A DNA stretch of 38,565 nt from a virus (lineage: Duplodnaviria > Caudoviricetes): IMG/VR virus record IMGVR_UViG_3300022200_000140, positions 1-38,565 of that record, one strand, 5' to 3'. The translations under genes were made by a program, and so were the position numbers. Each line of letters opens with the position of its first letter. Position 1 is the first letter of the stretch. The notes below the pieces were generated by a model. It was not told the origin of the DNA and searched no databases. It worked only from the letters and a program-made list of their open reading frames with translations. Shown in pieces: positions 1 through 38,565 of this stretch.

Positions 1-813
1 CCGACCGCACTTCCAGAAGCGGAAGACGGTTTATACTTAGGGTGGAATGGTACTGCACTTGAAAACTTAACTGCGGTGGCAGGGGCGACTGGTGCCACAG
101 GTGCTACTGGTCCTACTGGTGCCACAGGTGCTACCGGGGACACAGGTGCTACTGGCGCCACCGGAACAAATGGCGGTGATGGAGCTGATGGTTTAATCAC
201 AGCTATTGCTAACCAAACAGAAGCCGAAGCTGGTGTAGAAAATACTAAGGCCATGACAGCTTTAAGAACTGAGCAAGCAATAGCAAATCGTTTACTTGAT
301 TACTACACCCAAACTTTGATAGATACTGCTCAAACGGCACAAGATGTTTTGATTGCAGATGCTAGAGCGAGACTGACAACCGTAGAAAATAACCTTGATA
401 TTAATCAGTATTCAGGGACTCAAGCAATTCAAAATAATGAGGTTACTGGAATAGCCTTAGAAGGAGCTGGTGCAGATATAGCAGAAGCTCCTAAATATGG
501 AGATGCTTTCTCCAGAAATAACACTGGGACTGAGTTTACTAGGGCAACATGCCTGATAAAACGAAGTGATAGTATAGAAACTCGTTTCGTGCAAGTCACC
601 CTAGTTATGCATTACATAAGTGGAGCATGGTTTATTGGAAGGGAATCTACCGTTGTGCTCAACGATGGAGAACCTGATGGCCTTGTCTTCACCGTGGCCA
701 CGGATGGATTCGGTGTAGGCTTGGTTTCATATACATCAGATAATATGCTAGGAACAGGATATTCTGGTGAGATCACTTGGCTTGGCAAAGAAATCCCAGT
801 TATAATAAGTTAG
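1..813 (+). CDS. Tail fibre protein, 5'-truncated, with collagen-like Gly-X-Y repeat
   Basis: Frame +1 is open from base 1 (PTALPEAEDGLYLGWNGTALENL...), so the gene starts before the window. It has 12 Gly-X-Y triplets, then an 'ANQTEAEAG...KAMTALRT' fibre repeat and a coiled coil. This is the expected position after the ejection-protein genes. Confidence 0.8.
   Translation, partial: PTALPEAEDGLYLGWNGTALENLTAVAGATGATGATGPTGATGATGDTGATGATGTNGGDGADGLITAIANQTEAEAGVENTKAMTALRTEQAIANRLLDYYTQTLIDTAQTAQDVLIADARARLTTVENNLDINQYSGTQAIQNNEVTGIALEGAGADIAEAPKYGDAFSRNNTGTEFTRATCLIKRSDSIETRFVQVTLVMHYISGAWFIGRESTVVLNDGEPDGLVFTVATDGFGVGLVSYTSDNMLGTGYSGEITWLGKEIPVIIS
82..189 (+). repeat. Collagen-like (GAT)n coding repeat
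   Basis: GAT GAT GAT GPT GAT GAT GDT GAT GAT GTN GGD GAD, seen as 9-bp degenerate DNA repeats (ggtgccaca/ggtgctact). Confidence 0.9.
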
Positions 814-824
814 ACGGAGCGACA

Positions 825-3800
825 ATGAAAAATTTAATACTACTTTTATGCGTGACCTTGACCTTAATCGGTTCGGTTGAAGCAAAATACACCCTATTTC
901 CTGGGACAATAGCCATAGGGGATAATACGAAACCAGAGGCGGGAGCGACTTTTATAGTTCAATCCACCACCGAGTCTTCTATACCTTGTCCAAAAATGAC
1001 TGAAATCCAAAGGGACGCAATATCTTCCCCCGCCACCGGATCTTGTGTCTACAACACAGACACAGCTACAACTGAGTATTGGACGGGAGCATCTTGGGTA
1101 GGTGCTGGTTCTGGGACGGGTTTATCTGCCTGGTTAACCGGAACAACATACGGAACAGGGGCCTTTGTTTATACAACACCAGATTTTAAAATATGGATAG
1201 CAAACACAGGGCATACTGCAGGGGCTACTTTCGCAGGAGATATTGCAAATTGGGATGAAGCCTCTCCACTAGAAGAGCACCCAGTAACTTTCTCAGCAAG
1301 AGTTGATGAAGCAGCCGGTGTTGCCCTTGGTGAAGTTGTTTACATAAATGGAGCAACCGGAAATCAGATGGAAGCTAGTCTTGCCATTAATAATGACTTT
1401 TCAAAAATCGATGCTATCGCCGTCGCTACTGAAGCAGGTGCAAATAACGCCACTATAACTTTCCAAAATTTTGGAGAGTTATCGGGAATAGATACTTCTT
1501 CATATACAGAAGGTGATGATTTGTATCTTGATTCTACAGCAGGTCAATTGACAGCTACACATCCTACAGGGGTACAAGGAATAATGAAGATTGCTAGAGT
1601 TGTGAGAGTCCATGCTTCTCTAGGTGTTATCTTTATAGACATAGAACATCATACATTAGCTAGTGACCATAATGGTATAGTCAGGTACCAACTTGTAAAT
1701 CAAAACGCAGGGACTTCGGCGAGTACATCATACACAATGTTAAACGATGCTTCTCATAGATCATCAATCTCTATGGTAGGTAGTGGATATACAGCCGTTC
1801 CTGGAATAGCCGAATCTATGGTTATCTACAACGAGGGTTATAATAAAACAGTAAATGCAGTAGATGGAAACTTTGGATTTGAGTGGTGGACCGATGTTAC
1901 TGATTCACATAATTTAAGTTCAACTTCTAAAATGAGCTTAAGTGCAGCCGGTCTTCTTACGGTAGACTCATTAACTTCTAATGGCGAAACCATAATAGAT
2001 TACACAGCAACAACCTCCGATAATAATGCGCTAGAAATTGATATGCACGCTGCTGGTTTCGGAGGAAATGAAGCTTTAGATATCGATTATGTAACGGGAG
2101 CTTTAGCTGCTGGATCTGCCGAGGCTGCAATACTTGTAAACATAGATGAAACCTTAGCTACTGGTGGGGATGTTTACGGGATGGAAGTCCTAGCGACTGA
2201 AGGATCAGCAACCGTATACGCTCTTGGTGTTGGACCAACGGTAAATGTAATAGAACAAGAGTCAGGGACATTCATAGATATGGATAGTGCCTTAACCATA
2301 GCAGTAGATAACATAACTGCTTGGACAACTTCTGACCCTGGTGGAGCTAACAACGTAGACTTCTTTGTAGCTGACAATGACTCTATAACTTTTGGAGATG
2401 CTTCTAAATTTGAAACTTTAGAATTTGTATTAGAGACAGCCGCTTCACAAAACGTACAACCTACATTTGAGTACAGTACTGGATCAGGAACTTGGGCCAC
2501 TTTCTCACCTATCGATGGTACGAGTGGTTTTAGAAATACTGGTCTTGTTGTATGGCTTGAGGCTGATATTCCTTCATGGGCAGTAGGTGTAGGGGCAGAA
2601 TTTTTAATTAGAATTACAAGAACTAGAAACGGATTATCCACTAACCCAGTTGAAGATCACGCTAAAATATCAGCGGTTTCTTTATTTTCCTGGGATAAAA
2701 ATGGTGATCTTTCTATAAACGGGCTTACTTCTGCAGCCGATATTTTAATGGCAGGAACGGGACAACTTGATCTTCCAGTAGGAACGACAGGTGAAAGAAG
2801 TGGTTCTCCTAATAGCGGTATGATCAGGTTTAACTCAACGACTACGGCCTTTGAGGGATACGATGGTTCCGCTTGGGGCGATATAGATGGTTCTGTTTCA
2901 GGTGGAGTAAGTTCAACTGATAACGCCATCGCAAGATGGGATAGTACCACTGGGAAACTAATCCAGGACTCTTCTGTTGTTATTGATGATGATGGACGGA
3001 TAGACCAAACAGGTCTAGGAGGTTCTGTATTCATGGGTAGTGGTGCTGGTGCCGCAGATGATTTAACTACTAACGCAAACGTAGGGATAGGCGGGAGTGC
3101 TCTTACTACTAACACAGTAGGTGTAAATAATACTGGAGTCGGAAATTTAGCCGGTCTAAAAGTTTTTGCAGGAAATAACAATAGTTTTTTTGGGGCTTCT
3201 ACCGCTAGTAGTGGTGCTGGTAATCTTACAGGATCTAATAATACAGCAGTCGGTTATCACGGATTGCAGGATCTATTTAGCACATCAGCAGGGAACACTA
3301 CTTTAGGTTCTGAAGCGGGTAAAAATATAACAGTAGGTAGTAGAAACTTAATGCTTGGTTATAATACTGGGACTACATCAACTACAGCTTCAGATAATAT
3401 ACTAATTGGTTATAATATTTCGACTAGTTCACCCACAGCAAGTTCCGAACTTAATATTGCTGATCTTATAAAAGGTGATTTAACTACGGGTGATTTAGAT
3501 ATTGTCTCAACTACCGCTCTAGGTTTACCAAATGGTACTTTAGCTCAAAGACCGACGGGAGCTAATGGAGATATCCGATACAACTCTGATTCTGAATCGT
3601 TTGAAGGTTTTGCTAATAGTAGTTGGGGTGATCTTGGTGGTTCTGGTTCTGGCGGAATTAATTATTTACAAGATACTAAAGATAGTGACTTTGAAGTAAG
3701 TGTAGGTAACTGGGTTGCATTTGATGATGGTGCTGTCACTGTTCCTGTAGATGGAACTGGTGGCGGAAACGCTAACTGGACATGTGCAAGAAATACTACG

Positions 3801-5531
3801 ACTCCCTTAAGATTAACAGGGGATTTGAAAATTGTCGCTGCAGCCAGTGATGTTCAAGGACATGGCTGCTCGGTTGATTTTGATATTGATTCTGGGATGA
3901 AGGCACGTAAATTAGTAGGATCTTTTTGGTATGATTTTTCTGATGCTGGCTTCAACGATGATGAAGTAAAAGTATTTATATACGATAAAACGAACACAAA
4001 TATCATAAGAGTTAATGGCGAAGATACAAAGAGTGGAAAAGGCGTTCATTATTTCCAATTCCAAACTGCAAGTGATTCAACTTCTTATAGATTAATTGTA
4101 ATGCAAACTGATGCTACTAACACTACCGGGTTTTCAGCTTACTCAGATCAAGTCGCCGTTGGTCCTACAGAATTAGCATTTGGCTCAATAGCTACCAACT
4201 TAGGGACTTTAACCACAACCGGTTCCTGGAATGGTACAACCTATGTTGGTAAATACTGGAGGGAAAACGAGTTTCTTGTAGCCTCAGTAAACCTGACTCT
4301 TTCATCAGCACCTTCATCCGCCGACTTAACGATAAACCTGCCATCCGGTCATGTTATGGACACGGCCAAGCTACCAGGTGGAACTAGCACGAGAGGTTCA
4401 ATTAATGCAAAAGGTACTATATACGAATCTGGCGGGAATAACTGGGATATACATGCCCTCTATAGTTCCACAACTGCGATTAGAGTTATGGTCGATTCAG
4501 CTGTTACAGCACAATCATCAGCGGTAAATATAACTACTCCTTTTACTGTAGGAGCTAGTGATATAGTAACTTTAACTTATAGAGTGCCCATAGTTGGCTG
4601 GGAATCGACGGCTAGAATGAGCCAAGACCTAGGCGGTAGGGAAGTATCTTTTTTAGCAACAAGATCGGCAAATCAAGTTATTTCGGGTAGCGGTACTTTA
4701 AATTTTGATACAGAAGCCTACGATACAACCGCATCATATGATACATCTACCTATGAGTTTACAATACCAGAATCAGGCAAATATATATTTAATGCAGGAA
4801 TGGAGTTTTCTATCACTCCTTCGGCGGGGGAAGTAGTCGCTATGGATCTAGAGGTTAATGGTTCTGTTAACCATAGGCTCTTTAGGTACGAATACCAAGC
4901 AACACCTGGATCTATAATGCAACCTACTCAATCGGGTAGTAGAACTTTGGATCTAGTAAAAGGAGATACAGTAAGAGCTTACTTTATAGAAACTTTTTCA
5001 GGGGCGCTTACCTTTGTAGGAGCATCCACAAGTGGTTCCTTTTTTGGTGGAGCTAAATTAGCATCCCCTCAAACAGTTCTTGAAACCGAAACGGTTGCAG
5101 CTAGGTTTTCTAGTAATAATGGTCTTCCTAGTATCCCTGATAATGCATCAACCATAATGGATTTTGAAGATTTAGAGTATGACACTCATGGAGCTGTTAC
5201 TACTGGAGCTGCTTGGAAGTTTACGGCACCAGTAACCTCAAAGTATTCCGTAAAAACAAACCTGTTATTCTCAACAACAACTGGATGGGGGATTGCAGAA
5301 ACAGCAGGTATAGCTTTATGGAAGAACGGGGCAATCCACTCCAACCTTGGATATAAACAACTACCGGCAACCTCAGCTTCGTCGATATTCCTTTCTGTCT
5401 CCGGAGGTACGACTTTAGATTTAGTCAAGGGCGACTATATTGACATAAGACCGATCCAAGGATCAGGCGGGGCACTTACCCCACATACTGATGCTACCTA
5501 CAACTATGTAACCATTGAGGGGATAAAATAA
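825..5531 (+). CDS. Large mosaic fibre/adhesin (1568 aa) with N-terminal signal peptide and two C-terminal C1q-like domains
   Basis: ATG at 825 follows GGAG, so it is a better start than the track's 777. N-terminus is MKNLILLLCVTLTLIGSVEA|K. The protein is Gly/Thr/Ser-rich, with three 'P.GT..QR....G.IRYN......EG.....W' modules, 'N..vG..A' beta-roll repeats and C1q-like 'F...YD.....F..P..G.Y.....L.L.KGD' domains. Confidence 0.8.
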   Translation: MKNLILLLCVTLTLIGSVEAKYTLFPGTIAIGDNTKPEAGATFIVQSTTESSIPCPKMTEIQRDAISSPATGSCVYNTDTATTEYWTGASWVGAGSGTGLSAWLTGTTYGTGAFVYTTPDFKIWIANTGHTAGATFAGDIANWDEASPLEEHPVTFSARVDEAAGVALGEVVYINGATGNQMEASLAINNDFSKIDAIAVATEAGANNATITFQNFGELSGIDTSSYTEGDDLYLDSTAGQLTATHPTGVQGIMKIARVVRVHASLGVIFIDIEHHTLASDHNGIVRYQLVNQNAGTSASTSYTMLNDASHRSSISMVGSGYTAVPGIAESMVIYNEGYNKTVNAVDGNFGFEWWTDVTDSHNLSSTSKMSLSAAGLLTVDSLTSNGETIIDYTATTSDNNALEIDMHAAGFGGNEALDIDYVTGALAAGSAEAAILVNIDETLATGGDVYGMEVLATEGSATVYALGVGPTVNVIEQESGTFIDMDSALTIAVDNITAWTTSDPGGANNVDFFVADNDSITFGDASKFETLEFVLETAASQNVQPTFEYSTGSGTWATFSPIDGTSGFRNTGLVVWLEADIPSWAVGVGAEFLIRITRTRNGLSTNPVEDHAKISAVSLFSWDKNGDLSINGLTSAADILMAGTGQLDLPVGTTGERSGSPNSGMIRFNSTTTAFEGYDGSAWGDIDGSVSGGVSSTDNAIARWDSTTGKLIQDSSVVIDDDGRIDQTGLGGSVFMGSGAGAADDLTTNANVGIGGSALTTNTVGVNNTGVGNLAGLKVFAGNNNSFFGASTASSGAGNLTGSNNTAVGYHGLQDLFSTSAGNTTLGSEAGKNITVGSRNLMLGYNTGTTSTTASDNILIGYNISTSSPTASSELNIADLIKGDLTTGDLDIVSTTALGLPNGTLAQRPTGANGDIRYNSDSESFEGFANSSWGDLGGSGSGGINYLQDTKDSDFEVSVGNWVAFDDGAVTVPVDGTGGGNANWTCARNTTTPLRLTGDLKIVAAASDVQGHGCSVDFDIDSGMKARKLVGSFWYDFSDAGFNDDEVKVFIYDKTNTNIIRVNGEDTKSGKGVHYFQFQTASDSTSYRLIVMQTDATNTTGFSAYSDQVAVGPTELAFGSIATNLGTLTTTGSWNGTTYVGKYWRENEFLVASVNLTLSSAPSSADLTINLPSGHVMDTAKLPGGTSTRGSINAKGTIYESGGNNWDIHALYSSTTAIRVMVDSAVTAQSSAVNITTPFTVGASDIVTLTYRVPIVGWESTARMSQDLGGREVSFLATRSANQVISGSGTLNFDTEAYDTTASYDTSTYEFTIPESGKYIFNAGMEFSITPSAGEVVAMDLEVNGSVNHRLFRYEYQATPGSIMQPTQSGSRTLDLVKGDTVRAYFIETFSGALTFVGASTSGSFFGGAKLASPQTVLETETVAARFSSNNGLPSIPDNASTIMDFEDLEYDTHGAVTTGAAWKFTAPVTSKYSVKTNLLFSTTTGWGIAETAGIALWKNGAIHSNLGYKQLPATSASSIFLSVSGGTTLDLVKGDYIDIRPIQGSGGALTPHTDATYNYVTIEGIK

Positions 5532-5971
5532 TGAAATATTTAATTTTTATGCTATTAAGTTTAACTTCCTACGCCGAAATAGCGGTCACTGTTACTATGT
5601 CAGATGGGCAAAGTCCCTGCGGCGGGAATTGTAACTTTAAAACCCAACTCGAAGTTGATACCTGGAAAGCAGATAATATTTCTAACGATTCATGGGGTAA
5701 GAAGCAAAGGTGGGAGTTATTTACCGATCAAACTGATTGCCTTCAAATGAGAGATCTTAAGGACAGGGAAGATGTGGTTATCGGTCAAGAATGTGAAAGA
5801 CCTGTTGAATACACAATAACTGAGACTGATATCACCGCTGAAGTAAACGTTAAAAAAGCTAAAAAAGACGCTGATGGTATTACGATTGAATCTATAAAAG
5901 CTAAACTGTTAGACGGTTCTGCTAAGTTAGAAGATCTAATTGAGTACCTCAGAATAAAAGAAGGGTTGTAA
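5531..5971 (+). CDS. Fibre-associated (chaperone-like) protein with signal peptide
   Basis: Coupled to the fibre gene by a TAATG overlap. N-terminus is MKYLIFMLLSLTSYA|E. It has 4 Cys and an 'EYTITETDIT' segment followed by a helical tail. Confidence 0.6.
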   Translation: MKYLIFMLLSLTSYAEIAVTVTMSDGQSPCGGNCNFKTQLEVDTWKADNISNDSWGKKQRWELFTDQTDCLQMRDLKDREDVVIGQECERPVEYTITETDITAEVNVKKAKKDADGITIESIKAKLLDGSAKLEDLIEYLRIKEGL

Positions 5972-5972
5972 A

Positions 5973-6317
5973 ATGGAGTCTAGTGGAAATATTATTTTAA
6001 TAGTCTTACAAGGGATAACAACTTTATGTTTTTTCTTTGGAGTATTTATACTTAACGGTTTCCGCTCTTCTATGGATAAAATCCAAACATCGATCGGCGG
6101 TTTAAATATTAGTATCACTAAATTAGTTGAGAAAGATATTACTAAAGATCAAAGACTGGATGACCACAGGCACATGATAACCGGGCTTGAGAATGATATG
6201 AACATTCTAAGAGAAAGGTATCATGAGGTGGTAAATAAATCTGTTACCAAACAGCAATTAATGGGGCTGGAGTTCGAGGCTTTAAAAAAAACAGTGGAAG
6301 AGTTAAAGTCCACATAG
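5973..6317 (+). CDS. Single-TM coiled-coil membrane protein (holin-like candidate)
   Basis: N-terminal hydrophobic helix IILIVLQGITTLCFFFGVFIL followed by a coiled coil. It lies between the fibre and spanin-like genes. Confidence 0.5.
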   Translation: MESSGNIILIVLQGITTLCFFFGVFILNGFRSSMDKIQTSIGGLNISITKLVEKDITKDQRLDDHRHMITGLENDMNILRERYHEVVNKSVTKQQLMGLEFEALKKTVEELKST

Positions 6318-6331
6318 AATAGGAGAGTATT

Positions 6332-6550
6332 ATGTTAAACAAAGACAAATTAATGGCGATGGCCCAGCTTAGAGGAATTAATTTACTAGAAGATTCTTTA
6401 AATGATGGAGCAAAAGGTCTTGCTCATCTTGCGATTGATATCGTTGAAGAACTAGTGAAGGACACTGAAAATGCAATAGATGATGTTGCTTTTGCAGCTA
6501 TCCAAGGTGTTGCTAGAGACATGGCAGATAAGATCGAAGTAAGTTTATAG
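6332..6550 (+). CDS. Small acidic hypothetical protein in the lysis region
   Basis: AGGAG RBS, 72 aa, tightly packed with its neighbours. Confidence 0.65.
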   Translation: MLNKDKLMAMAQLRGINLLEDSLNDGAKGLAHLAIDIVEELVKDTENAIDDVAFAAIQGVARDMADKIEVSL

Positions 6551-6551
6551 T

Positions 6552-6752
6552 ATGTGGGCCAAATTAGTACATACATTATTAATGCCACTGATTCAAAAGT
6601 CGGTGGTGGCCCTATTTATTTACGTTAAAGAATCCCTCAAAGATTGGTGGAGAAAACGTAAGTTGAAGAAGAAGAACACAGGGAAGGTGGAAGACTATGA
6701 GAACGCTGATAACATTAATGATGCTAGGGATGCTCATAATAAGTTGCCGTAA
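6552..6752 (+). CDS. Putative i-spanin (Rz-like)
   Basis: N-terminal hydrophobic segment and charged tail. It overlaps the downstream lipoprotein gene in another frame. Confidence 0.45.
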   Translation: MWAKLVHTLLMPLIQKSVVALFIYVKESLKDWWRKRKLKKKNTGKVEDYENADNINDARDAHNKLP

Positions 6753-7047
6753 TCGTAACGGTCAAGAACAACCTAAAACCCCAAACGATCAAGAACAATT
6801 ATCCGTTTTCCTGGCAGAACATGTAGAAATAGACGGGAAATTATACATCCCTCTAGATGGATCTGGCTGTATATCACGTAATTATAGAGTTGAAAGAGGG
6901 TACATTGGCCCTATATCAGAAAGTATCGTACTGGACCTAAGAGAATGCCATAAAGTAATCGGGTATTCCCCTGCAGAATATGGCGTTCTTACTACTTGGA
7001 TGGAAAACATGAGAGTATGGTTAGTCGGCTTTGATCGTAAAAAATAG
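6697..7047 (+). CDS. Lipoprotein, putative o-spanin (Rz1-like)
   Basis: MRTLITLMMLGMLIIS|C lipobox-like signal. The start lies inside the upstream gene, as in overlapped spanin pairs. Confidence 0.55.
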   Translation: MRTLITLMMLGMLIISCRNRNGQEQPKTPNDQEQLSVFLAEHVEIDGKLYIPLDGSGCISRNYRVERGYIGPISESIVLDLRECHKVIGYSPAEYGVLTTWMENMRVWLVGFDRKK

Positions 7048-7137
7048 ATAGTATTAATTCATGTAGACGTTTACAATAGAAACAGAGGGTTTAGTTCCTT
7101 TCTCCCTCTACTTCTGTTGTTATGTTTACTTCCTCTT

Positions 7138-7163
7138 AAGAGACTGTGAATGCAGTCTCTTTT
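7138..7163. terminator. Intrinsic terminator between convergent late and early transcription units
   Basis: aagagactg-tgaatg-cagtctctt hairpin followed by T's, located between convergent genes. Confidence 0.75.
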
Positions 7164-7173
7164 GATGATTGCT

Positions 7174-7728
7174 CTATTCTTCTTTTAAATCGGGTAAATT
7201 ATCAGCCGCTCTCTTAACATGAACAGCACCTTTAATAGCTTCTTGAGTTTTCATTTCTAAAAAGTACTCAAACTTCTTATCTAGTTTAGTTCCCTTCAAA
7301 AACTCCATCGCCCACTTGTATTTAAAATCTAGATTAGAGTGGTTCTTTAAAACCTCTTCTTGATCATCTATTATATTTCTGAATTGTTCATAGAACCTTT
7401 CGTAATTTTCAGTTATAGATTTGAGGTAGGGGTAGAATGTCTTCCAAAATAATTGGACAGCTACTAAGTTTGTCATCCCCTTATGGAAACCGCAACCAGT
7501 AGAGAGGATAAAGTCGAAATGGGTATAATCCACACCATGTTCGTCTTCCTTATCAAAGAGGATAGCCTTTTTCTCTAGGGCCATTTGATACCTCTTCATT
7601 TTTGACTCATCAAAGGTACCTTTCAAACTAAACCCACTATCGGATTCAGTCCTGGACACTAAAGACTCTTCTTTCCCTAATACGTTCTCTGCTCTTTTCT
7701 TCTTACTGTTAAAATCTATAATGCTCAT
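7174..7728 (-). CDS. Hypothetical protein
   Basis: ATG at 7728 (MSIIDF) has a GAGGAG RBS and overlaps the HNH stop (ATGA). 184 aa. Confidence 0.7.
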   Translation of the reverse strand: MSIIDFNSKKKRAENVLGKEESLVSRTESDSGFSLKGTFDESKMKRYQMALEKKAILFDKEDEHGVDYTHFDFILSTGCGFHKGMTNLVAVQLFWKTFYPYLKSITENYERFYEQFRNIIDDQEEVLKNHSNLDFKYKWAMEFLKGTKLDKKFEYFLEMKTQEAIKGAVHVKRAADNLPDLKEE

Positions 7729-8192
7729 ATGTTTCTCCTCGAATTTCTTAACCATAAAGTACTTACGTGAGATCTACTTATCCCGAAGAAGTCAGCCACC
7801 TTTTGTTGGGTGTTGCCCTTGGATAACATACCTCGTATCTCCATTACCTCGGAGTCACTTAGTTTTACTTTATAACTTGCCTTTCTTCCATTACGGAAAG
7901 CATGTTTTAAATTTTCGGAACTAGTGCACCACTCTAGGTTGGTCAATCTATTGTCGGACCTATCCCTATTTAAGTGGTTAACTTGGTATTTACTTGCGTC
8001 TTCTAGTGGAGAGAAGCTTAACATAACTAATCTATGGACTCGTTTGGTTTTTCTGTTTAAAGAGATATTTTTATACCCAGCTCCGTCATTAGATAACTTT
8101 CGGATAACCCCCGTTATACTGTTTACTACTCTACCCTGATTAGACACCTTATACCCAGGATGTTCTGGTATGATCCTCCACTCTTCGCTCAT
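7725..8192 (-). CDS. NUMOD4-HNH homing endonuclease with C-terminal HTH
   Basis: EEWRII...YKVSNQGRV (NUMOD4), VHRLV...VNHLN.DRSDNRLTNLEWCT..EN..H (HNH_3), TQQKVADFFGISRSHVS (HTH). Confidence 0.92.
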   Translation of the reverse strand: MSEEWRIIPEHPGYKVSNQGRVVNSITGVIRKLSNDGAGYKNISLNRKTKRVHRLVMLSFSPLEDASKYQVNHLNRDRSDNRLTNLEWCTSSENLKHAFRNGRKASYKVKLSDSEVMEIRGMLSKGNTQQKVADFFGISRSHVSTLWLRNSRRNI

Positions 8193-8764
8193 AAAAATAC
8201 CGCCCTCATAAATGATTTAACCCTTGTCCAAAAAGAACGTCTATACACTACTTTAGGGGCGATACCTAGTCTTGTTTTTATTCTATCCTTAACAAGATAA
8301 CCGAAACGGTAAACTACCGATTGCCTATCAGTACCAGGATGATCAAGTCCACAATTATGTAAGTACTCATGTGCTTGGTTTCCTGCTATATCCGCTAGGT
8401 CAAACCCTTTGAATATATTCCTATTGACCCACGTAAACCATGTTGATGGTAGCGTGTATCCAACTACACTTCTCCATGAGTAGTAGAAGGAAACTGAGAT
8501 ATCGATAGCATAATCTTTTTCTTTATTGAAATCATCAACACCAGATAAAACCATTTCTTTAAATAACTTAAACGATTGCTTCTCATAGTTGTAAGGTGCC
8601 AGCAATTTGCGGTGGTGCCAATTGTTGTACACCCTAGAAACATCATACCAGAAATCGGGATCATTTATTTCAAACTCAAACTCTTTAGCGGCGGCTTTAA
8701 ATGCTTCCGATTCTTTCTCAGTCGCCTTTTTAATGGCGTGTATTTTTACATTAGTTCTTTTCAT
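8189..8764 (-). CDS. Zinc metalloprotease (HExxHxxGxxH)
   Basis: AHEYLHNCGLDH metzincin-type zinc motif and a basic amphipathic C-terminus. Confidence 0.75.
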   Translation of the reverse strand: MKRTNVKIHAIKKATEKESEAFKAAAKEFEFEINDPDFWYDVSRVYNNWHHRKLLAPYNYEKQSFKLFKEMVLSGVDDFNKEKDYAIDISVSFYYSWRSVVGYTLPSTWFTWVNRNIFKGFDLADIAGNQAHEYLHNCGLDHPGTDRQSVVYRFGYLVKDRIKTRLGIAPKVVYRRSFWTRVKSFMRAVFL

Positions 8765-10075
8765 CTACATGGCCTCCCTAAGTACTTTCATCTTCTCTCT
8801 TAGTTTATTTATTATCTTACTGTAGATACCTTTCGGTGCTACGTAATATGCGAATACTGGTTTAGTTTGACCTATCCTATGGACTCTTTTAAATGCTTGT
8901 GCATTTTGAGCTGGATTATAAGATGGATCGTTAAAGATTATTCTATTACCAGCGACTAATGTCAAACCAGTGGAAGCCGCAGGGATTGTGGCAACGATTA
9001 CATCAACTTTCCCCTGCTTATAAGCATCAGTTATCTGCTTACGTTCGTTAATGGATATACCGCCGACGATCTCTCGTACAACAAGCCCAGAGTTCTTTCT
9101 CATAATACCATCAGTTATAATCCGCACTGGATCTACATGGTCAGAGAAGATTACTAATGGGCCAGAACCACCGTTTAACATACCCACCGCTAAATCTGCG
9201 GTAAATGGCGCAACCATAATGGCAGATGCTTTCTTAATAGTAGCGTTGACGGATAACTTTTCAGTCTCTTTATACTCGATCCAAGCATCCTCTAAGGAGG
9301 GATCACTAGCAACGTCAACGATAACTGTTTTCTCTACAACTTCCTTAAGGTCGAGTACATCTTTTGCCAATCGTCGGATATACTTTCCTCGTAATAGTTT
9401 TTTGAGTCCTTCAACGTTTCTAAGGCCGTAAAATACTCTAGTAGTTTTTCCGCCCCCGATGGGCTGAGTTCGTTGAAGGCAGAACTTGGAACAGAAGTCC
9501 CAATAACTAACTCCGTCGAGTCCAATTCCACTGGTGTTCTTGGCATTGTATGAAGTGAGCATAATAAGGCTGTACCAGTCGCCGACACTATTGGTAATAG
9601 GGGTTCCCGACAATAAGGAAAGTCTTTCTGGTCGGTGATCATAGATATAATGGTGGAACGCCTTTGTTCTCTTCGCTTTAATATTCTTGAGCGCGTGCGC
9701 TTCGTCTGCCACCACATAATCGGCCCACTTAAAAAGTTCAGGCATGTTCTTATTATTAAGTTGTTCATAGTTTGTAATCACCACATCGTATTTAGTTGGA
9801 TCTAGTTGTGTTAACTCTTTTGAAGTCATGCATACGAAAATACGTACTGGGTTTTTAGCGAAGAAGTTGTATTCATCTTCCCAGTTTAACTTTAAGTATG
9901 CTGGACATATGACAAGGGTCTTGTGCATGCCTATCAAGGATACTGAAATCGCCTGCATAGTCTTACCCAAGCCCATATCCATAGCATTAATACAGTAATG
10001 ATGTTCTATCATAAACTGTATACCTTCTTTTTGGTAGTCCATTGGCATATGGTTTAAATAATTCTCGTAAATCAT
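8765..10075 (-). CDS. SNF2-family (SF2) DNA helicase
   Basis: YQKEG Q-motif, MDMGLGKT Walker A, DEAH, SGTP, GLTL, QAFKRVHRIGQ. Start is placed at ATG 10075, overlapping the HNH stop. Confidence 0.93.
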   Translation of the reverse strand: MIYENYLNHMPMDYQKEGIQFMIEHHYCINAMDMGLGKTMQAISVSLIGMHKTLVICPAYLKLNWEDEYNFFAKNPVRIFVCMTSKELTQLDPTKYDVVITNYEQLNNKNMPELFKWADYVVADEAHALKNIKAKRTKAFHHYIYDHRPERLSLLSGTPITNSVGDWYSLIMLTSYNAKNTSGIGLDGVSYWDFCSKFCLQRTQPIGGGKTTRVFYGLRNVEGLKKLLRGKYIRRLAKDVLDLKEVVEKTVIVDVASDPSLEDAWIEYKETEKLSVNATIKKASAIMVAPFTADLAVGMLNGGSGPLVIFSDHVDPVRIITDGIMRKNSGLVVREIVGGISINERKQITDAYKQGKVDVIVATIPAASTGLTLVAGNRIIFNDPSYNPAQNAQAFKRVHRIGQTKPVFAYYVAPKGIYSKIINKLREKMKVLREAM

Positions 10076-10563
10076 TTTAACCAACTCCAATTTTTACCAG
10101 TCGCTATTTTACCTATAGTCGATTTTGCTACCCCGTACCTTTCCCCTATTTCCTTTTGGGTAAATAGACCTTCTCTCAACAATGCTTTTATAGCCAGTAC
10201 GTGTGATTCTTTTAATTTAGAATTACAAGAAGATCCCCTAGCAGCTTGTCTACCATTGGCCCAAGAGTGGTCACTATTCTCTTGATTGGTACACCACTCC
10301 AAATTTACTCTTCTGTTATCCGTTTTATCAGAGTTCAGATGATTTACTTGAAGAGTTTCCATATCCTTAACACTACCGAAATGGGATAGGACAAGCCTGT
10401 GTACAGTAACAGTCTTGCCCCTTAAATCAATGTGGAGATAGCCCTTCTTGGTAAGGTACGGTTTTACCTTTCTATTTCGTATCTTAGAGAAGACATCCCC
10501 TCCGTCAGATACTCTATAGAAAGACTCGTACCCAAGAACATCCATCCAACAATTATTATCCAT
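10072..10563 (-). CDS. NUMOD4-HNH homing endonuclease with C-terminal HTH
   Basis: W.DVLGYE.FYRVSD.G.V, VHRLV, VNHLNSDKTDNRRVNLEWCT..EN..H, TQKEIGERYGVAKSTI. Confidence 0.92.
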   Translation of the reverse strand: MDNNCWMDVLGYESFYRVSDGGDVFSKIRNRKVKPYLTKKGYLHIDLRGKTVTVHRLVLSHFGSVKDMETLQVNHLNSDKTDNRRVNLEWCTNQENSDHSWANGRQAARGSSCNSKLKESHVLAIKALLREGLFTQKEIGERYGVAKSTIGKIATGKNWSWLK

Positions 10564-11282
10564 TATAAAGCATCGACACCTGACGGCTTGTTAAAAGCAT
10601 CAGTAATCATTTCAATAACACTTTCTAAAACCTCACCTTTAGTATCTAAGAACGGCTTCCCAGCTAGACTTAAAGAAAGACTTACTGCTATCTTTGTTTT
10701 TAATTCGTCTTCTCCCCAAGTTGGTTCCGCATCGTTAAATAAAGATCCAAGCTGCTTTTTGTGCTCGTTGTTTTCTCTATTGTAAGCGATTGTTTTTGGT
10801 TTCTTCGGAGCTGCCTTTTTTCTTGGAGCTTTTTTTGCCGGAGCTGGTGCCTCTTTCTCTTGTTCAACCTCTTGCTCAACTGCTGGAGCTGCTTCGGGTG
10901 CTGCTTCTTTAACTGCCTTTGCTGCTGGTTTTTCTTTTGCTGCGGTCTTTGCGGCTGGCTTCTTCGTCCCACTTATTAATTCCTGGATACACTTAGTACC
11001 GATCTCTTGGTAATCCGTTCCCAAGAAGGCGTATGTCGCCATAGACATAAGTATCGCAATCGCTGTCTCTTCTGACAAACCAACTGAAGGGATGTAATAA
11101 AATGAGGTTTCTAGTCTTAAGTTAGCATCAGATCTTTCATCAACTTTATCAGTCGTATACCCGACTGTTTTAATAAAAGCTCTATACTTGCCATCTTTAG
11201 TTTCGCCGTAACTAATTACTTCTCTACTAATTACTTTATCATTTGCTAATTGTGCCGCTGTGGCCATTGTTGGTGATTGCAT
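10563..11282 (-). CDS. Hypothetical two-domain protein with Lys/Ala/Pro/Glu low-complexity linker
   Basis: AAAGGA RBS, KKPAAKTAAKEKPAAK...KKAAPKKPK linker, located in the replication/recombination operon. Confidence 0.75.
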   Translation of the reverse strand: MQSPTMATAAQLANDKVISREVISYGETKDGKYRAFIKTVGYTTDKVDERSDANLRLETSFYYIPSVGLSEETAIAILMSMATYAFLGTDYQEIGTKCIQELISGTKKPAAKTAAKEKPAAKAVKEAAPEAAPAVEQEVEQEKEAPAPAKKAPRKKAAPKKPKTIAYNRENNEHKKQLGSLFNDAEPTWGEDELKTKIAVSLSLSLAGKPFLDTKGEVLESVIEMITDAFNKPSGVDAL

Positions 11283-11303
11283 GTTGTTTCCTTTTAGTTT
11301 TAG

Positions 11304-11498
11304 TTATACTTCTAGTTCCAAAGAGTCTAAAGAGTCTCTAATTTCTGTAATTTCTAAGTTGAGGGCAGTAATTTGATCCCCAACTCTCACTAGATGTGCT
11401 GTTATCTCATCTCTTTCCGCAATAGCATTCGTTTTTTGGTCCCTTAAGGATTGGATCTCTTTTTTCATGGTACTAATTGCCTTATTATTTCTTGCCAT
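11304..11498 (-). CDS. Small coiled-coil protein
   Basis: AGGAG RBS, heptad pattern, 64 aa. Confidence 0.65.
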   Translation of the reverse strand: MARNNKAISTMKKEIQSLRDQKTNAIAERDEITAHLVRVGDQITALNLEITEIRDSLDSLELEV

Positions 11499-11507
11499 TG
11501 TTTACTC

Positions 11508-12572
11508 CTACAGTAAGTCTACTGCTCGTTGTTGGTTATTTTGTTTTGCTTTTGGGTTTGCTTCTCGTCTTCCTGGTTTAGTTGGGGACTCTTTCTTTTC
11601 CTTAATCTCTAACCACTCATCTTCAAATGGTAATGATTCTAAACAAGATGGTTCGTCAGGGATCTCCCAATCTAAGTGATGAAATCTTGAGATATCTTTA
11701 GCAGCTTTTACCCACTTAGCTCGACCTACTCTTAAAGTCTTATCCCCTATCTCACCGCCTGGACCTACTCCCGACCAATACGATTTACAATTTGAGTAAT
11801 CCTTAGAAGCGTATACCCACCAGAATGTTTTGAATGGAGGTGCTTCACCTTGGATTATATACCAAGCATTGAATAAATCGACATACATACCCGCTGATAA
11901 ATCGTAAACAAAATCAGAAGTTTTATACCTAGTCTTCTGTAAGTTTTTAGCATTGCCTTTAGTCGATTTTAAATCAAGGATAAATCCTTTTTCTATGTTC
12001 ATCATATCGGCACGTACTTTTAGACGTAACTTTAAAGCACCTTTCTCTAGGAACGTAGGAGCGTTTGCATAAATCTCCCATCCCTTAGCCCCTAGTCTAT
12101 AAATCGATTTACTGTTAGTAAGTATGTAAACACCGCCAGACTTTACGTAAACTTCGATGAACAAAGAAACCTCTGCTACACCACCTTCTAAAAGATCGAC
12201 CGCTACCTTTGAGTTTCTAGTAGCAACGATTAAGTTTTTCGCTTGTTCGTACTCAGACTTAGTAATGATAGCTTTTCCTGCATGCAAGCCTTTGAACGCC
12301 TCCCATTCCTTGCCTCTACGTACTTTTCCTGTATAAACTGCGCACTCCTTTTCGAGTAAGTGCGGTTCAAGAATCGCAGTATGGTAATAAGTCCCAATGT
12401 CGAACGCAGGAATCCAATCACTACCAAGCTCCTTTGTAATATATTTTTTGTAAAAAGTTTCAGGGTCATCTAACATCGTCTTAAGTTGTGATGATGAATA
12501 GAAGTGTTCCTCTGGTGACAATTGAGCATGATACTCAAGATTTGTGATATCCTTATTTAAACCTAGTTTCAT
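11508..12572 (-). CDS. PD-(D/E)xK exonuclease, RecE/exodeoxyribonuclease VIII-like (DUF3799-like)
   Basis: N.EYH....SSSQLK, GTYYHTAILEP, E.S, KVRAD, ILDLKST, Y..SA.MY motifs. Confidence 0.85.
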   Translation of the reverse strand: MKLGLNKDITNLEYHAQLSPEEHFYSSSQLKTMLDDPETFYKKYITKELGSDWIPAFDIGTYYHTAILEPHLLEKECAVYTGKVRRGKEWEAFKGLHAGKAIITKSEYEQAKNLIVATRNSKVAVDLLEGGVAEVSLFIEVYVKSGGVYILTNSKSIYRLGAKGWEIYANAPTFLEKGALKLRLKVRADMMNIEKGFILDLKSTKGNAKNLQKTRYKTSDFVYDLSAGMYVDLFNAWYIIQGEAPPFKTFWWVYASKDYSNCKSYWSGVGPGGEIGDKTLRVGRAKWVKAAKDISRFHHLDWEIPDEPSCLESLPFEDEWLEIKEKKESPTKPGRREANPKAKQNNQQRAVDLL

Positions 12573-12592
12573 TATTATTCCAATGTTATGAA

Positions 12593-12610
12593 GGGAGGTT
12601 TTACCCTCCC
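12593..12610 (-). terminator. Hairpin downstream of the SSB-like gene
   Basis: gggagg-ttttac-cctccc stem-loop just after the stop codon, with a weak U-tract. Confidence 0.5.
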
Positions 12611-12616
12611 AATTGA

Positions 12617-13054
12617 CTATAGTTGTGTAAAACTTTCTACTGCGCCTTCAGCTTCTTCGTCACCATCTTCAGCAACCAACACAGAAACATCGTGACATTC
12701 CTTGCCTGCGAAGGGTCCTTTAGTTAAAGGTTTCATACCATTGTAGATGATCTTAACGATTTCACCTTGCTCAGTTTGTTCCATTTTATGATCAAGCCCG
12801 CCGTTAGAGTTTAAAGCGATTGTCTCACCCTCAACTATCTCAACATCAGGTACCCATTTGTTGAATTGGTTCGTATACCCATGAGCAGAATCAAACTCAA
12901 TGTTTGTTTCATCTACTGCAATATGCCATGAAGTTTTTCCGTATTTATCAGTCGATGTACCAACAAATTTACCTACGATGTAATCTTCTTCTAACCACAA
13001 TGCCCATGCACGATACTTTTTTGATCCACCAATCTCGCGAAATCCTTTACTCAT
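12617..13054 (-). CDS. Probable single-stranded DNA-binding protein
   Basis: Beta-rich OB-fold-like pattern (IVGKFVG, GEIVKIIYNG) with an acidic C-terminal tail (EDGDEEAEG). Lies between PolA and the exonuclease, with a strong AAGGAG RBS. Confidence 0.55.
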   Translation of the reverse strand: MSKGFREIGGSKKYRAWALWLEEDYIVGKFVGTSTDKYGKTSWHIAVDETNIEFDSAHGYTNQFNKWVPDVEIVEGETIALNSNGGLDHKMEQTEQGEIVKIIYNGMKPLTKGPFAGKECHDVSVLVAEDGDEEAEGAVESFTQL

Positions 13055-13062
13055 ACTTTCTC

Positions 13063-13093
13063 CTTAGAATTAAGACTTAGAATTAAGACTTAA
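13063..13093. repeat. 13-bp tandem repeat (cttagaattaaga x2 plus partial) in the SSB leader
   Basis: Read directly from the sequence. It abuts the RBS of the SSB-like gene. Confidence 0.85.
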
Positions 13094-13103
13094 GTTACCC
13101 CAC

Positions 13104-15224
13104 CTACAATAGATGGGTTTTAAATATATCTACAAAATACTTACTGAACTTGTCGTAATCTGTTTGTGCTCTTTCATCGATATAAATTTGTTGTTGTTTC
13201 ACTGGTATCTCAAATTCACCATATTCCGTTTCGTACGTCAAATCATAATACACAGTTTCAGCGGGTAAATCTGGGCCCCAAACATCTGCATCGACTTTAC
13301 AGTAACCTACCTCTTTCATTTCTTTCGGTAGATAAAACCTAAATGCTTTATCCATGAAAGACGCCATCTCAGATATCCCTAAATCTTTATCTTCGGTATT
13401 ACATTCGACATAAATAGCATCATGGAGGGTATAAGCAACCATCCTACCTTCATCTTGGATGTAACCTACTGCCAACCGCATGATATCTGATTCCCACATC
13501 TGGAAAGGACAATTACGAACTGACCTCTCGTTAGTATTATCTCCCCACATGTACCAACCGCCTGGAGCTTTCAAGAAACCATCACTCTCATAATCTTCAG
13601 TGATGTCTTCATCATTTTCATGAGCATCAGGAAAGACTTCGTAAAATAAATCAATTAGTTCCTGGGCTTCATCTTCAGTGTGTTCAATACCAGTATCTTG
13701 AGTAAGTTTTATAGCAAGACCAAACTTAGTCATACCGAATTGTATGGCCAACGTGGTCGCTTTAAATTTATCCCTCATTGCTTTATGTGTAGCTTTCGTA
13801 GCATCTTGAGGAACGGCACCAGCTTCTTTAGCAAAGTACAAATAAACATCACCCGATTGGTAGGCTTTGATCCCCTTCTTATCTTTCGATATCAACATCT
13901 TTAAGAAGAATTGAATTTGACCCCAATCGACTCCGATCATAACCCTTCCAGGTTTCGGTTCAATGAGTGCTCGCATCCACGCAGCTTTTAACGGAATAAA
14001 ACCAGTAGCACCAGGCTGAGAACGGGCAGATTGCGCGCCATAAATATTCATATACGGGTGAACTCTACCTTCCTTCGGGTCCGTACTATCAAAAAATGTT
14101 TTAGATTTCTTAAGAGACTTCTGCTTTATAATCTTTTCACCGTCGGAACGTAGTGTATCCCAATATTTTATTTGTGGTTTCTTTGGAAGAAAACCGTTTA
14201 ACGATTGTTTAGTTTTTAAGAACCTCACCATTTGAGCACCTAAATTGTTTCTAGGGTAATCATGGGTGAAGTTGTAGAACTTTTGGTATGCATCCAGGGA
14301 TAAGGAAAGTTGTTTCTTCCCAAACTTTCCACCTTTAGTCATGTCCCATTTATCTGCGTAGGGAGTGGTTAATATCCAATCCCTTTGAGGTTGCTCTTTC
14401 TTTGAAAATCTTCTTGTTGCTGGTTTCCTTACGAAAATCTTCTCTTCTGGAAACTGACTATTTATGTCAATCGCAAGATCATCCATAATATAAGATACCG
14501 AGTTAGCAAAGTTTTTAATAGATTGTGGATTATAAGGATATCCATCTGCCTCCATAACCGCCGTTCTCGCAGCGTACTCTCCTCTAAGCAACATTTCACC
14601 TTTTAAACTCTCCTGGTGCTCCCTAGGCAGCCTTTTTGTGTATAATTTGACTATCTCAGCGAACATCCGAGGCAGATATTTGATATCTGAGCTACAATAC
14701 TTCTGAATCCAACCTTTTTCTTGATCGGAAAACTCAGCAGGGGCAGATATAATAAGATCACGCATAAAGTCTTTATGTTCAGTGTCTAGTTCAACATTAA
14801 GTAATTTATACGCCGCCGCTGCTAAGTTCACCTCGGGCTTCTTATAGTTTTTTGCCCATTTGTTCGAATTTGTATAACATTTCACACCATCGATTAACTG
14901 GCGGCCGAAACCGAGACTGTTAGAATGATTTATAAGGCAACGATATTCGAGGTACATGTCGATCCACTTAAATTTAGTAGGGTCAAGGTTTAACGAAATA
15001 AACGATCTTGCTTCTGCTACCGCCGCCCATGCTAAGAAGATATAACCTTGCTCGTTCAAATCGTCTAATCTGGTAGCTAAATCAGCATCGGGTCCATGCT
15101 CATGGTGTAACCAAGCTTCTACTGGGTTTGGGTCTTCAGTAGTAGATAACGAGCAACAAACTAAATTAACATAACGTTGTTTGGTCCTGTTGAACTCAAA
15201 ATCTAGATAGCAGTATCTACTCAC
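13104..15224 (-). CDS. polA: Family A DNA polymerase with 3'-5' exonuclease domain
   Basis: ExoI YLDFEF, ExoIII YCSSD, motif A IGVDWGQIQ, motif B RDKFKATTLAIQFG, N.PFQ, motif C LHDAIY. Confidence 0.9.
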   Translation of the reverse strand: MSRYCYLDFEFNRTKQRYVNLVCCSLSTTEDPNPVEAWLHHEHGPDADLATRLDDLNEQGYIFLAWAAVAEARSFISLNLDPTKFKWIDMYLEYRCLINHSNSLGFGRQLIDGVKCYTNSNKWAKNYKKPEVNLAAAAYKLLNVELDTEHKDFMRDLIISAPAEFSDQEKGWIQKYCSSDIKYLPRMFAEIVKLYTKRLPREHQESLKGEMLLRGEYAARTAVMEADGYPYNPQSIKNFANSVSYIMDDLAIDINSQFPEEKIFVRKPATRRFSKKEQPQRDWILTTPYADKWDMTKGGKFGKKQLSLSLDAYQKFYNFTHDYPRNNLGAQMVRFLKTKQSLNGFLPKKPQIKYWDTLRSDGEKIIKQKSLKKSKTFFDSTDPKEGRVHPYMNIYGAQSARSQPGATGFIPLKAAWMRALIEPKPGRVMIGVDWGQIQFFLKMLISKDKKGIKAYQSGDVYLYFAKEAGAVPQDATKATHKAMRDKFKATTLAIQFGMTKFGLAIKLTQDTGIEHTEDEAQELIDLFYEVFPDAHENDEDITEDYESDGFLKAPGGWYMWGDNTNERSVRNCPFQMWESDIMRLAVGYIQDEGRMVAYTLHDAIYVECNTEDKDLGISEMASFMDKAFRFYLPKEMKEVGYCKVDADVWGPDLPAETVYYDLTYETEYGEFEIPVKQQQIYIDERAQTDYDKFSKYFVDIFKTHLL

Positions 15225-16774
15225 AGAAGATCCGTAAAGTTACCGGACTTAGTCTTACTCACTGGTAAATATTTGTTGGAAGGGATTATAAAATGATCGC
15301 CTTGCTCGTAAACAACTTCGCCTAAACTATGCTCACCTTCATGTAGATAATTCTCAACAAAAGAAACTATCCTAGGGATGTTACTAGGGAATCTAACATT
15401 GGTGGATTCAACCCGACTTTTATACATCTTACGTAAATCTTTAATTGAAATCTCGGTATGTTCCTTACTAAGTACAGTATCAACAATAGTTTTCTTCCAC
15501 TCCGCTAGAGATACATACACTATCCTATTGAAACGAGTTCCCTTCCATACTGAAAAGGGTGTACTGTGTTCAACCTTAGCCTTATACAAAACCCAAAACC
15601 CAAATTGACGTTGGACTTCAGGATCTTCCATAGCGGACATAAGGTCATCAATCTTATCTTGACCCCATGATTTTATCAGCGGCACCTCAGTTATTTCCGG
15701 TACTGAAAACCTTCTTTCATCATACTCAAGCATCATATCTGTAATACTATTATTTGATATGACGTTAGAGGAGAAAGTTTCAACTACGGTATCCGCATCG
15801 ATTCCTTTCTTCTCAATATTTTGTTTATTATTTATATATTTCTTTAATCTATTCAAATGTTTTAAACTATCTACTTTAATTTCATCCATCACCAACATTC
15901 TAGTTTTATCAAGTGCGGAATTGAATATAGAATCGAGTATTGATTCAGGTGCAATACGATAGTTATTTTCACCCATCAAATTCATTAGGAGTACTTCACA
16001 AAATAAACCCTTACCTGCACCTTTTTTACCATTGAGTACAAGGTAGGTTTCTGCTCTTTTAGCAAGTGCATGATGCATCCAGGAGAATACAAAGTCCCTA
16101 CACTTTTCATCAGGAAATAAATGAGACATAAATTCCATAACTATTTCAGGGCAAGTTAGTTCCTCTATCTCTTCAGCGGAAATTTTATCCTTCCTAGAAC
16201 CCATCCATTTAGGTGGTTCATATAAATTTAGTTTTTGTATTTGAGTCCCATCAAAATCACAAGTCGTATATAGGCTACTTTCATAAGGATTAAAAACTAA
16301 GTAACCCACTATTGGATGTAACATGGCCTTAGATTCCTTAGAAACAAACTTCTCCCATAGTATAGGGCTTAATGGGGAGATAGCTCCACTTGATCGATAC
16401 ACTAGTACCGAGTTAGCTGTCTTAAGATCGTAGAACGGTAGGTAATCAGTAAATTCAATAGGGATCCCGCCCTCGTCCACAACACCTAACTCATTTAGTT
16501 TAGCGGACCTATTTATTCCGTTTATTGTCCTGCATACTTCCTCACTGATCTCATTCTTATCCTTTTCATCCCACTCAAAGAAATCCTCCGTTAAATCGAA
16601 ATCTTTAAGTTTTTTTAAATCACCCTCTACTACTTTATTGTAAAGGGAATTTACCCTAGTTTGGATACCATCAATGATAAATGAGGAGGTTCCTCTAGGC
16701 TTTACGGTATGGTTTTCCATAAATGAGGTTACTAAATTTTGTAATTTGGTGCGCACTTCTGAACTAATCGACAT
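15221..16774 (-). CDS. SF3-type replicative helicase/NTPase (DUF5906-like), no primase domain recognised
   Basis: VFNP and NLYEPP pre-helicase motifs, Walker A GKKGAGKG, Walker B LVMDE, EKKG.D, SN, ERRF. Confidence 0.82.
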   Translation of the reverse strand: MSISSEVRTKLQNLVTSFMENHTVKPRGTSSFIIDGIQTRVNSLYNKVVEGDLKKLKDFDLTEDFFEWDEKDKNEISEEVCRTINGINRSAKLNELGVVDEGGIPIEFTDYLPFYDLKTANSVLVYRSSGAISPLSPILWEKFVSKESKAMLHPIVGYLVFNPYESSLYTTCDFDGTQIQKLNLYEPPKWMGSRKDKISAEEIEELTCPEIVMEFMSHLFPDEKCRDFVFSWMHHALAKRAETYLVLNGKKGAGKGLFCEVLLMNLMGENNYRIAPESILDSIFNSALDKTRMLVMDEIKVDSLKHLNRLKKYINNKQNIEKKGIDADTVVETFSSNVISNNSITDMMLEYDERRFSVPEITEVPLIKSWGQDKIDDLMSAMEDPEVQRQFGFWVLYKAKVEHSTPFSVWKGTRFNRIVYVSLAEWKKTIVDTVLSKEHTEISIKDLRKMYKSRVESTNVRFPSNIPRIVSFVENYLHEGEHSLGEVVYEQGDHFIIPSNKYLPVSKTKSGNFTDLL

Positions 16775-16847
16775 AAATTCCTTTTTTTAATTTTACAGCC
16801 TGTTATACATTCACCCTAATTTAAAACTACATATATATCCTGTACAC

Positions 16848-16877
16848 AATATGGAATAAACCTTTACAACCTGTCAA
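16848..16877 (-). promoter_or_regulatory. Sigma70-like promoter for the replication operon
   Basis: TTGACA-18 bp-CATATT on the minus strand in an AT-rich intergenic gap. Confidence 0.5.
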
Positions 16878-17027
16878 TGGTTTTCTATAAAGTGTTTATA
16901 TAGGAAGATTTCTTTTTCTTTGGTTTTTACCTTTATTGTGTATTTGCTTTCTAATCAGTTCTTTGTATATATCCTAGGTAAGTAGGAAGGATAAAAATAT
17001 TCCGGTGTTTTGGTCCCTCCTACTTCT

Positions 17028-17615
17028 TTATTTACCTTCCTCGCAAATACATACCCTAGGGAATCCTGTTACGGTTCTCCAAGTTACCCCATTCAATATA
17101 TTGTACACTGAGTCTCTAGCTATCCCATACTCTCTCGCTATTTCTGTCTTTTTACGTCCCTCACTAGCCTTTAATACTATATCAAGTACATCTTTTACCT
17201 TTAATTTACTGGACCTATGGTTTTCACCCTGGGATAAAGGCTTTAACCCACTGTCTACAGCATGGATTATATTTTCTTGGTGGGTCACCCACTCTAAATT
17301 TTCGTATTCATTGTTGGTTTTACATCCATCGATATGGTTTACACTTGGGTTTTTTAGGGGGTTAACTCCAAATGCTGTTATTACCAATCTATGTACTGTA
17401 AATGTTTTGTGTTTCCCGTTTGTGTACAGCTTCACGTGGGGGTACCCGGAGGCATTTCTATTCAACTTCAGTATTCTTCCAGTTACTAGCCTACACTCTC
17501 CTGGTCTATAAATTCGATAGCGTTCAACACTTCTAACCCTCCCTTTACTACTTACTTTATATAAACCTTCATACCCTACTATATCACCCCACTCCTCTTT
17601 TTTATAATTACTCAT
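17028..17615 (-). CDS. NUMOD4-HNH homing endonuclease with C-terminal HTH
   Basis: EEWGDIVGYEGLYKVSSKGRVRS, VHRLV, VNHIDGCKTNN...NLEWVT..EN..HA, KTEIAREYGI. The likely start is ATG 17615 rather than the track's 17729. Confidence 0.92.
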   Translation of the reverse strand: MSNYKKEEWGDIVGYEGLYKVSSKGRVRSVERYRIYRPGECRLVTGRILKLNRNASGYPHVKLYTNGKHKTFTVHRLVITAFGVNPLKNPSVNHIDGCKTNNEYENLEWVTHQENIIHAVDSGLKPLSQGENHRSSKLKVKDVLDIVLKASEGRKKTEIAREYGIARDSVYNILNGVTWRTVTGFPRVCICEEGK

Positions 17616-17745
17616 GAGAGTACTCGCAGATGCAAAGGCTTCTCTCTTCAGCACTACACTCTTCGCAGTACAACTCTTTTTCATCGTAAGGCGCGTGGTT
17701 CTTGTAGTAATCGTTTTCAACTTGCTCAAATGATATTCCGCTCAC
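17608..17745 (-). CDS. Small Cys-rich protein (CxxC...CxC), 45 aa, not in the ORF track
   Basis: GTG start overlaps the upstream TAG. Translation: MSGISFEQVENDYYKNHAPYDEKELYCEECSAEERSLCICEYSHE. Confidence 0.5.
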   Translation of the reverse strand: MSGISFEQVENDYYKNHAPYDEKELYCEECSAEERSLCICEYSHE

Positions 17746-17897
17746 TACTCTTCCCCATCCTCAATCTTTTCTACAAGGATACTTATTTGGTATCCATGAT
17801 CCTGCATTTTAAGCTCGGTACTAATCCCGTTTGCAGCGATTAATGAATTTAATTGGTTGTGGACTACTGTGCTAAAATCTACTTCTGTGCTTCTCAT
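17745..17897 (-). CDS. Small hypothetical protein, 50 aa, not in the ORF track
   Basis: AAAGGA RBS, MRSTEVDFSTVVHNQLNSLIAANG..., fills the gap between genes. Confidence 0.55.
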   Translation of the reverse strand: MRSTEVDFSTVVHNQLNSLIAANGISTELKMQDHGYQISILVEKIEDGEE

Positions 17898-17912
17898 TTT
17901 GTTCCTTTAAGT

Positions 17913-18113
17913 TTAATCGTTTAAATACTCATTCAATTTATCCCAAACAAGGGTGTATGCTTCTACTTCCTTTTCACTTTCACTATATTTTAATACCTTC
18001 CTAAACACTTCATCATATATGTTATCCAGTTTGACACCATTACTAATGGCGTTGGATAGGTGTTTAAGATCTTCCTCTGTTTCTGGGTAGTAAGTTAGTT
18101 TTGTTTTCATCAT
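17913..18113 (-). CDS. Hypothetical protein
   Basis: 66-aa ORF packed against the amidase gene. Confidence 0.6.
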   Translation of the reverse strand: MMKTKLTYYPETEEDLKHLSNAISNGVKLDNIYDEVFRKVLKYSESEKEVEAYTLVWDKLNEYLND

Positions 18114-18114
18114 T

Positions 18115-18546
18115 TCAATTCACGCGGAAATTTGGACATGTCTTCCCATGCTTATCAAAGTAGTAATGGCCAAAAACACCACCTTCATCAATCCCATGGT
18201 CTTCTTCTATATGATCCAGGAGTACGAATAAAGCTCTAAACTGCTTCAAGGAGAACTTTGTATCACCTGTAAGGCATATTCCTATTGAATCCTGGTTATG
18301 ACCGTAACAATGGGCACCCTGGTAATGAATTGGTCTACCAAAATGAGTCTTCCCGTCCCTCGTAATGATGAAGTGATAACCGATGGCACTAAAACCACGA
18401 CCATAAATCATTTTATCGTTCCACATAACGAGTTTATCTTTAGGTTCAGTATGTAATAACCTAATCCTCTCAACATCATCATCAAAAACATGGTTACTTG
18501 CGCTGCAATGAATTATCACCTTATTAATCTTCTCCATTTTGTTCAT
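18115..18546 (-). CDS. N-acetylmuramoyl-L-alanine amidase (Amidase_2, T7 lysozyme-like endolysin)
   Basis: IIHCSA, IGYHFII, GR, GAHCYGHN.DSIGICL.G, GH, KTCPNF zinc-amidase motifs. Confidence 0.92.
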   Translation of the reverse strand: MNKMEKINKVIIHCSASNHVFDDDVERIRLLHTEPKDKLVMWNDKMIYGRGFSAIGYHFIITRDGKTHFGRPIHYQGAHCYGHNQDSIGICLTGDTKFSLKQFRALFVLLDHIEEDHGIDEGGVFGHYYFDKHGKTCPNFRVN

Positions 18547-18657
18547 TCAATATCTCCATTGTAATATATACCCCAGTAAATAAGCCGCCGCCGCCATCAC
18601 AAACAATTGTTGAAATGGTTTGAGGACCTTCATCATTTTATAATAAATTAACTTCAT
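18547..18657 (-). CDS. Small single-TM protein, 36 aa
   Basis: MKLIYYKMMKVLKPFQQLFVMAAAAYLLGYILQWRY. ATGA-coupled to the upstream ORF, and its stop abuts the amidase ATG. Confidence 0.45.
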   Translation of the reverse strand: MKLIYYKMMKVLKPFQQLFVMAAAAYLLGYILQWRY

Positions 18658-18743
18658 TTGTTTAATCGACCAACTGCTTTAAAGAAGGCCAAAACTATTA
18701 TTGTTCCTATCACCCAATAAGCTATTACACATTTTAGTATCAT
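18654..18743 (-). CDS. Small single-TM protein, 29 aa
   Basis: AGGAGAG RBS, MILKCVIAYWVIGTIIVLAFFKAVGRLNK. Confidence 0.5.
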   Translation of the reverse strand: MILKCVIAYWVIGTIIVLAFFKAVGRLNK

Positions 18744-18843
18744 GGCTTCTCTCTCTCCTGATATTACGTACACCTTATCTGGTGTTATTCGAATTTGTCT
18801 GGTTTTGTAACTAATATATACACTGCAATGCAAAAACGGTATC

Positions 18844-19032
18844 TTATAACCTAGTGATTAAAAAATGGTGCAACCTTGTAACGGTTTTTCTCAAAAATTT
18901 ACCTTGTTGCAAACCGACTAACTGAGTCGTAACTAAACTTGATTTAAGCAGTACACCTGATGATACGTTAACATTATTTAATGATGTGATGGTAGAAGTA
19001 GTTGAATGTAAATTTGATACTAAATTTGACAT
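18844..19032 (-). CDS. Hypothetical Ser/Thr-rich protein
   Basis: AGGAG RBS directly downstream of the Cro-like gene. Confidence 0.45.
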   Translation of the reverse strand: MSNLVSNLHSTTSTITSLNNVNVSSGVLLKSSLVTTQLVGLQQGKFLRKTVTRLHHFLITRL

Positions 19033-19044
19033 GTTCTAAGTCTC

Positions 19045-19287
19045 CTACAATACATTCCAAGATGCAAGTTTATCTTTATCAATTTTTTTAATTTTATATT
19101 TAGTTGGTACTAGATCTTCAAATGAAATTTCTCCATTTGTTCTAAGGGTTATTTGATATGCTATCAGTAATCCTGGAGTTGCATCTCGATATATATATTT
19201 TTCTATAGTTGAGGCAGAAGTCCCCATCGCAATTGAGAATTGCTTGATACTAATTGAATGTTTCTTTAAGTATTGTTTTATGTTCAT
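19045..19287 (-). CDS. Cro-like XRE helix-turn-helix protein
   Basis: MNIKQYLKKHSISIKQFSIAMGTSASTIEKY...P......I...T.GE.S..DL, a typical Cro/YdaS-like pattern. Confidence 0.8.
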   Translation of the reverse strand: MNIKQYLKKHSISIKQFSIAMGTSASTIEKYIYRDATPGLLIAYQITLRTNGEISFEDLVPTKYKIKKIDKDKLASWNVL

Positions 19288-19300
19288 AATATATATCCTT

Positions 19301-19334
19301 TTTACTTCGTAGCCGTCCTATCATACACTGTCAA
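19301..19334. promoter_or_regulatory. Overlapping divergent sigma70-like promoters
   Basis: Plus strand TTTACT-17-TACACT (19301-19329). Minus strand TTGACA-17-TACGAA (starting at 19334). Confidence 0.55.
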
Positions 19335-19335
19335 C

Positions 19336-19743
19336 ATGTTTGATAATATCCCGGAAAATAATTCGTATAGTTATATAGATCGAAAAGATTTAACTGCAAT
19401 CCGTACTGGACTAAGGCAAGCTTTTATAAGATCTAAATATCGTGCTGAATTTATGCGTACGAAGCGAGTGGAGACTGTGCAGTATAAGAAGAATGGTGAT
19501 GCGGCCAAACGGCCTATGGTTAGGTATCAGTGCGTGAAGTGTAGTGGTATGTTTGCTGGTGATAAGATAAATATAGATCATATTAAAAAGGTGGGTAGTT
19601 TTATAAGTATATTCGATATCGAGAACTTCTTTTTTAGAATTTGGTGCGACTTCTATAATTTACAGATATTATGTAAGACATGTCATGATGGTAAAACAAA
19701 GAGAGAACGCCGATGCGACGCCCTCTCAAAGAAGTATCTATGA
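19336..19743 (+). CDS. HNH endonuclease with CxxC zinc fingers
   Basis: YQCVKC, INIDHI, NLQILCKTCHDGKT. ATG 19336 avoids overlap with the divergent cro-like gene. Confidence 0.85.
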   Translation: MFDNIPENNSYSYIDRKDLTAIRTGLRQAFIRSKYRAEFMRTKRVETVQYKKNGDAAKRPMVRYQCVKCSGMFAGDKINIDHIKKVGSFISIFDIENFFFRIWCDFYNLQILCKTCHDGKTKRERRCDALSKKYL

Positions 19744-19780
19744 TGATATTACTCCCTAGGAACTCATTCTATTCGTTTGA

Positions 19781-20242
19781 TTAATACATTTTACCGTTTT
19801 CTTTAAATTCATAGTCATTTGCTTCGCATAAATCACTTAAATAATCGTCTTTTAACATTGACTCATATTCATCATGGATATCTTTTAGGTAACAATTTAG
19901 GGCCGTATCCAAACATCCAAACTTATTTAAGTGATATATTAAGTCATCATCGTAATAAACTCCGGTTAAAGAGCAGTCCACCAACTTAAATGACTCCAAA
20001 AACAATACTTGGTTAAAGTCTTTAATGGTTATAAACTCCCCACGATCGGGAACGCACGATATCGAATAATCTAAATGACCTCCGATATAAGCAGCATAAA
20101 TTTTTAAGGTATCTACTCTTTCCTGTAAACAATGGTCATATAAGAAGCTATAGCTGGCAAAATCTTCTCTTATTTTATCTCTTAATTCTGGGCCAGCTTC
20201 ACTGAATTTATATACTTTAAATGATTCGGTTATAATTCTCAT
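19781..20242 (-). CDS. Acidic phage early protein (KVYKFSE...CEANDYEF.ENG family)
   Basis: Recognisable terminal motifs of a widespread phage/plasmid family of unknown function. D/E/Y-rich C-terminal half. Confidence 0.65.
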   Translation of the reverse strand: MRIITESFKVYKFSEAGPELRDKIREDFASYSFLYDHCLQERVDTLKIYAAYIGGHLDYSISCVPDRGEFITIKDFNQVLFLESFKLVDCSLTGVYYDDDLIYHLNKFGCLDTALNCYLKDIHDEYESMLKDDYLSDLCEANDYEFKENGKMY

Positions 20243-20505
20243 TGTTTATAGTCCTTTTCGTTAAATAGTACGTACTCACTGCACCCATGATTGAAGATTA
20301 TTTTAATCTCATCTTTCTTTTCGTAATCGAGTAGGACTGTTTCATACTTTTGTTGCTTTAGTAGTTTGAATAGGGCCTTAACCTTAGGTACATTTGAGTA
20401 AAACCGTTCCCCTAGTATTGAAATATATAAAGAGTCAGTGGGTTTTGGTCGTTTATATAAGTTTAATTCAGTTACCACTTTGTTTACTTCAATTGATTTG
20501 ATCAT
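20239..20505 (-). CDS. Hypothetical protein
   Basis: 88-aa ORF in a coupled early operon. Confidence 0.6.
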   Translation of the reverse strand: MIKSIEVNKVVTELNLYKRPKPTDSLYISILGERFYSNVPKVKALFKLLKQQKYETVLLDYEKKDEIKIIFNHGCSEYVLFNEKDYKQ

Positions 20506-20688
20506 TTAGTACTTCCCAACTTCATCAATATTGATATCGTTCATATCACAAATATGCTCAAGCATGGATTGTGCTTCATCCCACGACATCCCCACCACGA
20601 TCTCTTTTAACAGTGATTCAGGTGTAAAATACCCAGTACCTTGAAGGTCCAGCAATTTAGTTCTTGAGTCCTCACTTGATTTACTCAT
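20506..20688 (-). CDS. Small acidic hypothetical protein
   Basis: GAGG RBS, ATGA-coupled, 60 aa. Confidence 0.6.
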   Translation of the reverse strand: MSKSSEDSRTKLLDLQGTGYFTPESLLKEIVVGMSWDEAQSMLEHICDMNDINIDEVGKY

Positions 20689-20948
20689 TGAAACCTCGCT
20701 TTACAGGCATCTTTAAGATCTGTGTAAGTATCATCACCAAAATTCACGTCCTCAATATAGTACGTATCTGTTACCGGATTGATATAGCGATCGTTGACTG
20801 TAGTAATACACTTATCAATATCCGCATCACCATCACCGTAAAAATAGGTGGTATTGAATTGAATATCAGGTATTGATGCTGCGTCCAGGTTTGCGGATGC
20901 TGCAAAAATATTGGTGGTTATAAGTAAAAGTAATATCATTGTTTTCAT
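20685..20948 (-). CDS. Small secreted protein (signal peptide, 2 Cys)
   Basis: AAAGGA RBS before ATG 20948, MKTMILLLLITTNIFA|A. Confidence 0.7.
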   Translation of the reverse strand: MKTMILLLLITTNIFAASANLDAASIPDIQFNTTYFYGDGDADIDKCITTVNDRYINPVTDTYYIEDVNFGDDTYTDLKDACKARFQ

Positions 20949-20967
20949 ATTGGTGGTTCCTTTAAAG

Positions 20968-20993
20968 TAAAAATAAAGGGGACTCACGCCCCC
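20968..20993 (-). terminator. Intrinsic terminator
   Basis: Minus strand GGGGC-GTGA-GTCCC(C) hairpin followed by TTTATTTTT. Confidence 0.7.
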
Positions 20994-20998
20994 ATTGA

Positions 20999-21268
20999 TT
21001 ATTTAGACTCGTTAAGTAGTTTCTCATATCTCTTTTTAGCGGTGGCCAACTTCATAGCGTTTACTTCAGATTTAGGCATTATCCGTTTGGTGATGGTACA
21101 TTGAACTGCTAGCGCGTCTTGTATCTTTTGCGATACTGATACACCGTCGTCAGCATATGCGGTCTTCGCACCTTCTTTTTTAAGGCTTAAAGTTAATTTA
21201 CAAGCTGCAAATGATGAAGTTGTGATCGTAAGTAGTGCGATTGTTGCGATTGTTGCGATTGTTTTCAT
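20999..21268 (-). CDS. Small secreted basic protein (signal peptide, 2 Cys)
   Basis: MKTIATIATIALLTITTSSFA|A with an AGGA RBS. Confidence 0.7.
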   Translation of the reverse strand: MKTIATIATIALLTITTSSFAACKLTLSLKKEGAKTAYADDGVSVSQKIQDALAVQCTITKRIMPKSEVNAMKLATAKKRYEKLLNESK

Positions 21269-21310
21269 TGTTATACTTCCTAGGTATTAAGGCATTATTA
21301 CCTTATTTAT

Positions 21311-21496
21311 TTATTTAGTCTTTTCAAGTAGTATTAAGGAACCGTACTCGTATAGTACATTATCAAATAACTCGCACGTATCTTCAAAGTTAAGGTCTTT
21401 ATAGTCGTAATCTCTCTCGATTACTTCAATTGTCTTATTTATAACCTTGTCACTGACGTCACATACAAGTTTGATATTTTCAAAACATAACCACAT
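21311..21496 (-). CDS. Small acidic protein, first gene of the leftward early operon
   Basis: AAAGGAG RBS directly downstream of a strong promoter. Confidence 0.65.
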   Translation of the reverse strand: MWLCFENIKLVCDVSDKVINKTIEVIERDYDYKDLNFEDTCELFDNVLYEYGSLILLEKTK

Positions 21497-21527
21497 GTTA
21501 AACTCCTTTAAGGTGTTGTCTGAAAGT

Positions 21528-21556
21528 AGTATAGCGTATAATCGGGCGTATTACAA
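21528..21556 (-). promoter_or_regulatory. Strong sigma70-like early promoter
   Basis: TTGTAA-17 bp-TATACT on the minus strand. The -35 is overlapped by the inverted repeat tattaca...tgtaata. Confidence 0.65.
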
Positions 21557-21597
21557 CGCCTTGTGTAATATTTACATGTGGTGTTATAAAAATAAAA

Positions 21598-21891
21598 ATG
21601 TTTATATATAGAGTAAATGAGGAGTTTATTATCAAGTATGATTCTTTAAAGAGTATGGACAAGGCTTTGACTAATAAGAAGTCCCAGTTGAAGGCGCGAA
21701 TTATACATTTAATTATAAGAGGGTGGACTGATGGGGCCATTTGCGTTGAGGTGGGGTTAAACTACCACTTGTACCGTTACTATCTGACGAATATTAATAA
21801 AGGATTGCGTATACAACTATCACATGCACGTAGGTACAGGCGTACTTATAAGAAGGAACAGGAGCTACGTAAGATAAAGCGCAGGTTATGA
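21598..21891 (+). CDS. Basic protein with LuxR/sigma-region-4-like HTH (putative regulator)
   Basis: RIIHLIIRGWTDGAICVEVGLNYHLYRYYLTNINKGL fits a 'G.T...I...VG......Y...I...L' HTH, with an Arg/Lys-rich tail. Confidence 0.5.
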   Translation: MFIYRVNEEFIIKYDSLKSMDKALTNKKSQLKARIIHLIIRGWTDGAICVEVGLNYHLYRYYLTNINKGLRIQLSHARRYRRTYKKEQELRKIKRRL

Positions 21892-21921
21892 CGTACCATG
21901 CGACGTACCCGTACTATACAC

Positions 21922-22085
21922 ACGCGCGATGGCACATGTTCTACGTGGAACATACACGCACGCGCGTGATAACTACACATGAGTGACACAATACGCGCGC
22001 CCGATGACACGAGGGATAATGTAGGCAACACGCGCGCGCGATAACACTACGGGGATGCTTAATCTCAACGCGCGTATATAAGCAC
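21922..22085. repeat. Five spaced ACGCGCG-core repeats
   Basis: ACGCGCG occurs at 21922, 21960, 21993, 22030 and 22068 (spacing 38, 33, 37, 38). Most copies are followed by a GATRRCAC-like tail. Confidence 0.8.
21937..21952. promoter_or_regulatory. parS-like palindrome
   Basis: TGTTCTACGTGGAACA is one mismatch from the perfect palindrome TGTTCCACGTGGAACA, a common bacterial parS variant. Confidence 0.65.
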
Positions 22086-22125
22086 CCGGCACCCCAAAGT
22101 TGCGTGTCTATTTGTTGGAGTGCCG

Positions 22126-22245
22126 ACCCCAACACAGACAATGTAGAATTTAAGATATCTGATTGACACAGAGAGTTAGTGTGTAGTTCCTACCCCAACA
22201 CAGACAATGTAGAATTTAAGATATCTGATTGACACAGAGAGTTAG
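22126..22245. repeat. 54-bp perfect direct repeat x2 (22126-22179 and 22192-22245)
   Basis: accccaacacagacaatgtagaatttaagatatctgattgacacagagagttag occurs twice with a 12-bp gap. Confidence 0.93.
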
Positions 22246-22314
22246 ATGTAGTGGAGTTAGTAAGGCAATTTTATGTATTCGCTCCATTTGTTCTAAAGGG
22301 TTTGGTCTTTTAGG

Positions 22315-22343
22315 TTGCAAAAGTGTAAATGGGTTCCTATATT
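22315..22343 (+). promoter_or_regulatory. Sigma70-like promoter for the packaging/structural operon
   Basis: TTGCAA-17 bp-TATATT ending 10 bp before the terS ATG. Confidence 0.55.
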
Positions 22344-22353
22344 GGAATAAGGT

Positions 22354-22863
22354 ATGAGCAACAATCAATTAGTCGTAGACAAAAAGTTAGAGAGAATCGC
22401 GGTAGACGTACTTGATATGATCGCTGGTGGCGCAGATGAGCAGACTGTATGTGATCATTTTAAAGTTAAACGTGGAACATTCGTTCAGTGGATTATCCAA
22501 TATCCCCAATTTGAAAGTGCAGTAAAAGAAGCTAGAAAGCAGAGAGCTGATTCATTCAGGTCGATCATCCAGGATAGAATGTATGCTGATGAATTGGATG
22601 AAGATGATACGCCTACCGGTAAGAAGGTAATGCGTACTCTATATAAGGACGAAGTTCCTGGTGAGAAGTTAATCTTTGAGAAGTTGAAGTGGTTAGCTGA
22701 GATGGACAACCCTGAGAAGTACGGTACTAAAGTTAAACACGAAGGTGGTAATGTGATGCCAGTACAGATTGTGGTAGACACTGGTATCAAACAAGGACCC
22801 ACTACACCAGATGTTGTGGTTACTGAGAAAGTTGACGTTAAGTCTCCCATAGACTTATTATAA
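22354..22863 (+). CDS. terS: Terminase small subunit
   Basis: N-terminal HTH (IAGG.....VCDHFKV.RGTFVQWI), F......AR...AD, LKWLA...NPEKYG.K motif. Lies upstream of terL. Confidence 0.85.
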   Translation: MSNNQLVVDKKLERIAVDVLDMIAGGADEQTVCDHFKVKRGTFVQWIIQYPQFESAVKEARKQRADSFRSIIQDRMYADELDEDDTPTGKKVMRTLYKDEVPGEKLIFEKLKWLAEMDNPEKYGTKVKHEGGNVMPVQIVVDTGIKQGPTTPDVVVTEKVDVKSPIDLL

Positions 22864-22891
22864 ATAATTACACATTAAATAAGGAGCAAGT

Positions 22892-23383
22892 ATGACAGAT
22901 GTAACTGGGAAATCAGGAGTAGGTAAACGTGTACTAGATGATCATGGTAATTGGAGACCAGTAACTTCATTATCAAAAGAAATCCAAGATGAAATTAAAG
23001 TAGGTCAAAAAGCTGCTGCTGAACAATTCAGAGAGAAAGCATTAAGACATAATAAAGAATACCAAGACCACAAGGCTAAAGAATCTGAAGCTGGACTTAA
23101 GTCTGAGAATGATGATCTTAAAGCTATTATTAAAGAACAAGGTGAAATGTTAGCGAAAATTAACGCTAAGATGGAACTAGGTGCTACCGTTGCAAAAGAA
23201 GAAGTAGTTGTTGAAGGACCAAAAGTAGTTGTTGATATCCAACCAAAACCTTTAACTCCTAAGAAGAAACTTCAATTGGAAGCGGAAGATCTAGGTGTAG
23301 ACTTTGAAGAAATCACTACTATAGCGGAGCTCAAAGAACTTATCGAAGAAGCTAAAACAGAAGATGCTTTAAAAGACCTATAG
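22892..23383 (+). CDS. Hypothetical coiled-coil protein with C-terminal HeH/LEM-like motif
   Basis: AAGGAG RBS and a C-terminal 'LQLEAEDLGVDF......AELKELI'. Confidence 0.7.
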   Translation: MTDVTGKSGVGKRVLDDHGNWRPVTSLSKEIQDEIKVGQKAAAEQFREKALRHNKEYQDHKAKESEAGLKSENDDLKAIIKEQGEMLAKINAKMELGATVAKEEVVVEGPKVVVDIQPKPLTPKKKLQLEAEDLGVDFEEITTIAELKELIEEAKTEDALKDL

Positions 23384-23386
23384 TAA

Positions 23387-24829
23387 ATGTCTTGGTTAGG
23401 GAAGTATTCAGCGGATAAGGAATTGATGGACAATGGTCCAGAGATTTCTAGCATGGAACTTCCCTACAACCGGGAATTAAAGAAAGAGATTAAGAAGGTA
23501 TCCACTGGGTACATTCCAAGGCCATTACAAGCGGTCATCCATTCGCGATTAAAACGATTCAATGTTCTCGTTTGTCATCGTAGGTTTGGTAAAACTCTCC
23601 TAGTTATCAATGAGACGATTAACAAGGGGATAGCTAATCAAAAACATAATCCTCAATATGCCTACATAGCCCCAACCTACAAACAGGCGAAGATGATCGC
23701 CTGGGAATATATTGTAGATTCCACTTCAGAAATACCAGGAGTGAAAGTAAATAAGTCTGAATTGTCGGTCGAGATACTACGGGAAGGGATTAAGAACTCT
23801 TCAGGCGGTTGGGCCAAGAAACCAGACAAGATAAAGTTCATGCTTCTCGGGGCAGAGAACCCAGATTCAATTCGTGGTATTTACCTAGATGGTGCTGTCC
23901 TTGATGAGTACGCTCAATGTGATCCTGTTATTTGGGGTGAGATTGTTAGACCGGCTTTAGCAGATCGTAAGGGTTGGGCCATATTCATCGGTACACCAAA
24001 AGGACAGAATCATTTTTATAGACGGCTTGAGAAAGCTGACTCTTTACCAGAAACTTGGTTCACCGCTATTTATAAAGCATCAGAAACCGGAGTACTTCCT
24101 CAAGACGAATTAGAAGATATGATGTCTGATATGGAACCGGAAGAAATAGAGCAAGAACTTGAATGCTCCTTCCATGCTGCCGTTAGGGGATCGTACTACG
24201 GTGAAGCCCTACGTGAAATGGAAGATGGGGACGGTGATCAAATCGGTTATGTTCCATGGAATCCAAGATATCCTGTCGATACACATTGGGATATTGGTAT
24301 TGGGGATTCGTGTGGGATTGTATTCCGTCAAAAAGTCCACGGTATTTGGCACTACATAGATTATATAGAATCGAATGGTAAAGGTGTCGATTGGTTCATT
24401 AAAGAACTTGAACGGAAACCGTACTCTTATGGTCGACATGTTTGGCCCCATGATGGGAAGAATAGGGATTTTATCACTGGTCAAACTAGACTTGAAGTAG
24501 TTAGGGAATTAAAACCTGGCTGGGAGTGGGAAGTTCAAACCAAACAATCGGTCGATGATGGTATCCAAGCAGTACGTACTCGGTTGAAAACATCTAGGTT
24601 TGATGCTCAAAAATGTGCTAGGCTTCTTGACTGTCTTAAGAACTATCAACGAGAATGGGATTCAAAATTAATGTTATTCCGGAATAAGCCAAAACATGAT
24701 TGGGCTTCTCACGGGGCAGATGCTTTTAGGTACGATGCCTTAGATGACAAAGATACTAAGGAATTGAAGATGCGTAGGGATAACTTGCCACGCACAGCCA
24801 ATAGCGATTATAATGAATTAGAGTATTGA
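23387..24829 (+). CDS. terL: Terminase large subunit
   Basis: PRPLQ, VCHRRFGKT Walker A, APTYKQAK, RGIYLDGAVLDE, IGTPKG, WDIG..D nuclease motif, HDWASHGADAFRY. Confidence 0.96.
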   Translation: MSWLGKYSADKELMDNGPEISSMELPYNRELKKEIKKVSTGYIPRPLQAVIHSRLKRFNVLVCHRRFGKTLLVINETINKGIANQKHNPQYAYIAPTYKQAKMIAWEYIVDSTSEIPGVKVNKSELSVEILREGIKNSSGGWAKKPDKIKFMLLGAENPDSIRGIYLDGAVLDEYAQCDPVIWGEIVRPALADRKGWAIFIGTPKGQNHFYRRLEKADSLPETWFTAIYKASETGVLPQDELEDMMSDMEPEEIEQELECSFHAAVRGSYYGEALREMEDGDGDQIGYVPWNPRYPVDTHWDIGIGDSCGIVFRQKVHGIWHYIDYIESNGKGVDWFIKELERKPYSYGRHVWPHDGKNRDFITGQTRLEVVRELKPGWEWEVQTKQSVDDGIQAVRTRLKTSRFDAQKCARLLDCLKNYQREWDSKLMLFRNKPKHDWASHGADAFRYDALDDKDTKELKMRRDNLPRTANSDYNELEY

Positions 24830-24848
24830 CTTTAGAAAAGGATTGTAT

Positions 24849-25283
24849 ATGGGTTTGGGTAGTTTTTTTGGTGGTAAGGATATTGATTTACTAGGAAGTA
24901 ACAAGGGGAAAAACGACTTTTTCGCCAAACCTTTTGGGGTTGGTTCAGGAAGTGCGAGTGAGTTTTTCAGTCCTACGAACAGAGATGTAGGTGCCGCTAG
25001 ACATACATTCACTGGTTTTGATCCAAAGGAATTGGCAAACTTCCAAAAAGCTGCGGGTGGGATAGCTTCATCAAAGAAAAGAGTTGATGTTGATAGCCTG
25101 GCACCTAAAGAAAAATCACTAAGCGTAACCACACAAGAATTTAATAGACAATTAAGGGAGGGCAAAACTCTCTCAGTAACAGAAGATCAAATGAAGGGAT
25201 TCGTATCTGCTTTTACTCTTAGACAAGATGAAGTTTTTGGTAAACGAGCAAAACCAGGATTATCCCAAACAAGGCTAGTGTAA
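24849..25283 (+). CDS. Hypothetical (probable virion) protein upstream of portal
   Basis: AAAGGA RBS, Gly-rich N-terminus MGLGSFFGG, TAATG-coupled to the portal gene. Confidence 0.65.
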   Translation: MGLGSFFGGKDIDLLGSNKGKNDFFAKPFGVGSGSASEFFSPTNRDVGAARHTFTGFDPKELANFQKAAGGIASSKKRVDVDSLAPKEKSLSVTTQEFNRQLREGKTLSVTEDQMKGFVSAFTLRQDEVFGKRAKPGLSQTRLV

Positions 25284-26893
25284 TGAAGATAAAACAAGAT
25301 AAGTCAATAACCGAGCAACATATCAAAAGATATAAGGCCGCTAAGAGTAAAAGGACAAACTGGGATGAACACTGGAGAGACGTTGCTAGATATGTTATCC
25401 CAAATAAAGAAAACGTCTTCGATTATAAGTCCAGAGCAAAAGGCGATAAGAAAGGTCTTCGACTCTATGACTCTTCAGCAGCTCATTTCAACGAATTGCT
25501 CGCGTCCGCTCTACACTCAATGCTCACAAATCCGTCAGTACAATGGTTTGAGCTTACGACGGGAAATAGAGAAATCGATAAGAACCCAAAAGTTAGAGAC
25601 TACTTACAGAAGACTGTTCGGCGTATCCATCAAATACTCAACAATACGAATTTCCAAACTGAAATCCACGAGCTCTATCTAGACCTTGGGTCTTTCGGTA
25701 CCGGGGCCATGTTAATAAGTGAAGATGATGAAAACATAATCACGTTCAGCTCAAGACCAATATACCAATTTTATATTGAAGAGAACTTCAAACACGAAGT
25801 GGATACATTTTTTATAGAAATGCCCATGAGTGCAAGACAGTTAATTCAAAAGTATGGCGAGGAAAATTTATCGGACAAGTTTTGCAAAATTTGCAAGGAA
25901 AAACCGGACGATACGCATAACGTCATAATGATGGTCACTCCAAACACTGACCGTGACATAAAACGAAAAGACTCTAAAGGTAAAATATATAGCTCCCTCC
26001 ACATATACGAGAAGGAAGGACTTATATTAAAAGAAGGTGGCTTTGATGAGTTCCCTGCAGTATTCCCTAGATGGATGAAAGACTCCATGGAAGTATACGG
26101 TCGATCTCCTGGTATGAAAGCACTTCCAGAGATTAAGATGATCAACGCTATGATGAGAACGATTATTCGTGCAGCTCAAAAAATGGTTGATCCCCCTCTT
26201 ATGATTCCTGATGATAGCTTCATGAATTTCAATACAAAGCCAGGTGGATTAAACCCATATAGATCGGGAACACAAGATAAGGTGTACCCAATAGAGATTA
26301 GAGGACAAATCGGAATAGGGATGGAAATCCTTCGTGATACTAGAGAAAGGATTAAAGAGTCTTATTTCATAGATCAACTTCAACTTCGTGAAGGTCCACA
26401 AATGACCGCCACTGAAGTAAATGCTAGGACCGATGAACATTTACGTTTATTAGGACCGATCTTAGGAAGACTCCATTTTGAACTACTCCAACCATTAATA
26501 GTGAGAATTTTGGGTATATTAAAACGTAAAGGTGAATTACCTGACAATCCTCCTCAAGAATTACAAGGTCAAGGGATTGAAGTCTTTTATTCTTCTCAAA
26601 TTGCAAAAGCTCAGAAAATGTCTGAAGGAAATAACTGGAATAGATTCTTATCTTCGGTCGCTCCACTTGCGGAATTTGATCCTAGTGTAATGGATAATTT
26701 AGATTTAGATGGGGTAGTAGCCTACTTAGCGGATATTTATGGCTCCCCTCAAGATACTATGAAGGAACCTAAAGAAGTTAAAAAAATAAGACAAGCTAGG
26801 GAACAACAACAACAAGAAATGCAGCAAGCCCAAATGGATCAAGCTCAAGCTGACACTATGGATACAACGGCGAGCGCAGTAAGTAAGGTGTAG
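25283..26893 (+). CDS. Portal (head-tail connector), T7 gp8/BPP-1-like
   Basis: YDSSA....LASAL...LT.P...WF.L, FGTG, RW....EVYGRSP...ALP, MTATEV..R..E....LGP..GRL..E.L.PLI. Confidence 0.95.
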   Translation: MKIKQDKSITEQHIKRYKAAKSKRTNWDEHWRDVARYVIPNKENVFDYKSRAKGDKKGLRLYDSSAAHFNELLASALHSMLTNPSVQWFELTTGNREIDKNPKVRDYLQKTVRRIHQILNNTNFQTEIHELYLDLGSFGTGAMLISEDDENIITFSSRPIYQFYIEENFKHEVDTFFIEMPMSARQLIQKYGEENLSDKFCKICKEKPDDTHNVIMMVTPNTDRDIKRKDSKGKIYSSLHIYEKEGLILKEGGFDEFPAVFPRWMKDSMEVYGRSPGMKALPEIKMINAMMRTIIRAAQKMVDPPLMIPDDSFMNFNTKPGGLNPYRSGTQDKVYPIEIRGQIGIGMEILRDTRERIKESYFIDQLQLREGPQMTATEVNARTDEHLRLLGPILGRLHFELLQPLIVRILGILKRKGELPDNPPQELQGQGIEVFYSSQIAKAQKMSEGNNWNRFLSSVAPLAEFDPSVMDNLDLDGVVAYLADIYGSPQDTMKEPKEVKKIRQAREQQQQEMQQAQMDQAQADTMDTTASAVSKV

Positions 26894-26894
26894 G

Positions 26895-27218
26895 ATGGAC
26901 GAACAGCAAAAGGAAATGGCCCAGGCAAAAGTAAGCCTGGTGCAAGATTATTTACACCTATTCGATAGTGATGAGGGGAAGAGAGTTCTCCTCGATCTTA
27001 TGGAAAAGGGCCACATTTTAAAACCAACTTCCTCAGTAAACGGTGATAGGCACTCAATACTAAATGAAGGCAAGCGGGAACTTGTCCTCTATATAATGGA
27101 TATGGTCACTTATAATGTGGAAGACATTATGGATTTAATAGGAACACAGACACAAAAAACAAAAAAAGGAGGAAGTAGTGAGGAAAATGAAAAACTTTTC
27201 AATTATTTCGATGATTAA
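26895..27218 (+). CDS. Conserved post-portal protein (Bbp19-like)
   Basis: Y..LF.SDEGKRVL.DL and NEGKRELVLYI motifs. Confidence 0.8.
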   Translation: MDEQQKEMAQAKVSLVQDYLHLFDSDEGKRVLLDLMEKGHILKPTSSVNGDRHSILNEGKRELVLYIMDMVTYNVEDIMDLIGTQTQKTKKGGSSEENEKLFNYFDD

Positions 27219-28110
27219 GAATGAAAGAGGAAGCTTCATGGGCAGCGGCAGCGAAGGTGGCGGTGATTCTGGTGATGGCGGCGGTGATTCAGGTGGAGAT
27301 CTTGGTACTGGTGGCGGTGAACCAGGCGGGATCGAATATTCATACCCTGAAGGATTTGATGAAACACTTAAAGGAAATGCTACCCTTTTAAAGTTTGCAG
27401 ACGATAAAGGCCAATTTAACGTACCTAAAATAATGAAATCTTTGGTTCATGCTACTGGTATGATTGGTAAAGATAAGGTAACACTTCCAGACGAAACTTG
27501 GACAGAAGACCAGTACAGCGATCTTTACAATAAGTTAGGTCGTCCGGCAGATATAAAAGAATATGGCGTTGAAAACAATGTGCCCGATAACATTGAGGCT
27601 AATAAAGAGTTTTTTGATAGTTTTAAAGATGCTGCTTATACTGCTGGTCTAGCACCAAAACAGGCGCAGGCAATGTCCAACTTCATGAATGATTTTCTTG
27701 GACAATCCGTGGCAAAAAATAATGAAATGTCTCAAATCGCATATAATGCAGACTTAACTTCTCTTAAGAACGAGTGGGGCGATGCCTACGAAAGAAAGAC
27801 TCAGCGGGCTTTTTCAGCTTTAGAGCAATTTGCATCTAAAGAAGAAATCGCAGGAATGAAGTCAAAAGGACTTTTGGACAGCTCTTTAGTAACTAAGCTG
27901 TTCGATAAAGTGGCCGAAGGAATGTCCGAGGATTCTCTTCAAGTAAAAGGCGGGAATACTTTTGGACTTACTTCAACCGAAGCTGCTTCAGAAATAGAAA
28001 AATACTACGTGAAAGGACACCCTTTCATGACTCAAGGACACCCAGAAAGAAAATTTTACCAAGAAAAGATGATGAAACTACAAAGAATCAAATTAGCTGG
28101 TAGAAGATAG
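27187..28110 (+). CDS. Capsid scaffolding protein
   Basis: Located between portal and capsid. Contains Y.KLGRP....Y, GL...QA, L..EWG..Y and HP motifs plus a Gly-rich N-terminal linker. ATG 27187 follows GAGG. Confidence 0.85.
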   Translation: MKNFSIISMIKNERGSFMGSGSEGGGDSGDGGGDSGGDLGTGGGEPGGIEYSYPEGFDETLKGNATLLKFADDKGQFNVPKIMKSLVHATGMIGKDKVTLPDETWTEDQYSDLYNKLGRPADIKEYGVENNVPDNIEANKEFFDSFKDAAYTAGLAPKQAQAMSNFMNDFLGQSVAKNNEMSQIAYNADLTSLKNEWGDAYERKTQRAFSALEQFASKEEIAGMKSKGLLDSSLVTKLFDKVAEGMSEDSLQVKGGNTFGLTSTEAASEIEKYYVKGHPFMTQGHPERKFYQEKMMKLQRIKLAGRR

Positions 28111-28117
28111 TACGTAC

Positions 28118-28146
28118 AAGTAGGCGCTCCCACGTCTACTTTTTTT
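28118..28146 (+). terminator. Intrinsic terminator after scaffold gene
   Basis: aagtaggcg-ctccca-cgtctactt hairpin followed by a T-run. Confidence 0.75.
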
Positions 28147-28147
28147 C

Positions 28148-28177
28148 TTGACACTGGCGGGCATGACCCTTTAAACT
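28148..28177 (+). promoter_or_regulatory. Sigma70-like promoter for the major capsid gene
   Basis: TTGACA-18 bp-TAAACT immediately after the terminator. Confidence 0.6.
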
Positions 28178-28313
28178 GGAATTACATCCTCTACAGGAAA
28201 CTCCTTACGGACCCAATAATGGTAGAGATTAGGTAGAACCCTTTTGGACACTTCTCCGAGATAAATGTTTTATTTAATTTTTTATTATTAACCAGGGCAA
28301 GGAGAACTACCCC

Positions 28314-29303
28314 ATGAAATTACTAAATATGTTAATCAGTTTCTTCAATATGTTAGGTCAAAGAGGATCTTTCGAAATTGATGAAGCTTTTGTTGAAACG
28401 TACAAATCAAACATCTATATGCTTTCTCAGCAAATGGATGCCAGACTAGCTAGAAGCTGTCGTCAAGAACAACAAGGTGGAGAGACAGATTACTACGAGA
28501 GATTAGGTCTAGCGGAAGCTAACAAGATTACTGATCGTCACGGTGATACTGTTCACTCAAACACTCCTCACACAAGAAGAGCTGTAGATCTTGAAGAAGC
28601 AGATTACTCTGATCTTATCGATAAGATGGATAGAGTTAAATTACTTATCAACCCAGACGATGCTTATGTTAAAGCTGCTGTTATGGGTATCAATAGATAC
28701 AAAGATGATGTTTGGATCGCGGCTGCTCTTGGTAATGCAAGAAGCGGGAAGAAAGGAACAGTTAATGTTGCACTTTCTTCAGGCCAAAGAATCGGAGCTA
28801 CAAACGGTACAGCTTCAAGTGGGCTTAACGTTTTCACTCTTACTATCGCTCTTGAAAAATTTGATTCAAACGATGTTGATGAAGATATCCCTAAGTACCT
28901 TGCTTACTCTGGTAAACAAAAGCAAAACTTATTGAATGAAACAGAAGTTACCTCTGCAGATTACAATACTGTAAGAGCTTTAGTTCATGGTGAAGTAGAT
29001 ACTTTCATGGGATTTAAATTCCTTAGATCTGAAAGACTTCCGGTCACCTCTGCTTCTATTACATCATTTGTTGCTGCTACAGGAGCAATCACTGGTGGGT
29101 CTGATACGATCGCCGCTGGAGCAAGAAGATGTATTGCTTGGGCCGAAGATGGAATGATCTTTGCAACTGGTATCGATATGATCGTTAGAGTTGATGAACT
29201 TCCAACTAAGAGATATTCAACTCAAGTATATGCTGCTCACCAAGTTGGTGCTGTACGTATGGAAGAAGAAAAAGTTGTTGAGATTCTTTGTTTAGAAGCA
29301 TAA
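28314..29303 (+). CDS. Major capsid protein (BPP-1/T7-supergroup-like)
   Basis: SFEI..AFV..Y..N...L.QQ...RL, TPH.RR, D..D....LI.P, S.DY.....L..G....FMGF.F, GA.R.EE.KVV. AAGGAG RBS. Confidence 0.93.
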   Translation: MKLLNMLISFFNMLGQRGSFEIDEAFVETYKSNIYMLSQQMDARLARSCRQEQQGGETDYYERLGLAEANKITDRHGDTVHSNTPHTRRAVDLEEADYSDLIDKMDRVKLLINPDDAYVKAAVMGINRYKDDVWIAAALGNARSGKKGTVNVALSSGQRIGATNGTASSGLNVFTLTIALEKFDSNDVDEDIPKYLAYSGKQKQNLLNETEVTSADYNTVRALVHGEVDTFMGFKFLRSERLPVTSASITSFVAATGAITGGSDTIAAGARRCIAWAEDGMIFATGIDMIVRVDELPTKRYSTQVYAAHQVGAVRMEEEKVVEILCLEA

Positions 29304-29320
29304 TCAACAAATAATTAGTA

Positions 29321-29345
29321 ACGGTGGTTTCTAGGAGCTGCCGTA
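29321..29345 (+). other. Intergenic stem-loop after capsid gene
   Basis: acggtggtt...agctgccgt pairs with G-U wobble pairs. There is no U-tract, so it may be a stabiliser or processing site. Confidence 0.45.
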
Positions 29346-29373
29346 AACTTAAATTTTAAATTGGAGAAATATT

Positions 29374-29835
29374 ATGGCATCTTTATCTGGTGTAAATTAT
29401 ACAAAAGAAACTGCCTCACCAAAGGCAAAAATTGAGAATGGCGAGGTTTTCGGATCTGTTCATTACCTTAGAGAAGAGTACGCTTTAGCTGGTGCAGTAC
29501 TTGCTATCGGCGATACTATCACTGGTCCAATGCTACCAAAAGGCGCAAGAGTTCTTGATGCAGCTGTTAAGATTGATGCTACTTTAGGTACTGGCGGGAT
29601 TCTAGATCTTGGATACCAAGCTTCTGCTGATGGACTTGAAGTTGCTGATCCTAACGCATTTGTTCTTCAAGCTGATGGTGGTGGTGCTGCTGTTTTAGCG
29701 AAAGCTGCTATCGGAAGTGCTGGTCTTGATAAGAAGTTTCTAGCGGCTGTTAGAACTGAAGCGATCATGACTGAAGCCTCTACAGCAACAACTGGTGTAA
29801 CAATCAGTTTTTGGATTACTTACGTAATTAATTAA
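29374..29835 (+). CDS. Capsid decoration/cement-like virion protein
   Basis: Directly after the capsid gene, GGAG RBS, Ala/Gly-rich beta protein with GD.I....LP.GARV.D and LDLG motifs. Confidence 0.65.
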   Translation: MASLSGVNYTKETASPKAKIENGEVFGSVHYLREEYALAGAVLAIGDTITGPMLPKGARVLDAAVKIDATLGTGGILDLGYQASADGLEVADPNAFVLQADGGGAAVLAKAAIGSAGLDKKFLAAVRTEAIMTEASTATTGVTISFWITYVIN

Positions 29836-29842
29836 TTAATAT

Positions 29843-29860
29843 GGGAGAGGAAACTCTCCC
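29843..29860 (+). terminator. Hairpin/terminator after head genes
   Basis: gggagag-GAAA-ctctccc stem with a GNRA loop, extendable by atat/tatat. Confidence 0.6.
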
Positions 29861-29876
29861 TATATAAAAGGTTTTA

Positions 29877-30461
29877 ATGGCAACATCTAAGATAGATATC
29901 TGTAATTCTGCGCTCTCTAAAATAGGCGTAGAGAAGATAGCGTCTTTTGCCCAAACATCTAAAGCCTCTGTCCTTTGTAATCTCCAGTATGACAAAATAC
30001 GTAGGAAAGTTCTTCGTGAACACTTATGGAATTTTGCTGTAAAAAGAGCTTCATTGGCCAAACTTGTAGCCGTTCCCTTATTTGGGTATGGAGCTGCATT
30101 TCAATTGCCCGCAGATAACCTTTTACCTATTGAAGTCGATATCGACGACGATTGGGAAGAAGAGGGTCAAACCATTCTGATAAATAGTTCTACTTGCCAA
30201 CTAAAATACATATATGATGTGACCGATGTTTCACTTTTTGACGTTGTTTTTGAGGAAGTTCTTGCCTACATGCTGGCTGCTGAACTTGCTTACCCGTTAA
30301 AACAAAGCACCGGGCTTAGTGAATCTATGGCGGTAAAAGCCGACCTTGCTTTACGTAACGGAAGATTCTACGATGCTAAGATTGGAAGAACAAGTAAAAC
30401 TAGAAAGCTCCAAGCCGATGTGTGGCTTGATGCTAGAGTAACTGGATTGGATGCGGATTAA
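29877..30461 (+). CDS. Tail tubular protein A (adaptor, T7 gp11-like)
   Basis: IC N.AL.KIG...I, Y...R..VLR.H.WNFA.KR..L, FQLP.D, F...LA..LA.ELA.PL. Confidence 0.88.
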   Translation: MATSKIDICNSALSKIGVEKIASFAQTSKASVLCNLQYDKIRRKVLREHLWNFAVKRASLAKLVAVPLFGYGAAFQLPADNLLPIEVDIDDDWEEEGQTILINSSTCQLKYIYDVTDVSLFDVVFEEVLAYMLAAELAYPLKQSTGLSESMAVKADLALRNGRFYDAKIGRTSKTRKLQADVWLDARVTGLDAD

Positions 30462-32746
30462 TGACAAAATTTACCACGGTTTACAATAACTTTTCAGGCG
30501 GAAAGGTTTCTGAGAAATTTAAGGGTCGTTTCGACTTGCCTGCCTACCAAAATGGCCTAGAAGAAATGGACAACATGCTCCCTGATAAGATAGGTGGGGC
30601 CTTTAAAAGAACTGGTACAATTCAGATCGCTGACATTACTTCTACATTGGCTTCTACGTCAGGGAATGCGTATCGTCCTAGCTATAGAGGGATACCCTTT
30701 CAAGCCGGGGACGGTGAAAGTTACATAATTTATCTAACCTCCCATACTATAACGATGGCAAATTTCGCCACCTACTTACATATTTTCCATAATGATCGTA
30801 CTAAAGCTGCCAACATTTACGGTGCCACAGAAATAACCGCTAGAGATAGGGGTGATACATGGACTCCAAATACAGCTACCCTTAGTACTTTCGGCGGAAA
30901 TCATGCTTGGAATTATTGCCAGGTAGGGGATTTACTTTTTCTTACCCACGTTTCGGGGGAGCAACGTCCTTTAGTAATTACTAGAACGGCGGTAGATGCT
31001 TTCGATATAAATTATGTTGATCAATACACTACCAATAATGCGGGTATGAGTCAGACTTTACTGGTTCCTATGAGTGAACCAAATCTTAGTGCTATTACAT
31101 TAACCCTTGTTGGGTCTACGCTTACTGCCAGTGCAGCTCTTTTTAATTCCTCAATGTCCTCAAGCCAGACACTTTTTGCGGTAGAATCTGCCGGGTCGAC
31201 AAGAGTATTAATAGTAACGGCGATAACCTCCACTACAATAGTTACTGTTTCCAATGTTATTGGTTCAGGAGATATCACGGCCACTGATGATTGGAGAGAA
31301 TCACTATGGAGAAATCCTACTAATGCTACCCTTTCTATTGTTGGACATGGTTGGCCCAAATCAGTAGCATATCAAAATCAAAAACTATTATGGGGAGGGA
31401 ACTTAAGCTTCCCCGATACAGTATGGGCTTCCTTAACAGGAAATTTATTCCACCTAAATTCAGTTAGGCTTACCCAGGATGCCTCCACTGATTCATCAGG
31501 GCTTAACTTCTTTGGCGAGCTCCAAGTGGGTACGGATCCTTTCTCCCTTCCGGTAGGTTCTACCGAGTCAAATGCTATCCAATGGATGACAGGCGGCAGA
31601 GTTCTAACAGTCGGAACTACAGGTGGAGAGTACCTAATAAAAAATATTGGGTTGGATACCCTTACCATTGAAGCAAACTCAAACTACGGCTCTTCATCAT
31701 ACCAAGCTATTCGAATGGGTAAAGATATCGTATTCGCAGGGGCCACACGAAGAAACTTTAGAACTTATAGATATTCCGATGAAAACGGATCGTGGGTTTC
31801 TGATGATTTATCCGTAAAACTAGATGATTTCAATGATGGTAACTTCACAAGTACGCCTTACTCTAAAAACGTGCTGGATTTTACATGGAACGCTGAACAT
31901 AAATTACTATTCGTTGCTATGAGCAACACTCTATACGTACTAGGTAATGATCCTGAATATGGCATAAATGGCTGGTCCACTGTCACTCTAGGTATAGAAA
32001 CGGGACATACTACTTCCGTAATATCGGTCACTAGTCTTAAAAACACCATTGGAGATATTGAAGAAGTATTCCTACTGGTTAGAAGAAATGATGGTTCTTC
32101 TGATTCCTACTTTATTGAAAAACTAACGATCCCTTATTATGAAACTAGTTTGAAAATAGACCCATACGTATACTCATCAACAACTGGTTATTACAACAGT
32201 ATGAACAACATGCCTAGGTTTTTGGACTTAGCTGTGCATGAACAAGCAGATGGTTCCGGTATTGTCACTGGTTTAGATGTGGCTTTCATTGGCAGGGTAG
32301 TTACGGCCACTTATTTCAGCACCACCACCTTTGGGTACGTTGATGATATCGATATCATTACAGATGGTGCTGGTGGGTCTAAATTAGACTACACTTTTGC
32401 TGCCTCAGAATACGTTATATTTGGCTACAAATATGTCTCCAATATTAAGACATTACCTCCTGAAGCTGGGGGACAATTCGGCTCATCTATGGGGGATATT
32501 AAGCAGATCCATGAATCCTACTTAAAACTTTATAGAACTAAGAATTTCTCTATAGGGTCTATTGATAAACGAAGCCAAACTGACCTTTCTTTTGAAGATG
32601 TAGAATATGATGACCTAACCACGACCGACCAAAGGATTCAGTTAATGGATAATCCGGATACGGATGGGCAAATTGTGATTAGAAGTACTACCCCAACACC
32701 ACTTAACATATTAGCGTTAGTGAGTAAGGGGATAGCTTATGATTAA
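30461..32746 (+). CDS. Tail tubular protein B (nozzle, T7 gp12-like)
   Basis: NFSGG..S....GR.DL..Y..G.....N......GG...R.GT, GWP......Q.L.WGG....P..VW.S..G, L.VGT.GGEY. Confidence 0.88.
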   Translation: MTKFTTVYNNFSGGKVSEKFKGRFDLPAYQNGLEEMDNMLPDKIGGAFKRTGTIQIADITSTLASTSGNAYRPSYRGIPFQAGDGESYIIYLTSHTITMANFATYLHIFHNDRTKAANIYGATEITARDRGDTWTPNTATLSTFGGNHAWNYCQVGDLLFLTHVSGEQRPLVITRTAVDAFDINYVDQYTTNNAGMSQTLLVPMSEPNLSAITLTLVGSTLTASAALFNSSMSSSQTLFAVESAGSTRVLIVTAITSTTIVTVSNVIGSGDITATDDWRESLWRNPTNATLSIVGHGWPKSVAYQNQKLLWGGNLSFPDTVWASLTGNLFHLNSVRLTQDASTDSSGLNFFGELQVGTDPFSLPVGSTESNAIQWMTGGRVLTVGTTGGEYLIKNIGLDTLTIEANSNYGSSSYQAIRMGKDIVFAGATRRNFRTYRYSDENGSWVSDDLSVKLDDFNDGNFTSTPYSKNVLDFTWNAEHKLLFVAMSNTLYVLGNDPEYGINGWSTVTLGIETGHTTSVISVTSLKNTIGDIEEVFLLVRRNDGSSDSYFIEKLTIPYYETSLKIDPYVYSSTTGYYNSMNNMPRFLDLAVHEQADGSGIVTGLDVAFIGRVVTATYFSTTTFGYVDDIDIITDGAGGSKLDYTFAASEYVIFGYKYVSNIKTLPPEAGGQFGSSMGDIKQIHESYLKLYRTKNFSIGSIDKRSQTDLSFEDVEYDDLTTTDQRIQLMDNPDTDGQIVIRSTTPTPLNILALVSKGIAYD

Positions 32747-32758
32747 CGGGAGAATATA

Positions 32759-33202
32759 ATGGCAATTCCTTTAGTAGCGGCAATGGCGGGAACGACTATA
32801 TCCGCATGGGGTAAATACAAAGCGGGTGAAGCTGAAGCAGGGGCTTTTAAGGGTTCTGCAATAGCCAAACGTAGGGCAGCAAAAGACTTAATTAAAAGAT
32901 CAGATATGAACTCTGAGTTCACTAGGTTATCTGGTGAAACATTCAAGGGTAAACAGATAGGGGCCTTAGCTGATTCTGGTATCGATGTTGGATCCGGTTT
33001 CGCCCTTGCAGTACTGGAAGACACTGGTAAAAAAATAGAAAGACAAATACTGGTTGACGAAATGGAGGCCGAAGCCCAGAGAGACATGCTCCTATTGGAA
33101 GCGGATCTCGATTGGGATAGAGCAAAAGCAGCAGACACGGCCGGAAAAATGAGCGCATTCAGTTCCATGGCCGGCGGGTTTATGAGCGCAGGAGCTAAAT
33201 AG
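32759..33202 (+). CDS. Small internal virion (ejection) protein, T7 gp14-like position
   Basis: Ala/Gly-rich hydrophobic ends and a 'G.Q....A.SG.D.GSG....V' motif. Confidence 0.7.
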   Translation: MAIPLVAAMAGTTISAWGKYKAGEAEAGAFKGSAIAKRRAAKDLIKRSDMNSEFTRLSGETFKGKQIGALADSGIDVGSGFALAVLEDTGKKIERQILVDEMEAEAQRDMLLLEADLDWDRAKAADTAGKMSAFSSMAGGFMSAGAK

Positions 33203-35383
33203 ATGGCACGAATACCTACATTATCGGATGCTCCTAGAGTATCTACCAGAGCGAACATATCTCCCACTCAAAGACCTGGAGAGGCAGGAGCTGGTTTTAG
33301 ACAAGTATCACAAATAGCTGGTCAAATGGGTGAAGGTTTAATGAATCTTAGGAGGAAGCAAATAGCTGAGTCCAATAAGGTAGCTTATACTAAATCCAAT
33401 ATTGAACTCTCTAAAAACTTCAATGATCTTGATAGAGAAATGGAAGAAGAATACAGATCTAACAAACCAAACTTCGACGGGTACGCTGAAGATGGAATGG
33501 AACGATTGAATCAGAGAAGGGATTCTATTTTAGAAAAGGCTCCTGAATCTGCTAGAGACTCGATAAACCTGGCATTTGATGAGAAAATGGCAAAGATGGA
33601 GAGTAGATTTCAAAATAAAGAATCTTTCCAAAAATCACAATACGCTACCTTTGAAACCAAGAATCAACTTAAGTTAGCTTCTCAGGACTCGTACCAAACG
33701 GCAGATCCTATTGAAGTAATGAATAAGATGAATAATCTAGCGGTATCCGTAGAAAGTTCTTCCCTATTCGATGCTAGGGGTAAAGCAGTACTACGTAACC
33801 AGATAAACGAACTACCTAAAGATATGTTGAATGGTGTCCTTGATAGGGAAAATACCGCTGAAATGAAGGAAGTTCTAGATTCTATGGATGATCCTGTTAT
33901 GGGAAGAGTCTATGGACAAATGGATCCTAAAGTAGTTACCAAAGCTAAAACTAGCCTTGAACGTAAACTTAAGTATAAGGAAACCGAAGGGATTAATGAA
34001 GTAAAAGGTAAATATTCTGACGGGATTACTGGTCTGAGTATGGGTACTTTAAAGCCTAAAAACCCAGAACATAAACAAATACTAACCAATTTAAAAAATG
34101 AAATCGGCACCAAGATGGGTGAGTCTGGTCGGGAGTTAATAGCTAATATCGAGGCGCACGAAGCAGCTTCTAATTTATTAAGCGAACATGCTTTCGACGT
34201 ACATAAGGTTGACTCGAAGGTTTCTGCCTCAGAAATATCTTCTGGTATCAGCGACCCCCTTCAACAAGCTGCCAGTAAAGGTAGGGTCGGTAAGATCATA
34301 GAGTCTCAAAGACAAACTATGTTGAAAGACATGAAAGATGATCCTGCTAATTACATAGCTAAAAACGATTCTGGTGTAGCTTTAAGTGCTAGAGAGATGG
34401 TGGCAACAAAAAACCCTAGAGCTTACAATGACATGATGAACGCTATGAACTCAAGATATGATCAGATGGGAACTCCTGTAAATCAAAGAGAGTTCATGTC
34501 AGCACCTATAAAGAACCACTTTGAAGGATCTTTTAAAACATTTATTACTAATGGTGATCATAAAAGTGCTGAAGCTCTTATCGCTGATTTCGACACTATG
34601 ACAAACGGTGCCGGGCACAAACACTTTGACGAATTAGATATTCCAAAAGAATACGCTGTAGTTTCCGAATTACCTGATAAGCAAGATAGATTAAACGCTG
34701 TGAAAAACTTGATGGATACTGAACTTAAAGGAGCTTACGATCTAAGAAGATTGGACTCAAATTTAAAAGAGGGAGATATCAAAGTTGATCTTTCGAGACA
34801 TCCTATCCTAGAAGCGATGTCCGTACAAGATGGCGGTACTAGGGCTGGGGCTCAACATACTAAAGCTATGTACGATACCGTTTATAATGAGTACAAAAGA
34901 GTAGTTGTGACCAACCCTAATATGGATCACAAGACAGCTATTAAAGAAGCCTGGAAAGGTTTCGAGAAAAGGTACGTTACCCTTAAATCAAGGGGAGGCA
35001 CTATACCTATAAGCAGAAAACATAATACTGTTAACACTCAGAATTTTATAGATACATACACATCGGGTGCAGATTTCACTAAGGATTTTGACATTAGGTT
35101 GCCGAAAAAACCAAGCGGGATTTCTACTACTAAAGAAGAAATGAACGATTCCTTAAAAACAGAGGGTCGTTGGGTCTATAACCGTAAAGCCGAGGGACTT
35201 ACCTTAATGGGTAGGAACGATCTTGGGAGGTATGGCCCTGTTTTTGATAATAAGGGGAAACCTGTAATAAGAACTTTTGAACAAATAAATAATGAAGTCT
35301 ACACAAACGATGTGAAAAAAGAGAAAGCAAGAAAGTTTGATGAGTTTGTGAAAAAACGTAGCGGTAGAGGGAGAGATCTGTAA
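33203..35383 (+). CDS. Internal virion (ejection) protein
   Basis: MARIPT start typical of this position, long alpha-helical protein, 726 aa. Confidence 0.7.
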   Translation: MARIPTLSDAPRVSTRANISPTQRPGEAGAGFRQVSQIAGQMGEGLMNLRRKQIAESNKVAYTKSNIELSKNFNDLDREMEEEYRSNKPNFDGYAEDGMERLNQRRDSILEKAPESARDSINLAFDEKMAKMESRFQNKESFQKSQYATFETKNQLKLASQDSYQTADPIEVMNKMNNLAVSVESSSLFDARGKAVLRNQINELPKDMLNGVLDRENTAEMKEVLDSMDDPVMGRVYGQMDPKVVTKAKTSLERKLKYKETEGINEVKGKYSDGITGLSMGTLKPKNPEHKQILTNLKNEIGTKMGESGRELIANIEAHEAASNLLSEHAFDVHKVDSKVSASEISSGISDPLQQAASKGRVGKIIESQRQTMLKDMKDDPANYIAKNDSGVALSAREMVATKNPRAYNDMMNAMNSRYDQMGTPVNQREFMSAPIKNHFEGSFKTFITNGDHKSAEALIADFDTMTNGAGHKHFDELDIPKEYAVVSELPDKQDRLNAVKNLMDTELKGAYDLRRLDSNLKEGDIKVDLSRHPILEAMSVQDGGTRAGAQHTKAMYDTVYNEYKRVVVTNPNMDHKTAIKEAWKGFEKRYVTLKSRGGTIPISRKHNTVNTQNFIDTYTSGADFTKDFDIRLPKKPSGISTTKEEMNDSLKTEGRWVYNRKAEGLTLMGRNDLGRYGPVFDNKGKPVIRTFEQINNEVYTNDVKKEKARKFDEFVKKRSGRGRDL

Positions 35384-36651
35384 TGGCAATGCCCTTCAGT
35401 GAAGACCCATATTCACCAGAGAACGCATTCGTTCCGCCTACATCCACTTCCAGGATAGTTCAATCAGCTTGGGATTCTGGGTTTGAGGATAGAGAAACCA
35501 ACATCATTGCTAAGATGCAAGCTAGGGAATCTCTGTCTAAAGTAGGGGAGAAAATTTCTCCTGCAAAACTAAATGAACAGTTTAAAGGGTTGAATGCTGA
35601 TAGAGAAATGACAGCACAAGAAGCCCAATTCGTATTTGATGGCAAAGAAGAAAAACGTAAAAGGGATGCTATTGTAGGCTCCGCCAGTGGTTTTTGGCAG
35701 GGAACTGCACTTCCTTTTGTTGTTGGTGCCGCAAGTTCTATGGCGGATCCAATAGGATTTGGTATAGGGGCCTTCACAGGATGGGGTTTAGGTAAAGTGG
35801 TTACTAAAGCCGCCGGAGGTGTTGCTCTAAAAGGGGCAAGTAAATTCGCTTTAGATGCAGTTGATAACACTATTGGTAACTCCGTAGCAGAAGGTTTGGT
35901 CTGGAAAGATAGGGAGGAAACCTTCGAAGAGTACACAACTAAAGATTTCCTTACGAATGCCGTAGGTGGAGCTGTCATAATGACAGGTGCTATCCACGGT
36001 GGGGCCAAAATTTTGAAATCGGCTGCAAAAGTCGGTGACAAATACTTAAGGAATACTCAACAAGTGGTGGATACCTTAATAGATAATGAAAAAAATCCTG
36101 ATGCCGTCGGCGAAATACTGAAGGTTATGGATAAAGCAATCACCCACACAGATGAATCAAATATAATTATTAAAGAATCCTTTGGTGACGAAGTAGAAGT
36201 AGGTGAAACACTTGTGGATACTGCGGCAAACATCAGGAAGGCCGTTGAAGAAGAGAGGATAAGTGAAACTGATGTGGAGGGTTACATCAGTCGAGTATTA
36301 GAATCTGATGTCGTGGATGATAGAGCTGTCGATTTAATTGACTCTGAATACTCCTTCACCCATACCGATGCTGAGTTAGCAGACTTTGATGCCAAAATGA
36401 ACGATAAAAGCTCCGACCTATCCTATGATAAGGACTCGGAAGAAATGGCCCAAACACTGGACGGATATGATCCTGAGAAGGTGAGAGCTGAACTAGATCA
36501 GGAAGTCGAAACTATCTTCCAAGAGAAGACTGGCGAGGACGGTACTCCTGTAGAGATGGATGCTGAAACTGTTAAGATAAAAGAAGAGATGGAGAGAGAT
36601 ACAGCTATCACAAAAATACAAGAAGAATACGCTAAATGTAGGGTAATATAA
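35383..36651 (+). CDS. Internal virion protein with Gly-rich hydrophobic segments and acidic C-terminus
   Basis: TAATG-coupled on both sides. Contains 'VGAASSMADPIGFGIGAFTGWG' membrane-like segments. Confidence 0.7.
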   Translation: MAMPFSEDPYSPENAFVPPTSTSRIVQSAWDSGFEDRETNIIAKMQARESLSKVGEKISPAKLNEQFKGLNADREMTAQEAQFVFDGKEEKRKRDAIVGSASGFWQGTALPFVVGAASSMADPIGFGIGAFTGWGLGKVVTKAAGGVALKGASKFALDAVDNTIGNSVAEGLVWKDREETFEEYTTKDFLTNAVGGAVIMTGAIHGGAKILKSAAKVGDKYLRNTQQVVDTLIDNEKNPDAVGEILKVMDKAITHTDESNIIIKESFGDEVEVGETLVDTAANIRKAVEEERISETDVEGYISRVLESDVVDDRAVDLIDSEYSFTHTDAELADFDAKMNDKSSDLSYDKDSEEMAQTLDGYDPEKVRAELDQEVETIFQEKTGEDGTPVEMDAETVKIKEEMERDTAITKIQEEYAKCRVI

Positions 36652-38565
36652 TGGCAAAGACTCATGAGGAATGTTCATTAATTGTTAAGGATACCTTAAA
36701 ACAATTTTTTGGTGAGAAAGACCTCGATAAAAAACTACTTAAGTTTGATGAATTAATACAAGATATTGTAACTAAGGCAGAAAGAGAAGGTGTCTCGCCT
36801 GAGATAGCTTTGTCCAACGCCACTAAGGATATGACCTTAAAGATTCGTCAAAAAGCTAGGCAAAATTATCTAAACCAAGAAGCATATAAAAGAGCAAGAA
36901 CTCAGGTAGATGAGTTCAAAGATAAAGATCTTTGGAGAGGAATACAATCCTTAATCGCTATTGAGGGTGGTCATAAGTACAAAGCTGAAACCGCCAGCAT
37001 TTACGGTAGGAGAGAAGCTTTACAGAATATCTCCATGGGGCTTTTAGTTCGTAACCTAGACAATGCTCAAATTAAGAAATTCGCTTCAGGTCAATATGAC
37101 TTAGAGATAAAAAAGATATTAGCTGGTGAAGTATCCGAAGCCGAGATGGGTAGGATGGATCCAGACTTAATCGCCATGGCCAACAACGCTAGAAAAATGC
37201 AAGACCATTTACATCAAGTAAAGAATCAAGCTGGTCTAGATGTTGGTTATCAAAAAAATAGAGTAGGGAAACAATTCCATAGTGGACCAGGTATGATCAG
37301 ATACGGTGAAACCAAATGGAAAGCCTTGGCCAGAGATCGTATGGATTTTGAAAAGATGGGCTTGAAGACTGAAGAAGATATTGTAAAACGATTGGATGAT
37401 ATCTGGACTAACAGGACTTCAAACACCGGACACAAGTTCATACAAGGCGTAAGCGATGATCTAGATGAGATCACGATACAATCCTCTACTAAAAATATGG
37501 GTGCTAGTAGGTCAGTACATTTCAAAGATGCTGAGTCCGCCCACATATACGATCAAGAAGTTAATGGGGGTCAAAGCCTTCTGACTTCTTTAATGATCGA
37601 AGTGGAGAGAGATTCTGGTAAAATATCTGCTGTTGAATCCCTTGGGCCAAACTTCTCTGCTAACTGGACTAAAATTATGTCTGAAGTGGAGATGACTGAT
37701 TACCGAAGAGCTAGTTTAGACAGCCAATTCAATAATACAGTTTACGGATCCAAAGGTAAGGGATCTGGATTTTGGTCTAATGTGGCAAATGTCCCTAAGA
37801 AAATAGCAAATATGACTATGTTAGGAGCAAAAACCTTGCTTTCAACTGGAACGGATATGGCATTTGGTCCTCACATATTGTCAGCCGATACTGGTAAAAA
37901 CATGCTTGAGTCGGTAGGAGCTAGTTTAAACTCTGTACTAAAAACTTTCCCTAATCAGAAACAAGCCGCTATCCAAGGATCAGTATTCCTACAAGATGTT
38001 TTGGACTCGACCTTCAACACCAACTTCCATGAGAACGGTTTAGTTACAAACTGGTTTGATAAGACTCATGATTTCTATATGAAGGCGACTGGTCTTCCTA
38101 TGCAATCAAGGTGGTTTAAGACAGCAAATGCAAACGCTTTTAACCACATAATGTTTAATAATAGAGGAACCGCTTTCGACGCCCTAGATACCGGGACTAA
38201 AAACCTGTTCGATAGGTATGGTATTGGTGCAGATGAGTGGTCAATTATAAGTAAAAGTGAGGGCGCTGAACTTCCAGACGGTAGGGGAGTTATAGATTCT
38301 TTAGAAATTCTAGACATGGATCTAGATAATTTTAGCGGATCTGCTACACAAAAGAAATTTAAAAGAAATGAGTTGGCCACAAACTACAATGCAATGCTTG
38401 TAGAGTTTGCTGAGTCTTCTTCACCTACACCAAACTCCCAAACTATGCATTGGGTGGAGCAATCTAACCCAAATACCCCATTAGGGGCAGCCGCTAGACT
38501 AGCGGGGCAATTCAAATCGTTCTCTTTTTCTATGGAGAAAACCTTAATGAGAATAAAGGGCGCTG
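36651..38565 (+). CDS. Large internal virion protein, 3'-truncated (absent from ORF track because it has no stop in the window)
   Basis: ATG 36651 (MAKTHEECSLIV...) overlaps the upstream TAA. The same frame reads R..HFKDA, RYGI...EW and GQFKSF near the window end. I did not check every codon between. Confidence 0.75.
   Translation, partial: MAKTHEECSLIVKDTLKQFFGEKDLDKKLLKFDELIQDIVTKAEREGVSPEIALSNATKDMTLKIRQKARQNYLNQEAYKRARTQVDEFKDKDLWRGIQSLIAIEGGHKYKAETASIYGRREALQNISMGLLVRNLDNAQIKKFASGQYDLEIKKILAGEVSEAEMGRMDPDLIAMANNARKMQDHLHQVKNQAGLDVGYQKNRVGKQFHSGPGMIRYGETKWKALARDRMDFEKMGLKTEEDIVKRLDDIWTNRTSNTGHKFIQGVSDDLDEITIQSSTKNMGASRSVHFKDAESAHIYDQEVNGGQSLLTSLMIEVERDSGKISAVESLGPNFSANWTKIMSEVEMTDYRRASLDSQFNNTVYGSKGKGSGFWSNVANVPKKIANMTMLGAKTLLSTGTDMAFGPHILSADTGKNMLESVGASLNSVLKTFPNQKQAAIQGSVFLQDVLDSTFNTNFHENGLVTNWFDKTHDFYMKATGLPMQSRWFKTANANAFNHIMFNNRGTAFDALDTGTKNLFDRYGIGADEWSIISKSEGAELPDGRGVIDSLEILDMDLDNFSGSATQKKFKRNELATNYNAMLVEFAESSSPTPNSQTMHWVEQSNPNTPLGAAARLAGQFKSFSFSMEKTLMRIKGA

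Follow-up and report, generated by a model that had tools for sequence, protein, structure and literature searches.

A glycine-terminated N-terminal leader on the scaffolding and capsid proteins of a phage clade: a candidate substrate of host prepilin peptidase

Results

The window, that is, the whole stretch that was analysed, is a phage record of 38,565 nucleotides and is rated as complete. One strand carries the genes for terminase, portal (PF12236), a Bbp19-like protein, scaffold, capsid (PF19821), a tubular tail and internal virion proteins; on the opposite strand are primase, polymerase A, exonuclease, SNF2 helicase and amidase genes. The replication core is common to the window and eight larger records, which makes these phages a coherent clade. 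The nearest isolates are the Pelagibacter HTVC010P-like phages, with capsid identity of at most 43% among the best 40 of 145 matching records. No tRNA genes were found in the phage, and an Atlas search with the ORF at 20999-21268 gave no match above 0.80. The scaffold-capsid segment contains the following features.

27178..28110, + strand: scaffolding protein gene (phrog_3742, E 5.7e-35; phrog_458, which carries a 'protease' label, E 8.7e-9)
27178..27231, + strand: scaffold leader, 18 residues from GTG 27178 or 15 residues from ATG 27187, ending at the invariant Gly codon 27229-27231
27226..27240, + strand: AGAGGA within the Arg-Gly codons, 6 nt upstream of the internal ATG 27238; a possible second, leaderless scaffold start
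28118..28147, + strand: terminator-like hairpin and T run downstream of the scaffold gene
28148..28177, + strand: sigma70-like promoter of the capsid gene, its TTGAC invariant in 7/7 close relatives
28180..28313, + strand: conserved 5' untranslated region with Shine-Dalgarno (SD) sequence (AGGAG, 28300-28304) ahead of the leader ATG
28314..29303, + strand: major capsid protein, PF19821, HK97-type fold
28314..28367, + strand: capsid leader, 18 residues, predicted helix at 3-12; its invariant Gly (28365-28367) lies at the start-Met position of leaderless relatives

An earlier note on this DNA had proposed that both proteins begin with a leader ending in Gly followed by S-F, and its reading frames were confirmed in both genes. 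Its capsid start, ATG 28314, also stands; the capsid leader ends in G-Q-R-G, and S-F-E-I-D comes next. The scaffold leader ends in N-E-R-G, again with S-F next. For the scaffold, the note's start at ATG 27187 gives way to GTG 27178, three codons earlier, which is probably the start used, because GGAGG lies 5 nt ahead of it, as against GAGG only 3 nt before ATG 27187, and because the resulting 18-residue leader equals that of a relative, L082, in length. The motif is downstream of both candidate starts. In the capsid, the match to PF19821 (Phage_capsid_2) begins at residue 22, which is position 1 of the model (E 2.8e-69; 234 bits against a cut-off of 25), and the predicted structure has the Foldseek match 8i4l (E 3.5e-15). 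AlphaFold follows the helix at capsid residues 3-12 with a low-confidence link. Scaffold residues 1-46 are predicted to be disordered; the predicted scaffold body is all-helical, is preceded by a disordered Gly/Asp-rich linker and lacks a protease fold. The scaffold model had no match in the PDB at E <= 0.001, and a search for a close relative with a solved structure found none.

The capsid comparison covered the best 120 of 3,089 homologues. The residue preceding the conserved capsid start, S-F/N-x-I, is Gly in 55 of these and Met in 62, and 3 are fragments or shortened. Leaders are anywhere between 10 and 65 residues long, yet in all 55 the Gly adjoins the capsid body directly, without a spacer, so that it replaces the initiator Met exactly in every leader capsid, as expected from the earlier proposal that the leader is an add-on. 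The residues ahead of the Gly are G (17), S (14), N (13), E (5) and D (4) at P4, Q (34) and E (13) at P3, and R (33) and K (6) at P2. Phe is found at +2 in 52 of the 55 leader capsids versus 30 of the 62 leaderless ones, counts that ignore kinship. Among scaffolds, 20 of 26 homologues from a word search have the Gly leader, as do 35 (two of them borderline) of the best 150 cluster representatives from 22,328 profile hits; 29 of those 35 fall within 44 top-ranked new ids. Across related scaffolds the leader passes gradually into another hydrophobic type, in which no Gly is fixed. When 1,468 ORFs from 18 genome sets were scanned with a loose form of the motif, 20 of the 23 rows returned were scaffold or capsid, indicating that other virion proteins are not tagged.

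The two genes were then compared locus by locus, with the loci in which both were readable counted by eye and duplicates merged. The earlier note had suggested co-conservation of the motif in both genes. This holds for 12 of the 19 non-redundant loci with a Gly-leader scaffold; in the other 7 the Gly-leader scaffold sits beside a Met-start capsid, and in 3 of 15 non-redundant loci with a Gly-leader capsid the scaffold carries the other hydrophobic leader. No Gly-leader capsid was found beside a leaderless scaffold among the loci with both genes readable. The scaffold leader is the more constant of the two. In a FastTree tree of 142 leader-trimmed capsids, which leaves out 16 loci and in which gain is indistinguishable from loss, at least 17 gains or losses of the capsid leader have to be assumed, 12 of them forced by well-supported branches. 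Within a phage, the scaffold and capsid leaders are no more alike than they are between phages (p 0.16-0.90; 12 pairs, 7 after thinning), which would be expected if one broad host enzyme served them all.

Might the scaffold motif be merely the SD sequence of an internal start, and the leaders mis-called extensions? The AGAGGA 6 nt before ATG 27238 suggests as much, and the internal Met is present in 13 of 19 scaffolds, 7 of these 13 with an SD-like core ahead of it. Against this, the internal Met is absent in the other 6 scaffolds, the Gly position of the capsid has no start codon, and an SD core precedes the upstream leader start in 35 of the 36 leaders read at the DNA level. The codons of these 36 also vary synonymously: the Gly is GGA in 19, GGT in 8, GGG in 6 and GGC in 3, and five different Arg codons are used. 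The artefact is thus largely refuted and has a minimal chance of being correct, with a minor second start possible in some phages. We regard the leader as almost certainly real; it is coded and conserved at the protein level and, on the pattern of codon use and residue conservation, is selected as protein.

The leader body is 55% large hydrophobic residues, 12% Lys/Arg and 2.5% Asp/Glu. The earlier description of it as amphipathic is borne out by the set as a whole: across the 86 of 90 leaders long enough for the calculation, the helical moment at 100 degrees gave z 6.6 versus shuffles, with no signal at 160 or 180 degrees, while single leaders mostly fall below significance. Eight capsid leaders contain an uncharged 15-residue stretch of membrane-spanning hydrophobicity; the flanking charge is more positive on the C-side in four of them, even in one, and reversed in three. 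We infer that a finished head could hardly retain such stretches in hundreds of copies. Four long capsid leaders (P0014, P0034, P0075 and P0076) open, before the Gly site, with an uncharged stretch of the kind that a Sec/SPase I signal would have (an H-region, then A-x-A), an arrangement not seen in the window leaders. Two of the four, P0014 and P0034, resemble Sec export signals and so fit poorly with a cut in the cytoplasm.

Whether the leaders resemble a class of host cleavage site was approached by the logic by which Prp is described as having been found (PMC9405229). A P6-P1 matrix was built from 90 non-redundant phage leaders alone, and with it we scored, across 800 kb of G094, a Bdellovibrionota genome of 4.0 Mb, each Gly at most 45 residues from a plausible start. 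G094 is of the same phylum as a MAG titled Pseudobdellovibrionaceae. The sample consisted of 40 stretches (20% of the genome), two of them chosen for Flp hits, and a site was classed as pilin-like solely on the residues that follow it. Of 12 such sites, six ranked 1, 2, 3, 5, 6 and 7 among 4,166 N-terminal Gly sites (p 5.5e-10). The remaining six ranked from 155 to 2,223, two of these being false positives by eye. Matrices from capsid leaders only and scaffold leaders only placed 5 and 6 pilin-like sites, respectively, in the top 1%; ten control matrices, made from other conserved capsid Gly columns, placed none there. In this 20% of G094 the best-scoring host sites are pilins, and no other recurring class was present. 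When pilin leaders were scored in the fetched loci, rather than in every pilin of each genome, the median was 7.4 (48 sites) for five Bdellovibrionota genomes versus -0.3 (47 sites) for five MAGs of other groups, and the genome medians, 4.3 to 9.4 and -5.9 to 3.5, did not overlap.

The P6-P1 residues thus single out prepilin sites, and the prepilin likeness that the earlier note drew holds up to the Gly. Its caveat, that the hydrophobic helix following true pilin sites is missing, holds as well. Both window proteins fail the PilFind core (four uncharged residues, then Asp or Glu at +5; PMC3244431). The uncharged hydrophobic helix is absent after the site, with 3 and 4 charged residues at +6 to +19 in the two proteins; in the PilFind account, 14 uncharged residues after the site marked every true pilin of the training set (PMC3244431). 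Among the 55 leader capsids, Asp is at +5 in 24 and Glu at +3 in 30. A Pfam search with the first 40 residues gave no pilin family, and a whole-leader HMM had chance-level matches only against 5 genomes (best E 0.15). By their sequences the leaders are not class III signals, since the hydrophobic stretch precedes the Gly and is not behind it; their function would be prepilin-like at best.

What enzyme might act on these sites? No A24 peptidase was detected in any of 18 clade and near-clade records at E <= 10, 6 of them at least 90% complete, by a search that was positive in 12 of 14 control genomes. Neither a multi-TM GxGD ORF nor a small A24 gene upstream of the scaffold and capsid was found. 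One further phage gene, which the earlier note had put forward as a possible source of the enzyme, was tested:

8189..8764, - strand: HExxH zinc-peptidase-like accessory gene, tested as maturation enzyme

Several properties of its product are suggestive. The family is zincin-like, its Atlas features lying close to those of M35 and M85 (0.86-0.87), which is no more than a lead; the protein ends in an amphipathic tail; and it occurs in G000, G001 and, distantly, G002, all of which have both leaders. The distribution speaks against it. A single query matched 1 of 26 records, with 4 metagenome loci left out, and a profile of 14 homologues matched only G000 and G001. A scan for the HExxH motif added, besides the distant member in G002, one in G013 that looks different, and no HExxH ORF of at least 90 residues is present in the relatives G004, G005, G008 and G009, which are 95-100% complete. 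Of these, G004, G008 and G009 carry Gly leaders. The gene also sits amid replication genes on the opposite strand, and the claim for it was abandoned. The scaffold as its own protease, which the PHROG 458 label might suggest, was rejected on the all-helical model and its lack of a fold match. As to a gene not recognised as a protease, no protease gene was found in the head module, and none is annotated in the conserved core, four ORFs of which are without assignment. A phage-encoded cutter, be it the HExxH protein, the scaffold or such a gene, is accordingly unlikely, and we give it only a slender chance. With no A24 gene, with HExxH absent from relatives, and with the scaffold's label unbacked by its model, a host enzyme is the simplest reading.

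Prepilin peptidases are described as membrane-embedded enzymes that remove cytoplasmic leaders (PMC10790768), and have been called promiscuous (PMC12075869). An A24 enzyme fits the phage leaders because of the motif and because it acts on cytoplasmic leaders at the membrane (PMC10790768). A24 genes were found in 4/4 Bdellovibrionota genomes tested, two each in G094, G186 and G408 and one in G100; none was found in an incomplete Bacteroidia MAG, considered below. We found no report in the literature of an A24 substrate without a downstream uncharged stretch. Among the open-access full texts searched, no paper was found on prepilin-peptidase processing of tailed-phage head proteins.

Discussion

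We propose that a host prepilin peptidase (family A24, PilD or TadV type) cuts a membrane-binding leader from the phage head proteins, and on the sequence comparisons we put the probability of this at about 0.5. A cut after the Gly, by whatever enzyme, is a good deal more probable. In the proposed scheme, the two proteins would be translated from the upstream starts in a putative Bdellovibrionota host, and their leaders, as the predicted amphipathic helix, would attach to the inner membrane on its cytoplasmic side. A host A24 peptidase would then cut after the Gly, and the capsid product would gain the same Ser N-terminus that Met removal gives the leaderless relatives. The class III signal would be reversed: the anchor before the Gly would be discarded and a soluble cytoplasmic protein freed, whereas in a pilin the anchor follows the Gly and stays with the protein. 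Of the two leaders, that of the scaffold would be the functional one, setting off prohead assembly at the membrane or fixing when it occurs; the capsid leader, with its many gains or losses, would be optional. The picture taken whole, of a short-tailed phage clade, probably of Bdellovibrionota predators, in which the reversed signal makes host prepilin peptidase the head-maturation protease and proheads start on the inner membrane, to be freed from it by that peptidase, is more tentative than the cut by A24 and somewhat short of even odds.

Two other accounts of the leader must be weighed, and we judge each of them unlikely, to a similar degree. In one, a different host protease recognises a site of this kind and cuts after the Gly, be it a Prp-like enzyme with a host substrate yet to be named or some other protease of the membrane. 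The exact swap of Met for Gly argues for a cut and not for a particular enzyme, the H-domain is missing after the site, and the enrichment of Phe at +2 hints at recognition of post-site residues unlike that in pilins. The pilin identity of the top-scoring sites in the G094 sample, and the absence there of another recurring class, tell against this account. A rhomboid motif needs a large hydrophobic P4, and P4 here is polar or Gly. Nor do the leaders match the L27-like motif reported for Prp, which ends in Phe then Ala (PMC9405229).

In the other account the leader stays uncut, as a helix for folding, for membrane contact or for contact between scaffold and capsid, and the Gly is a helix cap. 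The helix and low-confidence link of the AlphaFold capsid model are consistent with this, as are the many family scaffolds with a hydrophobic leader and no fixed Gly, and phage 80alpha with uncleavable scaffold and capsid is reported to be viable (PMC5744158). A cap, however, would need neither the zero spacer of 55/55 leader capsids nor the pilin-like residues at P4-P2, and leaders of 45-65 residues that contain membrane-spanning stretches would be hard to fit on every capsid subunit. Since cleavage itself is described as unneeded for viable 80alpha (PMC5744158), a cut here, even if real, may still not be the point of the leader.

Processing of a conserved leader by a host prepilin peptidase would have its closest counterpart in 80alpha, an analogy that the earlier note drew rightly. 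In that phage the scaffold, gp46, and the capsid protein, gp47, likewise carry a short N-terminal leader, which is cut by the host protease Prp (PMC5744158, PMC9405229). As described there, 80alpha also lacks a phage prohead protease, mimics the cut site of a host substrate, and depends more on one leader than the other: it needs the scaffold leader and can do without the capsid leader, and the role of the leader is still called unclear (PMC5744158). The differences are that P1 is Gly here rather than Phe; that the leader here is amphipathic and sometimes membrane-spanning; that the capsid is of the PF19821 (HTVC010P-like) type; and that the mimicked substrate would be prepilins rather than ribosomal protein L27, with a membrane aspartic protease as the candidate enzyme. 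With the type IV and Flp/Tad prepilins, as characterised in PMC3244431 and PMC10790768, the leaders share the invariant Gly, P4-P2 residues of the N/D-E/Q-R/K type and a site near the N-terminus. Unlike those prepilins, they carry their hydrophobic part ahead of the Gly, which is followed by neither a hydrophobic helix nor the canonical +5 acidic motif, and the product would be soluble and cytoplasmic. Maturation of the HK97/T4 type involves a protease gene in the head module, and none was found here. According to a 2011 review, the T4 prohead assembles on the inner membrane, and a cellular peptidase cuts the leader of the f1 coat protein (PMC3185693). The proposed scheme would share membrane-linked virion assembly with T4, and removal of a coat leader by a host peptidase with f1; unlike here, T4 anchors via its portal chaperone and has its own protease, and the f1 coat is a transmembrane protein (PMC3185693). 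The same review treats prohead membrane association as not shown for phages other than T4 (PMC3185693). In sum, the conserved leader system is apparently undescribed, and is kin in kind to that of 80alpha and Prp.

Host-protease processing of head proteins is already established for 80alpha and Prp; the present clade would offer a second, independent solution with natural variation, in that the capsid leader is present or absent and leader types are swapped. Such variation makes the question of what a scaffold leader is for a testable one. Should the enzyme be an A24 peptidase, prepilin peptidases could no longer be said to require a hydrophobic helix downstream of the site, and a new class of A24 substrate, soluble, cytoplasmic and without an H-domain, would be added. 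Phage assembly would be tied to the piliated state of the host, and hosts mutant for prepilin peptidase would stop such phages not only at adsorption but also at assembly. For a large group of uncultured phages, the leader sequence would also hint at which bacteria they infect.

Concerning the host of the present phage, the comparison of leader style, made for few groups, favours Bdellovibrionota. A MAG titled Bacteroidia (L241) contains the same phage on a free contig of 38 kb. Bacteroidia was rejected as host on the low SD use of this MAG, in which 5% of 110 genes have an SD core versus 39-72% in eight phage sets, and the bin was treated as a case of mis-binning. Codon distance, 0.64 for the Bacteroidia MAG and 0.61 for G094, does not separate the two. 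A DNA search with window positions 18600-38565 against 238 genomes of G094's class gave 9 weak matches and, with none of them in a repeat array, no spacer link. Neither a prophage link nor a Gly-leader head module was found in that class, where polymerase and scaffold searches matched 4 genomes each. The fibre N-domain was discarded as a host pointer, since 22 of 301 Bdellovibrionota genomes have it and so do 18 of 150 genomes of other Bacteroidota. No RNA run among the listed matches holds the phage; the search of DNA runs found it in 11 sequencing runs, all of them aquatic or freshwater metagenomes.

Leader types among the relatives

Besides the Gly-type leader, the scaffolds show a second, widespread leader type, a short basic-hydrophobic stretch whose last residue is Met, Phe or Arg, followed by an acidic Gly-rich linker. 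Leaders of this type were found at loci L168, L170, L099/G005, L225, L242, L257, L263, L278, L285 and L302, and in the homologous proteins P0187, P0203, P0235, P0252 and P0292, among others. Part of these scaffold leaders resemble the site of Prp, the host protease that cuts the 80alpha leaders, and others intergrade with the Gly type. At L302 the capsid, too, bears its own leader of the basic-hydrophobic type. Capsid leaders of 31–65 residues (P0003, P0014, P0034, P0075, P0076, P0084, P0090, P0100 and P0103) start with a full hydrophobic, signal-peptide-like segment, followed by an amphipathic part and the Gly site.

At L099/G005 (L314 near 15000-15900) a 269-aa gene lies between the scaffold and capsid genes; its product carries a metallophosphoesterase-like motif.

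Other features of the window

28180-28300, + strand: capsid-gene 5' UTR, conserved and containing two blocks similar to GGACAC/GGACCC
24843-25283, + strand: pre-portal gene, with homologues in 12 of 18 genome sets
8189-8764, - strand: zincin-like phage family, 14 homologues
7725-8192, 10072-10563 and 17028-17729, - strand: three genes for NUMOD4-HNH homing endonucleases, all within the replication module
825-5531, + strand: large C1q-bearing fibre-like protein, with a signal-like stretch at 825-884

The conserved 5' UTR is possibly a regulatory site. Its consensus structure is weak (-6.6 kcal/mol, with double changes at 3 of 20 pairs in seven sequences), and the segment gave no match in Rfam.

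The pre-portal homologues have little in common except a C-terminal motif with a basic-hydrophobic tail at the end. A basic amphipathic C-terminal tail is conserved in most of the homologues of the zincin-like protein.

The C1q-bearing gene directly follows the tail-fibre anchor gene. Judged by eye, its product has a Sec-like signal peptide at the N-terminus, as do its homologues in G001, G002, G004, G005, G008, G009, G011 and G013, and the small late ORFs 5531-5971 and 6697-7047 are likewise export-like in appearance.
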